Virus record (IMG/VR): IMGVR_UViG_3300016476_000174
Coordinates: 32,001 to 96,000 of that record
Strand: one strand, 5' to 3'
Origin: a virus
Length of the DNA: 64,000 nucleotides
The notes beneath the pieces are model-generated. The model was not told the DNA's origin. It saw nothing but the letters and a program-made list of their open reading frames with translations, and did no database searches. A program made the position numbers and the translations under genes. Positions 1 to 64,000 of this stretch are shown here, piece by piece (positions within the stretch are counted from its first letter, which is position 1; every line of letters starts with the position of its first letter).

Positions 1-3000
1 GGTAAGTCAGTAGGTAGTTCATATCCTTTATTTGATGTTACAACATTAACCTCTCCTAGCTCATTATAGATAGGCAAGAATGTTCCTTCTGCAGTTGTAA
101 CGTTACCAACCTTTTCTCCTGACTCAAAACCAATCACATCAACCTTATCTTTCTGTGCAGCTATATAAAGCTTCTCAAATTGATTGCCTTCTACGTGACG
201 GTAGAACTTAGGTTGTAAAGCATGCTTTAAGAATACTGGGTGAGTAATATTATCTGTTTTAGCATATCCAAAGTACTGAGGCTTTAACATCTCAAATACA
301 TATCCTGGATTTCCTTTATCAAATGTTTCTTGAGCAGCTTCTATTTCAGCTTTAGTAGCTTTTTTATAACGTGGGTCTCCTTTCTTAATAGTCTCTCCTT
401 TAGCATTTGGCATAGCACCAGAACGTACAAGAGTCTCATAAGCTATTTCATAATCCCACTGAGCCTCACGCTGAGCTGTAAACTTACCGCTCATAAATAG
501 AATATCTCTAACTACGTCAGGTAAACCCATAGCCATAGCATCAGCCTCTACTAGATTCATGTAAGCTTTAATCATACCTGTAAATTCTTTCTTCTTATTT
601 AGAATGAATCCAGTTATCTGACCTTGTTCATCAAATCTAGCACCAATTTTCTTTTCAGCTTGCTCTTTAACAATGCCTGAAGCAATCATTTCAGCATATG
701 TACTTTGTGCTATATCTTTATGGAAAGCACTAACTACATCCATATCTTTAAATGATATGTTCTTGATAGTTTGATGAGTCTCTTCTGAACGAAGTTTACC
801 ATCATTACGTACCATATTATCATCCATCCATGCTACAATGTCACTATCTTCTACAAAAGCTTCTTTAGTAGATGTAGCACCATTAGCACGTTTAGGTAAA
901 TCTTTATATAAAGCAGGGTGACCATAGATTAACTTATGCTGCTCTGTTAGAAGTAACTCTTCATTTAGAGAAAGGATAGCAGCAATAGTTCTTAAGTTAT
1001 CTTCTGTATACCCACTACGGCTCTTTAACTCAGAATCATATCCTCCAGCTTTGTAGTTTAATGTTTGAGTATCTTTAATACCTAACATTTCATCTAAACT
1101 GTCATTGTCAATAGCATCTGTAATATACAAGTCACTCTTAAAGCTATCAGGTTTAATAAAGATGTCTAAATCTTTTAAGAATGCTACTGTATCTTCAGTC
1201 TTATTGTTAATGTATGTAGTAATCTTATCTTCAAGTAACTCTCTATTCTCTTCAATGAACTCTTCAAAGTCCATATCATCAGTAATTACTTGCTTGTTAA
1301 ACTTAGCAATTAAGTCTGCTCCTACAATATCTCTAAAGTGACCTAAGTTAAATACAGCATCACGGTAGTACTGAATATTTACAGGACTATCTGCTTGTAT
1401 AGTAGCAGCATACATCTCATCATATAGATGATTCATGTACATATCTACAATACCTTTATCATCTGCAGTTAGCATTCTTTGGATATCTCTTCTGCTAGCC
1501 ATAAGCTTGCCAGGAATTCCAATTCCATACTCTGTACTCTTATCTGAGTTAATATTAGAAAATACTACATTGTTAAGTAAGAAGTGAATCTTATTAGCTA
1601 CACGCTCAGGAAACTGAAGCTTAGCAGTGTTATTACCATCAACCTCTGTAATACCTAAACCAGATATAACATGGAATGTAAGTTCAGAGTTATTTTTACG
1701 CTTACCATTAATATCAAACAAGCGTCCACCTTTCTTAAGAAGTTCAGAGTTAGTTTGATATGCATGAAGAATAACTTCACCATCTTCGTCAATGAATCCT
1801 AACCAAGGAGCTGTTTGAACAAGCTCTTCTTGAGAAGATACAGTGTTTAAAATGTTGATCATGTTACTTAATAGAGATGGCTGACCAACACTAAACTGCT
1901 GTTGACCTTCTGCATTATTGTAACTTAAGATGTTATCTTCACTATTAAATTTAGACTCAATAGCAATAAGGGTATTAATTCTACCACCTACTATTGTTCT
2001 ACCAAATAAATCTGCAACGTCTTCAATCTCTCCAGACTTCATTACATCTAAAATCTGTAACGTTTGTTCACGGATACTATTTTCAAATGGAGCTAAATCA
2101 TTTAAACTAGCGTTAAACTCAATACCTAAAACGCTTAATGCATTTAAGGCTGTAGCTAAATCATAACTACTTCTATTTTTAGCAGTGTCCATTAACTCAA
2201 TATAGTCATCTGACTTTCTATTGATCATCATACGACCTGCAGAGTCAATCTTAACTAAGTTAGTTTGTTTGTTTTGAACAGCTACTTTTAAGTTGTTAGC
2301 CCACTCATTACGAATTCTTTCCTCATTGATATTAATCAAAGGATTAGTATTGTAGATATAACCCTCATCAGAAACAATAAGCTTCTCAGGAGAGAATCTA
2401 GCATTGCTAAAGCTCTTAGTAAATGAAACTCTTAATAATACATCTTCTTTATTTAGTGTAGAAGCAGGCACTTTCATACCTAAGTTATTCTCATACTTAA
2501 GACGTAGCTTAAGATTACGAACCCATCCGTAGTTTTCACGGTAGTTATTATCTGCAGTCTTATACTTTTTATCTAACTTTTGGAACATTAGATCTAAAGT
2601 ATTCTTACGGATACCGTCTTTATCTATAACACTAACTACATTACTTAACTCATTTAATAATGTTGTATGTACTCTATCTGAGTTAACAAGACGTGGTTGG
2701 TTAAGATCGTTCTTAACAAGCACTGTTTTACCTCTTACTACAGAAGTCTGTGGTAAAGAAGCTATTAACAACATAACATTTGTAGACGTCATGCTTCTTG
2801 GATCTATAGTAATAGCGTCCCTAATGCCTAAAGTATCAGTAACGTTATTTTCATCTTCTTCTATCTCAGAGAAGATTACACCATAACGATCTAAGTTTTT
2901 CTTAAACTCTCTGTAGAAGTCATCTTTGTATGCTTCTACAATAGATTTAATCTTAGGACTCACTACAGATAAATTACCAATAACTTGTTCAGTAGCTGTA

Positions 3001-6000
3001 TTCCATAAGTTATTTAATAAAGCATTAGATTCTTTCTTATCTAACTTACCTAAGATGCTATCAATATTATTACCCTGTTTAAACAATTCTGTAAAGAAAT
3101 AGTAGTTTAAACCTTCTAATATATCTGAAGTATCTTTTTGTGTTAAGTCAGCTACAGCTTTATAAGCTGGACCTGTAAGTCTACTATCTTTAATAAATCT
3201 AGCATTCTTAAATCCACCAGCACCAATCTTCTTGAATAGATCTTTAATAACACTATTCATCTCAGTTTTGTCTTTAGGAGACATACTGAATAATCCTTGA
3301 ATAGCTTTCCATAGATTCTTAAAGAAGTTAGCAATCTTATTTCCTATAGAGTTATCTAAAAGAATATACTCACGAAACTCTTCTGCAAGCATCTCACGTA
3401 CATCGTATAAGCTAGCTTGAGAATATGGTTTAGTATCTTTTGTAAACTTATTGTAGAATGAACCTTCACGAGCTTTAAATTCAGCAGCTAATTCTAACTT
3501 TTCATCTTGTGTTAAGAATGTACCCCATACTGCTTCAAATGCCTCATGGAAACCAGTACCTAGTCCAGCATTCTCATAGATATGAATAGCACCTCTCATA
3601 AATGCACCTAAACCTTTTCCATGGATAAGATGTCCCATCTTTTTAACAGGAAACATAGGAAGCTTTTCTTTCATAAACTTAGCTAACTTAGCAAAGTCTT
3701 CAGTAGCTTCCATCTCTCCTATATCTAAACGGAAAGGAGGTTCTTCAGAATCAGTATCTAATTGTGCAATTAAAGCCTTGGTTAACAATGCTTTAGCTGC
3801 ATTAATATTACCAGAAGGAATAGCAATAGTAGCTTCAGCTAATTTAACAACCTCTTGTGTCTTAACATTCATTTGAGACACAGATGCATATAGTTTACCA
3901 TTCTCAGGTACAGCATTAGCTACTGCTTCTTCTACACTAAAGAAAGGACCTTCTTGCACAGTTACTTCTTGGGATGGAGTAACATCTGATGTAACACCAG
4001 CTTGTGCATTCTTTTGAGCAAGTCTTAATCCTTCTAAGAAAGCTTCATCAATTACTTCTTTAGTTGTATGAGTAAAGTCACTATACTTTAATAATAGTTG
4101 AGCATCTGTAGGATTTTGTTTGAATGATTCTACAACTAAGTCTCTCATTAGTTGTAAGTTATCAAATCCTTTCTTTACAGCTTTACCTCTAATCTTAGTA
4201 CCATATCCACCTACTGCAACATATTTATCATATGTTGCTTGATCAAATGTACCAGACTTGTTAGATTGATAAGCATGTTCTACACTACCATAGTCAGCAC
4301 CATTCCATGTAAATGTACGAGGGGCTAAATTAGAAAGTAACTTAGTATTAGTTTCATTTTCAGGACCACTCCAGTATACATTGATTACAGGTTTAGTAGC
4401 TTGTACTACAGGAGCAGTAGGTTGTTGAGCTGTAACTTTAGCTTCAGCAGCTTTTTGTGTTGCTTGAGCAGCTAATTGTTTTAAACCACGGTTTGCACCA
4501 TACACATATCCAGTAGCTTGTGTAATGTTCTTAAGAATCTCACTTCTGCTATCTTGAATTTCTTTCTGATTAGCAAATGTCTTAGACATCTTTGGCTTAA
4601 AGTTTCCTTTCTGAATCTTGATTGCAAAACCACCTGCTTGTACTACAAAGCTAACTTTAACACCATTGATATCAATGTCATTACGTGACATGTCTAAGAA
4701 CTCATCAATCTTATCATCCATTAACTCAGAAGAACCTTTTATCTTAGCAATAGGCTTCTTCTTAGATACTTTTTCTTCTTGTTCAACCTCTGGCTCTACT
4801 ACAGATGGATCTTTCCACATGATCTGTACTTGAGTACGTTGAGGAGTGTTAGAATTATATAATGGCAAAGAAGAGTAAACTGGTGGTGTTGTACCATCAT
4901 CTCTCTTAGCTAATAAGTATTCTTCATAAGTATCAAATGATTTATCTAATACAGCTTTACCTTTTACAAACTTAATAGTAGAAAAACTATCATTATCTTG
5001 TAAAGCTTTATTATTAACGTGGTGAGTTACACCTTTAACAAGTTTATCTCTATTCTTAAGAATATCTTCTTTAGTAAAAGGAATAACTAAGTTACCTCTA
5101 TGAAGACCACTCTGTACCCAGAAGTATTTATCTGAAGACTTTCCTTTTACAGGACGGCTCCAGTTTAGTACATGCTTTAAGTAATCTTCAATGATACTCA
5201 TTTCAGCTTGATCAGCTGTAGATAATGGCTTCTTTTTCTTTTTACCTGAAGCAGCGTTATATCCGTACTTCTGAATATATAGTTCTGATAATCTTACAAA
5301 TGCTTTAATAACAGTATCTTTCTCTACATCTGTTAAGTCACGGTTGAATACACGAATTACTTTATCACCATAGATCTTCTTACCATTCTCCATAGTGTAT
5401 TCTTGCATAACCAAACGACCTGGTTGTACACCTGCCATTACAACACCACGACCTGTGGAAACTCTCAGACCAATATTTACATCTGGATTACTTACACTTC
5501 TTAAATCTGTAAAGTCAGGGTTCTCTGTAATTACACGACCTTCTACTTCAGCTTTAGCAAGTTGACGCTTACCATCTTCTCCTACTGCTGAAGTATATTC
5601 AATTCTTTGAACACCAGGCATTGCTGTAACAACATCTAAGTATACTTCTTCACCAGCTTTAATACGATCAGATATAGATTGTTGATAAGCTTTTTCAGCA
5701 TCAATAGCTGCTTGGATTTCTTCATCCGTAGTTTCTGAATCTACAGTGTACTCTTTTTTTACACGATCAACAGTCCATGTGTCAATACCAGCTAAAGAGC
5801 GGTAGATAATATTACTTTTATTTTCTTCCCCTTCAGGAATAAGTTCATTGTTAACATTTACATATGCATACTTAGTAGAACCATCTTGTTGTGGTTGTTT
5901 CTTAACTACAACAACTTTAATATCATTAGCGTTATACTCAGTGTCACGGATATCAAATGTATCATTATCAGCTGTAATTACTTTAAGAGCATAACCTCTT

Positions 6001-9000
6001 CTAGCTAAGTTGTACTTAGCAGTAAATGCAAAGAATCTATCAGTACCATTTTCTTCATTAGGTACAGTATCTTCTTCATCTAAGTATTGACGTCCAAATG
6101 TTTTATTAAAACCAACCTCTTCAAACTTAGGTTGTTTGTTAGTTTTACTAAATGTAGTAACAGTTTCATTATCTTCTAACTCCTCTGTTTCTTCTTGACC
6201 TTCTTCATCTACATCTTTCTTAACAGCTTTCTTACGAGGCTTTTTAGTCTCTTGTTTCTTAAAGCCTTCTTTATCTAATGTAGCAGCTAGCTCTTCAGCA
6301 TCAATAACAACTGGATCACCATCATTAAGTTTAATAGTTACACTACTATCTTCTTCATTGATGTCCATTACTTCAAGCTTAGTAACCTCAGCAGTTTCTG
6401 GATCTGTCGCAGTATATACATCTCCAGTATTAAACTCTATAGTATTTTCTACATCATCCTCTGTTTTGTAAGTTACAGACAGTTTCTTTGTAGCAATAGG
6501 TATAGGTTGGCTAACTGGTTTAGGTTTAGAAGCTTGTTCTTTAAGTTGACTATCTACTACAGATAACATCTCATCAGCCAAAGACTGTAAAAAGTTTTCT
6601 TTACCATTGATAGTATCTGCATACTTAGCCCATTCTAAGCCAATACTCTTAATATGATTCTGTAACTCACCCTTAAGTTTAATCTTCTTGTTTAAGTTAT
6701 CTGATATACCAGGTTGGTTACGATCTTCTTTTTCATACTTAAAGAAACCATTCTCATCTTTTTGAAGAGATGAAACAGTTGTCTCATTATCTTTTTGAAG
6801 CTTATCAAAGCTTTTCTTTAAACCATCAAGAACTTCTTGTGCTACAGTTTCTAGGTTTGTAACAAACCCTTTCTTCTGCATAGCAGCAATAACTTCTTCT
6901 TGAGATTTAATTCTATACTGATATTCATTAAGTTGATCTACAATACCATCTGACAAAGAACTGTTCTCTGTAGATAATAAATCATTCTTAACTTCAGTTA
7001 CTTCTGTTAACAGGTCATTAAGAATAGTCTTATAAGCAGCTTGTTCAGCAGCCATGTTAATCATCTTATTCTTACGAGCTACGTCATCCTGAGTATCATC
7101 AAACATGATATCAGAATTCATTAACTTGTTCTGTTTAATAATTGAAGCTGCTAGCCCTTTATATCTATTGATCTGTGTATCAATATCATCCCCTAAAACA
7201 AAACCTAATTTAGCTATTTGTTCTGGATCAGACTTTCTTACAGCATCTAGCTTTTGATCAATAGTTCCTTCTACACCTGCATTGATATGAGCTACAACAA
7301 ATTGTGCAAAAGCTGTATCTCTTAATGCGTCTTTCTTAAATTTATCATCTACTTTAGTAGACTCTTCTAAAGCAGAGTTTACTGCTCTGAATGAAGAAGT
7401 TACTGCAGCAATTCTTTTCTCATCTAATATAGGTTGATTGTTTTCATCATAAACAATCTTTTCTACTTTTGTAGGATTACCTTCTGCATCTGTAGAGTCA
7501 ACTACTTTAGTTTTATAAATATTACCAAACTTAAGCCAGTTTTCTTGAGCTGCATTATACATTTCAACTGCTGCTTGTGTAGCTGCTTGATCACGATTAA
7601 ATTGTCTTACACCACCAATACCTGCACCAATACCTCCTAAGATACCACCAATACCAATACTGATAGAAGCTTCGGTATCTTTACCCATTAAAGCATCTGC
7701 AGTTTGTTTAAAGTATTGTTTAAATACTTCACTTGTATTAGATAGATCAGCCATACGTCCACTAGTTCCGTATGCCTCATTAATCCTTTGAATAGCTAAC
7801 TGACCATTTTCTTCTAAGTATCCTTCTACACCAACACCTTCAGCAACACCCGTTAAGAATGCTCCTTTTTTAGAACTAAGGAAACGCTCTATTCCTGAAG
7901 TAGCTGTTCTTACTCCCATGCTTTCTCCAAGTTCAGCAGCACCTGTTACTGCACCAGCAATACCAGGAGTCTTACCAAAAGCTTGACCTAACCATTTAAG
8001 TTCAACAGCATTTGTAGCAGCTAGTAAAGCTGCATTCATTAAGAAAGTATTTTGAGAAGCAGCCCCTGCTATTCTAGCTTTTTCCTCATCTGAGTAAGGA
8101 GTACCATCTTCTTTATATCTTGTTCTACCAAACTCATCATAAGATAAAGAATCCATTACTTTATCTTTAACAGCTTTAGCTTCATACATGGACTCTGAAG
8201 CAGTTGCTAAAGCCCAAGCATTAAACTTATCTAACTTACTAAATGCATTAGCTGCACTCTTGGTATAGTTAACTGCAGCTCCAGCTCCTTCAATAGCAGC
8301 TTCAGCAGCACCAACACCAATACGCATACCAGATGCTAGTCTAGCTAAGTTAGCTCCTAGTTGCAGTTTACTTAAAGCAATACCAGGAACCCAAGCTGAT
8401 GCTAAGAAAGCTAAACCATCTACAGCATCAGTCATCCAAAAATCACCATCTGTAAATGCTCTTGACCAAAAACCTTTATCTCTATCTGCAGCTTCTTGAT
8501 ATGTAGGTAACCAATCGTTTTTAACTTTATCGTCTAAAGATCTAAAGATTTCAGAAAATCCATTATCAGATGCTTTACTAATAATATCTGCATCCCAATT
8601 ATCTGAATCTAATAGACCACCAATATAACCAATACCTTCACCAGTCTTACTAACAATACCTAATCCAAGTCTACCTAAACCTTTACCAAAAGTTTTAAAT
8701 GCACCTTCTTGCTCACCGTAAAAGTTATCATTGTCTATACCATAGATATAACCATAGTCAGTACCTTCGTACTTTCTAGCTTTTTCATAAGGTACAACTT
8801 TAGGATCTACCCATGATTCTTTAGCAAGAGGAAATGCTCTATCACCCTGTACAATAACAGCATTAAGAGCATCATCATAAGATTTATATTTACTTCTTGG
8901 TGGATCTTGTTGAGGAACCGCAAACTGCTGTTCAGGCTGATCCATAGGTACTTGTTCTACAGGAGCATTCTCAACTGGAACTTCTTCTGTACTAGGCAAA

Positions 9001-9062
9001 CCTTCTATAGTGTTTTCAGGTAATGTAGATAAGTAGTCTTGCTCAAAAGTATTTTCAGCCAT
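1..9062 (-). CDS. Giant virion-associated RNA polymerase polyprotein / ejection (cargo) protein, >3020 aa, runs off the window start
   Basis: ATG at 9062 (MAENTFEQDYLSTLPE). Absent from the ORF track, consistent with no in-frame stop before base 1. Manual translation at several points stays in one frame and gives crAss-type vRNAP-like motifs GHPALYKDLPKR, NLVEADAMAMGLPDVVR, LKPQYFG and VDVIGFESGEKVG, a zincin-like HEAFE segment, a NADAR-like segment and a Gly-rich hydrophobic N-terminal region. The catalytic DxDxD was not seen in the segments translated and is expected beyond the window. Confidence 0.85.
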   Translation of the reverse strand, partial: MAENTFEQDYLSTLPENTIEGLPSTEEVPVENAPVEQVPMDQPEQQFAVPQQDPPRSKYKSYDDALNAVIVQGDRAFPLAKESWVDPKVVPYEKARKYEGTDYGYIYGIDNDNFYGEQEGAFKTFGKGLGRLGLGIVSKTGEGIGYIGGLLDSDNWDADIISKASDNGFSEIFRSLDDKVKNDWLPTYQEAADRDKGFWSRAFTDGDFWMTDAVDGLAFLASAWVPGIALSKLQLGANLARLASGMRIGVGAAEAAIEGAGAAVNYTKSAANAFSKLDKFNAWALATASESMYEAKAVKDKVMDSLSYDEFGRTRYKEDGTPYSDEEKARIAGAASQNTFLMNAALLAATNAVELKWLGQAFGKTPGIAGAVTGAAELGESMGVRTATSGIERFLSSKKGAFLTGVAEGVGVEGYLEENGQLAIQRINEAYGTSGRMADLSNTSEVFKQYFKQTADALMGKDTEASISIGIGGILGGIGAGIGGVRQFNRDQAATQAAVEMYNAAQENWLKFGNIYKTKVVDSTDAEGNPTKVEKIVYDENNQPILDEKRIAAVTSSFRAVNSALEESTKVDDKFKKDALRDTAFAQFVVAHINAGVEGTIDQKLDAVRKSDPEQIAKLGFVLGDDIDTQINRYKGLAASIIKQNKLMNSDIMFDDTQDDVARKNKMINMAAEQAAYKTILNDLLTEVTEVKNDLLSTENSSLSDGIVDQLNEYQYRIKSQEEVIAAMQKKGFVTNLETVAQEVLDGLKKSFDKLQKDNETTVSSLQKDENGFFKYEKEDRNQPGISDNLNKKIKLKGELQNHIKSIGLEWAKYADTINGKENFLQSLADEMLSVVDSQLKEQASKPKPVSQPIPIATKKLSVTYKTEDDVENTIEFNTGDVYTATDPETAEVTKLEVMDINEEDSSVTIKLNDGDPVVIDAEELAATLDKEGFKKQETKKPRKKAVKKDVDEEGQEETEELEDNETVTTFSKTNKQPKFEEVGFNKTFGRQYLDEEDTVPNEENGTDRFFAFTAKYNLARRGYALKVITADNDTFDIRDTEYNANDIKVVVVKKQPQQDGSTKYAYVNVNNELIPEGEENKSNIIYRSLAGIDTWTVDRVKKEYTVDSETTDEEIQAAIDAEKAYQQSISDRIKAGEEVYLDVVTAMPGVQRIEYTSAVGEDGKRQLAKAEVEGRVITENPDFTDLRSVSNPDVNIGLRVSTGRGVVMAGVQPGRLVMQEYTMENGKKIYGDKVIRVFNRDLTDVEKDTVIKAFVRLSELYIQKYGYNAASGKKKKKPLSTADQAEMSIIEDYLKHVLNWSRPVKGKSSDKYFWVQSGLHRGNLVIPFTKEDILKNRDKLVKGVTHHVNNKALQDNDSFSTIKFVKGKAVLDKSFDTYEEYLLAKRDDGTTPPVYSSLPLYNSNTPQRTQVQIMWKDPSVVEPEVEQEEKVSKKKPIAKIKGSSELMDDKIDEFLDMSRNDIDINGVKVSFVVQAGGFAIKIQKGNFKPKMSKTFANQKEIQDSRSEILKNITQATGYVYGANRGLKQLAAQATQKAAEAKVTAQQPTAPVVQATKPVINVYWSGPENETNTKLLSNLAPRTFTWNGADYGSVEHAYQSNKSGTFDQATYDKYVAVGGYGTKIRGKAVKKGFDNLQLMRDLVVESFKQNPTDAQLLLKYSDFTHTTKEVIDEAFLEGLRLAQKNAQAGVTSDVTPSQEVTVQEGPFFSVEEAVANAVPENGKLYASVSQMNVKTQEVVKLAEATIAIPSGNINAAKALLTKALIAQLDTDSEEPPFRLDIGEMEATEDFAKLAKFMKEKLPMFPVKKMGHLIHGKGLGAFMRGAIHIYENAGLGTGFHEAFEAVWGTFLTQDEKLELAAEFKAREGSFYNKFTKDTKPYSQASLYDVREMLAEEFREYILLDNSIGNKIANFFKNLWKAIQGLFSMSPKDKTEMNSVIKDLFKKIGAGGFKNARFIKDSRLTGPAYKAVADLTQKDTSDILEGLNYYFFTELFKQGNNIDSILGKLDKKESNALLNNLWNTATEQVIGNLSVVSPKIKSIVEAYKDDFYREFKKNLDRYGVIFSEIEEDENNVTDTLGIRDAITIDPRSMTSTNVMLLIASLPQTSVVRGKTVLVKNDLNQPRLVNSDRVHTTLLNELSNVVSVIDKDGIRKNTLDLMFQKLDKKYKTADNNYRENYGWVRNLKLRLKYENNLGMKVPASTLNKEDVLLRVSFTKSFSNARFSPEKLIVSDEGYIYNTNPLININEERIRNEWANNLKVAVQNKQTNLVKIDSAGRMMINRKSDDYIELMDTAKNRSSYDLATALNALSVLGIEFNASLNDLAPFENSIREQTLQILDVMKSGEIEDVADLFGRTIVGGRINTLIAIESKFNSEDNILSYNNAEGQQQFSVGQPSLLSNMINILNTVSSQEELVQTAPWLGFIDEDGEVILHAYQTNSELLKKGGRLFDINGKRKNNSELTFHVISGLGITEVDGNNTAKLQFPERVANKIHFLLNNVVFSNINSDKSTEYGIGIPGKLMASRRDIQRMLTADDKGIVDMYMNHLYDEMYAATIQADSPVNIQYYRDAVFNLGHFRDIVGADLIAKFNKQVITDDMDFEEFIEENRELLEDKITTYINNKTEDTVAFLKDLDIFIKPDSFKSDLYITDAIDNDSLDEMLGIKDTQTLNYKAGGYDSELKSRSGYTEDNLRTIAAILSLNEELLLTEQHKLIYGHPALYKDLPKRANGATSTKEAFVEDSDIVAWMDDNMVRNDGKLRSEETHQTIKNISFKDMDVVSAFHKDIAQSTYAEMIASGIVKEQAEKKIGARFDEQGQITGFILNKKKEFTGMIKAYMNLVEADAMAMGLPDVVRDILFMSGKFTAQREAQWDYEIAYETLVRSGAMPNAKGETIKKGDPRYKKATKAEIEAAQETFDKGNPGYVFEMLKPQYFGYAKTDNITHPVFLKHALQPKFYRHVEGNQFEKLYIAAQKDKVDVIGFESGEKVGNVTTAEGTFLPIYNELGEVNVVTSNKGYELPTDL

Positions 9063-9077
9063 AAAAGTACAGAGTTA

Positions 9078-11459
9078 TTATTTTGCGTTTAATATAGTAC
9101 CTAATGCATCTGGATTATTAGCTAATGCTGACGCAGTAGAGTAAGCTTGTAATGTTGAACCGAAAGGATAGTCCACAGGTTTACCGTTTACATGTAAAAT
9201 GTAACTATGACTTTCAGGTGTATTACCATATAATTTTTTAATAAAGAAAGTAGGATTTCCTGCTTTTCCAGAAATATTAAAATCAACACTAGTTCTTTGA
9301 GAACCAGCAGTACCTGAATATACTTCTAAACCAGATAATATACTTCTATGTAATGGATTAATACCATTAAAAGGATCTAATCTTGGAGCAATTGTTGGAG
9401 CAATTTTACCTACAGTAAAAACATCTGTTTTATCATTGTATGTAACTTGTTCAGTTCCAAGTTTAGCTTTTAAATCTGCAGCTAATTTAGTTCTATCTAC
9501 AGGATTTGTAGCTAAAGCATCATCTAATTTAAATGACATTTCATAATTATCAGCAGAAGGAAACCAAGAAATACCAGACACTTTGCCTTCTAATCCAGTA
9601 ATTGCTTCTAAATACCCTTTAGTTGTTTTATATCTTGTATCACCAGTACTTAAAGTAAAGCCTTGTTTATTTACTGATGTAACTGTATTAGTTTCCGAAT
9701 TAAACTTTTCTTTTAAACTTCTAAACTTAGCTTCAAGTTCTTCTCCTCTTTTTCCACCAATACCTAATTGTCCACCAGCAATAATACCAGCAGTATAATT
9801 AGCTACTCTTAAATCATTAGTTGCACGTGATCCTCCAGTAGGAGATGTCTCATAATAGTTCTTACCTACATTAATTTTGATAGGTTGACCATTAGGAACT
9901 AATGATGGCATTGTTCTAACATAAGTTTTTCCAACTGGGTCCCATTCTACTTTACCAGTAGATGTAGCTATATTAGCTTGTTTCTGTTGACGGTACTGTT
10001 GTAAAAGAGCATAATCACTACCCATTTGTTCTTGAGCATATCTTTCAGCATCTTTACTCCAGTTATCTTTCCATTGTTTAGCTACTTCTAATCCTCTAGA
10101 CGCATTAACAAATGCCATAGCTTTAGGATGATTAGGATGACTATTAATCCAAGCATCAACATCATTTTGTGTTAAGTTTGCACCAGTCTTACCGGCATAC
10201 TTTTGATTTCTATCAGTAGCAACAATATAGTCTTTAAGTTCTAAGAAAGTAGATTTTTGAACTTTTTCAGCATCTGCAACTTTTTGTGTTAAGCCGCCAT
10301 AACTAGTTGTTACTTTCTCACCTTCTCTGCTAACAGGCAACATTGGCAACTCTTCTTTAGCAGCTTTTCTAGTCTTCTCATTTTCTTCTCTATCAAAAGC
10401 CATACGAGCATACATCATAGCCACTTGATTAAAACCAATAGTTTGCTCTATATCTGTATGAGAAAAACCATTAGCTATACGACCAACAGTTTGACCAATG
10501 TAAATATTTTCAGCTAACTTCTGAGCATTCTTTTTAAGGAATGAAACATCTCCTTGTTGAATACTCTGAATATTACCGTTTATTTCTTTAGCTCTTTCTG
10601 TATAAAAATCTCTTTCTTGTTGTAAAACTTTAATTTTAGTTTGATCTTTCTCTCCTTTAAGCTCAGCGTTAACTTGATTAATTCTGTTATTGATTAAAGG
10701 TAAATCTTCAGAAGCTTGATTAATATACAAACCAGCTACTGAGTTAAGATCAGGATATTTAACAGCAGCTTCAATACGCATCTGCTGTTTAGCTTTATCA
10801 GAAAGTACAGAACTTAAATACTTATTGATCTCTTCTTTTGTATAAGAAGCATCTTTGGTAGTAACCATGTACATACCATTAACTTTTTCAACCTTAGTAG
10901 AACTAGGTTTAAAGTCTTTCATTTTATCTTGAACCTCTTTATTCCAATCATAGTATGGAGTAAAAGATCTTCTATTAGAATAGTAATCACCTACAGTAGA
11001 AATATCATCTTTAGCAAAGGCTTGTCTCTGCATACGTACATAGTTGATATTATCATCACTGTACTCTTTACCACCGTCTTTTAATCTAAATGATTCTGCA
11101 ATGCCTTCTTGCTGATCCCAGTGAGCTGTTAAAGCCATATCACCAAGAACACTACGGTTTTTTACAAAAGGTTCAAATACAGCAGCAGCTGATTTAACAT
11201 TTTGCTGTTGTGATAAATCTAGAGAGGATAAATTTTTAAGGTTCTCTTGAGCTTGTTTAAGAAATGTATCTCTAACCTGTACACTGTACGGATTAGTTAC
11301 ACCTCTGTTTACAAAACTATAGGCACTATTAACTTGAGCAAATCCTTGCTCATATAGTCCCTGTCTCCTTCTTAGCATTTTGTCTAAAAAAGAGAAGTCA
11401 GGTGTAAACAGAGCTGGCTCTGGAATTACGTCAGTTATGTTAGGTAAGTAGGTTGCCAT
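9078..11459 (-). CDS. Putative cargo/ejection protein (793 aa)
   Basis: Long helical ORF directly upstream of the giant RNAP gene, the position of cargo proteins in crAss-like phages. A promoter-like motif lies just upstream. Confidence 0.6.
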   Translation of the reverse strand: MATYLPNITDVIPEPALFTPDFSFLDKMLRRRQGLYEQGFAQVNSAYSFVNRGVTNPYSVQVRDTFLKQAQENLKNLSSLDLSQQQNVKSAAAVFEPFVKNRSVLGDMALTAHWDQQEGIAESFRLKDGGKEYSDDNINYVRMQRQAFAKDDISTVGDYYSNRRSFTPYYDWNKEVQDKMKDFKPSSTKVEKVNGMYMVTTKDASYTKEEINKYLSSVLSDKAKQQMRIEAAVKYPDLNSVAGLYINQASEDLPLINNRINQVNAELKGEKDQTKIKVLQQERDFYTERAKEINGNIQSIQQGDVSFLKKNAQKLAENIYIGQTVGRIANGFSHTDIEQTIGFNQVAMMYARMAFDREENEKTRKAAKEELPMLPVSREGEKVTTSYGGLTQKVADAEKVQKSTFLELKDYIVATDRNQKYAGKTGANLTQNDVDAWINSHPNHPKAMAFVNASRGLEVAKQWKDNWSKDAERYAQEQMGSDYALLQQYRQQKQANIATSTGKVEWDPVGKTYVRTMPSLVPNGQPIKINVGKNYYETSPTGGSRATNDLRVANYTAGIIAGGQLGIGGKRGEELEAKFRSLKEKFNSETNTVTSVNKQGFTLSTGDTRYKTTKGYLEAITGLEGKVSGISWFPSADNYEMSFKLDDALATNPVDRTKLAADLKAKLGTEQVTYNDKTDVFTVGKIAPTIAPRLDPFNGINPLHRSILSGLEVYSGTAGSQRTSVDFNISGKAGNPTFFIKKLYGNTPESHSYILHVNGKPVDYPFGSTLQAYSTASALANNPDALGTILNAK

Positions 11460-11462
11460 ATG

Positions 11463-11479
11463 CTACATTATAAATATAC
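11463..11479 (-). promoter_or_regulatory. Putative phage late promoter GTATATTTATAATGTAG
   Basis: One of five intergenic copies of GTA(T/A)ATT-N4-5-TG(T)AG, ending 3 nt before the ATG at 11459. Confidence 0.6.
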
Positions 11480-11528
11480 AAAAAAATCTTTAAAGTTTAG
11501 AACTAAACTTCATAGGTTTACAAATTAA

Positions 11529-14500
11529 TTATTGACCCCATGGTCCAACCATACCACTTAAGGCTGCATTATACATAGCTGGCATACCTTGAGCCATAGT
11601 AGTTCTTACACTATTTGGTATTCCATCATAGTCAGTATCTGAGTAAGTCATTCTTCCACCAGATAGTTGAGCAATAGCTTGTTTTTCTGCATTAGCCTCA
11701 GTCATTCCTAAACGAAGATACTGATTTTTTAATGTAGGAAAATTAGACATAGCTCCAACTGATCCCATAGAACCTGCACCAAAACCTTGTGAACCAAGTT
11801 TGCTAGGATCATATCCTTCTTTAAAGAAAGATAAACCTGTTCTAGGATCAACATTATAAATAGGATTAACTTTGTTAACCATGTCTAAATACATTCTATT
11901 AGCAAATGCATTATTGGCTGCTTTAGTAATACCAGCTAAGTATTTTCTACGAGCATTTTCTAAGTTTTGCTTAGTTGTAACAAAACCTTCCCAACGTTTA
12001 TCTCTTGCTGCAGCATTGTAAGCATTATTAGCAGTTTTACGTTGTAACTCTTGAGCCATAAATTGATTAGCTCTATCTACGTTACGAGAGTCTGTTTGAG
12101 CAATATCTTGAGCTACACCTTCACCAGTTTGACCTGCTAAGAAAGAAAGGTTAGAAGCCATAGCTGTACCAGGCTGATATTGACCTAATGTATTAGCAGC
12201 TATGTTATATGTCTGCTGTCTTTGTTGTGCTTTAGATAACCAGTCCTCTAAGGCAAGATCTCCTTGTCTATAAGGTAAGTCTGCAACTGAAGGAAGATAA
12301 GCCTGTGGCGGTACCAATCCTGCAGTTAATAATGCTAATTTATCAGGAGTTAAGAATCCAGCTCTTTCAGGAGTCTTATTACCAGTGGTAATTTTATTAG
12401 GAGTTATTGATCCAGTACATTGCATAGCAGCAGCTTGTCTTGATCCTACAGCTCCATCAGCAGCCATAGCTTCTGCATCCATATAAGATGATTCAACAAT
12501 CATTGGATTACCAGCTTCATCAACTCCTGTACACTTATAACCAATAGGAGATCTAGCTGGAACCATTTTAGGTTTTGTACGATAACTATCAAAGTGCTCA
12601 GCACCAATCATCATGTCATCACCTAATTGTGTACGATAGTCTGAACCAACAAACTTTTCTGCAAATTTAGGATAGAACTGTTTTTCAAAGAAGTTCTTAT
12701 TAGAATAAAGACTCTTCTTATTTTTTAATTGTTCATCACTTAAGTTAGATACATCTACACCAAGTTCTTTAAAATATGCTTTACGAATATCTAATTCACT
12801 CATATTCTTTACAGCATCTTCACCTAATGTATCTTCTACAACTCTACGCTCATACATATCAGGACTGTATCCACCAAAGAATCCAGCTTTTTTACCTTTA
12901 CTACTTTTAAAAGTTAATCCTGGTGTAGAACTTTGAATAACATTATATACTCTATTACCTTTTGCGTCTTTTCTACTAAAACCAAACTTACCAGATAAAC
13001 GAGCAAACTCTTTTGCATCATCTGGAGACATGTTGCTAATATTATAAGAACCTTTTACTAACTTATTATCATACTTTTTTAGTAGCTGATCATACTTAGC
13101 AAATTCTGGATCATTAAGATCAGCTAATGTTTTAGGAGATATAGTTTGATCAATTATCTCATTAGCATCTGGAACACGTGTAGGTTTAGAAGCAGCTTGA
13201 CGTCTATCTAGGTCTTGTAATAAAGCTTGTTGTTGAACTAAGTTAGCAGCTTGAGGAAAAATTTGATATGGGTTTAAAGGATCAATAACTTGACCAGCTA
13301 ATTGATACTCAGGAATATAACCACCATATGCTGCAATAGGCATTTCATCTTGTACACCTTTTGCTACTGCAGGAAGACCTTGTGGAAATCCTTTCATCTG
13401 TTCTTGTATAGTAGCCAATGCTGATAGCTTCTTACGATAGTTTGTAAGCATCAGTTGAGCTGTATCTTTAGAAATAGGATCTGACTCTGGATCTTCTACA
13501 ATAGCTTTATACTTATTGATATCATATTTCTTAGCAAGTTCTGCAGGAGTATATCCACCTGCTTTAGGAGACTTACCAAACATTGTTAGTATAGCAGGAT
13601 CTTTAATCTTCATCTTTTTAGTATCTGAGAAAATAAAGCTACCTTCTGGAACATTAAGAGGTACACCACCTTGACTGTGACGCTTACCACTAATCTTCAT
13701 ATGTTCTAATCCACCATCACCATCTATATCACCATATATAGTTTCACCACCTTCTGCTTCTATATTAGCAGCATAACGTGGTACTTCTTGAATAGTACTT
13801 GATACAGAGTCAGCTTTACCGGCTGGCATTTCAGTTTGTACTCTACGTTGACCAAGATCTAAGCCATAGCCATTTTGACCACCATATTCAAACTCTAAGT
13901 TTTCTGGCTTACCAGTTATTCTAATCTTTATCATATTACTTGTATTAGCAAAATTCTCTTCTCCACCCATTTGAAACATGCCCTCATTAGGTTTACGTGT
14001 TACATTTTCACGGAATCTACCAGTATTAATATCAGCATTACCTCTAAACATAGGACTAACAGCTTGATTATCAAACTGGTTTTGCCTATAAGCTCTTTCA
14101 AAATCTTTAAGTTTTTGATTTTGACCAAAGTAATCCACAACAGCTCCTGTTGCTAAAAAAGCATCTGACCAATCAGATACATTATTAGCCATATCTACAG
14201 TGTTTTGATTAAATAAAGGTTTTCTTTTATTAGGATTAACAATAGCAGGACTATCTTTTATAGGAGTTCCTTTGCTATTATCTACAGCAAACTGCATAGT
14301 AGGTTCACCAAAATCACCCACTGTACTTCTAGATCCATCTGGATTAATAGTAGTTACTTTAGGTAAAGGTGGTAATGTGTTTTGTCCCATTACTCCAGAA
14401 AAGAATGAAGGAGTGTTATTAATAGGAGTTACAGTTTTTTGTTTACTACCATAATAAGACTGAATTTGAGCAATGTCATTATTCATAAGCTCTTCTTGTT

Positions 14501-14609
14501 GCTTTATAATAGCAGCATCAGCTGGATTATTTGGATCTAGCGTTCTTCCATTATAAGTATAACCTGTCTGAGCTTTAGGTAGTCCTTTTTTTATAATACG
14601 TATTTTCAT
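11529..14609 (-). CDS. Putative cargo/ejection protein (1026 aa) with xxxGG motifs
   Basis: Contains the segment IEAEGGE...GKRHSQGGVPL...FIFSD recalled from crAss-like cargo proteins, linker motifs FQMGG, FEYGG and AAYGG, and a Gln/Ala-rich helical C-terminus. Confidence 0.6.
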   Translation of the reverse strand: MKIRIIKKGLPKAQTGYTYNGRTLDPNNPADAAIIKQQEELMNNDIAQIQSYYGSKQKTVTPINNTPSFFSGVMGQNTLPPLPKVTTINPDGSRSTVGDFGEPTMQFAVDNSKGTPIKDSPAIVNPNKRKPLFNQNTVDMANNVSDWSDAFLATGAVVDYFGQNQKLKDFERAYRQNQFDNQAVSPMFRGNADINTGRFRENVTRKPNEGMFQMGGEENFANTSNMIKIRITGKPENLEFEYGGQNGYGLDLGQRRVQTEMPAGKADSVSSTIQEVPRYAANIEAEGGETIYGDIDGDGGLEHMKISGKRHSQGGVPLNVPEGSFIFSDTKKMKIKDPAILTMFGKSPKAGGYTPAELAKKYDINKYKAIVEDPESDPISKDTAQLMLTNYRKKLSALATIQEQMKGFPQGLPAVAKGVQDEMPIAAYGGYIPEYQLAGQVIDPLNPYQIFPQAANLVQQQALLQDLDRRQAASKPTRVPDANEIIDQTISPKTLADLNDPEFAKYDQLLKKYDNKLVKGSYNISNMSPDDAKEFARLSGKFGFSRKDAKGNRVYNVIQSSTPGLTFKSSKGKKAGFFGGYSPDMYERRVVEDTLGEDAVKNMSELDIRKAYFKELGVDVSNLSDEQLKNKKSLYSNKNFFEKQFYPKFAEKFVGSDYRTQLGDDMMIGAEHFDSYRTKPKMVPARSPIGYKCTGVDEAGNPMIVESSYMDAEAMAADGAVGSRQAAAMQCTGSITPNKITTGNKTPERAGFLTPDKLALLTAGLVPPQAYLPSVADLPYRQGDLALEDWLSKAQQRQQTYNIAANTLGQYQPGTAMASNLSFLAGQTGEGVAQDIAQTDSRNVDRANQFMAQELQRKTANNAYNAAARDKRWEGFVTTKQNLENARRKYLAGITKAANNAFANRMYLDMVNKVNPIYNVDPRTGLSFFKEGYDPSKLGSQGFGAGSMGSVGAMSNFPTLKNQYLRLGMTEANAEKQAIAQLSGGRMTYSDTDYDGIPNSVRTTMAQGMPAMYNAALSGMVGPWGQ

Positions 14610-14611
14610 AA

Positions 14612-15814
14612 TTACATTATTTCAAACTGATAACCTTGTTGACGAAGAAGTTCTAACTGCTCTGGAGATACATCTAATACTTCACCTTCTACTGGACCAC
14701 CTGCTTGCTTAGCAAAGTTCTTAGCAAAGTTAGCTTTTTTTCTCATAGCAGGACTATACTTTCCTTCTGGTGCATTAAGTATTGCAGAAGCAGCTTCTTG
14801 TACTCCCATACCCATACGAGTAGCTTGAGCTTTAAACGTTCCTTTCTTAGATGGATCTAAATGAATACCTCCTTGCTCCATCATCTCTACAGAATAATTA
14901 GCAGGAAATGACATATCATATTCTGGAATAAATCCACCACCTTGATAAAATGCATTACCACTATATGTAGAACCACCATCTTTCCATGTAGCTCTTGCAA
15001 AAGCTCTAAAGAAAGGATTAGCTTCTAAGTTCTTTTTATGTCTAGCATAGAATGCTTTCTTACGTTCAGGATCTTTAGGATGTTGTCCTAGTTTAGAATC
15101 ACCAAAGTATTTAACTGTACCATCTGGACCTGTTACTTTATGTGTTTTACCTTTACGATCATTACTTCTAGTTACAGTATAGCCACCATTAGCCATCTCC
15201 TGCATCTCATCTTCTTCTTCCATCTCTTCACCTTTTCCCTGAGCTTCTAGATTATACATCATATAATCAGCAATAGCATCAGCTGAATGATCCATTACAG
15301 CAAGCTTAGATGCAATCCACGGATCTAAATTTTGATCAGGAGAAACAAACTGACGTAACTTACTCATCTTATCTACAACGGCAGCCATTTGTCCTAATGC
15401 CATGCCACCATTAGGTTCACCACCTTCTTCCATAAATTGATTACCCCCATACATCATTTCCGGAATATATCCACCATAAGCATAACCATAGTCAGACATT
15501 TGATCAAGATTACCTGCAGCTGCAAAACGTGCACGTGCAATTTCTGGTGGCATCTTTTCTCCACCTTCTGCCATGTTATCCATAATCTTTTGCTGAACAG
15601 CAGGAGGTAAAGCATTAAAGCCTGGGTTATCTGGTGTACCACCATCTCCCATTACTTCCATACCATACTCAGCTTTACGCCAAGTACCACCTTTAGATTT
15701 ATACCACTTAGCAGCCCATCCATTTGCATAGGCACTAGGATAGACATCAAATTTTTGTTTAGCCATAGACTTAGCTCTAGACCACAAGGCAGGATTATTA
15801 GGTTTGTTTGCCAT
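14612..15814 (-). CDS. Multi-domain virion polyprotein (400 aa) of small basic domains separated by hydrophobic-x-x-GG motifs
   Basis: About 10 motifs (MGDGG, MAEGG, YAYGG, MMYGG, MEEGG, MANGG, WKDGG, YQGGG, MEQGG, KQAGG) delimiting compositionally distinct segments. Confidence 0.7.
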   Translation of the reverse strand: MANKPNNPALWSRAKSMAKQKFDVYPSAYANGWAAKWYKSKGGTWRKAEYGMEVMGDGGTPDNPGFNALPPAVQQKIMDNMAEGGEKMPPEIARARFAAAGNLDQMSDYGYAYGGYIPEMMYGGNQFMEEGGEPNGGMALGQMAAVVDKMSKLRQFVSPDQNLDPWIASKLAVMDHSADAIADYMMYNLEAQGKGEEMEEEDEMQEMANGGYTVTRSNDRKGKTHKVTGPDGTVKYFGDSKLGQHPKDPERKKAFYARHKKNLEANPFFRAFARATWKDGGSTYSGNAFYQGGGFIPEYDMSFPANYSVEMMEQGGIHLDPSKKGTFKAQATRMGMGVQEAASAILNAPEGKYSPAMRKKANFAKNFAKQAGGPVEGEVLDVSPEQLELLRQQGYQFEIM

Positions 15815-15825
15815 GATTAATATAC

Positions 15826-18225
15826 TTATTTTTTATGATTATATGGGATTCTTTGACTACTTGTCTTAGTCCTCTTAAATTTAGCCTTCTCAGCAGGACT
15901 CATTTCTGAAGAAGTTTTAGGTGTTTGACTAGATACTCTTTTAGAAGGACGACATGCTGGGTAAGCTCTATTCTCTCCTTCTTGTCTACCGCAAGCTTTT
16001 CCTGACTTTACATCAACCCACTTCTCTGCAAACCATCTATCTAATCCACCATGTTGTCCACCACTTGCATTCTTTGGTAACACACCAGTTCCTTGTTTAT
16101 AATTCTTACCAAACCAAGTAGCTTGCTGATCTGTTGGAAACTGAATATATGTTTTAGTACTATCTGCATAATCAAAAGGGTCAATACCTGCTGCTGGTAG
16201 ATATGTAAGTTTGCCTTTTACCATAGCTACTTTAGGATAAACTCTACCATCACCTGATTCCATATAGTGGGTGCTAGGTCCTTTTAGTCCAGGTATCTGA
16301 AGATTAGGACCATTCTTTTGGTATAATCTTTTTACCCAATCTAAATTACGATTAGCATTAAGTACACTATCTACATAAGCAGTACCACCACCTTGCATCA
16401 TAGGATACTCATCTACATAAGATGCTCCACCAAAATTATACTCTTGTCCTGGATACATCATCTGTTGTTGACCATTAGATCCTACACCGTACACTGGATA
16501 AGGAACTCCTTGCATAGTTATATTACTACTAGGTATACGAGTTACTTGACCAGGATAAGCCCACTGACCACGAGGATCTAATATAGGTCCACCTTGTTGA
16601 GCCATATTAATATTTGGCTGAGTATTCTCATTCTGTGCAATAGTATTATTTAAAAGAATAATCTTACCAGGACTATACTTCTGCTGCATTCTTTTAAAGG
16701 TAGGATCATTCTGGATGTTCTTATTCTTTAAAGCTTTTTCATATATAGTTCTATTGATGTTATCTCCAAACTTTTTAGTAAGACCATTCTTATACATCAA
16801 GTGTCTCATAGCTGTTAAATCAGCATAGGACTCATTAGCAAAATCTCCAAAACCTCTATTGTCATAATGCTCATCATTATTAGCTATGGGATAAGCAAAG
16901 TTTTTTAATTTCTCAACTTCTAGTTTATTTAAACTAGTACCAAAAGTATGTTTTTTATCAGAAGCTAAATTATCCCAATACTGACTATTATCATAGTCAG
17001 AATGTAAAGCTGTACTTAAACGATCACCTTTAAATAAAGAGTGACCTAGCTCATGTGCTACAACACTTTCTAAATTAGAACTATTTAATACAGTTTTTCT
17101 TTTAGTAGGATCGTAATAGTCTTTAAATGTTCCAATCTTTTTAATTTGAGCTGGTTGATTATATAAATCTATAAGTCTATATGTCTTTTTACCAGAAGCA
17201 ATAGATTCTTGAAACATCTTAGGATCTTCAAAGTAATTCATATTATTACCTAAATATGTTTCAGGATGCATAGCTTGTCTCTTTGCATACAAAGGTGATT
17301 GAATATATCCTGCTATCTCATCTCTAATAGTATTAACTGTACCTTGGTTAATAGGTTTAAAGTCATACTTTCCTTCCCAAAAAGGATTAGTTATTGTTTG
17401 ACCACCACCTTGCATTTTTTGACCACCACATTTATAACACGGTTGTCCACCATACTTTTGTTTAAGAGTTTCTAAAAAAGAATTAGTACCTCCATGTTGT
17501 TTCTTAGCTTTAGGATAATACACTCTACCATATATTTTATATGGAGATCCCTGCATTTGATTTTGTAACTTTTCAGGAAAATCATACTGATCAGAATAAG
17601 ATAAATAATCACCCTGTTTATCAGATCCTCTACTAACTACAAATTGACCTAGTGCTCTAGCACGACTAACCATTGGTCTTCCTATAAGTGGATTTTCATC
17701 GTTTGGCTCAAACTTAACCATTTGTTTGTCACCTTCCCAAAATGCATTAGGATTACCAGGAAACTTACTATCAACAAAATATTCATCAGTAGGTAGTATC
17801 TGACCTGGTTTAACTTTATCTTTAAAACTATTAAATATATCTTGCTCTAATTGATCATCTGCACTATAGTAATAACCATTAGGATCTGCATTAATAGTTG
17901 GTTTATACTTAGATGGTCTAAAGTATTTAGGTTTATCTTCAAGACCTAAATATAATTTAAATGCTTCTTCACTACGAACATCATCATATTCATCTCTATC
18001 ATTATTAAATGCAAATCTTATATAGTTTTTAAGATCAGTATAATCTGTAGGACGAACTGTTCTATATACTTTTTGTCTACGTTCTAATGTTTCTTTAGGA
18101 AATACTCTTGGGTCAACAGGAGCTTTAGCTGTTACTTGTCCAGCTCTTTGCATCTTCTGTAACCCAGGAAGTACTCTATCCTTTACATTAGCAGCACTAA
18201 TCATATATTGTAATAACTTATTCAT
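15826..18225 (-). CDS. Multi-domain virion polyprotein (799 aa) with a zincin-like HELGH domain and a C-terminal DUF5872-like domain
   Basis: Linkers KQHGG, QKYGG, YKCGG, MQGGG (twice), AQQGG, NASGG, GQHGG. HELGH with downstream ESYADL. C-terminal GLDRWFAEKWVDVK..CGR..YPACRPSKRVS..TPKT. Confidence 0.65.
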   Translation of the reverse strand: MNKLLQYMISAANVKDRVLPGLQKMQRAGQVTAKAPVDPRVFPKETLERRQKVYRTVRPTDYTDLKNYIRFAFNNDRDEYDDVRSEEAFKLYLGLEDKPKYFRPSKYKPTINADPNGYYYSADDQLEQDIFNSFKDKVKPGQILPTDEYFVDSKFPGNPNAFWEGDKQMVKFEPNDENPLIGRPMVSRARALGQFVVSRGSDKQGDYLSYSDQYDFPEKLQNQMQGSPYKIYGRVYYPKAKKQHGGTNSFLETLKQKYGGQPCYKCGGQKMQGGGQTITNPFWEGKYDFKPINQGTVNTIRDEIAGYIQSPLYAKRQAMHPETYLGNNMNYFEDPKMFQESIASGKKTYRLIDLYNQPAQIKKIGTFKDYYDPTKRKTVLNSSNLESVVAHELGHSLFKGDRLSTALHSDYDNSQYWDNLASDKKHTFGTSLNKLEVEKLKNFAYPIANNDEHYDNRGFGDFANESYADLTAMRHLMYKNGLTKKFGDNINRTIYEKALKNKNIQNDPTFKRMQQKYSPGKIILLNNTIAQNENTQPNINMAQQGGPILDPRGQWAYPGQVTRIPSSNITMQGVPYPVYGVGSNGQQQMMYPGQEYNFGGASYVDEYPMMQGGGTAYVDSVLNANRNLDWVKRLYQKNGPNLQIPGLKGPSTHYMESGDGRVYPKVAMVKGKLTYLPAAGIDPFDYADSTKTYIQFPTDQQATWFGKNYKQGTGVLPKNASGGQHGGLDRWFAEKWVDVKSGKACGRQEGENRAYPACRPSKRVSSQTPKTSSEMSPAEKAKFKRTKTSSQRIPYNHKK

Positions 18226-21200
18226 TATCTATGTGACTGTATAAACTTTTGATTAGATATCTTAAATAACATTTTTAAATCTCCACTCTTCAATTTTCTT
18301 AACCACACCTTATTTACATTATGTCTAAACTTCTTACGTTCTAAGGCTGCCTTGTTGTAATTAACATACTGAGGGTTAATCTCGTATTGGTAACCATTAG
18401 CTTTTGTAATAAACATAGACTGATTAACGGTAGTATTAAACTCGCCACGGTCTTTAGTAATATCCCAGAACTGATTAAATCTATACTTGTTCTCTTCTTT
18501 AGAGAATAAAATCTTAATAGAGTTAGGTTGGATCTGAGGATAAGATAAAGCTGCAACAGGATTGTTTTTAGGCTTTAAGTTTAACTCTAGTAATCCAGAT
18601 ACTTGTTCTGAGTTAGAAATAATAGCTTGATCAAAGTTTTGATCTAATACATGGAACTTATCTGCACAGTTATTATGTGTCTTGTATACTTCTAGTAAGT
18701 ATTCAATGTTTCTTACAGAGTTAACTTGCTGACCTGTAGCTGAGATAAACTCCACCTCAAATGGATAATCTTTACCATAGAAGTTTGCATAAGAATCACA
18801 ACGTACATTATGTTTCCATATAGAGTTTGTATCCACACTCATAAAATGAGCTTTACCTGGAATAGTAAATGTAGGATTCCAGTCATGGAATGATAACCAT
18901 GTTTGACTCTTAGGATCATAACTAATAGTCCATGAAGCATTTTCAAATGCTAAAGGATTATTAAAATCATAGTATGTCTTAACACCAGCAACTGTTCTAT
19001 AGAACTTACCGTCACCATCATGAGCCATATCAGCAAACAAAGGTTTATAGTCTTTCTTAGTGATATAGATTATCTCATTAGTATTATCATAAGTCATTTG
19101 TACCCCTACACCTTTTACAGGGTTATCATAATGAGGATAGTTAGGGTACTTAGCTAGTAATTCAGAAGGTAGATATTTAGCAAACCACCACTTCATTCCT
19201 TCTCTAGAAATCTCTTTAAGCTGTCCAGCATACTGGAATACTTTTCCTTGATTCTGAGAAACCCAGAATACGCCATGAGTACATCCTAAGTTAGCAAACT
19301 TATTTTGGCATGATCCATACTCAAATGACTCATCTGCATTTACTAAAGCTTGAAGTTGTTGAGGACCACTAAATAAAGCTCCATCACCAATTGTAATCTT
19401 AGCACCTGTACCATCAAGCTTGAGTTCTTCTACGCCCATGAACTGCATAGGACTTTGATAAGCCATCATGAACAAAGCACCAGTCTTATTTATAGACTTA
19501 ATAGCTGTTACACGACTATTAAAAGTCTTATAATTATTAGCTAAATAAACTCTCCAGTTATCTTTCTTACTCTCATCTTGTTGTGGTAGAGAATAAATAA
19601 CTCTGTTTGGATAGTAACTATAACATGTCTGTGCTTTTTTAGGATCAAAGTCTCTATCAAGCATATTACCCCAAGTGATCTGAGAATTAAATAATTTAGA
19701 CACACTTAGTGAATAGTCGTACTTATAATAGTTAGGTTCTTTAATTATATCTGATCTAAATAAACTTGATAAATCAGTTAATCCATTTACATCATAATGA
19801 CGTTTATCAGGACGATCTTCCCAGTCTCTGTATGCTACATTAACTTCTGATTCTACAAAGAAGTCACGTACACCTGAATTAAATAAATAAAAGTATCCTC
19901 TACTAACATGGAATGTACCAGATTTTCTATGATCTAGCACTCTAAACGAACTAGCTAATTTAAATAATCCACCAGATAAATCAGTATTGTTAACCCAGAA
20001 TCTAGGATAAGGCATACTAAAATACATAGTGTAATCTAGCTCTGCACCATTAGGCTCACCATATAACCATGTATTAAAGAACAACATACTGTTCTTTTCA
20101 GTGAATCTATTAATGTACACGTCACCACCAAAATAAACATTAGATGTAAACTTAGTAGCATTAGAGGTAGATATATCTTCTATACATGAAGAAATAGGTA
20201 ACTGCTTTAAACTATCTAGCTGTCCATATTGTGAAGGAAGAGAAATCTTTAAAGCACCATAGTGACCAGATATTGTACTTTGATATGTAGAATATAAAGA
20301 AGCATCTTTTTCACTAATTAAAAATCTACTATTATCAACTACTGTTGGATCTGATATTTCTGCGTTTGTTTTAAGTATAACAAACTTACCACGGTTAAAA
20401 TTATTAACTGTATAGTTTTGTGAGTTTGCAGTAAACGATTGAATGTCTGATCCTACATAACTAGACTCAATAATCTTTCTTCTTCTATTACCTTCTAATG
20501 TTGTTTTAGATTTATTATAGTATCCATGAGCAACATACTGAGCAGCATATTGATTATAAGGAATAATAGCTAATAATAACTTCATCAATTGCTCAGAAGT
20601 AATGTTTGTCTGTATAACAGCCATTGCTCCTAACACTACAGTATTAGCTATTGTAATAGCTGTATTAGCAGCTTGTCTTTTAGCAGCTCCAATTTGATCT
20701 GTTCCAGGTGCACCTGTACTACCTACATAACCACTTGATACACCAAGAAATGCACCAGCCATCATCTCAGCTCTATGGGGAGCTAATAAACTTTGAGTAA
20801 ATGGTAATTTCTCATCACCTTGAAGATCCATCCTAACATCTGCACCTGCTACTGCTCCAACTACTTTTGCAATAGTTGCTACTGCTCCTAATACATTAGT
20901 TAAGATATCAGAGAAGTTTGTAGGAATTTTAAACTTAGGATGTTTATATGGAGTTTCAAATCTACCATTAGACTCACCATAAATCTCTTGATAAAGTTTT
21001 ACTTCACTACTATTTAAATACGGTGTACTAAATGTTACATCAGGACCATGAAAAGATAGTACATCTTTCTTATAAGCGTTTAACTTAGAAGATTTAGGAT
21101 CTGGACCACCATTATCTCCTAACTGTTCTTGAGAAGTTAAGTAACTATCTTCTCTTAAATCATTAAACGGATAGTTCTGGTATAATCCTGTAACATTAGT

Positions 21201-22844
21201 TTGATTAGGAACAGAGTATTCTCTCATGTTATTAATCAAACCTTTACTTACAATAGTCTTATGTCCTTCTCTTGATCCACGTAATATTTCATAACCTACA
21301 ATAGATGTAATAACATTTCCATTAGCATCTACAGGCTTTGTAATATTTTGAAACTCTACACCTAGAATTACAATAGTATTTCCTTCATCTTTAAAGTGAT
21401 TTACAACATCACCACCAGTGATTGTAACATCTGGAAATTTATGATGTCTAATAGGCTGACCACATAAATTACCCCATATATCCACTCTATTAGAAGGATA
21501 TAGCTCTGTAGATTCCCAGTAGCCCATTTTACCTTTAGCTACAACACGACCACCATCTGCTAAAACAGAAGGGGTAGTTGTTTCTACTGTAGCAGTATTA
21601 CTTATCTGCCATCTTTCTAATTGAATACCATCTAATGCTTCATAGGCATCTGTTCCATTAGCTAAAGCTGTGTCAGTAGATACTGGTCCTCTACCTGGAA
21701 TATGATAAGACTCAGAACGTTCTCCTGTATTATACACCCATCTAATAAAGAATGCATATTGTTCATCTCTCATGTATCCAGTATTATTACCACCTTTTAC
21801 ATAATAGTTAGCAGGATATTCTACAGCAACCCATCTAGCTTGAATACTATTAGCTTGAGGCTGGTAGTTAAACTTAGTCTTACTATATGTACCTACACGT
21901 AACATGTAATTATTTACAGTATAGATAGCATCAGACTTTTCAATAGGTTCAGTTCTTACAACAATCTGAGAAATAGGAATTGTTTCAAAATCGTTACTTA
22001 GAGTATCTAGATAAATAGTACCTTGGTTAGTAGAATAATATCCAACCCTACGAGCAATAGTTTGCCCGTTTATCTGAGCTAGAATAACTAACTCAAATTC
22101 TTCAAAGTCTTCATCTACAGAACTAATCTTTACTTCTAAAGAACCAGATAAATTCTGATGACTAAATAATGATTGTACTTCTGATAAACCAAGGTAGTCT
22201 GTTACCTTAACTTTATTGATAGTATATGCAATAGCTATTTGGTATGATCCATTAGGAAGAGTACCACTAGCTTTACCTTTTTCTAAAACAATACATGGAT
22301 GCTTGATAAGAGATGCTAAACGGATCTCCTCACAATCAAGTTCTGTTGTATATACTTTAGTAACACATCCATTACTGATTGTTTCAGTATATTTAAATGG
22401 AGGATTTTCTAAGTCCATGAATCTGTCTGGATTTAATCCATCAGACCAATACACTGGACGTTCACAATCATAACGTCTACGACTAGTTCCTGTAATAAGG
22501 TTAGAGCGTTTAAAGTTTAAACACTTAGCATTTACTTTCTTTGTATAAGAACAAGCTGACTCATCAAATATACCAATCTCAGAGTCTACATCATCTGTTG
22601 TAAAGATAGCCCACATATCATCAGTAAGATGAATGCAGCCAATCATAGTGTAAGGAAGAGTTACACAATGTAGATTAGATGGTTCGTTACCAATAACACC
22701 AATCTGACCATCATGTGAGTTATTAACAGCATTACGGGCATGTGTCCACAATCCCTCACCAACGAAGGTTTCATTATAATCCTTAACCATACCTTTATTA
22801 AAAAGATTGGTAGTAGATGTAGGGTTCTGTGTATTTTCAGCCAT
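18225..22844 (-). CDS. Tail stabilisation / muzzle protein (P22 gp10-like, crAss Tstab), 1539 aa
   Basis: N-terminal FNKGMVKD, YWSDGLNPDRFMD, GYMRDEQYAF, GGDVYINRF and WTISYDP..WLSFHDW motifs. Beta-rich and located after the ring and IHF-like genes. Confidence 0.75.
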   Translation of the reverse strand: MAENTQNPTSTTNLFNKGMVKDYNETFVGEGLWTHARNAVNNSHDGQIGVIGNEPSNLHCVTLPYTMIGCIHLTDDMWAIFTTDDVDSEIGIFDESACSYTKKVNAKCLNFKRSNLITGTSRRRYDCERPVYWSDGLNPDRFMDLENPPFKYTETISNGCVTKVYTTELDCEEIRLASLIKHPCIVLEKGKASGTLPNGSYQIAIAYTINKVKVTDYLGLSEVQSLFSHQNLSGSLEVKISSVDEDFEEFELVILAQINGQTIARRVGYYSTNQGTIYLDTLSNDFETIPISQIVVRTEPIEKSDAIYTVNNYMLRVGTYSKTKFNYQPQANSIQARWVAVEYPANYYVKGGNNTGYMRDEQYAFFIRWVYNTGERSESYHIPGRGPVSTDTALANGTDAYEALDGIQLERWQISNTATVETTTPSVLADGGRVVAKGKMGYWESTELYPSNRVDIWGNLCGQPIRHHKFPDVTITGGDVVNHFKDEGNTIVILGVEFQNITKPVDANGNVITSIVGYEILRGSREGHKTIVSKGLINNMREYSVPNQTNVTGLYQNYPFNDLREDSYLTSQEQLGDNGGPDPKSSKLNAYKKDVLSFHGPDVTFSTPYLNSSEVKLYQEIYGESNGRFETPYKHPKFKIPTNFSDILTNVLGAVATIAKVVGAVAGADVRMDLQGDEKLPFTQSLLAPHRAEMMAGAFLGVSSGYVGSTGAPGTDQIGAAKRQAANTAITIANTVVLGAMAVIQTNITSEQLMKLLLAIIPYNQYAAQYVAHGYYNKSKTTLEGNRRRKIIESSYVGSDIQSFTANSQNYTVNNFNRGKFVILKTNAEISDPTVVDNSRFLISEKDASLYSTYQSTISGHYGALKISLPSQYGQLDSLKQLPISSCIEDISTSNATKFTSNVYFGGDVYINRFTEKNSMLFFNTWLYGEPNGAELDYTMYFSMPYPRFWVNNTDLSGGLFKLASSFRVLDHRKSGTFHVSRGYFYLFNSGVRDFFVESEVNVAYRDWEDRPDKRHYDVNGLTDLSSLFRSDIIKEPNYYKYDYSLSVSKLFNSQITWGNMLDRDFDPKKAQTCYSYYPNRVIYSLPQQDESKKDNWRVYLANNYKTFNSRVTAIKSINKTGALFMMAYQSPMQFMGVEELKLDGTGAKITIGDGALFSGPQQLQALVNADESFEYGSCQNKFANLGCTHGVFWVSQNQGKVFQYAGQLKEISREGMKWWFAKYLPSELLAKYPNYPHYDNPVKGVGVQMTYDNTNEIIYITKKDYKPLFADMAHDGDGKFYRTVAGVKTYYDFNNPLAFENASWTISYDPKSQTWLSFHDWNPTFTIPGKAHFMSVDTNSIWKHNVRCDSYANFYGKDYPFEVEFISATGQQVNSVRNIEYLLEVYKTHNNCADKFHVLDQNFDQAIISNSEQVSGLLELNLKPKNNPVAALSYPQIQPNSIKILFSKEENKYRFNQFWDITKDRGEFNTTVNQSMFITKANGYQYEINPQYVNYNKAALERKKFRHNVNKVWLRKLKSGDLKMLFKISNQKFIQSHR

Positions 22845-23196
22845 GTTTAATTACTAACTTCTTCTTGTCCAAAAATTTATATATTTCTCCAGAAAGATGA
22901 CCAACCAACCAAGCTTGTGCCTCTTCATCTGTAATATCTCTATCTTCTGTTATTCTCACTACAGCATGATAAAGTTCATGGGCAATGGTATTATGAGTTA
23001 AGTACTGACTACCTAGTAATAAATAATAATTATCTATATCTGGCATTACTAATGCTCCTTCAGCCTCTCCTCCAAAATCATCTTTAATCTTATACTTCTT
23101 GTAAAGTTTTTCTGCTGCTGCAGATACACTTTCCACCACTACTACTATGAGTTTACAACTATAAGTTGGTAGTTTTATGGTGGTACTTAATTTCAT
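22837..23196 (-). CDS. Small HExxH zinc-metallopeptidase-like protein (119 aa)
   Basis: IAHELYHAV followed by DEEAQAWLVG, a zincin motif with a downstream Glu ligand. Tightly packed between its neighbours. Confidence 0.6.
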   Translation of the reverse strand: MKLSTTIKLPTYSCKLIVVVVESVSAAAEKLYKKYKIKDDFGGEAEGALVMPDIDNYYLLLGSQYLTHNTIAHELYHAVVRITEDRDITDEEAQAWLVGHLSGEIYKFLDKKKLVIKHG

Positions 23197-23198
23197 AA

Positions 23199-24092
23199 TT
23201 AAAAGCCATCTGTGCTTTTAAACATATCGTAATATCTATTATACTGAGCTTTACGGTTCATCTGCCATACTTTATACATTTCAGCAAAATCTGGAGTGTT
23301 TACTATACTTAAAGAGTTATTACGAGCTGCTCTTAAACGTTGTTCAATAAGCTGCATCTTTTGAGTTACATCTTCTCCATTAATGTATAAGTTTTCTAGA
23401 ATACGTTGTTTCATTGCGTACTCATAATACTCATTAATAACAGGATGATCTAGTACAAGTAAATTACCATCATTATCTTCAAGAGCCCCTTGATAAGAAA
23501 TAAAAATAGAACCTTCTTCTAGATTAGTATAGATAAAACCATTTTTAATATACGCACTCTTCTGAGTATCATTAAGAGCATCTACTCTTCCTGTAGAAGT
23601 GGCTATGTTTAGCTTTTCAAAAGTCTCATAAGTTTTAACTTCATGTTTACGTTTCTCAATTACTTGTACATAAACTTTTTCACCAGTCTTACATTCTACA
23701 GCATATGTTCTTTCACAGATACATGTAGTGTCTGTACCACCACAAGTATTACATGTATTTACACCATTTACAATAGTGCATTTAGAAGGATCTAATATCA
23801 CACTCTCTGTGTGACGACCAGACATAGAAGGATATGTTACCTTATATTTACCACATAAATATGCATAGTTAAGCACATAAAAATCACTAGGAAGCTTAAC
23901 TTTTCTTTTCTCAATATCTAATACTTTTTCTTTAGTTCCATGAATTCTAAGACCTAAATCATAGTTAACTCTCTGAGCTACTTTAATAAGCTGAGCAGGC
24001 TCTATCATACCTTCATTACTGTAGGTGACAAAGTCTGTAGCAACTTCATCAAGAAGTTGATCAAAAGTTCTATATTGTAATTCAGTTTTCAT
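23199..24092 (-). CDS. Tail tubular / ring protein (297 aa)
   Basis: KVKLPSDFYVL, YIKNGFIYTNLEEGSIFISYQG..DNDGNLLV motifs typical of crAss Ttub/ring proteins, plus a Cys-rich insertion. Confidence 0.65.
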   Translation of the reverse strand: MKTELQYRTFDQLLDEVATDFVTYSNEGMIEPAQLIKVAQRVNYDLGLRIHGTKEKVLDIEKRKVKLPSDFYVLNYAYLCGKYKVTYPSMSGRHTESVILDPSKCTIVNGVNTCNTCGGTDTTCICERTYAVECKTGEKVYVQVIEKRKHEVKTYETFEKLNIATSTGRVDALNDTQKSAYIKNGFIYTNLEEGSIFISYQGALEDNDGNLLVLDHPVINEYYEYAMKQRILENLYINGEDVTQKMQLIEQRLRAARNNSLSIVNTPDFAEMYKVWQMNRKAQYNRYYDMFKSTDGF

Positions 24093-24763
24093 CGTAATAC
24101 GTTCTGTTTATCTTGAGCAGTATCTGATGGAATCTGCATCATTCCAATTAGATCTTTAAATACGTTTGTTTCTATCTCACCAAATAAGTAATCTGGTACA
24201 TTGAATGGTTGGTCTGTCTTTTGAATACAGCTATCAGCAGCACAAGTAAATACAGAGATATCCTCTTCAAAAATTCCTTCTATACGTACAGCATCCCATT
24301 CAATATTAGGAAAGTATAAGTAGTCATTTAAATACCAATAGTATTTAGACTTGTTATACTTAAAGTTTTTAGATTTAGATAAAGATAAAAATGTACTAGG
24401 ATTAGTTGGCTGTAGTTCTTCTGAACCATCTATAGAAGTAGTAGAACGAATTAAAGGACCGTTATATCCTTGCATAAAGATTGGCATCTTTTCTTTTGTA
24501 CGTTTAATAGTACAATCAGAAGATAAACCAGTACAACATGCTTCTACTTTATCCACCTCAATAAGTTCAACAAAGTCCATAGTCTGCACTACACCAGAAT
24601 ATGCAAGAAGTTTATTCTTACCATCCTCACGTTTCATTAGCCATTTAGCATGCTTTAGGATGAATGCATAGATAGCTCTATCAGTCAAGAAAGCATCTTG
24701 TCTGACAGCCTTTATCTGTGTACGCACTCTAGAGATTACATCTCCTATAGTAGTTTTAGCCAT
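24089..24763 (-). CDS. Ring/neck protein (224 aa)
   Basis: YYWYLNDYLYFPN..RIEGIFE motif, ATGA overlap with the next gene, crAss tail-module synteny. Confidence 0.55.
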   Translation of the reverse strand: MAKTTIGDVISRVRTQIKAVRQDAFLTDRAIYAFILKHAKWLMKREDGKNKLLAYSGVVQTMDFVELIEVDKVEACCTGLSSDCTIKRTKEKMPIFMQGYNGPLIRSTTSIDGSEELQPTNPSTFLSLSKSKNFKYNKSKYYWYLNDYLYFPNIEWDAVRIEGIFEEDISVFTCAADSCIQKTDQPFNVPDYLFGEIETNVFKDLIGMMQIPSDTAQDKQNVLR

Positions 24764-24767
24764 AGCC

Positions 24768-25358
24768 TTAATCTAAATTAAACTCATCATATTCTCCATT
24801 TAGAATAATGTTTTGAGTTTCTTGTTTCCTAATATCTTTAAACTTCTCTTTTCTAAAAAGTCTACTTACCCTTACAAGATTGTCTACCATGACATACTTC
24901 TTCCATTCTTGTGGGTAGGTTTGTCCAACCGTTCTTTTAAAATCTCTAATACCAGTAAAGCTCCACATCTCATTATGTCTGAACCTATACTTAGTCTCAA
25001 AGTTTGTATAGAATATCTTAGCAGCATATTGGTCAGATTCCCAGTTTTGATGCTGGATAACTGTTCCATATTTTTTACTTTTACTAAAGTCTACATTACT
25101 CTTTTTACGTGGACAAGTCCCAATAAAGATATAACCTAGTTGCTCTGGTAACTCTACACCATCTCTCTCTTCTACTACTTTCTTCCAGATCTCTCCATTA
25201 AAAGCACTTATAATACTTTTAAAAGTAGATATATCCATAGAAGCATATTTAGGATTACTATCAATAAACTTCTTATAAAAGTCTATGTTAGTAAGATTTA
25301 ACTTCTTAGGTCTATATCTTGGAGCATTTAAATCCGGTTTTTTACATGCTTTTGCCAC
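24768..25358 (-). CDS. IHF/HU-like DNA-binding protein of the crAss tail module (196 aa, GTG start)
   Basis: Basic protein with helix then GVELPEQLGYIFI (HU/IHF-like arm), NVDFSKSKKYG and FTGIRDFKR. Syntenic with crAss IHF-like genes. Confidence 0.55.
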   Translation of the reverse strand: MAKACKKPDLNAPRYRPKKLNLTNIDFYKKFIDSNPKYASMDISTFKSIISAFNGEIWKKVVEERDGVELPEQLGYIFIGTCPRKKSNVDFSKSKKYGTVIQHQNWESDQYAAKIFYTNFETKYRFRHNEMWSFTGIRDFKRTVGQTYPQEWKKYVMVDNLVRVSRLFRKEKFKDIRKQETQNIILNGEYDEFNLD

Positions 25359-25364
25359 AATGAT

Positions 25365-25381
25365 CTACATTAATAATTTAC
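25365..25381 (-). promoter_or_regulatory. Putative phage late promoter GTAAATTATTAATGTAG
   Basis: Copy of the recurring intergenic motif, ending 6 nt before the GTG at 25358. Confidence 0.55.
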
Positions 25382-25419
25382 GAAAAATCCATGAAGTTTC
25401 CTATTTAAACTTTTATAGT

Positions 25420-26736
25420 TTAAACATTATGAGTAAATTCAGATATCTTACCTTTAGTTAAGTCATGAATTTCCATAACTGCTTGACGCTTAGATCCTGT
25501 AAACTTGTTATGGTAGTGCCAGTAATCTGACTTAGAAAGAGAAGGTAAGTGTTTTATTGTAAAACCATGAACCTCATTATCTGTAACAAACTCAGTAACC
25601 TTTTTTGTATGGAAGTGTCCTGTATAACATGTACGAAAACTTGTATGTCCCCATTGAACTGGAAACTCTGTAGCATATACAAGAGCGGTCATCTTTTTAG
25701 TAACATCACCATGCTCAAATGCAAAGAAGTTTTGACCCCAGGTCACAACCTTTCTTTCTTCATATGTAGCATTAAATGTAATAGAGATCTCTTGAGAGAA
25801 GCATTTAGACAGAGCATGTACTAAATGATAGGAAGATAAACGATCATGGTTACCAGGTAAGTAAACTACTTCTAGTTCTTTACAGAACTGTTTAATAAAA
25901 TTAACTGACCAGAACATGGCATCAAAAGCCTCATCATAGGCATCCTGAGCTCTAAGATCAGAATCTACTGGCGTACCCTTAGTAGTTAATCCACTAAATG
26001 TATCCATGTTTAAAAGGTCACCACCTATAACATATATGATCTTTTCTACATTATGTGAGTGATAGGATCTTAATACAAGACTCTTAATGCTTTCTTTAAA
26101 GTCATCAATTACAGAAAGATTACCTTCTTTACCAAAGTGGAGATCCTGAATAGACAAGATCCCCACAGTTGGATTATCAAATTTGTCATTAACAAATACC
26201 TCTGCAACGGGTTTGTATGACGGGTTAAAATTCTCTAAAGTTTCTTGTAATAAGTCTTTGGGTTCCAAGACTTTCTGTGTAACCATGGCTGAGATTAGCC
26301 AATAGTCTTTGTGTTGTTTGTTCCAATAGGAACTAAGTTTCCACTTATCAGTGTCAATTTTTAATATCCTAATTATCTCTTCTGGACTCTTAGGCTCTGA
26401 GAAGGCTATACCTTTAATCTCAGCTACACCTTCTTCAAGGTTTTCCTTCCATTCTACGACCTTTTCTTTAGTTTGGTTGATAGTATCTACCAAATGATTT
26501 TCAAGGTCTGTAATGTACTGATTTTTGATTGTATCATCATCTATCAGTTCCAACATTCTCTTACCTACTAGATTGACTAAACTACTATCTAACTCATTCT
26601 GTAGTAGGTCTTTAGTCTGTAAGATTTGTTTCTTAATCTCTTGGTATTTTTGTAGTGAAATACCTAACTTTGAAGCACAGACCTCGTCAGTTTTTTTCCA
26701 TCTGAGAGAGCCATACACCTGATTGATTAACGTCAT
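25420..26736 (-). CDS. Calcineurin-like metallophosphoesterase with an N-terminal helical/HTH-like region (438 aa)
   Basis: All five motifs present: DLHFG, GGDLLNMD, PGNHD, FEHGD, TGHFH. Confidence 0.85.
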   Translation of the reverse strand: MTLINQVYGSLRWKKTDEVCASKLGISLQKYQEIKKQILQTKDLLQNELDSSLVNLVGKRMLELIDDDTIKNQYITDLENHLVDTINQTKEKVVEWKENLEEGVAEIKGIAFSEPKSPEEIIRILKIDTDKWKLSSYWNKQHKDYWLISAMVTQKVLEPKDLLQETLENFNPSYKPVAEVFVNDKFDNPTVGILSIQDLHFGKEGNLSVIDDFKESIKSLVLRSYHSHNVEKIIYVIGGDLLNMDTFSGLTTKGTPVDSDLRAQDAYDEAFDAMFWSVNFIKQFCKELEVVYLPGNHDRLSSYHLVHALSKCFSQEISITFNATYEERKVVTWGQNFFAFEHGDVTKKMTALVYATEFPVQWGHTSFRTCYTGHFHTKKVTEFVTDNEVHGFTIKHLPSLSKSDYWHYHNKFTGSKRQAVMEIHDLTKGKISEFTHNV

Positions 26737-26822
26737 AGTTGTTTGGATTGGGTATATGGTGTATAAAGTTAGTAGATCTTATTTAATAATATTACTTTTT
26801 ATACACAAAATATCAACATTCT

Positions 26823-26859
26823 AAAAAAATTAGCCTCCGATGTAGAAACACCAGAGGCT
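26823..26859 (-). terminator. Rho-independent terminator
   Basis: Minus strand AGCCTCTGGTGT-TTCT-ACATCGGAGGCT, a 12 bp stem with two G-U pairs, followed by AATTTTTTT. Confidence 0.75.
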
Positions 26860-26905
26860 TTGTTTGTCAGGTGGAAACCAACAAAACCACTGACTTTTTT
26901 ATATC

Positions 26906-27598
26906 TTAATCACCTACATATGATGCTCCTGGACAAGATCCTCCAGAAGAATTACCAACACATACACCACTAAGTGTAGTTGTGCCAGTAGAAGTATTTG
27001 CACCACCGTTAACTGTCATAATAGTTAAAGATGCAGACATCATACTAGCTGTAGAATTATTTGTAAAAATTGAAGTATTAATATTAACTGTTCCTCCAAC
27101 TGGAATAGTGATGTTTTTAAATAACTCTAAGCTAACACCAGCACTAGACCCTGGTTGATAACACCCACTAGTTCCAGAAGCTGAAAAGCTTGGAGTTGTA
27201 GATCCCATAGTTGCACTTAACCACGCTGTATTTGTAGGGCTAAGTAAACCAGAAATGGCTAGTCTCACTCTAACAATATTACCTACAGTTCCAGTTAGTA
27301 TATAGTTACCATAACCACTGCTGCATACAGTACCTACGGCCAAAGTAGCAGCACCACTTGAACCAGCCACACCTGTAAAAGTAGCAGGAGTTGAATAGTT
27401 TCCACCACCACAAGCAGCTTCTACAGTACCACTGTATGAAGTACCATTAAGACCAGTAATTACTACAGGAGAACTAGTTGGGTTAGGTGTAATAACAATA
27501 GCACTAGCTGGACTATTAGTAGGCCAGTAAGTAACTCTATATCCTCCTTGAGGATCAGGGTTTGTCTCTGCAAAGGTTATAGTTAGTGTGTTAGACAT
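26906..27598 (-). CDS. Fn3/Ig-like virion decoration protein (230 aa)
   Basis: N-terminal domain LTITF..P.GGYRVTYWPT..TSSPVVITGL..TSYSGTVE..C is paralogous to that of 27794..28912. Thr/Ser/Gly-rich. Confidence 0.55.
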   Translation of the reverse strand: MSNTLTITFAETNPDPQGGYRVTYWPTNSPASAIVITPNPTSSPVVITGLNGTSYSGTVEAACGGGNYSTPATFTGVAGSSGAATLAVGTVCSSGYGNYILTGTVGNIVRVRLAISGLLSPTNTAWLSATMGSTTPSFSASGTSGCYQPGSSAGVSLELFKNITIPVGGTVNINTSIFTNNSTASMMSASLTIMTVNGGANTSTGTTTLSGVCVGNSSGGSCPGASYVGD

Positions 27599-27794
27599 GA
27601 GTATTAATCCAGTTTGTTACGTCTTCATTAGATATTAGTACTTGACTAAGCTCTCCATTATTTTTCATTACGATAAAAAAGTCTTCTTCAAACTTTTTAT
27701 AAATAATAAACTCATGACCGTTTTGAACAATAGGATCTTCTTTAGTATAGTCTACACCTAAATTACTGACAATTATATTAGTTAAATGTTTCAT
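27591..27794 (-). CDS. Hypothetical protein (67 aa)
   Basis: Exactly fills the gap and overlaps both neighbours, including a TAATG junction at 27794. Confidence 0.55.
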   Translation of the reverse strand: MKHLTNIIVSNLGVDYTKEDPIVQNGHEFIIYKKFEEDFFIVMKNNGELSQVLISNEDVTNWINTHV

Positions 27795-28912
27795 TATACG
27801 GCAGGAGTGGTTGTATCATTAATATCAATGTTACCTACATTAGTAGTTCTATTATAAGTAATCACTGCAATTCTTTGACCTCTAGTAAGGTTAGCTGAAA
27901 CGGCTGGAACTTCTAAATCAGATGATCCAGTTGCTAAACCACCACCATCTCTATAAGCTGTAATTACTTTACTAGAAGATGTTCCTGAGAATGTACCAGT
28001 AGCTGTAGGATTTGTAAAGTTATAAGCAGGATTACCAGCCGATCCTTGTTTAACCATACAACCACCTTTATAAAGAGTAAAACCAATACTTACTGGTTGA
28101 ACACCAACTTCTCCCCACCATATAGCTCTACAATCAATTACTATTTCATTCTGACCTGTAGGTATCTGAGTAAAGTCAATCATTGTAGACTCATAACCTG
28201 TTAATAGGTTATCACTTCCCCAAATAGCTAATGGTTTAATTGCTACGTTACACACATTACCACTTTCTATATAACTAGCAGATTGTGGTGTTCTAGTATA
28301 TTGACCATAGCCAATATACCTAGTAGCTGCATTTTGATCTGCATATGTAGTACCTTCTATAGAAACAATTCTTGTTCTTGTATCTAAATCTCTACCATCA
28401 GAGAACTGATAAGTGACAACCATGTAATCTGCATCAAATGTAAATGATGTTTGACCCACTTCAATAGTCTCACTTTTTGTGCAAGATGTAACAGTATCTG
28501 TCACAGTTACTGTATAACTCACTCCAGCACTAAGTCCTGTAGCTGTCTGCGTTGTTTGTACAGGAGATGTATTCCAACTATAAGTGTAAGTTCCAGATCC
28601 GCCCGTAACAGATGTTACAGTAGCTGTACCATTTGTTCCAGCTTGATTAGTTGGGTTTGTAGTATTAACAACAAGAGCTAGTTCACAAACTTGATCTTCA
28701 AAGCTTACTCTTGTAGAATTACCAAAGCTACAAACAGACTCAATTGTACCTGTATAAGATGTAGCTGTTAATCCTGAAATAACTACTGGACTACTTGTAG
28801 CAGTAGTTGTTTGAATATTAGTAGGATTACTTGTTGGCCAATATCTAACCAGGTATCCTCCAGATGGTGCTGGAGAAGCTGCAGTAAAACTTATAGTTAG
28901 TTCGTTAGCCAT
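27794..28912 (-). CDS. Fn3-like plus SprB-repeat-containing virion protein (372 aa)
   Basis: Fn3-like N-terminus followed by [50 protein letters not shown], matching the SprB repeat pattern. Confidence 0.65.
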
Positions 28913-28922
28913 TAATTATATA

Positions 28923-29351
28923 TTATCTTAAACATGCACCAATACGTGTAAACTGACCACCAGATACTGTTCCTTCTATAGCACAGATAGTTTGTGGAGC
29001 TAACGAATTGTTATAAATAGATAATGGTTGAGAACTATCACATGGTGTATATGTATAATCACCACTGCTTAATAGTTCATAGCTTGCACAACTTGTAGCT
29101 ACACCAGTTACACCAAATGTTTCTAACTCATTAAGTTCACCAGTTCCACAATCAGCTAAAATCTTTCCTTCAATACTATAACAAGTAGGAACATTAGGAA
29201 TAGTAATAGGGTTAGTAGTTTTATTAGCTACAGTATTCCAAGTTGTACTACCGACAGCTCTCCATTGAATTGTATAACCATTTGCTGGTAAGATATTACT
29301 AGCAGAAGTATAATTAATTACTAACGTTTTAGTTGTTGAACAAGGTAACAT
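28923..29351 (-). CDS. Fn3-like / Cys-rich virion protein (142 aa)
   Basis: NGYTIQWRAVGSTTW Fn3-like strand and a C-terminal 4-Cys domain resembling that of 33344..33661. Confidence 0.5.
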   Translation of the reverse strand: MLPCSTTKTLVINYTSASNILPANGYTIQWRAVGSTTWNTVANKTTNPITIPNVPTCYSIEGKILADCGTGELNELETFGVTGVATSCASYELLSSGDYTYTPCDSSQPLSIYNNSLAPQTICAIEGTVSGGQFTRIGACLR

Positions 29352-29363
29352 ATATTAATTGGT

Positions 29364-30020
29364 TTATACGATAGTTCCAGTTCCAGATACTTTAACAGGA
29401 GATCCAGTAAATGCTTTAAATGTTTGAGGAGTTCCTTGTACTACAGAAATATTAAATATCTGATGATTAGATCCTGTAGCTTTAATTACAGTTGCACCGC
29501 CAGATAATGCAGTAGTAGGTACAGCAGATGCTACAAAAGTTGTTGTGTTTGTAATAGATAACACTGTACTGCCTGCAGCAAATACTCCAGTTCCAGCTGT
29601 TACTTCTAATGTCATACCTACAGCTAAACCCGTTGTAGATCCAACAGTAATAGCAGCACCACTACTTGTAGCTCCTGCAGTAGAAGTATATACAGGACCA
29701 AGTCCTAAGTAACTTACTACCATTGGAGTAGTTGTAGTAGATGTAGCTGTATAGTTAATCAAAGGAATAGTTGGACTAACTAAACCATTTAAAACTTTAT
29801 GTAGCTTAGTTAATACAGTAAGTAAACGATCACCGTTAACAATACCTAAAGCTGGAAGATTTGGTCCAGCAAATTTTATACAATCTGTATATGCAATCTC
29901 ATCACATGGCTCACCTGCAGGACAAGGAGGTAGACTCACTGTATTTGTAGGAGAGCAATCTGCACAACCATCGTTACAGTTAGACAAAGGAAGAGAAGTA
30001 TCGTTACAACCGCATGACAT
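29364..30020 (-). CDS. Cys-rich virion structural protein (218 aa)
   Basis: N-terminal Cys cluster. The DCIKFAGPNLPALGIVNGDRL motif is shared with 30602..31843 (NCVIWQGPDLSCINLCNGD). Confidence 0.5.
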   Translation of the reverse strand: MSCGCNDTSLPLSNCNDGCADCSPTNTVSLPPCPAGEPCDEIAYTDCIKFAGPNLPALGIVNGDRLLTVLTKLHKVLNGLVSPTIPLINYTATSTTTTPMVVSYLGLGPVYTSTAGATSSGAAITVGSTTGLAVGMTLEVTAGTGVFAAGSTVLSITNTTTFVASAVPTTALSGGATVIKATGSNHQIFNISVVQGTPQTFKAFTGSPVKVSGTGTIV

Positions 30021-30045
30021 ATCTTTAAGTATTTAAATGTTTTAA

Positions 30046-30600
30046 TTAAGTTTCAGGTGCTAAAGTTGCTACTACGTTTGTAGGAATGCTACATACAGGA
30101 GGAGCAGTTGTACTAACACTGTTAAATTCACAATCAGTTTTAGTTATTGATCCAGCTGTTGGTACAACTTTTAATTTATAAGTAGTTGATGCTGTTAATC
30201 CTGTTATTGTACCAGTACGTGTTGTAGTACCTGTAGGAGTAGATGTACCTACTTCTGTTGTACCGGCTGAATTATATAGTTTAACTACGTATGAGTCAAC
30301 ATCACCACCAATTTCTGGAAAACTATAACTAACAGTTGTATCAGTAGAAGTAATTGTAACAGTAGGACACAGTATATTAATCTTAGTGATTACAGCACTA
30401 GGAGCTGGTGTTCCACCAGAACAATTAGTTACTATTCTAAAATTATATAATAAGTTACTGTCAAGACCTGTTACTGTTTCAGTAGTAGCACTACCACCAA
30501 CTGTACTAAATGTTATCCATGTACTAGAGGTGCTCAGTTTATACTGAACATTCTGTGTAGTAGCCCCCGGACCAATAGACCAAGATAACGTTGCGTTCAT
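30046..30600 (-). CDS. Tandem fibronectin type III domain protein (184 aa)
   Basis: Two Fn3-like repeats ending in VTGLDSNLLYNFRI and ITGLTASTTYKLKV. Confidence 0.7.
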   Translation of the reverse strand: MNATLSWSIGPGATTQNVQYKLSTSSTWITFSTVGGSATTETVTGLDSNLLYNFRIVTNCSGGTPAPSAVITKINILCPTVTITSTDTTVSYSFPEIGGDVDSYVVKLYNSAGTTEVGTSTPTGTTTRTGTITGLTASTTYKLKVVPTAGSITKTDCEFNSVSTTAPPVCSIPTNVVATLAPET

Positions 30601-30601
30601 A

Positions 30602-31843
30602 TTATTCTAATGTTGCACTTACAGATGTAATGATAGGACATGGTACTGGTACATCAAATGTAGCCACTTTAGAACATGTATTACCACTCTTGCTTACACA
30701 GCCTTCAACTGTTACAGTGTAGTTTTGACTAGCATTCAACGCTGCACCAGATACTGTAAATGTTACACCATCTGTATCAGTTTGAGCTGCTACTAAATCT
30801 ACATATCCTGTAAAGATGTGACCAGAAGTATCTTTAATTGTAACTTTAGATCCTTGAGCATTACAGTTTGCAAAACCTGCAGGAACCACTGTACTACCAG
30901 AGAAGAATAATGTAACTTGTGTACGAGCTTCATTAGCTGCTGCACTAAATCCAAGAAGGAATGCAGAACAGTCAGTTGTACCAGCAGCATTTTTAAGATC
31001 ATAAATAGCTGATCTCATATCACATAATACAACCCATAAGTTTTTAATAGCCCCAGCTACTGTACCAGATAGAGCATCTCCTGTAGAAGGAACCCATCCT
31101 GTTAAACCACTCACATAGCCTGGTTGACTAAGAGCGTTTTGTGTAGCTAAGTTTTGACATTGTTGACCAACAGCTGCAGTTAAACCAGCGTTAGTTCCAA
31201 GTACACTTCTTAAATTACAATACTGTGCTTCTAACTCATCTAATACTAAATTCATAGCAGTAGGTGTTGAAGGAAGAATACAGTTAGGAGTCACTGTAGG
31301 TAGAGTTACACTAGGTGCATTCTCTAAAGCAGTAATTCTTGTATTATATGTAGCCAATGTAGTTGTATGACCATCTACAGTAGCTTTAAGAGTACAGTAT
31401 TGATTACCTAATCTTAAAGTGTATTGATTATGAACAAGTTGTGTAATAGTCTGACCAGTTGCTGGATCAGTATATTGTAAACAAGTTGGTAAAAGTAAGT
31501 TAGGTTCAGTATAAGAATTACCTCCGTTAGGTAAGTTTTCAATTGTTGTATTTAAACAACACACCTTTTCTATAATAAAATCCAACACTGCTGACAGGGT
31601 CTTATTAGTAGGGGCAGGATTTGTTGCCGAGCAAAATGAAACTAGACAAGATAAGTCTAAAGTAGATAAGTCTAAGGCTGACTGTATTGTACATAGCTGT
31701 GTTGCAAGCTTATATACTACATCAGAAACAGCATCACCGTTGCAGAGGTTAATGCAAGATAGATCCGGTCCTTGCCAAATTACACAATTTGAGGATACCG
31801 GAGAACAACCCTTATCAGCAGTATTGGATTTTGTAGGTAGCAT
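30602..31843 (-). CDS. Cys-rich coiled-coil fibre/structural protein (413 aa)
   Basis: Many Cys residues, coiled-coil segments (YNTRITALEN) and a beta-rich C-terminal domain. Confidence 0.5.
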   Translation of the reverse strand: MLPTKSNTADKGCSPVSSNCVIWQGPDLSCINLCNGDAVSDVVYKLATQLCTIQSALDLSTLDLSCLVSFCSATNPAPTNKTLSAVLDFIIEKVCCLNTTIENLPNGGNSYTEPNLLLPTCLQYTDPATGQTITQLVHNQYTLRLGNQYCTLKATVDGHTTTLATYNTRITALENAPSVTLPTVTPNCILPSTPTAMNLVLDELEAQYCNLRSVLGTNAGLTAAVGQQCQNLATQNALSQPGYVSGLTGWVPSTGDALSGTVAGAIKNLWVVLCDMRSAIYDLKNAAGTTDCSAFLLGFSAAANEARTQVTLFFSGSTVVPAGFANCNAQGSKVTIKDTSGHIFTGYVDLVAAQTDTDGVTFTVSGAALNASQNYTVTVEGCVSKSGNTCSKVATFDVPVPCPIITSVSATLE

Positions 31844-31867
31844 ATAATATTGGGTATCAATAAGTTA

Positions 31868-32374
31868 TTAACAATCAACTACGTTGTCTGCACCAAACAG
31901 ACCTTCTAATTTAGTTTTAAGATGTGCATAACCAAATGCAAAAACATCTACACCTTCTGCAGAAGATAAATCAGGAACAACTTTTGTAACTGTCTCTTGC
32001 ACATCTTGCTCCTGCATTTCTACACGAGTTCTTGTAACTGTAGTAGTAGTTGTATTTCCTTCAGTATCTGGAGCACTAGTTACATCTTCTGTATATTCTA
32101 CTTCTACAGGAACCATACGTTGTACTGTAGTAGTTTCTTCTACTTCTTTAGTTAAAGCTACATACAAACTCTCACCAATTTGTTGGTTGCGAGCTGTACC
32201 ACTGCCCATTCCTGGGTAAGTACCAATAGGAGCAGCATCATCTTGAGATTGAAAAAGCTCAATTCTAAAGCTAGCAGATCCATATTTTGAAATCTGATAG
32301 TCAGAAATACGTACATATGCCTCAGAGGTGATACCTTTATCGGTTCCTATCTGGGTTGTGATTTTAAGTGCCAT
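31868..32374 (-). CDS. Tail-fibre-associated hypothetical protein (168 aa)
   Basis: GITSEAYVRI..AFGYAHLK..DC pattern seen in small proteins next to fibre genes. First gene after a promoter motif. Confidence 0.45.
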   Translation of the reverse strand: MALKITTQIGTDKGITSEAYVRISDYQISKYGSASFRIELFQSQDDAAPIGTYPGMGSGTARNQQIGESLYVALTKEVEETTTVQRMVPVEVEYTEDVTSAPDTEGNTTTTTVTRTRVEMQEQDVQETVTKVVPDLSSAEGVDVFAFGYAHLKTKLEGLFGADNVVDC

Positions 32375-32402
32375 ATAACAATATGTTTAGATTTTAAGTA
32401 GT

Positions 32403-32418
32403 CTACAATATAATATAC
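32403..32418 (-). promoter_or_regulatory. Putative phage late promoter GTATATTATATTGTAG
   Basis: Copy of the recurring motif, about 20 nt downstream of a terminator. Confidence 0.6.
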
Positions 32419-32438
32419 ATTATTTTTATGGAAATAAC

Positions 32439-32464
32439 AAAAAAACCACCCCCATAGGAGGTGG
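32439..32464 (-). terminator. Rho-independent terminator
   Basis: Minus strand CCACCTCC-TAT-GGGGGTGG followed by TTTTTTT. Confidence 0.75.
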
Positions 32465-32495
32465 CCTTTTTACCTATATGAAAGAAAGCAGGGAT

Positions 32496-33008
32496 TTAGT
32501 TCAAAGGAACAACTTTAGTTTCTTCAATCTTAATAAGCTTAAAGAATGTCCCATAGTTTTCTGAGGTTTCAACCTTCTCAAAATCTTCAAGAGAGAAAGC
32601 TTTATACTCAAGTTCTTTTTCAGTTTGAAGCAAAGTATTAAACTCTTTTTCAAATTCTTGATAAGCTGGATTAATAGTTTTCTTAGTAAACCAGTTACCG
32701 TCCTTATCTAAGTCTTTGATAGGTTGACCTTCTTCGTCTAACTCATCAATAACCATAGGAATAGAGATACCACCCTTGTCATCTTCTGTACCAAACTTCT
32801 TGATAAGGTCATTCTTTAATTCTTCAACAGTAGCTTTTTCAGCTGCTACTTTCTTACCAAGTTCTGTTAGCCAGTACTTAGTTACTAAAGATAATTTCTC
32901 CTGGATTAAACCAGAAGCAATCTTTTCACCAGTTTGTTGGTTGGTTAAACCGTTAAGTTCTGCATCTAGATTGTAGAACTCAAACAACTTAAGAGAAATT
33001 TTTTCCAT
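32496..33008 (-). CDS. Acidic helical phage protein (DUF1617-like), 170 aa
   Basis: LSLVTKYWLTELGKKV..KNDLIKKFG..EFNTLL pattern. Family assignment is from memory only. Confidence 0.4.
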   Translation of the reverse strand: MEKISLKLFEFYNLDAELNGLTNQQTGEKIASGLIQEKLSLVTKYWLTELGKKVAAEKATVEELKNDLIKKFGTEDDKGGISIPMVIDELDEEGQPIKDLDKDGNWFTKKTINPAYQEFEKEFNTLLQTEKELEYKAFSLEDFEKVETSENYGTFFKLIKIEETKVVPLN

Positions 33009-33046
33009 GTGTTTTAAAAATTTTAGATTAATCTGTTACGAATATA

Positions 33047-33054
33047 CAAAGATA
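33047..33054 (-). promoter_or_regulatory. Possible Bacteroidota housekeeping-sigma -7 element (TATCTTTG)
   Basis: Matches TAnnTTTG in the intergenic gap upstream of 33008. No well-spaced -33 element seen. Confidence 0.3.
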
Positions 33055-33096
33055 TACAAGTAACATGCCAATAAAGTTATCCACAAATGTTAATGA

Positions 33097-33327
33097 CTAG
33101 TTGGCAGATAGATAAGATAACACACTAGCTTTGACAGTGTTATACTCTTCTTCTGTAATTTCAGTCCAGTTATCTCTAATTCTAGCTGCATGTAAAGTAT
33201 CTACAGCAGGAGAAGCTCCACCATAAATAATAGCTTTTTGACTAACAGAATTATTTACTTGAAGAAAAAAAGTTTTTTCAGAATCTAATTTAAAGTAAGA
33301 ATCATGAATTTTGTAATAAGATATCAT
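33097..33327 (-). CDS. Hypothetical protein (76 aa), possible fibre-assembly factor
   Basis: Co-oriented ORF ending the fibre operon, with C-terminal WTEITEEEYN. Confidence 0.5.
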   Translation of the reverse strand: MISYYKIHDSYFKLDSEKTFFLQVNNSVSQKAIIYGGASPAVDTLHAARIRDNWTEITEEEYNTVKASVLSYLSAN

Positions 33328-33343
33328 AGATGTAATATTAAAA

Positions 33344-33661
33344 TTATACTAAGCAACTGTTTCCTGAATTATATAATGCACCACTTATTGCAGATTGTGC
33401 ACAAACTCCTCCGCCATACCAAAAATATTGTGTACTCCAGTTACCACTACAATCGTAGTAATCAAAGTATCCATCATAAGAAGCATAGAAGTAATAACAA
33501 GTAGGTGGCGTATAACTACTATACCCATAGAACTCACTCATGTTATGTGCAGCTGTAAAACCAACAGCTTGGCTAAGAGTAGCTAAACTATTACTATCAA
33601 CTGCAGTAACTTCTGCATTTATCTGACTAATACTTATAGCACCTGAAGATTGTAAAGCCAT
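33344..33661 (-). CDS. Small tail-fibre tip/adhesin-like protein (105 aa)
   Basis: N-terminal MALQSSGAISISQINAE..MSEFYG motif typical of small proteins following S74-chaperone fibres, then a Tyr/Cys-rich C-terminal domain. Confidence 0.55.
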   Translation of the reverse strand: MALQSSGAISISQINAEVTAVDSNSLATLSQAVGFTAAHNMSEFYGYSSYTPPTCYYFYASYDGYFDYYDCSGNWSTQYFWYGGGVCAQSAISGALYNSGNSCLV

Positions 33662-33684
33662 ATTGTAAATATATTAATTATTAT

Positions 33685-35199
33685 TTAAACTTGACCACCG
33701 CCACCACCAAAACAACACGTTTCACTATTATACTGTTGAACTTCAGCATAATAAGTTCCTCCACTTCCATCAGCTCTTACAGCTGTTAAATCACAACCTA
33801 CACATTCACTATATAAAAAAGTACCGTAAGCCGGATAAGAAGATCCACCACCACCCGAGTAATAGTAGGCTTTTCTATAAATCTTTGTCCATATACGAAC
33901 AGCAGCTGCTTTTGGACTAAATGAAACACCACCGTTAATACTATAATTAAATTGACCTGCATTGTACAAAGGCATTGATATATAATTATTAGTTATACCT
34001 GAAGTAGTAACATCACCACCTGCTATACCAATACAGCCACTATATCCATCAGTTGATGAAAATGTACTTCCATAATTAGATGATGTTATAATTCTAGCTG
34101 GTGTTGAGTTAGAATCCATACCTTCAAAATTAACTGTTGCGTTAGTTGCACCAACCATTGTTTGTCCATTATCTGAAATTGTAGCAGAAACAAATCCAGA
34201 GTTTTGAGCTCCTCCTAAATAATAAGCAGTAGTGTTTGAATATTTTTGTGACCATGTTGATCCATAGTTATTACTAACAAAAGCTTTTATTCCTCTTGTG
34301 CCAAAAGTTCCTGGCTCAACCCAATCTGAAGTTATAAACTGATTTTGTCCAGTATAGTCTAAAGCAATATCTAAAAATGCTGCATATTCACTAGTTCCAC
34401 TTTTTGTCCAAGTAGCTCCATAATTATTAGAGTATAATCTAAAAGACCAAGGACGTGGAACATTAACTGCTCCTGGATCTACTCTATATGAAAATACAGC
34501 TGTCATATACTGACCATTACCAGACACAGATACTTTTCCTGATATGTTATACAAAACAAGACCAGAGCCATCTGTATAAGAACCAGCTCCAAAACTTGCA
34601 CCAAAATCATTTGACGTTGCAATACGGGCATTTCTAAGAGTATTAAGTCCTGAATTAGAACTAGTACTTACACCTGAAACACATATATACTGACCATTTT
34701 TAGACATTGAAACACCTGTTGGATAAAATCCAATTAGTATAAAACTTAATGTCACAGCTGAAAAAGAAGCACCACCATTATTAGATATATATACTAAATT
34801 ATTTTGTATCTCAGATATTAAAGCAATGTATGTACCAGTACTATCGCCAGCTATACCTGTCCAGTCTAAATCAAAACCTGGTGAACCAGAAAGTGCAGAC
34901 CATGTGCTACCACCATCAATTGATTTGTAAGCATAATTAGCTGCTACACCATACATTAAATATGGTGTAACTGTAGTAATTCCTGATAAGTCTTGTTTAG
35001 TAACTAATTGATTAGAGCTTTTAGCAGCATATGATGGAAGAGATGTATCAATATTTATATAAGTATTAGCTTCACTTTTAGTAACCTGTTTTGTACCACT
35101 AGGAATACTAGTTTTAGCTGTAAACACTCCTTGTGATACACCACTTTGTAAATTATTAAAACTAATAGTCTGATTTTGATTAAGGTCACTGTAGGCCAT
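33685..35199 (-). CDS. BNR/Asp-box beta-propeller protein, putative receptor-binding adhesin (about 504 aa, start re-called at 35199)
   Basis: Repeats SIDGGSTW, SNNGGASF, SNDFGASF, SNNYGATW, SNNYGSTW, SSNYGSTF, SINGGVSF. The ATG at 35199 (MAYSDL) gives a smaller overlap than the track start at 35229. Confidence 0.7.
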   Translation of the reverse strand: MAYSDLNQNQTISFNNLQSGVSQGVFTAKTSIPSGTKQVTKSEANTYINIDTSLPSYAAKSSNQLVTKQDLSGITTVTPYLMYGVAANYAYKSIDGGSTWSALSGSPGFDLDWTGIAGDSTGTYIALISEIQNNLVYISNNGGASFSAVTLSFILIGFYPTGVSMSKNGQYICVSGVSTSSNSGLNTLRNARIATSNDFGASFGAGSYTDGSGLVLYNISGKVSVSGNGQYMTAVFSYRVDPGAVNVPRPWSFRLYSNNYGATWTKSGTSEYAAFLDIALDYTGQNQFITSDWVEPGTFGTRGIKAFVSNNYGSTWSQKYSNTTAYYLGGAQNSGFVSATISDNGQTMVGATNATVNFEGMDSNSTPARIITSSNYGSTFSSTDGYSGCIGIAGGDVTTSGITNNYISMPLYNAGQFNYSINGGVSFSPKAAAVRIWTKIYRKAYYYSGGGGSSYPAYGTFLYSECVGCDLTAVRADGSGGTYYAEVQQYNSETCCFGGGGGQV

Positions 35200-37447
35200 T
35201 ATTGTATAATTTAGCTTCAAGTTCTGCAATACGTTTTTCTAAAGCAGCTATCTTTAATGTATGAACATCAGAATAGTTAACTGTCATTTCATCTCTAGTT
35301 CCTCCTATTAAGTCTTCTGATAAAGATTTAACCTGTTGAGCAGAGTAACCATATCTAATTACACTACTTCCTTTTCTTGTAAACTTAATTACATCAAGCC
35401 CATCTAAAGATAAATTAGGATTAATTTCAATTACATTCTTATATCTAATATCTGAAGATTCATAAAAAGCATTAGCTGTAAGATTTCCTGATGAGTCAAG
35501 TGTCATTAAAATAACACTTGCCCCACTATTATACCATCTGTAGTTTAATGACTGCATAGCCATACCTACAGATGCCATATCTACAATCTCTGGAGTACCA
35601 TTACCAGACAATATATTATTACCGTTAAATCTATATTTAGCTACTCTTAAGCTATCACTTGTTATATAAACAGATTCTGTATTACCAGCTACTAGTGTTA
35701 ATTCTCCAGAGCCAAAATTTCCAACTAAAGCTCTGTATCCTGTAGTAGGATACATGCGTATTGATGCTACATTACTTGCACCAACTGCTTCAATTTGAAG
35801 ATATGGTTCTGTAGATACTAAATGCAATGCTAAATTAGTAGAACTACGAGAGTCAATAGTTAATCTACCACTCATACTATCACCAGTTCTTACAACCCAT
35901 CCACCATAGTTTCCTAGATCATTACTAAACTGACTAAGAGCTGTAGGTCTTCCACTAACATTTGTCCATGCTACTGATCCAGTACTATCAGAATAACCAA
36001 CTCTTGCTTCAGCATGGAATGTATCACCACTATATCCTCTTATAAACCAATGTGAACCAGTCCAATGTGTTTGTACAGAATAATCAGAATCATCATCTCT
36101 TCTATACAAACGTGTTACACCACGAGAGTTTCTAGAATCAGTATTAAGTGAAGTATTATAAGTTGTAAGTACAGCACCAGCTAATGATGTAAGATATCCA
36201 GGTCCGTTAGATAACTGATTTAAGTTAGTAAGATTACCAACATGCCATATAGTGTTACCATTTACCTTAGCACCATCTCCACTAGGAACAGATATATTAA
36301 ACCAATCATCTGCATCATTAGTAAGATATACTTCTAAAGACATAGCTTCACCAGAACGAGCTATTAATCTCATACCTGCTGTATCACCACTTCCTCCAAA
36401 TACATCATTAGGAAACTTAAGTCCATTAGTTGCACCTTCTTTTAAAGTGATTGCTCCTGTCATAACTCCACCAGCTAGTGGTAATCCACCAAGCCCTGCC
36501 AAAGTATATACAGGTAATGTCTGCCAAGTCTTATCTCCACGCCAATACTGAGCAGTAGTTCCTGCAGTAATTGGGGCTTCATAGTTTGTAGATACAGATA
36601 TAACACCTGATGTTATTGTAACACCTGATCCAATCTTTACACCTCCTAATACAGTATCTGTAGCTACTGGTAAAGTGTATGTATTAGCTCCAGATATTAC
36701 TCCACTACCATTAATAGTAATTGTTGTACCATCAACTTTAACACCACCTAAAACTGTTGTACTAGCTGTAGGTAAAGAATAAGTTGGAAGATTCTGCCAT
36801 GTTTTATCCCCTCTCCAATACTGTGATGTAGTACCAGCAGCAATACTTGGTTCTTTACTGTCTAATGCAGTCTGTAATCCAGCTATGTTTGATATAATAT
36901 GAGTATGACCAATAACAGAAAATAAAGCATCAGCTTCTACTTTAGTATAATATAATACTTTTTGAGCTGCCCATACAGGATCTGTTTCTATAGCAATAGG
37001 TGTATAAGTAAGAGCTGTAGTTACATCAAGAGCTGTAAGTGTCACTGCACCTGTGCGGGTATTAAAACTACTTACACCATTAAATTCATTTTGATACTGA
37101 GGTACGTTAAGCACACCAGTAACAGCATTATATGTAGCAGGACCCGTACTTCCAACAGTAGTTAGTGATATAGAAGCTCTAGCTCTAGCATTACTAAAAT
37201 ATAGATTGGTTTCTTCTTTAACCATATCTGTATTATAATCTCCTGGCTGAGCTGTAATAGCACCTTGTCTACCAAATACAGAAGTAACATCTGTATTACT
37301 AATAAGCTGACTAGTAGCCACTCTAGAAATCATCCCACCTACACCTGCTACTAATACATGTGTAGGTGTATTAAGAGTAATAGGATAGTTACCTACAGAT
37401 ACACCTGCAGGAAAATATATATTGCCGTATGAGTCAGTATTAAACAA
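35186..37447 (-). CDS. Tail fibre with C-terminal peptidase S74-like intramolecular chaperone (753 aa, TTG start)
   Basis: Fibre repeats (VSSFNTRTGAV, YTLPVAT..LGGVK, QYWRGDKTWQ) and C-terminal SSDIRYK..GYSAQQV..VNYSD..IAELE. Confidence 0.8.
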   Translation of the reverse strand: MFNTDSYGNIYFPAGVSVGNYPITLNTPTHVLVAGVGGMISRVATSQLISNTDVTSVFGRQGAITAQPGDYNTDMVKEETNLYFSNARARASISLTTVGSTGPATYNAVTGVLNVPQYQNEFNGVSSFNTRTGAVTLTALDVTTALTYTPIAIETDPVWAAQKVLYYTKVEADALFSVIGHTHIISNIAGLQTALDSKEPSIAAGTTSQYWRGDKTWQNLPTYSLPTASTTVLGGVKVDGTTITINGSGVISGANTYTLPVATDTVLGGVKIGSGVTITSGVISVSTNYEAPITAGTTAQYWRGDKTWQTLPVYTLAGLGGLPLAGGVMTGAITLKEGATNGLKFPNDVFGGSGDTAGMRLIARSGEAMSLEVYLTNDADDWFNISVPSGDGAKVNGNTIWHVGNLTNLNQLSNGPGYLTSLAGAVLTTYNTSLNTDSRNSRGVTRLYRRDDDSDYSVQTHWTGSHWFIRGYSGDTFHAEARVGYSDSTGSVAWTNVSGRPTALSQFSNDLGNYGGWVVRTGDSMSGRLTIDSRSSTNLALHLVSTEPYLQIEAVGASNVASIRMYPTTGYRALVGNFGSGELTLVAGNTESVYITSDSLRVAKYRFNGNNILSGNGTPEIVDMASVGMAMQSLNYRWYNSGASVILMTLDSSGNLTANAFYESSDIRYKNVIEINPNLSLDGLDVIKFTRKGSSVIRYGYSAQQVKSLSEDLIGGTRDEMTVNYSDVHTLKIAALEKRIAELEAKLYNNGLQ

Positions 37448-37455
37448 AGCTTATA

Positions 37456-40400
37456 TTATTTATTGTCTACTAAATATTCTATCTGTTTTTTAAGATCTTC
37501 AATCTGAGTTTGTTGTTCTTTAATAGCTTCAATTAAAACAGGAACAAGACGCTCATATTTTACTGTCATATAGTTTTCACCACTTTTTGAGTTACCTGTT
37601 AATGGATCTCTATCAAAAGGAGCAGGTGCTACAACTTCTGGGAATACAGCTTTTATTTCTTGAGCAATTACACCAAGTCTTTGTTCTTGTGTTTCAGCAG
37701 CACCTAAAGTCATGGCTAACTGATTAGCTGTATATGTATAACCACCAATCTGTTTAATCTTATCAATTACATTTTCTAAAGGCTTAATATTTTCCTTTAA
37801 ACGTTCATCAGAATAATAAGCTGTAACATCACCACCAAAATACCCAGCACCAGCTGCTTGAAGATAACTTTCAGAATATAATAAACCACTAACATAGTGA
37901 GCTCCGTTTGTTCTTGCTCTATATCCAGAAGATGTTGTAGAACCTCCTAGTCCTAAACAACCATTTCCTTTACTCCAGTAAAAATGCCATCCATCACCGT
38001 TTTGTTGATAAAGTCCACCATTACCATTTTCATACATTAAATTATTCCAATAACCTTGTGGGTCAATAATGTTAATACCACCATAACCATTTTTATTATA
38101 TCCAAAAAGTTCCCATGTACCATAACTTGCTGAAACTGATCTTCTAAAGTGGCAACCATAATCTTGATTATATAGACCACTATCTCCATAACTTCTAAAC
38201 CAGTTATTTGAATACACTGCACCAAAAGATGGATTAGTTTTATCAAATCCAGAAAGGTTATCTGCAGAACCAGCAGTATTAGCATAACTTACTGATTGTG
38301 AACCAATATTAGCATTTGAAATAGCATACACCCAAGATTGAAAAGTTCCAGATCCTTGATAACTTCTAAACCATAAATTATTATCATAGTAACTCATTGC
38401 TATTTGAAAACCATGATAGTTACCTTGATTACTATGTCTTACATTAACAGAGTTATACCATGTTTGTGAAGGCCAGTTAGAACCACCACCACCATTCTCA
38501 TAGAAACCTGAATTTCTCCATTCATTAGCATTACTATGAGATTCTATTAAAGAAGCAGATGTCATCCAACCCGGTCTTCCAGATACGTTACCCCAAGCCA
38601 CATTGTTTGCAGTACTCGCAGTTGTAGCAGTACTTGCACTTGTTGCAGATCCTGCACTATTAGCATATCGCACACCTAAATCAGATGGTTCTACCCAACC
38701 TGAACCTGAGTATGCCCCATTGTTATAAACGTAACGAGAGTAGTCTACATAGTTTCTACCCTCACCACGAGAAATAGCTACACGTGAACCTGAGTCATAA
38801 AGTGCTGGAGCTCTTACATCATCTCTTGCTCTAATAGAACCAGAAATAGCTGCTAAGAATGTACCGTTCTCCATTACAAGAAGACCGTGAGTATTTAAGT
38901 TTGCTGCTACACCTCCAGCATTTGGATGGGACCAAGCTAAACCATATAAGGAACCTGTTGTAGAACCATCAATTGCTAACTTGTAAGCATTACCCATTGC
39001 AAAAATACCCTGATATCTAGTAGATGAATAAACACCAACTATAGAACATCCATAGTTCCAATCAAGATATAAGTTATCACTACTGTTTATTCTTAAATAG
39101 TTAAACTCTCTTTGAGACGTTGTAGCAGAGTTACCACTAATACTAGCAGAAGAAGTTATATAACCTGAATCATTAGTAAAAGAAGAAACAGTTGTAGGTC
39201 GTCCAGAAACGTTTGTCCAAGCTACACTAGATGCTGATGATGCATTACCAGATAATGATCCACTAAATGTAGGAGCTGTTACTGTACCAGGAAATGATGT
39301 ATTACCAGAACCATCTAATAATGTAGCAGTTCTTGTAAGAGAACTAAATACTCCTGTATACTGACGTACATAAATAGGTTCTGTTCCATCATCTGCTGTA
39401 GCTATTTCTACCCAACCAGCATTAGATGCACCACCTACTCTTATTCTAAAAAAGTCATTATCTGCTATGGCAGCATATACTAAGTTAGTATCTCCATTAG
39501 CTCCAATTGTTTGACTAATTGCAGCTGCTGTACCAGATGACGTAATGTATCCAGAAGGATTAGTAGAATTGTAAGGAGTATATCCTAAAGCAGTTGTTAC
39601 CTGGCTAGATGTAATTCCTGTTAAATATGATTGAGCTGTTACCCAACTACGTAAAGCTATTGGCTCATCATCTATAGCAAATAAACCATCTGCTCTACCA
39701 CCAAATCTTTTTGCCCATCTATTACCCCAATGAAATGTAATTGCAGGACTATATGACCAAGCACTTTGTGTTTCTAATACATATCCTCTTTCTCTAATTT
39801 GTATAGCTCCACCATACACATCTGATCCAGTTGATGGAGTTACAATTTGTCCAGTCATTGTTCCTCCAACAAGAGGAAGTTTTGTACTATCAGCTGTTGC
39901 AATAGTCCAAGCTCTATCAGCAGAAAGATCGTATGCTGTTCCGTTAATAGTTATAGTTCTTGATTGAGGAACCTTAGTACCTATAGATGTTGTGATAGTT
40001 GTAGCAAAACTTGCATCATTACCAAGAGCTGCTGCTAATTCATTAAGAGTATCTAATGTAGCTGGTGCTGAGGCTACCAGATTAGAAATAGCTGTACCAA
40101 CATATGCTTCTGTAGCATATCCTGCTAATGAAGGTATATCTGTTGTAAAAGCTAGGGTACCGCTTCCATCTTTTAGGAATACATTTCTATTAGCAGTAAG
40201 TATATTAGTATTTAGTGTAAGGTTATAAGACCCACTTGTGTATGTAATATATCCACCGGTTAATGTAATACCATTACCAAATAACTGCTCATTACTAAAT
40301 GTCTTAATACCTGTAATAGTCTGTTGACCACTTAGTGTTACATAAGATCCAAGCTGAGTAGATACATAACTTTGTGTAGCATATGTTAATCCCGTTACAT

Positions 40401-40545
40401 ATGTACGTACCCATGCTGTAGTTGGTATACGAGCACTATTATCTGTACCAGAAGGTGTATGTAATAATACAATATTACCATCTAAGTCATAGCTTAGTAC
40501 ATTAGTTAAATGGGACGTCTGTCTATTTTTGTTCATATTACTCAA
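37456..40545 (-). CDS. Tail fibre with C-terminal peptidase S74 chaperone (1029 aa)
   Basis: APATLDTLNELAAALGND motif and C-terminal YSDERLKENI..GVIAQEI..FPEVV..VKYERLVPVLIEAIKEQQ. Confidence 0.85.
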   Translation of the reverse strand: MSNMNKNRQTSHLTNVLSYDLDGNIVLLHTPSGTDNSARIPTTAWVRTYVTGLTYATQSYVSTQLGSYVTLSGQQTITGIKTFSNEQLFGNGITLTGGYITYTSGSYNLTLNTNILTANRNVFLKDGSGTLAFTTDIPSLAGYATEAYVGTAISNLVASAPATLDTLNELAAALGNDASFATTITTSIGTKVPQSRTITINGTAYDLSADRAWTIATADSTKLPLVGGTMTGQIVTPSTGSDVYGGAIQIRERGYVLETQSAWSYSPAITFHWGNRWAKRFGGRADGLFAIDDEPIALRSWVTAQSYLTGITSSQVTTALGYTPYNSTNPSGYITSSGTAAAISQTIGANGDTNLVYAAIADNDFFRIRVGGASNAGWVEIATADDGTEPIYVRQYTGVFSSLTRTATLLDGSGNTSFPGTVTAPTFSGSLSGNASSASSVAWTNVSGRPTTVSSFTNDSGYITSSASISGNSATTSQREFNYLRINSSDNLYLDWNYGCSIVGVYSSTRYQGIFAMGNAYKLAIDGSTTGSLYGLAWSHPNAGGVAANLNTHGLLVMENGTFLAAISGSIRARDDVRAPALYDSGSRVAISRGEGRNYVDYSRYVYNNGAYSGSGWVEPSDLGVRYANSAGSATSASTATTASTANNVAWGNVSGRPGWMTSASLIESHSNANEWRNSGFYENGGGGSNWPSQTWYNSVNVRHSNQGNYHGFQIAMSYYDNNLWFRSYQGSGTFQSWVYAISNANIGSQSVSYANTAGSADNLSGFDKTNPSFGAVYSNNWFRSYGDSGLYNQDYGCHFRRSVSASYGTWELFGYNKNGYGGINIIDPQGYWNNLMYENGNGGLYQQNGDGWHFYWSKGNGCLGLGGSTTSSGYRARTNGAHYVSGLLYSESYLQAAGAGYFGGDVTAYYSDERLKENIKPLENVIDKIKQIGGYTYTANQLAMTLGAAETQEQRLGVIAQEIKAVFPEVVAPAPFDRDPLTGNSKSGENYMTVKYERLVPVLIEAIKEQQTQIEDLKKQIEYLVDNK

Positions 40546-40891
40546 TAGGTTTTGGGTATTTAGCCTTTACTGCTAAACATTTAGCTATATAATTATCTAA
40601 CTGAACTTGATCACCTTTAACTACAGCATCTATATAATCTGTAATAGGGGGATATTCAAATTTACGTTTTTTTTGATAGTTTAAAGCATTATACTCTGCA
40701 ATCAACTCTGCACGTTTTTCTTCAATATCTATAGGTAATTCACCAAAAGGTGTTCCATCTAAATTTAAAAGTAATCCATTTGCAAATATTGCTTTAATAT
40801 TATACTTCTGATCTAAAACTGTTAGATCATCTATGTAATCTACATCTAGTATTATATTTTTTTCTGTCATTTTAATTTTTTTTAAATCCAA
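40538..40891 (-). CDS. Tail-fibre assembly/chaperone-like protein (up to 117 aa)
   Basis: C-terminal YQKKRKFEYPPI.D..DA..CLAVKAKYPKP motif. Directly follows a fibre gene. Confidence 0.6.
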   Translation of the reverse strand: MDLKKIKMTEKNIILDVDYIDDLTVLDQKYNIKAIFANGLLLNLDGTPFGELPIDIEEKRAELIAEYNALNYQKKRKFEYPPITDYIDAVVKGDQVQLDNYIAKCLAVKAKYPKPIE

Positions 40892-43248
40892 TATCCTTGA
40901 ATATATAAAGCCATGTAGTGAGTTCCTCCTGAATATCCTGATGCTAAGTTACAATATATTGTACCATTAGCATTGACATTAATAATACCATTATGCCAAC
41001 TACCATAGTAGTGAGGACCACCAGAAGACCCTGATGCAATTGATGCATCTCCATCATGTTCCATTACAAAAGAACCATAATCAGCTCTTGTAAAAGTATT
41101 ACTATCATACGGATATCCACCATTTGTTCCTGCCCATGGATAAGGAGTTTGATCATTACTAATACCAAACCAAGCAGTAGCATGATCACCTTGTCCAGCT
41201 GCCGCACCATAATTTCTAACATGATACCATCCAACAACTGAAATTGCTTTTACACCTGAAGGTAGTCCTAAACCAGTTGTTGATATTGTTGTTTGAGTAT
41301 TACCAGTAACACTAGTGCTCCAACCTATACAAGATGTTAGTTGAACAAAAGTAAGACCTTTATAATTACTACTATTAATAACATTACCAGAAAAAGTAGT
41401 AGTACCATTTTTCATAAACATAGTACCAGCATTATAACCAGTACCAATAACTAATGTATCTCTTGCATTACCATATGCTCCCATACCAACAACCCCAACA
41501 TTGGTATAGTTACCATTATTTACACCACTACCGCCATTTGACAAAAGTATAGTAGCTTCTGTACTAGTTGTAGAAGCATTAATTTGAAACTGACCATAAC
41601 CACCATCATCAGATGTATGAATTATTTTACCACCACTAACGTGCAACTTAGCAACTGGATTTGACGTTCCAACACCAAAACTACCATATCCAAGGTTAAC
41701 ATAATTATTACCATTACCTCTAAATTCATTGTTAATAGTACCATTGGCATAGTAGTTTCTAATGACTGAACCATAACCACTACCACCTGATATATATGTA
41801 TAATCAGAACCACCATGGGCACCAACTACCATTTCATTAGCAACAGAAAGTTTCCAAGTAGTAGTTGTTGTACCTACACCTAAATTACCATTTGTTCCAA
41901 TTCTTATATTTTCAGAACCATCAATACCTAATTTAATAGGTTGAGAATAAGAAGTAATTAACATTGGTCTACCACCACTTCCTTCAATTCTATTATTAAC
42001 AGTATCCCATTGACCAAACTGCATATTACCACCTGTACTACTCTGAACTCTAAAAGCAGTTTCTGATGCATATATATGTAAAGAGCCAGTTGGAGCATTT
42101 GTGCCTATACCTATATTACCTACTCCATTTACAACTAACCCTATAGAAGTAACTTGTCCACCAGTAGGACTATATACTTGTAATGCTAAATAATCACTAG
42201 TATTTGTTGTACTACCAGTATGTTGAAACTGATAAGCATGTTTACCTGAATCATATATAAGACCAGTTGCTACTTTTCTATTCCAAGCAAGAGATGCTGT
42301 ACCTATTGATACTTTTTCTGTTAAAGCACCAAAAACTACCTCACCAACTACATCTAATTTATCTATTGGAGTAGTAGTACCTATACCAACTCTACCTGTA
42401 CCAACAACATTTAATATATCATCGTTACCCCAAAAACCAATACCTACATAGTTTGATGTTGAACTGTATCCTTTATAAGTATATCTAAAGTTTGCAGTGT
42501 TTAAAGAAGATAACTCTACACCAACAGTAAATGCATTTACTCCATCTATAGCAGCCGCTGGTTTAAGTAAAGCCATTGACGCAGCAGTTGTAGGTTCTAC
42601 TTGAACTTGATAATTTGAACTAACTACATGTAGTCTATAGCTGGGACTTCCTGTACCTATGCCTACATTATTTAAAAACGTTGCTCCACCTGTAGATGAT
42701 ATTGTAGCTACTGAACTATTATTTACAGTAAATGTAAAACCTTTATCAGCTGGATTATTAAAAGACAAGTATGGTCCAAAATTTCCTCCATTAATAGTAG
42801 AGCTAGCTTTTACAGAAGATGAAGCTCCCCAATCTGCACTAGTTAATAAAACTAAACCAACAGATCCAGAACCAATAAGATAACCACCTTGTACATATGA
42901 ACTACCTAATACAGTACTAGAAAAACTAGCAGACGTACCATTAAGTGCACCAGTTAATGTACCCCCACTAAGTGCTAGTTTAGTAGCAATACTATTAGTA
43001 ACAGTGGTAGAAAAGTTAGCATCATTACCTAATGCTGCGGCAAGTTCGTTAAGTGTATCTAATGCACCTGGAGCTGCGTTAACTAAATTACTTATCTGTG
43101 TAGTAACATAAGATTGTGTAGCATATGATCCTCCACCATTAGCTAATAAACTACCGGTCACAGTAAGGTTAGCTGGTAATATTATATTACCGCTTGCATC
43201 ATAGCTGATGAGATTTCTTAAAAAGCCTGTATCTTTAGCGTTACTCAT
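40882..43248 (-). CDS. Tail fibre (788 aa)
   Basis: APGALDTLNELAAALGNDANF motif, repeated GNVGIGTxxP..LHV units and a distinct C-terminal head domain. Confidence 0.8.
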   Translation of the reverse strand: MSNAKDTGFLRNLISYDASGNIILPANLTVTGSLLANGGGSYATQSYVTTQISNLVNAAPGALDTLNELAAALGNDANFSTTVTNSIATKLALSGGTLTGALNGTSASFSSTVLGSSYVQGGYLIGSGSVGLVLLTSADWGASSSVKASSTINGGNFGPYLSFNNPADKGFTFTVNNSSVATISSTGGATFLNNVGIGTGSPSYRLHVVSSNYQVQVEPTTAASMALLKPAAAIDGVNAFTVGVELSSLNTANFRYTYKGYSSTSNYVGIGFWGNDDILNVVGTGRVGIGTTTPIDKLDVVGEVVFGALTEKVSIGTASLAWNRKVATGLIYDSGKHAYQFQHTGSTTNTSDYLALQVYSPTGGQVTSIGLVVNGVGNIGIGTNAPTGSLHIYASETAFRVQSSTGGNMQFGQWDTVNNRIEGSGGRPMLITSYSQPIKLGIDGSENIRIGTNGNLGVGTTTTTWKLSVANEMVVGAHGGSDYTYISGGSGYGSVIRNYYANGTINNEFRGNGNNYVNLGYGSFGVGTSNPVAKLHVSGGKIIHTSDDGGYGQFQINASTTSTEATILLSNGGSGVNNGNYTNVGVVGMGAYGNARDTLVIGTGYNAGTMFMKNGTTTFSGNVINSSNYKGLTFVQLTSCIGWSTSVTGNTQTTISTTGLGLPSGVKAISVVGWYHVRNYGAAAGQGDHATAWFGISNDQTPYPWAGTNGGYPYDSNTFTRADYGSFVMEHDGDASIASGSSGGPHYYGSWHNGIINVNANGTIYCNLASGYSGGTHYMALYIQGYWI

Positions 43249-43250
43249 AA

Positions 43251-43370
43251 TTAGTTATTTTCTAGTATCCAAATTCCATTTGTATATACGTACCACTTAT
43301 TATCTGCCCAAAGTACTCTATCTCCTTCTTTAACTTCTGGAAATTGAACTGTATTTATATCTTTTATCAT
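43251..43370 (-). CDS. Small ORF (39 aa) below the track cutoff: MIKDINTVQFPEVKEGDRVLWADNKWYVYTNGIWILENN
   Basis: ATG at 43370 and TAA at 43251. Fills the gap between two fibre genes. Confidence 0.55.
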   Translation of the reverse strand: MIKDINTVQFPEVKEGDRVLWADNKWYVYTNGIWILENN

Positions 43371-43382
43371 AATATATTAATT

Positions 43383-45767
43383 TTAATAAACACCTGATGT
43401 ACTTCCAGAACTAGTTGCTGCTATAACAGTTTTATCTCTAAACGGATATTCATATGCTTGATACCAATCAATTGTTAAACTATTATACGATCCTCCACCA
43501 CAGTTAACTACTAATACTACATAACCATCACTAGAAACATATACGTTTGCAAAAAGATTACCATTAGATGCTGTATTATAAATTGATCCGCTCCAGTTAT
43601 GAAAACCAACCATTCCTTCTCTTACCATAGCACTATATGTATAAAAATATCCTTTAAACAAAGACATTGTATATTCAGTATTACCATAAGGACTTCCTCC
43701 TCCCCACATATTAGTTTTAATATGCCAATATGATGTTCCATCTGGAGGTGTAGCCTCATACCAACTATGAATTGTGCGTTTAGTTTGTAAAGAACCTCCA
43801 ACATTAAGTTTCGGATATGTTGGAACACCAGCTGCTATAGCTACAGCACCAGATCCATGAACTGTTAATTTGCTTCTAAATGTAGTTCCATCATAACTAC
43901 CAATTACGTATCGTCCAATATCACTACCACCATATGCAAAGAAGGCTCCAGCTCCATAACTTACACCGTCTAAGTCTACACCAAAACCACTTTGGTTGCC
44001 TGTGCCGCCATTATAAACTAATAATTTACGTCCACCTGTTGGTCCTAAGTCTAAAAGAGCTCCAGGAGAAGTTGTACCTAATCCTACATATCCATTACTT
44101 AGTATTTGCAACCATACACTTGATCCATATCCCTCATTAGTAAAGGCAAATCCATTTGCGTTAAATCTATGTTCTGCACCATTAGCATACATTCTAGTTG
44201 TCCAACTACCAATACTTCCACTATTATGTCCAAAGTAAAAATAATTACTACCTCTTAAACCCATGTGCCCATTTACATCAAATTTAGTAGCAGGATCTGT
44301 AGTATTTATACCAACATTACCGCCTGATGCAAATCTCACTATAGTACCTACTGAAGTGTCAAAATCAATATTATTAGCTACTGCCATAGAACCAATATGA
44401 ATTCTATTAGTTCCTGAGTCTTGACCAATAATCCAGTTTTGAGCTGTACCTGCTCTTAAAGCATTATCTTGACTCATTAATATTGAACCACGTACATCTA
44501 ATTTTTGTAAAGGACTAGTTGTACCGATGCCCATATCACCAGCTCCTGTAATACGAGCTCTTTCTCCAGCTGATACACCAGATAAATGAGTATTAAATAT
44601 AATAACGTCTTCTCCAGTTGTAGAATAAAATTCTACAGAAGAATAAAATACACCTGTTGCTGCTCTTTGTTTACCTATTAATGATGATGCACTATTTAAG
44701 TATTCACCTAAACGGATATTTCCACCATTAATATCTAACTTAGATACAGGTGCTACTGTACCAATTCCTACATTACCAGCTGTACTTAATGCAAAATGTG
44801 GATTGTCTAAACCAGCTCCTGCTCTTATTACAAACACAGGTGTTGAATGACTCACCCCCATGCTAAAAGTATTAACACCAGAAGAGTTAACATACTCTGT
44901 CCATGTCCAACTACCTGATGCAGAAGCCTTTAATCTTAATGATGGATTTGTACCATAAATAGTTAAACCTTGATATGTATTATCGGGTGTTGTACCTATT
45001 CCAATATTAGCAGCAAAAGTTGCATTACCATTTCCAGCATTAATAATTAAGTCACCACCTCGTGCAGAGTTATTAGCTATTATATATAAATTACCATCTT
45101 GTCCTGTACCAAAATATGAACTAGATGAACCTCCAGAATTTACCCATTGACGTACTCTTATAAAAGCCTGATTACCTGTAGTATAATCAGTATTTTGAAA
45201 CTGAGCAATAGTCTTAAATGCACCAGAAGTTGATGTTACTAAGTCTAATGGAAAAGTTGGTGCAGATGATGTACCAATAGCTACACTACTACTAAATGAA
45301 GCTCCTGAGTTATTTACTGTAATTAAAGAAAATCCAGTAGTATTACTACCACCATATACTAAATAAGGCTGATATTTTGATGTAGAACTATTATATGCTT
45401 GTATAAACCCACCAGATGAATCTGCACTAACTTCAGCATAATATGCTTGTGATCCAAAAAATCTAGCATTAGTTCCACTTAATTGACCGCTAAGAGTTCC
45501 TCCAGATAAGTTTAATTTAGTGGCTAAACTATTTGTAACTGTAGTGGCAAAAGAAGCATCATTATTAAGAGCAGCAGATAATTCAGCTAATGTATCAAGG
45601 GCAGTAGGTGCAGCATTTACTAGATTAGATATAGCAGTGGTTACATATGATTGTGTGGCATATGTAGCTCCTGCCGGACCTATTAAAGATCCAGTAATAA
45701 CAATGTTACCACTACCATCTACTGATAGATAGTTAATTAGTTCTGATATCTGTGTATTCTTACTCAT
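43383..45767 (-). CDS. Tail fibre (794 aa) whose C-terminal domain is homologous to the three small upstream paralogs
   Basis: APTALDTLAELSAALNND motif, GNVGIGT repeats and C-terminal YWHIKTN..VYVSSDGYV..SGVY. Confidence 0.8.
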   Translation of the reverse strand: MSKNTQISELINYLSVDGSGNIVITGSLIGPAGATYATQSYVTTAISNLVNAAPTALDTLAELSAALNNDASFATTVTNSLATKLNLSGGTLSGQLSGTNARFFGSQAYYAEVSADSSGGFIQAYNSSTSKYQPYLVYGGSNTTGFSLITVNNSGASFSSSVAIGTSSAPTFPLDLVTSTSGAFKTIAQFQNTDYTTGNQAFIRVRQWVNSGGSSSSYFGTGQDGNLYIIANNSARGGDLIINAGNGNATFAANIGIGTTPDNTYQGLTIYGTNPSLRLKASASGSWTWTEYVNSSGVNTFSMGVSHSTPVFVIRAGAGLDNPHFALSTAGNVGIGTVAPVSKLDINGGNIRLGEYLNSASSLIGKQRAATGVFYSSVEFYSTTGEDVIIFNTHLSGVSAGERARITGAGDMGIGTTSPLQKLDVRGSILMSQDNALRAGTAQNWIIGQDSGTNRIHIGSMAVANNIDFDTSVGTIVRFASGGNVGINTTDPATKFDVNGHMGLRGSNYFYFGHNSGSIGSWTTRMYANGAEHRFNANGFAFTNEGYGSSVWLQILSNGYVGLGTTSPGALLDLGPTGGRKLLVYNGGTGNQSGFGVDLDGVSYGAGAFFAYGGSDIGRYVIGSYDGTTFRSKLTVHGSGAVAIAAGVPTYPKLNVGGSLQTKRTIHSWYEATPPDGTSYWHIKTNMWGGGSPYGNTEYTMSLFKGYFYTYSAMVREGMVGFHNWSGSIYNTASNGNLFANVYVSSDGYVVLVVNCGGGSYNSLTIDWYQAYEYPFRDKTVIAATSSGSTSGVY

Positions 45768-46054
45768 TAGTTACTAGGCTTTGGATTATTATCTTTTACT
45801 TCTTTAACAGTATTAAACCAAGTTCCTTCAGTGGATATAGTACCTGTAGTATTTAATTCATGCCATAACATATCTAACTGATTAGTTATAGCTGGATATG
45901 AATTCATACGCTGTACATCATAAGGCATAACATAGTTTGGATCTGGTAATGGAATTTCATTTTCTTGTATTTCCACCCAATCCTGTCCTATCTCACCAGT
46001 AATATGCCAGTGAATATCTCCATTAGAATCTCTATACTTTTTATAATCCATCAT
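45767..46054 (-). CDS. Tail-fibre assembly/chaperone-like protein (95 aa)
   Basis: RMNSYPAITNQLDMLWHE..VKEVKDNNPKP, the same motif family as 40538..40891. Confidence 0.6.
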   Translation of the reverse strand: MMDYKKYRDSNGDIHWHITGEIGQDWVEIQENEIPLPDPNYVMPYDVQRMNSYPAITNQLDMLWHELNTTGTISTEGTWFNTVKEVKDNNPKPSN

Positions 46055-46064
46055 ATCTTTAGTT

Positions 46065-46511
46065 TTAATAATAGTTACCTGATGTTGAGTTTTGTGACGA
46101 TGCTGTAATAGTTACATTTTGTTGAGTAGCATCTAATCTACAAGCATATGCATTAAGTGTAAATCCTAAATAATACATACCTGCAGAATAACCTCTTATA
46201 CAAATATAACCATCACTTGACACATACATACCATCTGCACTCATTCCTCCATATATATTTGCTACACCACTTTGTTGCAAACTTCCTTGATAACAGTATA
46301 TCCCCCAAGCACATCTTATTGGAGCAGCTCCACCGTATGCATAACCTACTGCCTCAAACATCCACATAGAGTCCTGTGAAGGTGCATATATATTAGTTTT
46401 CATATGCACATAGTTAGGAGATCCAGCAGTTGTATAAAAGTTGTATATACTCCTTTGTTGAAGATGCCAACTATTATACGGATGTATTCTTAATGGTGCT
46501 GCTATATTCAT
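46065..46511 (-). CDS. Adhesin-like paralog 3 (148 aa)
   Basis: YVHMKTN, MFEAVGYAYG, IRCAW, SADGMYVSSDGYICIR, LNAY, SGNYY. Confidence 0.65.
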   Translation of the reverse strand: MNIAAPLRIHPYNSWHLQQRSIYNFYTTAGSPNYVHMKTNIYAPSQDSMWMFEAVGYAYGGAAPIRCAWGIYCYQGSLQQSGVANIYGGMSADGMYVSSDGYICIRGYSAGMYYLGFTLNAYACRLDATQQNVTITASSQNSTSGNYY

Positions 46512-46513
46512 AA

Positions 46514-46945
46514 TTAATAATATGCTCCAGAATTATTATTTTGTGAACTCCTTCTAACTCCTATGTTTACTTGAGCTCCGTTACCAGCTGTTGGATAAGC
46601 ATTTAAGTTTAAACAAGTGTAATGTTGTCCAGGTAAATAAACTCTTATACAATAGTAACCTGATGCTCCATAATAACCTCCATCAGCAGAAGCACCGTTA
46701 TAGTTTGTATTTGCAACATTACCTATAAAATATGCATATCCATAATGGTTCCATGCACATCTAATAGGTTTTGCTGTACCGTAACAATACCCTACAGCTT
46801 CTATCATCATCATTACATATGAGTAATTACTTAAATTAGTTTCAATATGTAGATATGATCCACCACCACTAACAGTATTTACGGCATATATACCATACTG
46901 CTGCATGCCACTTTCTATATTTGTAGGAGATGCTAAGTTTGCCAT
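46514..46945 (-). CDS. Adhesin-like paralog 2 (143 aa)
   Basis: YLHIETN, MIEAVGYCYG, IRCAW, SADGGYYGASGYYCIR, LNAY, SGAYY. Confidence 0.65.
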   Translation of the reverse strand: MANLASPTNIESGMQQYGIYAVNTVSGGGSYLHIETNLSNYSYVMMMIEAVGYCYGTAKPIRCAWNHYGYAYFIGNVANTNYNGASADGGYYGASGYYCIRVYLPGQHYTCLNLNAYPTAGNGAQVNIGVRRSSQNNNSGAYY

Positions 46946-46946
46946 A

Positions 46947-47372
46947 TCAATAATAATTACCAGAGTTTGAAGTTTGAACTACTGCTGTAAATGTTACATC
47001 AGCATTAAATCCAGCTGGGCATACTGTATAAGCATTAAAACACCATCCACTAAAATAAGAAGCACAGTTTGCTCTTATACAAACATATCCATCTGATGAT
47101 ACATATACTCCGTCTGCACTTAATCCAGGATATACATTAGCTGTTCCTGCTTGTGCTAAATAACTATAAGAATAAAAAACCCAACTTGATCTTATAGATT
47201 GATTAGCACCGTATGCATATCCAATAGCTTCTATCATTACCATAACATATGTTGATAAAGCTATATTAGTTTTATAGTGAAAATAGTTATCTCCACCGTA
47301 AAATCTATGTTGGAAAAAGTCATACTTAACTCCAACACCACTTATTCTTGTACTAGGAGTTAAGTTTGCCAT
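46947..47372 (-). CDS. Adhesin-like paralog 1 (141 aa)
   Basis: YFHYKTN, MIEAIGYAYG, IRSSW, SADGVYVSSDGYVCIR, FNAY, SGNYY. Confidence 0.65.
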   Translation of the reverse strand: MANLTPSTRISGVGVKYDFFQHRFYGGDNYFHYKTNIALSTYVMVMIEAIGYAYGANQSIRSSWVFYSYSYLAQAGTANVYPGLSADGVYVSSDGYVCIRANCASYFSGWCFNAYTVCPAGFNADVTFTAVVQTSNSGNYY

Positions 47373-50300
47373 TTAATACGTTTATTTCTTGTTTAAGTTC
47401 TTTTACTGCCTCTACAAGTACAGCCACAATTCTAGCATAAGCTACTGAATCTGGTTTTCCTTCTGCATCTTTTATAACAACATCTGGTAATACAGATTCT
47501 ACTTCTTCTGCAATAAGACCTAATTCACTAACCCCAGTTTCTTTTTTTGTATAGGAAACACCACGTAAAGATAAAATACTATTTAGTCCATTTTGAACTG
47601 TTTGTATATTATTTTTATAGCGTATTGAAGATGATTCTGTAAGAACACCAGCTATTGTAAGATTACCGTTTCCATAAAACTCATGTGACGCAGCACCACC
47701 AGATAAATAATAACTATTAAATCTAAGAGCCCATATAGAAGTTGAAGTATCAAAATTCATATGTAACTCTTTACTAGCAACGCCACCATACCAACGCATA
47801 GTATTTAAAGTACCACCACCGTTATTAACTAAATCAATGCTTGGTCTAGATCCTTCTATTTTAAGACCACGATTCATCCACACTTGTGCGTCTGATCCTC
47901 CTCCTATAAGAACATTTCCTGCACCTGTTACTTTAAACTGCTCTACTGTACCTCTATTAGTACCATCTCCACTTGCAAGTTTTAGTAAATAAACACCTGC
48001 TGTATTCATAGATGAATCTATAGCCATACCATAAGCTCCACCATGAGATATGTAAGTTTTTACACTAGCTCCTCCTGAAGCATTATAAAAAGTATAACCC
48101 CATCCAGATGCTTGTCCTTCTGCAGCAATTTTAGGACCACCATTTGTAGTAGTTCCTATAAGCAGATTTCCTCCACTTGGAGTAATTACTACAGAACCTC
48201 CATTACCACCAATTTGAAAATCTAAAGCAGAACCTGCACTGTAATCATATGCATCTAATTTTAAAGCAGAACCGTTATTATATATATAAATTGCTTTATT
48301 ATTATATACAGCTCCAATTCCTGTTTGTGTAGTATCAGTTGTCATTATTCTCATCCAAGATGGAATACTTGATACTGTACCTGATCCTACCTGTAATGCT
48401 ACAACTGGAGATGCGGTTTGTATACCAACATTACCAATAGCAGTTATTCTCATTTTTTCTGACAATGAGTTAAACCCATATGTAGTAGAGAATATAATAT
48501 CACTAAAATCGTGAGTAGCTCCGTTTTGTGCTTTAATCTGGGCCCAAGTATAAGGACCCATATGGTTATTTCTAAAATCTATACTTCCAACTACTGTAGT
48601 ACTACCAATTGCTGTTTTTGTAATAGTTAAATTACCAGAATTTAAATGTAATAAAGAAACTGGATCAATTGTACCAATACCAATATAACCATTAGATGGC
48701 ATACGCATGATTGTAGTTCCATTATTTTTAAAATGGAAACCTTCACCATTCATATTATCTAATACAAAACCATTAGCTGCTAATGAGCCAGCATCATACA
48801 TTCTTGTATAAATAGCATTATCAGTACGATTAAAACGTAGCTCATTACCACTTCTAATAGTACTACCATTACCTTCAATTGTAACACTACTTGCAAATGT
48901 TGCTACTCCAGTGGAAGCTATAGATAATTTTGCTCCACTACCACTATTCCAAAAAGATAATGTTTGTGTACTATATTGGTAAGCTATCAAGTCTCTTGTA
49001 ACAGCTCCAACTTGTGCTAAAATAGTAAAGTAGTCATTATAATAAGTTTGGATAGTTACACTACCATATCCATCATACAAGAATATATTTGCACCACTAT
49101 TACCAATCAAATCTAATTCAGCAGTACTAACAGAAGAGCTACCTAACTGCATCCAACCAGCGTTCATTTCTTTTAATGAACTATTACCAATAGTTCCACT
49201 AGCTGTAAATTTAGGAACAAAGTTATTTGTACCAGTACCTGTTATAGGATTAGTAAGTATTGTTTGATACGTAGATGCTGCAGATGATGTAGTTAAATAT
49301 GTACTATTATCATAACTTACAGTAGTACCATTTACCTTTACAAAACCTGTACCATTTAATTGTGCTTGTCCTGTATATGCACCTACTGCGTAAGAATAAG
49401 CAACTATTTCTATAGTATCATTTAGTGTAGCAGCAAAACCTAACACTACACTTGTACCATTTGAAGCAGTGTAGTCAGATGCTGCTAACTTAGATCCATT
49501 ATAGAATACATCAACTAATCCAGGATTATATGTAACAGTAAATATTGTCTGTCCGGCAGTAGCTGTAAAGTAAGTAACTTGTCTTAAAGCATTAGTTGCT
49601 GTAAATGCTGTATTATATCTAACTACTTCTACAATATTACCTACACCAGTTCCTGTTGCTAATACAACTGTAGAGCCATTTGTAGCCGTAAAATCAGAAG
49701 TAGATATTTTAATACCGTTTATATAAACATCAACTAAACCTACTACATATCCACCAGTTACTGTAAATGTAGTTTGATTAGCTGTAGCTGTATAAGTTTG
49801 AATAGTTCTTGATGAACTAGAAACTGAAGATGCTGGTGTAAATCCTAAAGCATCTGTTACATCTGTAGAAGAAAGAGTAATTGCTCCAGTGCGAGTATTA
49901 AAACTAGTAACTCCTCCTTGATATTGAGGTATGTTTAATACACCAGTTGTATTATCATAAGTAGCTGCACCTGATGTCCCTGTTGTTGTTAAAGATATTG
50001 CACTACGAGCTCTTGTATTGGTAAAGTACAAGTTACCAGATTCTGTTACTTGAGCTGTAGTGTAGTCACCAGTAACAGGAATAATATCTCCTGTACGTGT
50101 GTTAAATGAAGTTACACCAGAAGCTATAGTCCATGATCTATCTGCTGATAAATCATAAGCTGTACCATTGATTGTAATAGTTCTAGTCTGAGGAACTTTT
50201 GTTCCTATAGAAGTACTAATAGTAGTAGCAAAATTAGGATCATCTCCTAATGCTGCAGCTAACTCATTTAATGTATCTAAAGTTGTAGGAGCACTATCTA

Positions 50301-51711
50301 CTAAGTTTGCTATAGCAGTTCCAACATAGGATTGTGTAGCATAGTTATTAGCTGTTAGATAGGTATTTACTCTAGCATCCGTATAGTAAAGGTTAGTACC
50401 TTCAGCAATATTAGTTGTTGTAGCAGCAATCTTAGTCCATAGACCAGTTGATGCTACATATTTAATCATATCACCATCTGAAGCATTTGCAACAGATAAA
50501 TTATGTAATTCATCTAACTCAAAACCGTTTTGTACTTTTACAAAAATCTCACCATTATTTTGTTGTACTCTTGTAACTATACCAATAAATACTAAATGAG
50601 CAGGTGCTGTTGGTTTATTAACTAAACCAAATATTAAATTACCATTTGTACCTAACCATACTGAATCACCTGCTGTAGCTGTACTTGTATCTAAACCAGC
50701 AAGTAAGCCTTCTGTTACAACAAAGCCTTGCCCATTAATAGCTAAATCTTGAGCAACAAGTCCTAATGTTTTACTAGAAGTAGATTCTGCTGCATTAGAA
50801 GCTTTAGATACAATCATATTAGTACCATCTGCTGATGATACATAAACAGCTTGACCTTTTGTTAAAGCAACTGCAGCTTTTACTGTATGCTTTACACTGC
50901 TTGTGTAATTAGGAATCCAAGCTACATCATAATTTGTAGCTGAGTTTTTAGCTAATATGTCCCCAGCTGCTCCTCCTGTAGGAAGAATATTCCATATTCT
51001 ATCGGCAGATAGATCATAAGCTACTCCATCAATAGTTATTGTTCTACCAGTAGGCACGCCACCTAAACCAGCTAATGTGTAAGTAGGAATATTTAAAACA
51101 CCTGTACCAGAATTATATGTTGATGCTCCTGAAGTACCAGTAACCGTAAGAGTTATAGCTGCCCTTGCACGAGCATTAGTATAATATAAATTGATTGTTC
51201 CTTCTGGAATCTGATCTGTACTAGATATAAATCCATTATAGATTGGATTATATACAAAAATATCTAGTAAATCTCCAGCTACAGCAGCATCTGCTAATGT
51301 AAAAGTATTACCATTAGATGTGTCAATTGCAACTGGTGTAATTAATACACCATTTAAGAATACATCAATAAGTCCAGGTGTATAACCACCTGACACTGTA
51401 AATACTGTTTGCCCTGCTGTAGCAGTAATTTGTTGTAAAGCTCTGATTGCTCCTACACCTGACGCAGCAACTGATACTATACCAGTGCCATCTATACTTA
51501 AACCACTACCTATCTTAATACCACCAAGAGTAGTACCAGAGGCAATAGGTAGCGTATACGGTGTAACGAACCCTCTGACCCAAGCTGTTGTAGCTAACTT
51601 AGTAGAGTTATCATTAGCAGCAGGAGTCTGACCAGTAGCAGTATTGTTAAGTGTAACTACACCATCTACTGTCAGACCAGCTTTAGCTAGTATGTCAGAT
51701 AGAAATTTCAT
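47353..51711 (-). CDS. Long (master) tail fibre with three repeated beta domains and a C-terminal S74 chaperone (1452 aa)
   Basis: Three TATAxQTxFTV..Y..G..DV..NG domains, fibre repeats and C-terminal SSIRYKNNI..GLIAEEVE..VAYARIVAVLVEAVKEL. Confidence 0.85.
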   Translation of the reverse strand: MKFLSDILAKAGLTVDGVVTLNNTATGQTPAANDNSTKLATTAWVRGFVTPYTLPIASGTTLGGIKIGSGLSIDGTGIVSVAASGVGAIRALQQITATAGQTVFTVSGGYTPGLIDVFLNGVLITPVAIDTSNGNTFTLADAAVAGDLLDIFVYNPIYNGFISSTDQIPEGTINLYYTNARARAAITLTVTGTSGASTYNSGTGVLNIPTYTLAGLGGVPTGRTITIDGVAYDLSADRIWNILPTGGAAGDILAKNSATNYDVAWIPNYTSSVKHTVKAAVALTKGQAVYVSSADGTNMIVSKASNAAESTSSKTLGLVAQDLAINGQGFVVTEGLLAGLDTSTATAGDSVWLGTNGNLIFGLVNKPTAPAHLVFIGIVTRVQQNNGEIFVKVQNGFELDELHNLSVANASDGDMIKYVASTGLWTKIAATTTNIAEGTNLYYTDARVNTYLTANNYATQSYVGTAIANLVDSAPTTLDTLNELAAALGDDPNFATTISTSIGTKVPQTRTITINGTAYDLSADRSWTIASGVTSFNTRTGDIIPVTGDYTTAQVTESGNLYFTNTRARSAISLTTTGTSGAATYDNTTGVLNIPQYQGGVTSFNTRTGAITLSSTDVTDALGFTPASSVSSSSRTIQTYTATANQTTFTVTGGYVVGLVDVYINGIKISTSDFTATNGSTVVLATGTGVGNIVEVVRYNTAFTATNALRQVTYFTATAGQTIFTVTYNPGLVDVFYNGSKLAASDYTASNGTSVVLGFAATLNDTIEIVAYSYAVGAYTGQAQLNGTGFVKVNGTTVSYDNSTYLTTSSAASTYQTILTNPITGTGTNNFVPKFTASGTIGNSSLKEMNAGWMQLGSSSVSTAELDLIGNSGANIFLYDGYGSVTIQTYYNDYFTILAQVGAVTRDLIAYQYSTQTLSFWNSGSGAKLSIASTGVATFASSVTIEGNGSTIRSGNELRFNRTDNAIYTRMYDAGSLAANGFVLDNMNGEGFHFKNNGTTIMRMPSNGYIGIGTIDPVSLLHLNSGNLTITKTAIGSTTVVGSIDFRNNHMGPYTWAQIKAQNGATHDFSDIIFSTTYGFNSLSEKMRITAIGNVGIQTASPVVALQVGSGTVSSIPSWMRIMTTDTTQTGIGAVYNNKAIYIYNNGSALKLDAYDYSAGSALDFQIGGNGGSVVITPSGGNLLIGTTTNGGPKIAAEGQASGWGYTFYNASGGASVKTYISHGGAYGMAIDSSMNTAGVYLLKLASGDGTNRGTVEQFKVTGAGNVLIGGGSDAQVWMNRGLKIEGSRPSIDLVNNGGGTLNTMRWYGGVASKELHMNFDTSTSIWALRFNSYYLSGGAASHEFYGNGNLTIAGVLTESSSIRYKNNIQTVQNGLNSILSLRGVSYTKKETGVSELGLIAEEVESVLPDVVIKDAEGKPDSVAYARIVAVLVEAVKELKQEINVLNGKLNS

Positions 51712-51721
51712 TCAGATTTTA

Positions 51722-52933
51722 TTATTTCTTGATGATTACACGATAAGCATTAGCAGAAGGAGCTGTAGCAAAACTTACAGTTACTGTAGCAGCATCTGTA
51801 ATAACTACATCTGTAAACACTTCTTCTAATGTTGTATTATCTTTAATCATCACGATTACATCAATAGTGTTTAAGCCGTGTGACAAAGCATAAGAAGTTC
51901 CTGAACCTCCTATATTTGCAGCATAACCACCAGTTCTGTTATCTAATAATGTTTTTAACTTTAAAGGAGTAACAATACGTGCATCATCTGTACCTGCAGC
52001 AGTTTCAGCATCTGTTGCAATCTCTGCAATACCTGTACGTGTTTCTGTAGCTGTACGAGAAGATAAACTAGCAGGAGTTACTGCTTTATTAGAATCTGTA
52101 CCTGTTTGAGTTTCTGCATTTGTAGCAAGATATACTAAACCTAATACAGTTGTAGTAGCTTGATCACGGTTAACTTCTAATCTGATCCAGTCAGCTTTTA
52201 AACTAGTAGATGCACTGTTAACTTTAGCAACAACTACATCACCTACATTAAACGGTTCACTATCCACTGTACCAGCAACTGTTACATACCAGTAGTCACC
52301 AGCTTTAGTTCCTGCTACAGGAGCTGAACCTACTGGAAAAGAACCAGTAGAAGCATCCCAACCACCTTCTAAGTTACCAAGATTACCTACATTAGTATCA
52401 ATGTAAGATTTAATAGCTGCTGAAGTAGCAAGAGTTGTACTAGAAGCACTGCCTAAATCTGTAACAATTGTTACTTCACTAGGATTAGCTGTAGCTCCAG
52501 ACGTATTACCAATTACTGTTAAGTTAGCTACTTGTTGTAACTTATCAAAAGTTACTGCATTAGCATTAATCTTTACAGTTGTAACTGCAGAGTTAGCAAT
52601 CTTACCAGTAGTAATACCTAAGTCTTTAACTCTTAAACTATCACTGTTAATTTCAATTGTAGCATTATCTACGTTTACATCTAATGTGATTACATCACCA
52701 TTAGCTGATGTAGATGCTGTAAGACCAGCACCACCAAGAACATCTTGGATATCTCCTGACATGTCAACCCATTGACTTCCATCCCAGAAGAACATTCTTA
52801 ATACTGAAGGAGTAGTGTCAAAATAGATTTGACCAACTACTGGACTGCCCGGTGCACCAGCATTATTGTGTACCGCTACATTTAGAATCTGGTTTTGGGT
52901 GAGATCCAGATTGGTTAAAAACTTTTTAGACAT
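51722..52933 (-). CDS. Tail fibre / fibre-attachment protein (403 aa)
   Basis: ATxAE..GTD..VTP..L repeats (T4 proximal-fibre type), VTTxKI repeats and a C-terminal HGLNTIDVIV domain. Confidence 0.65.
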   Translation of the reverse strand: MSKKFLTNLDLTQNQILNVAVHNNAGAPGSPVVGQIYFDTTPSVLRMFFWDGSQWVDMSGDIQDVLGGAGLTASTSANGDVITLDVNVDNATIEINSDSLRVKDLGITTGKIANSAVTTVKINANAVTFDKLQQVANLTVIGNTSGATANPSEVTIVTDLGSASSTTLATSAAIKSYIDTNVGNLGNLEGGWDASTGSFPVGSAPVAGTKAGDYWYVTVAGTVDSEPFNVGDVVVAKVNSASTSLKADWIRLEVNRDQATTTVLGLVYLATNAETQTGTDSNKAVTPASLSSRTATETRTGIAEIATDAETAAGTDDARIVTPLKLKTLLDNRTGGYAANIGGSGTSYALSHGLNTIDVIVMIKDNTTLEEVFTDVVITDAATVTVSFATAPSANAYRVIIKK

Positions 52934-52949
52934 AGTATATATATTATAA

Positions 52950-53477
52950 TTAGTTCAAAAATGCTTTCCCACTAAAAGGTGCGGAAAACTTTACTATTAA
53001 TGAATTAGGGTTTACATGCTCAACTTCTCCTATAACTTCTGCATTACTTGCATCTACTATAGAAACAGATGGGTATTTATTTAAATTATGTGTAATATTC
53101 CATGTAGAAGAAGACACTGTTTGATTATGTATATGAGAAAACTTATAACTGTCTTGTATAGAAAGATTATCTCTATATGTAAGTGTGATGGTTCTATTCT
53201 CATTATCAGCAGTTACATCTATAGCAACTACTGTTTTATTAAAAGCCTCATCTATTTTAGCTAAATCACTATCTGATATACTTACCTGATCCCACTGATT
53301 ACCATCCCATGCATATAAAAGATGTAATGTAGTATCATAAACAACAATACCAGCATCACTAGAATTATACCCAGCAGCTAAAGCATTTCTTTCTGTTGTA
53401 GTTACAGGTTGTAACTTAGCATTAAGAATACTATTCTTGTTAAAATCATAATCTACATATATCTTCTGTACTGCCAT
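52950..53477 (-). CDS. Tail-associated structural protein (175 aa)
   Basis: C-terminal WNITHNLNKYPSV..FSAPFSGKAFLN domain, paralogous to that of 53477..54094. Confidence 0.55.
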   Translation of the reverse strand: MAVQKIYVDYDFNKNSILNAKLQPVTTTERNALAAGYNSSDAGIVVYDTTLHLLYAWDGNQWDQVSISDSDLAKIDEAFNKTVVAIDVTADNENRTITLTYRDNLSIQDSYKFSHIHNQTVSSSTWNITHNLNKYPSVSIVDASNAEVIGEVEHVNPNSLIVKFSAPFSGKAFLN

Positions 53478-54094
53478 TATGATAAATATGCTCTACCAGC
53501 TACGGGTTGATTAAAGTAAATTTTGATTCTGTTATTATCTATGATGTCAATTACACCTTGAATATCTGCACCAGTTAAGTCTTCTGTACGTACATTAGGA
53601 GCTAAGTTCATACCATGGATAATGTCCCACATAGTAGCAGGTGTTTGCTGTGTAAATACAAATGAGCTATTTTGATTAATAGTAATGGCTGGGTTTAAGT
53701 TAATTCTAGTTACACAACCGCCTGTATTTACTTCTATAATATTTTGTGTACCATCTCCATATGTATAACCTACACCAACTTGTTGTGGTGCATCTGCAGT
53801 GGAAGATTTAAAATAACCAGGTCCCCATACATCATAGCTTGTATCATATTGTACAGATGTATCATTTCTATAACTAACTGGTAACCAAGTAGTATAATTA
53901 ATATTAGTTTGAGAAAGAGCTCCTTCATCCTCTATAGCCTGCCAATCTACAATCTGCTTTCTCATATCAATAAGATCAGCATTTAGATCTGGTCTACATG
54001 AGTCAATACCATAACGCATTTGTCTGTATGTTCTATTAAGAACATCAGCAAACTCTTTATAGTATTTAACTTTCTTAGGAAGGAGGGTTCTCAT
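53477..54094 (-). CDS. Tail-associated structural protein (205 aa)
   Basis: C-terminal WDIIHGMNLAPNV..FNQPVAGRAYLS domain and TAATG coupling to the next gene. Confidence 0.55.
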   Translation of the reverse strand: MRTLLPKKVKYYKEFADVLNRTYRQMRYGIDSCRPDLNADLIDMRKQIVDWQAIEDEGALSQTNINYTTWLPVSYRNDTSVQYDTSYDVWGPGYFKSSTADAPQQVGVGYTYGDGTQNIIEVNTGGCVTRINLNPAITINQNSSFVFTQQTPATMWDIIHGMNLAPNVRTEDLTGADIQGVIDIIDNNRIKIYFNQPVAGRAYLS

Positions 54095-54257
54095 TTTGAG
54101 TTTCTGTTTTAGTATTTAAAGCAGCCATTAAAGCTTGAGCATTAATCTGAATTTCATAAGATGAAATACAGTTAGCACATACTCTTGTGCCGTTGGATGC
54201 AATTCTGTCTTGGCATCCACATGTAATTGTAGTTCCACAATTTGTACAAGTTCTCAT
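54075..54257 (-). CDS. Small Cys-rich (Zn-binding-like) protein (60 aa)
   Basis: CTNC..CGC..CANC pattern and the same AAACCAAA leader seen before other genes. Confidence 0.6.
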   Translation of the reverse strand: MRTCTNCGTTITCGCQDRIASNGTRVCANCISSYEIQINAQALMAALNTKTETQNENPPS

Positions 54258-54285
54258 ATCTTTGGTTTTTTATGAAATCTTTACT

Positions 54286-54831
54286 CTACGCACACTCTGC
54301 AGTGTACTTATTCAATCTTTTTTGAGCATACATCAATAGTTCCATACCAGCAGATGGTTCATGACAATACTCTACTTTTGCTTTAGCAGCATCAATAAAA
54401 CTTTTAATTAAACGTAGTTCCTCTAATTTTTCTTTTACATCTGCATCAGGCTCACAAGCAGCCATTTCTAGATCACAAAGTAAGTTAAAATATTTATTAG
54501 TTGTTTGTGTTGTACGTAAATGATTATACTCTACAAAAACATTTGAGTTAGGACTAACTGAATAATTAATAACATAGATACCATCAGGTAAAGGTTGTGA
54601 TGCTTCTGTACATGCTGTACGTTGCAAACCTAAACTACATGCGTTTAACACAATGTTAAAGTTAGGTAATACCTCAATTCCTACAGGTAGATTAAAACCT
54701 GGAGAAGTAATTCTTAATGCTCCACAGTCTACAGGCAGACCATCTGCATATATACTAGTGTCAAAAAGACGTAAAACCTTGATATTATTGGTATCAGGCA
54801 GCTCTAAACTTAGCTGGTGTTTGCTTGCCAT
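54286..54831 (-). CDS. Conserved structural protein, possible tail hub (181 aa)
   Basis: LRITSPGF..LPDGIYVINYSVSP motif then a helical C-terminus. crAss gene-order position after the auxiliary capsid gene. Confidence 0.5.
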   Translation of the reverse strand: MASKHQLSLELPDTNNIKVLRLFDTSIYADGLPVDCGALRITSPGFNLPVGIEVLPNFNIVLNACSLGLQRTACTEASQPLPDGIYVINYSVSPNSNVFVEYNHLRTTQTTNKYFNLLCDLEMAACEPDADVKEKLEELRLIKSFIDAAKAKVEYCHEPSAGMELLMYAQKRLNKYTAECA

Positions 54832-54875
54832 AACGATAAACTTTAAATATTTATATAGATTGAAGAGTACAAGTT

Positions 54876-54891
54876 CTCAATAATAATATAC
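54876..54891 (-). promoter_or_regulatory. Putative phage late promoter GTATATTATTATTGAG
   Basis: Variant of the recurring motif, about 20 nt downstream of a terminator. Confidence 0.5.
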
Positions 54892-54911
54892 TAATTTTTT
54901 GGGACATGTCC

Positions 54912-54948
54912 AAAAAACAAAAAGGGAGGGACATCTGTCCTCTCCCTT
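54912..54948 (-). terminator. Rho-independent terminator after the auxiliary capsid gene
   Basis: Minus strand AAGGGAGAGGACAGATGTCCCTCCCTT hairpin followed by TTTGTTTTTT. Confidence 0.75.
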
Positions 54949-54971
54949 AATGTTTAGATATTCTTAATATC

Positions 54972-56327
54972 TTATACAGTCTCTAATGTTACTGCATTAC
55001 CAGCCGCAGCTGCACTAGATGCAATGAAGTTAGTAATTGAAGTAGTAGAAGTACCTGCTGGTACGTGAACTACGATCAAATACTGATCATTATCAAATGT
55101 GCTAGTTGGGTTGTTGAAACGAGGTACGTTGTGTAAAATCAACACTTGATCATACAAACCTGCCTTGTTAACAGTTGCTAAAGCTGGATCAGCTTCAATC
55201 TCACGCATACGTAAGCTATCTACACGAGAGCTATCAGGGTATGCATTTTGTAAGTAACGACCATCTAAGATCAACTCACGTAATACAGTTTCACCTAAAC
55301 CAGATGCTTGCTTAGGAGCTTGAATCTCTGCAGATACAAATCCGTTTACAGCACAAGGATCACCAGACTCATCTACAAAAGATGTGTAGATAAATAATGG
55401 CTCTAACTCATAGAAATCAGTTGGAGTGAAAGTACAAGCACCAAACTTAGTTTCTACGTAAGCAGCAGTAATCTCTAAGTGAGAATCTACAGCAGCAATA
55501 TCGTTAGCAGCAGTTAAAGGAGCATAAGTTCCAGTTGCAATTTGAGAGTAAATCTTAGCATTACCATCTGTAGAAGCTACAGCGTTTTTAGTAAGAACTA
55601 CGTTTGCATAACCAGAGCTAGCTGAATCAGCTGCACCAACAGAAACTACTTGAGAACCACCAGCTAAAGAAGCATGTACAACCTTTTCACCTACTTGGAA
55701 AGCAGCTGCATCAGCGTTAGCTACAACAATAGTTGCAGAACCAGCTGTTGGGTTGATTGCTACAGAAGCAGTAGTTAAATTCCATACTTTAGCTACCACA
55801 AAGTCTTTCAACAATGGAGCCTCGTTAATTTGATCTTTCCACTTAAGTAAGATCACGTTTTGGTCTACTGTGTTAGTAGTACCAGCTACAGTATCACAAC
55901 CACTGTGAGCGTCTAATGTCTTGTACAACTGGTGGTTTAAGAAACGCAACGCAGGTGAACCTTTAACATCTAAACGTAGACGGTAAGTAGTGTCACTGTT
56001 AATTGTAGCTGCAGAAGGATCTACAGATACGATTTGGTTCTGAGCAACATCAGAAGTTACTTTGATTAAACGGCTGATGTACTTAGGATTGATTACTTTA
56101 GACTTAACAGACTCTTTGTAACCACCGTGAACAGGGCCAATTTTGTCAGCAGCAAAGTAAGAACCTTGAGCCAAAATAAAAGGAGCAGCTTGAGCTGTAA
56201 CAGCTTGGTACGTCTTAGCATCGAAGAAGCCAATTTGACCAGCAGTTAAAGCATCAGTACCGCCAGAGCTAGCTAATGTTGTGCTAGCAGGCAAGAATGA
56301 CTTGCGGAATGCATTAGGAAAATACAT
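54972..56327 (-). CDS. Auxiliary capsid / major structural protein (451 aa)
   Basis: Position in the crAss head module, a 5' leader nearly identical to that of the MCP, its own terminator, and an Ala/Thr-rich inserted domain. Confidence 0.55.
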   Translation of the reverse strand: MYFPNAFRKSFLPASTTLASSGGTDALTAGQIGFFDAKTYQAVTAQAAPFILAQGSYFAADKIGPVHGGYKESVKSKVINPKYISRLIKVTSDVAQNQIVSVDPSAATINSDTTYRLRLDVKGSPALRFLNHQLYKTLDAHSGCDTVAGTTNTVDQNVILLKWKDQINEAPLLKDFVVAKVWNLTTASVAINPTAGSATIVVANADAAAFQVGEKVVHASLAGGSQVVSVGAADSASSGYANVVLTKNAVASTDGNAKIYSQIATGTYAPLTAANDIAAVDSHLEITAAYVETKFGACTFTPTDFYELEPLFIYTSFVDESGDPCAVNGFVSAEIQAPKQASGLGETVLRELILDGRYLQNAYPDSSRVDSLRMREIEADPALATVNKAGLYDQVLILHNVPRFNNPTSTFDNDQYLIVVHVPAGTSTTSITNFIASSAAAAGNAVTLETV

Positions 56328-56368
56328 AGGGCTTTAATTTAAAGGGTTATAAATAAATAAAAAAAAAC

Positions 56369-56782
56369 TTAACTTAAAAACATTAACTTATACTTAGTTC
56401 CAGAGATTAAGCTTTTGATCTCATCTAGTTGGTTTGTTACTTCAGAAAAGGGCATAATCTTTTGTAACTCTGTAACTTCTGTATATAGTTCTTTCATGTG
56501 AGATATTGCTTCCTGTACAGATCCGCACTTATATGCAGGAACTACTGGGAAATCTAGAAGCTTCTCACGAGCTCCTTGATATTGTTCAGCTACAGCATCT
56601 ACTAAACCAGGCATTCCATCATAAAACTCATTAAGAGCCTTATGTATTGAGAAAGATCCAGGTCCAGTAATCTTTAAATGCAACTGATGCATACTAGTTG
56701 TAAGGGCTTGAGCATGAGCTAGCATAGCTGCTGTTTCAGTGCAAGGTCCCATTGGTCCAGGTCTTTGTAACTTCTGTATCAT
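56369..56782 (-). CDS. Ferritin/Dps-like four-helix protein (DUF5856-like), 137 aa
   Basis: HQLHLKITGPGSFSIHKALNEFYD..DAVAEQYQG..LDEIKSLI..YKL resembles Dps ferroxidase motifs. Confidence 0.75.
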   Translation of the reverse strand: MIQKLQRPGPMGPCTETAAMLAHAQALTTSMHQLHLKITGPGSFSIHKALNEFYDGMPGLVDAVAEQYQGAREKLLDFPVVPAYKCGSVQEAISHMKELYTEVTELQKIMPFSEVTNQLDEIKSLISGTKYKLMFLS

Positions 56783-57486
56783 TAACTATTTCTTTGTGCG
56801 TTTTGTACTTCTCTCTGATACTGGTTCATAGACTCTATATCACCTGCTAAAATAGCAGCAGCTTCATCAGCTATAATTTCACAGATATCATCTTTTAATT
56901 CACACTCTACATTATCAGTATAAGCTTGTCCCGTAGAAATATTACTACAACCTAAAATTTGAATATCTTTTGGCTTTCTATAATACACAAGTTTTACATC
57001 ATGTACAGTAAAAAGACCATTTGTATAAATTCTAATCTTGTCTCCAAGTATTGTACAAAATGTTTCAGCCCATTCAAAAGAAGGTGACTTAAAACTATCT
57101 GCTAGTAATATATCAACGTTAGCTTCTTCAGCTTGGTATATAGTTGACAAAGTTCTTTTTGGGCAGCAATCATTCTTTACATCACCACTAATTCTTACAA
57201 AATGTAAATAGTTAGCTGGAATAGTAACTGTTTCAAAATACTTTGGCTTTTCTAAACCACGTAGTTCAGTCTCACTTAATAAAATCTGAAGATCATCAAC
57301 TACAGTTACACTTTGCTCTGAAGACTCTTTTAATGCATTTAAGCCATGAAGACGTCTACGTACCCACTCAAGCTGAGCTTTATTAAAAGCTTCTTGAATC
57401 TGCCAACACTCAATGTTGTCATAGTCAAAAGAGCCAAGCTTATTAAGCCTCTGCTTGATTTTTATCTGTAACAGGTTGTTGTTCAT
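56782..57486 (-). CDS. Ring / head-tail adaptor protein (234 aa)
   Basis: FNKAQLEWV, IPANYLHFV, LVYYRKPKDI and CELKDDICEII.DEA motifs typical of crAss ring proteins. Confidence 0.65.
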   Translation of the reverse strand: MNNNLLQIKIKQRLNKLGSFDYDNIECWQIQEAFNKAQLEWVRRRLHGLNALKESSEQSVTVVDDLQILLSETELRGLEKPKYFETVTIPANYLHFVRISGDVKNDCCPKRTLSTIYQAEEANVDILLADSFKSPSFEWAETFCTILGDKIRIYTNGLFTVHDVKLVYYRKPKDIQILGCSNISTGQAYTDNVECELKDDICEIIADEAAAILAGDIESMNQYQREVQNAQRNS

Positions 57487-57541
57487 ATTTTATAAAGACC
57501 TGGGAGCTGATCTTACGGTAAGCAACCCAGGTACTATTTTT

Positions 57542-58558
57542 TTACTGATTCCAGTACTTTTCTACTTTCTTTGTCAAGTCTACCAAGATCTCTTCATTCA
57601 AAGGGTTCTTTAAGTATTCTACACAATCACTAGGAGTACGTCCTAACATTGTTGTAGTTTCCATATGGTAGATAAATCCGTCAGCCTTAGTTGCAATAAA
57701 CTTGTAATATGTACAATCTTTTACAATAGCTCTAATCTTTAATGTTTCCATATCTAGAGTAGCAGCATCTAAGAATCTCTGAGCGGTCTTACGCTTATCT
57801 TTCTCAACAAGATCACCGTTAATAAACTTATCCATGTTGTCATAGATAATATCATTTGGTGTAGACTTCTTATATTGAGCACTGTTAGGATCTAACACTT
57901 TTGCTACATATAGAAGTTTATTCTGGTTCTTGTCAAATAACTTCTGAAGTTCAGCAAGAGCTTTATTACGCATCTTCTTAACTTCTGTTTGTACTGAAGC
58001 TGTTTCTTCAAGCTTATCTAAGTAAAACTTAGGAGGAACTGGCATTCTGCGAGCTTCTTCTAAGCTTTTAGCTACAATTGAAAAACCTCCTGCTTCAATA
58101 GCATATAATCTAATTAGATCATATGGATCTTTATCAGGTTCTAAGTAACTTGGTTCGTTACCACATCTAATTTTAATCTTATCCCAAAACTCAGAATTAT
58201 CAGGTTTCATCAACTTGATCTTATTCCAGAAGTTTTCATCTGTAGGATCAACTACATTAGCTGCTAGTTCTTTTTCTAACTGTGCAACTATTACACGGAT
58301 CTGTTTAACTTTAGCTTCTTGCTCATCTGCAGGTAGCCCTTTAACATCTGGAGAAAACTCATTTAATCCAGTAATGTATCTTTTGATACCGTTAATCTCA
58401 AGACAAGCTAATTGTTCCTCGTGGAACGCTCCGTCAAAAAGACTTAATCCATACTTCTGTAGTCCCATATTGTCTACATTAGGATCAAAAAATGGTCTAA
58501 TGGCAACAGTGGACTTCTTGTTTTGTGGATACTTCTCCACGATTGTTACTCCGCTCAT
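57542..58558 (-). CDS. Conserved crAss head-module protein downstream of MCP (338 aa)
   Basis: NSEFWDK..LEPDKDPYDLI..YLKNPLNEEI pattern and syntenic position. Confidence 0.55.
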   Translation of the reverse strand: MSGVTIVEKYPQNKKSTVAIRPFFDPNVDNMGLQKYGLSLFDGAFHEEQLACLEINGIKRYITGLNEFSPDVKGLPADEQEAKVKQIRVIVAQLEKELAANVVDPTDENFWNKIKLMKPDNSEFWDKIKIRCGNEPSYLEPDKDPYDLIRLYAIEAGGFSIVAKSLEEARRMPVPPKFYLDKLEETASVQTEVKKMRNKALAELQKLFDKNQNKLLYVAKVLDPNSAQYKKSTPNDIIYDNMDKFINGDLVEKDKRKTAQRFLDAATLDMETLKIRAIVKDCTYYKFIATKADGFIYHMETTTMLGRTPSDCVEYLKNPLNEEILVDLTKKVEKYWNQ

Positions 58559-58587
58559 GTTTGGTTTGTTTGGTTTTTATTATAACT

Positions 58588-58737
58588 GGTTACATCTTGT
58601 AACCTTTTATAGAACCTATTAGGAGTTGCGAGCTCCCCATGTGATCAATCATGGTACGCATACAATAGGTGGTCTGCAGATACTATCTACAGAGGGGGTT
58701 TTACATATCTTTTGGCAGGGGATTTTAACCCCCTGCC
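58588..58737 (-). ncRNA. Candidate structured cis-regulatory RNA in the MCP 3' intergenic region
   Basis: Three simple hairpins and a three-way junction (58614-58670). Mismatches on the plus strand become G-U pairs on the transcribed minus strand. Confidence 0.45.
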
Positions 58738-58751
58738 TTAGATACTATTTT

Positions 58752-60371
58752 TTAGAATGATCCTCCAGTAACTGGGTTTCTCATAACAATCTTCAACACC
58801 TTAGTTGGGTCTTTTACCCAGATTGCTGGCATTGTTTGTGTCATGAATACACGGTAACCGTTGAACTGTCCAGAAGACTGGAAGCCTTGAGTACGTCCCA
58901 TGTAGTCCATTGTACCGTTTTGGTAGAACCACTTCAATTGATTATCCCAAGATAACTTCAACAAGTAGATGTTGTCGTTAGTGTTCTCAGTAATATCAAA
59001 GATAATGAAATTATAAGAAGATAATGGGAAACCATCAATAATTGGGTTCTCAATATCATTAGTATGGATGTTATCAAACGCTGGGTTTAATACAAACTTA
59101 ACGTTAGCCAAGAACGGAATAACGTATTGAGTGTATGCAAAACCAAAGTTTAAGTCCATACCTTTACCAGTGATAGCTCCTACTTCTGATGCATTGATTA
59201 CCAATCCAGAGTTGATAGCTTCACGCTTGATAGCTTCGTTAACAAGCTTCATACCACCAAGGCCAGTTTGTACAACCAATTGACGCTTAGGATCTGGACC
59301 TTGGAACTCAACTTTACCATTAAAGAAGTTGAAGATCTCAGATTTAAACAAGTCTAAGTTGAATGAACCTTTGTTGTAAATACGCTTGTAAGAGTTATCT
59401 AACTGCTTCCAAAGACCTACAGAAAGACGGATATCATCTGGACCATCTTGCTTAACTTTACCACCTTGTCCCCACATTAAGTAAGTTTCAATGTCGTTAG
59501 CAATCTTAGTCAAATGAGCAGCTTCCATAGAAGTTAAGAATGTACGAGTTAACTGACCTGATTGGTAAGCTTTCTTTACATAATCTTTACCCATTTTAGA
59601 AGCCATGTCTTCTAAAGAAGAAACAGATGGATCAACACTCTTGTCAAAGTTTCTCCACATTTCAATAACTGGAACTGTTCCGTCAGCTTTCATTCCACCT
59701 TTCATCATTAAGTCAGCACGAGAGCTAACAGAATAGTGAACGTGAGCTTCAGCACCACCTACATAGTTGTAGAATTCACGGAATCCAGCGTTGATGTTAC
59801 CGATATCAGAGAAACGCTCACCGTATTCACCACGAGCAGAACCTTTACGGAACACCTTAGTACCAACTTTAAGATATTTGTTATCCAAATACTTAGCGTT
59901 GTCGTTGTTTACCAACTGAACAGTGTAGATGAAACCGTCACCAGCTGGGATAATATCGTCAGCAGTGATGTACATTTCAACACCATTGTACTTGTCATAA
60001 GTGATGATATCACCATGACCAAAAGAACGCTTGTTTAATTTAATCTTGAAAGACTGACCATCAATACCTTTAGTGGCATTAGCTGATTCAATATCTTCTG
60101 TAATGTATGGAAGATCCTGCGTTACTGGAATCTGCCACTTGTACTCACCACGTGCGTTATCTACAGAGATAACGTTCTTACCGCCAAAGCTAGACATCTG
60201 GTACAAAGGCATTTCTACTTTTTGTGCCATAGCCCATAAATCTACAGGACCTAAATCTGTAGGTTCTGCTGACTTCAGCAAGTTTGAAAGGTGGTAGCTG
60301 TCTACGTGCGAGCTAGTTTGATAGCTGGTATCTCGTAGAAATATACCATTGTTCAAAACTGGAGTTGCCAT
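58752..60371 (-). CDS. Major capsid protein (crAss-like, 539 aa)
   Basis: Portal, scaffold, MCP order. Motifs GEYKWQI, IETYLMWGQGG, VGLWKQL and VQTGLGGM. Confidence 0.8.
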   Translation of the reverse strand: MATPVLNNGIFLRDTSYQTSSHVDSYHLSNLLKSAEPTDLGPVDLWAMAQKVEMPLYQMSSFGGKNVISVDNARGEYKWQIPVTQDLPYITEDIESANATKGIDGQSFKIKLNKRSFGHGDIITYDKYNGVEMYITADDIIPAGDGFIYTVQLVNNDNAKYLDNKYLKVGTKVFRKGSARGEYGERFSDIGNINAGFREFYNYVGGAEAHVHYSVSSRADLMMKGGMKADGTVPVIEMWRNFDKSVDPSVSSLEDMASKMGKDYVKKAYQSGQLTRTFLTSMEAAHLTKIANDIETYLMWGQGGKVKQDGPDDIRLSVGLWKQLDNSYKRIYNKGSFNLDLFKSEIFNFFNGKVEFQGPDPKRQLVVQTGLGGMKLVNEAIKREAINSGLVINASEVGAITGKGMDLNFGFAYTQYVIPFLANVKFVLNPAFDNIHTNDIENPIIDGFPLSSYNFIIFDITENTNDNIYLLKLSWDNQLKWFYQNGTMDYMGRTQGFQSSGQFNGYRVFMTQTMPAIWVKDPTKVLKIVMRNPVTGGSF

Positions 60372-60419
60372 AAGGCTTTTAAATTTAAAGGGTTAATAAT
60401 AAATTAAGTTAATTGTAAA

Positions 60420-61703
60420 TTAGCGTTTAAAAATGTTTGTAGGTCTAGCAATCTTTCTAGTCCTATTTTCATCTTCATCCTGATAAGTAGAAACGTTTTT
60501 ACGACTTTGTTCAGTCTTTAACTGTCTCACTGTTTGTTCTACCGCTTGGTTCTTCCCTTGTTTTACAAGGTTCTGACGGTATTCTTCAGGATTAGATAGT
60601 AACCAAAGTGCTTCAGCAATCAATGGATAGTTAGGTTCTACAAACTGGTACTTCTCTAAAAGATGACCTAACTGGTTAGTTGGTCGTCCACTAATAGAAG
60701 GATAGTTAGGTTGAACTAATCCACTATATAACTGAGCTTGAGTCTTTTTATCTAGCTTAAGTCCATTAATCTCAGCTGGTCTAAGAGCTTCAAATACATT
60801 TTTCATGTATGTTTCAGCTGCCTGCTCCTGTTGCTGCTTTCTGTTTTCTTGTTCTGCAATCTGAGATTGTACAATCTCTTCCTGCATCTGATCCAACTTA
60901 GGCTTAAACTGCTTGGCTTTTTTCTCTAGTACTCCTAGATCTTTCCAAGTAGTTAGTTCTTCTTCAATCTCCTCTTCTGTACCAAAACCAGTAGCTTGTA
61001 AATAAGACTTTACAATACCTTCTTGGTCATTCTCATCAGTAGGATCTAGTTGACGAACTTGTTCAACTTGAGCTAGAGCTTGGAAAAGACCTTTTAAATC
61101 TTGTCCTCCATCTGCTACGTACTTAGCTGCATATTGCAACTCCTCTGGTAATGACTCAAAAAACTCTTGTGGAGTTTTAGCAGCAACTTCTTGTTTTAAG
61201 TTATCAATGTTGGCTTGCCATAGCTCCTCAACATCTTTCTCTCCAAGACCACTTAAGTAATCTTCTAAAGACTGCTTACTCTCATCATAATCATCAAAGG
61301 CAAACATTTCCTTTGACTCAATACGTTTTTTAAGAAACTCTACTAAGCCAGACTTTTCTGTCTTAGGTCTTCCACCTTTAGATTTAGTAGATTGATCATC
61401 ATCACCATCTTGGTCATCATTATCATCTACATTCACAAGGTCATCAATAAAGTCTTTAGCTGCTGCAGGATCTTCTACCTTTTTGTCATCAGCTGGATCT
61501 TTATCATCATCCGCATTATCATCATCCTCATCTAAAAAGTTTGTATCAAACTTTCCTTGACTAAAGATGTTAGGTTTTTGATCTTTCTTATCTTCAGTAG
61601 TAGGAGTTACGATGCTATCTGCACCTGGTGCTCCTAACCAACTATCAATGTCAAGATCTACTTGCTGCACAGATGTCTGCACATTGTTTTGATTATCAGT
61701 CAT
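60420..61703 (-). CDS. Acidic scaffold-like protein (427 aa)
   Basis: Asp/Glu-rich disordered N-terminus and coiled-coil C-terminus, between portal and MCP. Confidence 0.6.
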   Translation of the reverse strand: MTDNQNNVQTSVQQVDLDIDSWLGAPGADSIVTPTTEDKKDQKPNIFSQGKFDTNFLDEDDDNADDDKDPADDKKVEDPAAAKDFIDDLVNVDDNDDQDGDDDQSTKSKGGRPKTEKSGLVEFLKKRIESKEMFAFDDYDESKQSLEDYLSGLGEKDVEELWQANIDNLKQEVAAKTPQEFFESLPEELQYAAKYVADGGQDLKGLFQALAQVEQVRQLDPTDENDQEGIVKSYLQATGFGTEEEIEEELTTWKDLGVLEKKAKQFKPKLDQMQEEIVQSQIAEQENRKQQQEQAAETYMKNVFEALRPAEINGLKLDKKTQAQLYSGLVQPNYPSISGRPTNQLGHLLEKYQFVEPNYPLIAEALWLLSNPEEYRQNLVKQGKNQAVEQTVRQLKTEQSRKNVSTYQDEDENRTRKIARPTNIFKR

Positions 61704-61727
61704 TTTGTTTGGTTTTTATGTGTATCT

Positions 61728-61744
61728 CTACATAATTAATATAC
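61728..61744 (-). promoter_or_regulatory. Putative phage late promoter GTATATTAATTATGTAG
   Basis: Copy of the recurring motif upstream of the scaffold/MCP genes. Confidence 0.6.
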
Positions 61745-61818
61745 AACTTAAATCTTAAAAATTTACTTTTACCGTAATTTTTTTATCTAAGGTATGGATA
61801 ATAGAGCTATAATTATTT

Positions 61819-64000
61819 CTACTTTTTCTTAGAAGTTCCACCTACATCATACTTGTTCTTATTTTCACGAGCAATCTGTAGTTGTTTATCTGCAATTTCT
61901 CTTTGAGTCTGGATCTTCTCACGCTCAATATTAAGCTTCTGAGCACCTTGTTCTTTTCTAGTCATCTCAGTTTCACGTTTCAAGTTCATCTGATCTTGGT
62001 AACGTTGTTCCTGACGAATACCTTCTAAAGCATCTTGGTAATCAGACTGCTCATTTTTATTAATGTCTACACTAGCACCGTATCCAGCTGCTCTAATCTC
62101 AGCCACTGTAAGCTGAGTTTGTCTATCTAGATCAGCTTGTTCAGCTTTAAACTGTAGATCCATCTGCTTCTGACGTTCTTGTGACTCAATCATCTGCTGT
62201 TGTAACTCTTGTTGCTGCTGCATTTCTGCCTGCTTAGCTGCTTGAGTTTTTTGTTCAGCATCTTTAAGAACACCTGTTAACTCTGCAATAGACTCTGATT
62301 TGATTACATTACCTAAGTCATAGATAGATGCACCAGTAGTATTGTTATTAAGAGCAAGTTGTTTAAGCTGCTCCATTACAGCACGTGAGTTAGTTTTTGT
62401 TGTACAGAAGATATTTAAGTCTCTCATTAACAACTCAGTACCGTTCATTTCAAAATTAACCTTCTCATCCTTAGATGTAATGTACTGAAGACGTACACTT
62501 GGTTTTTTAGAATGATAGTATTGAGCTAAGTCTGTACGCATCTGATGAACTCTAGGCATTAAGTTATCAGAATGTTGAATGAAATATTGTTCTGTCTGTG
62601 CATAAGAAGCATTCATAGCCTGCTCTACACCAGTTGCTGTTTCTTGAGCAATAGTCTGACCCATACGTTGTGGGTTAAGACCAATCACTTCAAAAGCTTG
62701 GTTCTTAAAGTAGCTAGCTAGATTTACACGAGAAAGTAAACGATTAGTTTGTTCTAAGTTTAATACTTGGTAGTGTTGAAAGTTAAGAGCATTCTCAGTG
62801 TTAGTAATAGATGTATCTAACGGTAACATCTGGAAGTTCTTCATAGCAACATAAGCCTTAGCCATGTTGTTCTTACCCCAATCCTCACCCATAGAATGAC
62901 GTGGTAACGAGTTTTGATCTAACATGATCACTGTACCAAGTTCATCTACAAGGATATCTGCAATCTGATTGTTTACAATATTGTATCCAATCTGATATGG
63001 CTTCATGAGGTCTACCAATGAAATACTGCGGGTATTACGATCACCAAATACAGAACCTTCCACTGGAAGTTTACACCCATAAAGTGTAGCATCACCTTTA
63101 AACTGGAATGGAATACGTCCCGGTTTACCACCATTAAGTCCTAAGTAAATAGGATTGATACCTCCAGGATTATTCATACCCCAGAAAGCAGGACGGTTAG
63201 GGCCTATTTTAATACCACCCCATGTTTCGTTAATCCAGATCCAATCAATATGCTCACCAAAGATTAAGTTGTCTTTAGACTTTTGCTTGTATATAGAAGT
63301 GTTATACAAAGGTTTATCTGTAACCTTGTAGTTTTCTCCAATGATATCTTGGATAATTTCCCCCTCTTCAGTAATCTTAGTCAAGTGACCAATCTTACGT
63401 TGAGATTTCCAATAGATTGTAGATACACGTAATAAGTGTGACTTACCAAAGTCTACTGTGTCCTCAGAATCAGCTAAGATCCATTCTACAATATCTCCAG
63501 TACCAAACTGTGTATCATATAAAGAAGCATATTGTCTGTATCCCAATGATGGCATTTCTGTATTCCAATCATGAGATTTAGTAGGATCATAGTAAGTACC
63601 ATCATTCTGGTATCCTTGTACAGCATATCCTGCTGAACGTACAGGATAAATAGCTTCTAATGATTCTAACTGATCTTGAGTCATCATCCAGCCATACTTA
63701 TCAATAACATCTGATACAGACATCATATCCATTTTACCTACCCAGTTACCCTGAGAGATATAACGTACATCTGGAGACTTATGATAGAACGTAAGCAATG
63801 GGTTCCAAAGCTCTACATCATAATCATCTTCGTTTAACTTAAAATGCCAGAACTCACGGTCAGTGATAAGCATATCTCTGAATGCACGTTCTTCTAACTC
63901 TTGCATTTTAAATCTTTCTTCATCTACTGACATCTGGTGGGTAGCCCACTCTTCAATCATAGATCTATAATCTTTACGGAAAAATCCTTCAATCTCTGGA
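61819..64000 (-). CDS. Portal protein (5'-truncated by the window edge)
   Basis: The frame stays open upstream of the track ATG (PEIEGFFRKDYRS-MIEE). Motifs AFRDMLITDREF, SLVDLMKPYQ.GYN and QRMGQ..ETATGVEQA, with a Gln-rich coiled-coil C-terminus. Confidence 0.85.
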   Translation of the reverse strand, partial: PEIEGFFRKDYRSMIEEWATHQMSVDEERFKMQELEERAFRDMLITDREFWHFKLNEDDYDVELWNPLLTFYHKSPDVRYISQGNWVGKMDMMSVSDVIDKYGWMMTQDQLESLEAIYPVRSAGYAVQGYQNDGTYYDPTKSHDWNTEMPSLGYRQYASLYDTQFGTGDIVEWILADSEDTVDFGKSHLLRVSTIYWKSQRKIGHLTKITEEGEIIQDIIGENYKVTDKPLYNTSIYKQKSKDNLIFGEHIDWIWINETWGGIKIGPNRPAFWGMNNPGGINPIYLGLNGGKPGRIPFQFKGDATLYGCKLPVEGSVFGDRNTRSISLVDLMKPYQIGYNIVNNQIADILVDELGTVIMLDQNSLPRHSMGEDWGKNNMAKAYVAMKNFQMLPLDTSITNTENALNFQHYQVLNLEQTNRLLSRVNLASYFKNQAFEVIGLNPQRMGQTIAQETATGVEQAMNASYAQTEQYFIQHSDNLMPRVHQMRTDLAQYYHSKKPSVRLQYITSKDEKVNFEMNGTELLMRDLNIFCTTKTNSRAVMEQLKQLALNNNTTGASIYDLGNVIKSESIAELTGVLKDAEQKTQAAKQAEMQQQQELQQQMIESQERQKQMDLQFKAEQADLDRQTQLTVAEIRAAGYGASVDINKNEQSDYQDALEGIRQEQRYQDQMNLKRETEMTRKEQGAQKLNIEREKIQTQREIADKQLQIARENKNKYDVGGTSKKK

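Follow-up and report, generated by a model that had tools for sequence, protein, structure and literature searches.

What function do the short peptides ending in Gly-Gly serve in three adjacent genes of this virus: cleavage site, loading signal or joint? The genes lie in a stretch of 64,000 nucleotides (the window). We found that two of the encoded cargo proteins, and partly a third, are small swappable modules joined by a conserved short peptide, a bulky residue (Met, Tyr, Phe, His or Trp) followed by x-x-Gly-Gly, here called the seam. A literature search found no description of this motif.

The cargo locus

The three ORFs are adjacent and lie on the minus strand, as do all features given below. 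The first gene after the muzzle-like gene encoded a 799-aa cargo-type protein (15826–18225). It was followed by the genes for a 400-aa cargo-type protein (14612–15814), the densest in seams with 12 GG runs, and a 1026-aa protein (11529–14609) with only three canonical seams.

The muzzle-like gene (18225–22844) matched phrog_37948 (2.6e-67) and phrog_15100 (2.7e-46). On the other flank, giant genes occupied the place of RNA polymerase genes, and upstream of the locus a Pfam scan detected crAss ring and capsid families. The gene context proposed in the initial annotation, with the muzzle on one side and ejection or RNA polymerase genes on the other, was thus right. The phage is crAss-like and probably carries the three cargo proteins inside its particle.

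Enrichment of the seam

About 20 five-mers ending in GG had been claimed for these genes, and all 21 on the list were found in place. Over the 129 ORFs of the 124-kb genome, [MFYWH]xxGG occurred 18 times in the 2225 aa of the three proteins and 33 times in the remaining 36850 aa (odds ratio 9.1, p=1.7e-10).

Enrichment within proteins was estimated from 20000 residue shuffles of each. The 400-aa protein had 13 GG where its shuffles averaged 5.2 (p=0.0006) and 10 [MFYWH]xxGG against 0.97 (p=5e-5). The 799-aa protein had 11 GG against 5.5 (p=0.017) and 5 [MFYWH]xxGG against 0.89 (p=0.002). The 1026-aa protein was not enriched in GG (9 against 7.8, p=0.38), and its 3 [MFYWH]xxGG (0.98 in shuffles, p=0.07) were not significant alone. 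The motif exceeded the expectation from Gly content in two proteins, but not in the third taken alone. None of the controls was enriched, neither the 1539-aa muzzle-like protein nor a 793-aa protein nor residues 1–3020 of the giant protein.

The list had missed five further GG five-mers. The 400-aa protein contains KSKGG and EPNGG and the 799-aa protein YNFGG; those of the 1026-aa protein are several non-canonical GGs.

Related loci were fetched with the muzzle-like gene as the anchor, which gave 424 relatives, of which 77 loci were kept. The motif recurred downstream of the muzzle gene in these loci. The 255 non-identical proteins encoded there contained 2507 GG in 208950 aa, or 1.20 per 100 aa where Gly content predicts 0.74. 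At position −3 (n=2195 sites), Met was enriched 5.5-fold, His 4.0-fold, Tyr 2.6-fold and Phe 2.2-fold; Gln, Ala and Lys were preferred at −2, and Tyr, Cys and His at −1. The −3 pattern was absent in 697 upstream proteins (n=1417 sites). The seam pattern is real and widespread across related loci.

An artefact of Gly richness, or a DNA-level signal such as a conserved nucleotide word for recombination, might mimic such a pattern. This would fit the lack of enrichment in the 1026-aa protein by itself and the many GGs in other Gly-rich proteins of the window, the tail fibres. However, the tail-fibre GGs occurred at the expected rate and without the −3 pattern, and the shuffles rejected chance for the 400-aa and 799-aa proteins. 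Gly codons in the seams were used as elsewhere (GGT 63% vs 56%), and GGTGGT and GGTGGA were mixed, showing no fixed DNA word. The −3 pattern, the proteome comparison, codon use and the shuffles largely refuted this explanation, which we regard as very improbable.

Modules of the three proteins

The AlphaFold2 model of the 799-aa protein (mean pLDDT 67) contained three confident domains, and eight of its nine GG runs lay within four low-confidence linkers between them. The N-terminal folded domain (residues 37–240; 17506–18117; pLDDT ~70–94) had no Pfam or PHROG match. It is followed by a linker (241–276; 17398–17505; pLDDT <50) with four seams, KQHGG, QKYGG, YKCGG (a CxxCGG knuckle) and KMQGGG, and by a gluzincin-like metallopeptidase domain (277–529; 16639–17397; pLDDT 80–97). 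A second linker (530–558; 16552–16638; pLDDT <50) with the seam AQQGG precedes a small all-beta domain (559–609; 16399–16551; pLDDT 75–88; strands 562–608), which holds YNFGG, the sole GG run inside a confident domain. The module of residues 610–699 (16129–16398; low model confidence), which starts with the seam MMQGGG, was found at other positions in relatives, for example in L055. The seams NASGG and GQHGG lead into residues 700–788 (15862–16128), which matched positions 24–110 of the DUF5872 profile (PF19197, E=2.3e-13; 51.2 bits against a cut-off of 27.5); tblastn matched this region to small genes of cyanophages and roseophages.

The 400-aa protein matched 5147 database proteins at E<=1e-5. 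Eleven of its 12 GG runs lay in segments with pLDDT <50, and the twelfth touched one, but this test was weak because the AlphaFold2 model was of low confidence overall, with a mean pLDDT of 49 and 223 of the 400 residues under 50. The suggestion that seams mark the edges of folded domains was thus borne out in the 799-aa protein, and given a low-power test in the 400-aa protein.

A DUF5872 N-half module (5–50; 15665–15802), matching PF19197 positions 1–45 below the cut-off (19.4 bits), is closed by KSKGG; it had 89% identity to cyanophage genes, and in phage C72C1 it stands alone as a 57-aa gene. In the seam-dense stretch (55–137; 15404–15652), MGDGG, MAEGG, YAYGG, MMYGG, MEEGG and EPNGG separate units of 5–26 aa, and whole units were gained or lost at these seams in a 40-sequence alignment. 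The most conserved block of that alignment was a helical acidic module (138–211; 15182–15403; helices 136–154, 165–193 and 200–208) closed by MANGG. Next, a basic beta/alpha module (212–281; 14972–15181; pLDDT 62–76) is closed by WKDGG, and in some relatives a DUF5754-type module (PF19058) replaces it at identical seams. Two short units (282–316; 14867–14971; pLDDT <50) are closed by FYQGGG and MEQGG.

The module of residues 317–373 (14696–14866), closed by KQAGG, is shared with cargo proteins of the C1 (gp45) type in crAss-like phages of the gut. Its tblastn match to Dulem virus 41 had 75% identity across 44 aa (E=1e-11), in a gene that we read as gp45-like from its sequence. It also matched residues 375–419 of crAss001 gp45 (BLASTP, E=0.019), a module that gp45 and the 400-aa protein have in common. 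The C-terminal tail module (374–400; 14615–14695) gave a weak match to DUF7210 (PF23843, E=0.064).

The canonical seams of the 1026-aa protein were FQMGG (212–216), FEYGG (240–244) and AAYGG (426–430). The latter two flank the family core (245–430; 13320–13877) conserved in an alignment of 25 sequences, in which G243 and many internal columns were invariant and the conservation of G429 and G430 was 90% or higher. The GGs inside the core (288, 300, 315 and 352) belong to the conserved block. With three canonical seams and no significant enrichment, the case for this protein is weak.

Seams as points of module exchange

The last Gly of the seam was the exact end of a BLASTP homology block at 7.1% of the 7658 unique ends, where chance would give 1.3%. 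In the 40-sequence alignment, entire modules were gained or lost between near-invariant GG columns. The N-termini of separate genes fell −2 to +10 residues after the GG of fused relatives at 51% of 146 sites (background 19%), and the Met-Ala start of the 400-aa type protein aligned with the seam Gly-Gly in eight fused relatives. By precomputed Pfam labels, relatives carried SLT, YkuD and SET domains. The seams are points of module insertion, deletion and swap, and of gene split and fusion, in the relatives. Homology-block ends, alignment, gene splits and fusions, and AlphaFold linkers all upheld the initial annotation in describing chains of unrelated small modules with the motif at their boundaries.

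The chains resembled the polyvalent proteins of phages and conjugative elements (Iyer, Burroughs, Anand, de Souza, Aravind 2017, PMC5512222), which are likewise delivered as many-domain polypeptides, with extensive mosaicism and a zincin-like metallopeptidase among the domains. In contrast, the modules here are mostly tiny (5–100 aa) and without assigned function, and the main text of that paper describes no conserved junction peptide; the words 'linker' and 'glycine' do not occur in it.

Seams as possible cleavage sites

The seams may be sites of a Gly-Gly-directed protease, the chains being polyproteins that yield small peptides or effectors. The enzyme would be phage-encoded yet unrecognised, carried in the chain, or of the host, and would act in the maturing head or after ejection. 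We consider this possible but rather unlikely. It would account for a specific five-residue pattern conserved across unrelated modules in thousands of proteins, and for the interchange of seams with gene boundaries, such as the Met-Ala start in the eight fused relatives. The closely spaced seams also resemble spacer peptides.

The adenovirus protease has the consensus (M/I/L)xGG, and the core polyproteins of ASFV are also matured at Gly-Gly; both enzymes are clan CE cysteine proteases. The parallel held in that a bulky hydrophobic residue precedes Gly-Gly repeatedly in genome-packed proteins. It failed in the register, since the bulky residue stands three places before the first Gly here and two in adenovirus, and in that no clan CE protease was recognisable by Pfam. 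The internal head proteins of T4 and phiKZ-like phages are injected and carry a repeated short site ending in Glu, and their prohead protease gene is known. The proteins here share the repeated short site, but it ends in Gly-Gly, and, in agreement with the initial annotation, no conventional prohead protease was recognisable.

A Pfam scan covered 119 of the 129 ORF products, all but ten from the tail-fibre region, with the giant protein taken short of its final 1217 aa; in these it detected no peptidase family, whether of clan CE, of clan CA or of the prohead protease type.

Processing by zincin-like enzymes was proposed for polyvalent proteins by Iyer et al. (PMC5512222), and a preprint by Drobysheva et al. 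(10.1101/2020.03.07.982082) considered cleavage of fused crAss-like virion proteins likely, naming a zincin-like domain. The locus encodes two such candidates. The gluzincin-like domain of the 799-aa protein contains HELGH (391–395) with conserved E465 and D469 (HExxH plus ExxxD); in 24 relatives HExxH was at least 90% conserved and the E/D invariant. It matched no Pfam family, had 124 relatives at E<=1e-3, and in VIA-align gave Z scores of 8.5 with neprilysin, 7.5 with PepO, 6.3 with M34 peptidases and 5.2 with thermolysin. The zincin-like domain put forward as the seam protease is therefore real. However, it is a shuffled module, carried by just 9 of the 69 related loci with seams, and so is not the general seam enzyme. 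The initial interpretation was supported in part, for the modules with their boundary motif; the tag for proteolytic release or loading is hypothetical.

The other candidate was a 119-aa protein encoded between the ring-1 gene and the muzzle-like gene (22837–23196), with one of the only two HExxH in the genome. Of 71 loci, 43 had a small HExxH ORF conserved at this position; one further hit, the 44th, was set aside as a chance HExxH within an ORF of 365 aa. Seam density was somewhat higher in loci with this gene (median 5.3 vs 4.0 per 1000 aa, p=0.0014), a difference confounded by kinship. Four of five fuller relatives lacking a small ORF at that place had no match to the 119-aa protein, and one of these was 100% complete with strongly seam-rich cargo. 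The protein is possibly a small metallopeptidase, not tied to the seams.

Comparison with crAss001 gp45

The cargo protein C1 (gp45) of Bacteroides phage crAss001 is also encoded directly behind the muzzle gene and is virion-internal (Bayfield et al. 2023, PMC10172136). It is similarly GG-rich (21 GG vs 13.3 expected), and SAYGG, FAEGGG and FAYGG bound its two resolved segments, 214–245 and 425–552, which lie between GG 210/263 and GG 428/563. On the other hand, it takes three genes to encode the chains here, their seams are far denser and their modules differ. Pfam crAss_CARG1 (PF25725) had no match in this genome at E<=1, and the 1026-aa family profile reached only E=0.19 with gp45.

The published gp45 model bears on cleavage in both directions (PMC10172136). 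The canonical seams SAYGG (206–210) and FAYGG (559–563) are in unresolved parts of the map, which would allow a cut. The model is nevertheless unbroken through GG 428, 435 and 448, all non-canonical with Asn at −3. Its authors read gp45 as chains with parts in both tail and capsid; the paper mentions neither seams nor cleavage, and 'cleav', 'protease' and 'proteoly' do not occur in it. Virion bands of crAss001 up to 270 and >300 kDa (PMC6235969) also speak against cutting, but they concern only the giant proteins, which are not GG-rich.

A proposed uncut joint or docking handle

The explanation we favour, at somewhat less than even chance, is that the seam forms a joint of specific shape that stays uncut within polyvalent-type cargo chains. 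The three genes would encode internal cargo proteins of a crAss-like podovirus, each a chain of small, independently folding modules closed by seams: the gluzincin-like peptidase, the small beta domain, both DUF5872 halves, basic mini-domains, Q-rich helices and the C-terminal tail. The chains would remain uncut in the particle. The bulky residue would pack back onto the module before it, in many cases forming the final turn of a helix, and Gly-Gly would end the secondary structure and give a free hinge. Such a hinge would permit compact storage of the beads, which may unfold and cross the portal and tail channel singly, resembling the passage proposed for gp45 (PMC10172136). Seam-to-seam recombinants would stay viable chains, which would explain the rampant module shuffling.

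A predicted helix stopped 1–2 residues before 7 of the 21 GG runs in the 400-aa and 799-aa models, in line with such a stop, but the other seams follow no predicted helix. Seams 5–9 residues apart (400-aa protein, 111–137) leave no module to cap. Moreover, a passive hinge needs neither a fixed bulky residue nor preferences at −2 and −1. This specificity looks like recognition by some partner.

Such recognition might be docking, with the seam or a longer form acting as a short linear motif bound repeatedly, so that the chains are loaded or held by avidity. The portal, ring proteins, capsid interior or a host factor could be the binder. The sequence specificity of the seam is consistent with this, as is the longer form, with aromatic-Ile-Pro-Glu after Gly-Gly, at 111–120 and 289–299 of the 400-aa protein and 426–436 of the 1026-aa protein. 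In the published gp45 structure, the helix bound to the tail barrel begins four residues past SAYGG. However, no partner is known, and the resolved contacts of gp45 come from modules, not seams. We judge docking improbable. Under the uncut-joint explanation, the loading address would more likely be the terminal tail than the seams, and this strictly terminal element is the better candidate: the tail pattern ended 55 of 259 downstream proteins and was internal only 4 times in 211968 aa.

Position of the putative cargo genes

The genome carrying the window, from an uncultured phage, was a single contig of 124,114 bp, with the window at its positions 32001–96000. All the structural genes lay on the minus strand. 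Pfam matched Crass_capsid, CrAss_Ring_1 and CrAss_Ring_2 upstream of the cargo genes, and PHROGs matched a portal, a major head protein, tail fibres and a muzzle-like virion protein of 1539 aa (18225–22844, minus strand). Within the tail/ring gene block, a 438-aa protein (25420–26736, minus strand) matched phrog_704 (DNA repair exonuclease) at 8.8e-49.

Three minus-strand ORFs, of 799 aa (15826–18225), 400 aa (14612–15814) and 1026 aa (11529–14609), followed the muzzle-like gene in this order. The fourth was a 793-aa ORF, and after it came a giant ORF of 4237 aa (genome 28349–41062, minus strand), the first 3020 aa of which lay in the window (3–9062). A second giant ORF of 1648 aa was at genome 23400–28346. 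No Pfam family was matched by the first 3020 aa of the former or the whole of the latter; the giant ORFs gave only a faint PHROG match and were without GG enrichment.

In crAss001, the same place after the muzzle is taken by the cargo genes gp45 and gp46 and by genes associated with the polymerase (PMC10172136). The three genes here held this crassvirus cargo-gene position, between the muzzle-like gene and giant ORFs that are, by place, putatively polymerase-associated. Presence in the virion is on record only for gp45 and gp46 of crAss001 and, by an annotation note, for gp040 of Cellulophaga phage phi4:1.

Enrichment of the seam motif

The initial annotation had listed five-residue motifs ending in Gly-Gly in the three proteins, and all of them were found there. 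We refer to such a junction peptide as a seam, whose canonical form is a bulky residue (Met, Tyr, Phe, His or Trp), any two residues and Gly-Gly.

Enrichment of the motif over Gly content was tested by residue shuffling, and was borne out for two of the proteins. The 400-aa protein contained 13 GG against a shuffled mean of 5.2 (p=0.0006) and 10 [MFYWH]xxGG against 0.97 (p=5e-5). The 799-aa protein contained 11 GG against 5.5 (p=0.017) and five [MFYWH]xxGG against 0.89 (p=0.002). The 1026-aa protein, taken alone, was not enriched (9 GG against 7.8, p=0.38; three [MFYWH]xxGG against 0.98, p=0.07). The observation was thus confirmed for two proteins and marginal for the third.

No enrichment by shuffling was seen in the muzzle-like, 793-aa or giant protein, and the Gly-rich tail fibres had GG at the expected rate. 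Over 129 ORF products, the motif was nine times as dense in the three proteins (18 in 2225 aa) as in the rest of the genome (33 in 36850 aa; p=1.7e-10). Chance was excluded as the origin of the seams. A fixed DNA word at the seams was also ruled out, because the codons there were used ordinarily.

Seams in related phages

The muzzle-like protein served as anchor for a search of IMG/VR, which yielded 424 related stretches; 77 loci, each with at most 10 kb of downstream sequence, were retained. Most of these carried GG-rich genes behind the muzzle, typically encoding a protein of about 450 aa with 13–21 GG against 5–8 expected. The first gene behind the muzzle varied from 293 to 2383 aa, so that the same material was divided into genes differently among the relatives.

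The 255 non-identical downstream proteins supplied 2195 GG sites. At position -3 from the first Gly, Met was favoured 5.5-fold over background, His 4.0-fold, Tyr 2.6-fold, Phe 2.2-fold and Trp 1.9-fold, and these five together occupied 962 sites. Position -2 favoured Gln, Ala and Lys, and position -1 Tyr, His and Cys, the last because of CxxCGG knuckles. In 697 proteins encoded upstream, with 1417 GG sites in all, these preferences were not seen.

No match to the locus was obtained by megablast in 50,697 phage records, or to the 1026-aa protein by tblastn. The 400-aa protein had at least 5147 matches at E≤1e-5, among 8000 candidates scored, in 5.8 billion clustered proteins. Some of its relatives carried the Pfam labels DUF5754, DUF3597 and YkuD, and relatives of the 799-aa protein carried SLT and SET. 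No published description of the seam motif was found in a search outside subscription papers and bioRxiv supplements.

Seams at module edges

The motifs had been proposed to lie at the boundaries of modules. Alignment, homology-block ends, gene boundaries and AlphaFold2 models all backed this placement. In an alignment of 40 sequences of the 400-aa family, entire blocks came and went between invariant or nearly invariant GG columns (G131/132, G210/211, G280/281, G293/294, G315 and G372/373).

In an all-against-all BLASTP of the 259 downstream proteins, 7.1% of 7658 unique homology-block ends fell exactly at the last Gly, against 1.3% by chance, and 30% of block ends and 29% of starts were within 5 residues of a seam, against 13.7%; this excess is partly trivial, as the motif itself aligns. 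Protein N-termini, when mapped into longer relatives, lay -2 to +10 residues after GG at 51% of 146 sites, against a background of 19%. Eight relatives were fused across the 400-aa-type start. Seven had the seam Gly-Gly exactly there, and the eighth retained an in-frame Met at this start, a few residues past a seam.

The AlphaFold2 model of the 799-aa protein (mean pLDDT 67) had confident domains at residues 37–240, 277–529 and 559–609. Eight of the nine GG runs were in the low-confidence linkers (241–276, 530–558, 610–664 and 699–736). The exception, YNFGG (596–600), was the sole run within a confident domain. In the model of the 400-aa protein (mean pLDDT 49), 11 of 12 GG runs were in segments below 50 and the twelfth touched one, but this adds little on seam position, since 56% of the protein was below pLDDT 50. 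The 1026-aa family had a conserved core (245–430) bounded by the seams FEYGG and AAYGG, and the GGs at 288, 300, 315 and 352 belonged to the conserved block.

Identity of the modules

By sequence and predicted fold, the 799-aa protein contains a gluzincin-like metallopeptidase domain at residues 277–529. This upheld the zincin-like domain named in the initial annotation: HExxH was conserved in at least 90% of 24 relatives, a Glu and an Asp further along, at a distance of four residues from each other, were invariant, and the best structural neighbours were all zinc peptidases. By VIA these were neprilysin (Z 8.5, rmsd 4.6, 184 aligned), PepO (7.5), M34 peptidases (6.3) and thermolysin (5.2), values that reach, at most, near the level that VIA calls common. 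The domain matched no Pfam family, with weak contact to M48 in one and to M78 in one of the 24 relatives. A profile search of the PDB gave only fragilysin, at E=0.98, and a Foldseek search of the PDB with the 799-aa model gave no matches at E≤0.001.

The 799-aa protein ended with the C-part of DUF5872 (PF19197; residues 700–788, 15862–16128, minus strand), which at 51.2 bits exceeded the cut-off of 27.5. The N-part started the 400-aa protein (residues 5–50, 15665–15802, minus strand) and scored 19.4 bits, below the cut-off. The order in the window, C-part then N-part, was opposite to that in Pfam. In phage C72C1 the two parts were separate neighbouring genes (compare 446–852 of record L084), and in locus L055 a single chain carried the C-part, then seams, then the N-part. 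The split genes and the reordered chain indicated that DUF5872 itself is a pair of modules.

Residues 317–373 of the 400-aa protein recurred in gp45-like proteins of gut crAss-like phages. Its last residues, about 27 in number (14615–14695, minus strand), formed a tail element that closed 55 of the 259 downstream proteins, drawn from the window and from 42 of 69 related loci; it was internal only four times in 211968 aa. Copies stood at the C-termini of proteins in loci L005, L006, L010, L055 and others. The element ended in Gly-Gly (Gln-Gly in the window copy) followed by a few residues and a hydrophobic-Glu-hydrophobic-hydrophobic terminus, and it had a weak match to Pfam DUF7210. It may serve as a C-terminal loading address.

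These features resemble those of polyvalent proteins (Iyer et al. 2017), which carry two to fifteen unrelated domains per polypeptide. The 799-aa protein fits this description with three confident AlphaFold2 domains and further modules. A zincin-like metallopeptidase is among the polyvalent domains, and the 799-aa protein has one likewise (HExxH with Glu/Asp; neighbours from Z 8.5 to 5). The mosaicism was also similar, with module-wise homology to unrelated phages. Our reading of the locus is one of polyvalent-type cargo chains, assembled from cassettes that each end in a conserved seam.

Comparison with gp45 of crAss001

The cargo protein C1 of Bacteroides phage crAss001, gp45, is encoded directly behind the muzzle gene. 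Its Pfam family, PF25725 crAss_CARG1 (133 positions, cut-off 27 bits), had no match at E≤1 when all 124 kb of the genome were searched in six frames, nor in the three proteins by Pfam scan (E≤0.1). BLASTP of the 1026-aa protein against gp45 gave E=1.1. With a 25-sequence profile of the 1026-aa family, hhalign paired residues 324–406 with gp45 480–543 at E=0.19 and probability 0.3; the same profile had no PDB match at E≤1.

gp45 contained 21 GG against 13.3 expected, and no GG enrichment was seen in gp46, gp47, gp49 and gp50. The cryo-EM segments of gp45 are residues 214–245 in the tail barrel and 425–552 on the portal (PMC10172136). The former fell between GG 210 and 263, and the latter between GG 428 and 563. 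The gp45 model was continuous through GG 428, 435 and 448, all of which have Asn at -3 and are non-canonical. The canonical SAYGG and FAYGG fell in stretches not seen in the cryo-EM model. Cleavage is not discussed in the available part of PMC10172136, and the available supplements of PMC6235969 contain no band table assigning gp45 on the crAss001 gel.

Cut, gripped or hinged

The question posed by the seams is whether the chains are cut, gripped or merely hinged at them. An answer would shed light on protein storage in the head and tail and on the passage of these proteins through the tail ahead of the DNA. The initial annotation had read the seams as a possible cleavage or packaging code. 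They might be cutting sites of an as yet unrecognised Gly-Gly-directed maturation protease, of the phage or the host, so that loaded polyproteins would release small basic peptides and enzymes by the dozen into the head or host. Cleavage of fused crAss-like virion proteins has been suggested (10.1101/2020.03.07.982082), as has processing of polyvalent proteins by zincin-like domains (PMC5512222); the junction motif is not described in the available parts of either paper. If true, cleavage at the seams would give crAss-like and some other phages of Bacteroidota an equivalent of the core maturation known from adenovirus and ASFV. The parts of gp45 bound to the tail and to the portal would then be separate fragments rather than one chain threading the portal.

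Cleavage is a serious but less likely reading. A conventional prohead protease, noted as absent, was not detected: no Pfam peptidase family was matched at E≤0.001 in 114 proteins or at E≤0.1 in five more, these 119 ORF products being all except ten ORFs of the tail-fibre region, with the giant protein covered up to its residue 3020, in a genome many of whose ORFs match no Pfam family whatever. Adenain and ASFV pS273R are clan CE cysteine proteases, and none was recognised among the scanned proteins. The seam also differed from the adenovirus-type consensus (M/I/L)-x-G-G, as its bulky residue is enriched at -3 instead of at -2, which favours Gln, Ala and Lys.

Only two HExxH motifs were present in the genome. 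The zincin of the 799-aa protein was rejected as a general seam protease: the domain occurred in nine of 69 related loci, whereas seams are general.

The other HExxH was in a 119-aa protein encoded between the ring-1 and muzzle-like genes (22837–23196, minus strand), with an acidic stretch downstream of the motif. In crAss001 the ring-1 gene directly precedes the muzzle gene. A small HExxH ORF was kept at this position in 43 of 71 related loci and missing there in 27. The 119-aa protein had no Pfam family (E≤0.001) and no PDB sequence match (E≤10). Its only family match was phrog_1365 (function not annotated), and the ESM Atlas placed it in virus-only clusters without family, with a weak lead to Peptidase_M78 (0.89).

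Seam density was somewhat higher in loci with the small HExxH ORF (5.3 seams per 1000 aa, compared with 4.0 in the others; p=0.0014), a modest difference confounded by kinship. The 119-aa protein was nevertheless rejected as the seam enzyme. Four of five fuller records lacking an HExxH ORF at that place had no match to it, and one of these four was 100% complete and had seam-rich cargo. The fifth gave one weak match (E=0.0017).

We give first place, with slightly less than even confidence, to the seam as an uncut, specifically shaped joint. Such a joint would halt secondary structure and supply a hinge. The hinge would let the beads fold, unfold and go through the channel one by one, and joining from seam to seam would keep recombinant chains viable. 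A docking handle, by which the chains would be gripped, appears improbable.

Crassviruses rank with the most abundant of known phages, and their cargo proteins are, to our knowledge, the least understood component of the particle. One junction rule common to thousands of cargo proteins offers a way to parse them into units and would explain their free shuffling.

Seams beyond crAss-like phages

The seam was also found beyond crAss-like phages, in gp040 of phi4:1 and in a cyanomyovirus gene with Lys at -3. The former (L082 6357–9044, a compared phage record) had 14 GG where 7.2 were expected, and its seams were of the form Phe-Gln-x-Gly-Gly. It is a virion protein by the MS/MS note of its record, which does not place the phage in Crassvirales. 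The neighbouring gp041 contained two HExxH motifs. The seam rule may be a wider trait of Bacteroidota phages. In cyanophages and roseophages the modules also form small genes of their own, and for this reason the rule may aid annotation of many orphan phage genes.

The cyanomyovirus gene, SBM3_00185 of Synechococcus phage S-BM3 (L085 1021–2034), adjoins the small terminase gene. Its product is basic, 337 aa long, with 9 GG against 4.1 expected. The seams have Lys at -3 instead of Met, Tyr or Phe, and the DUF5872 parts are again in the C-then-N order.
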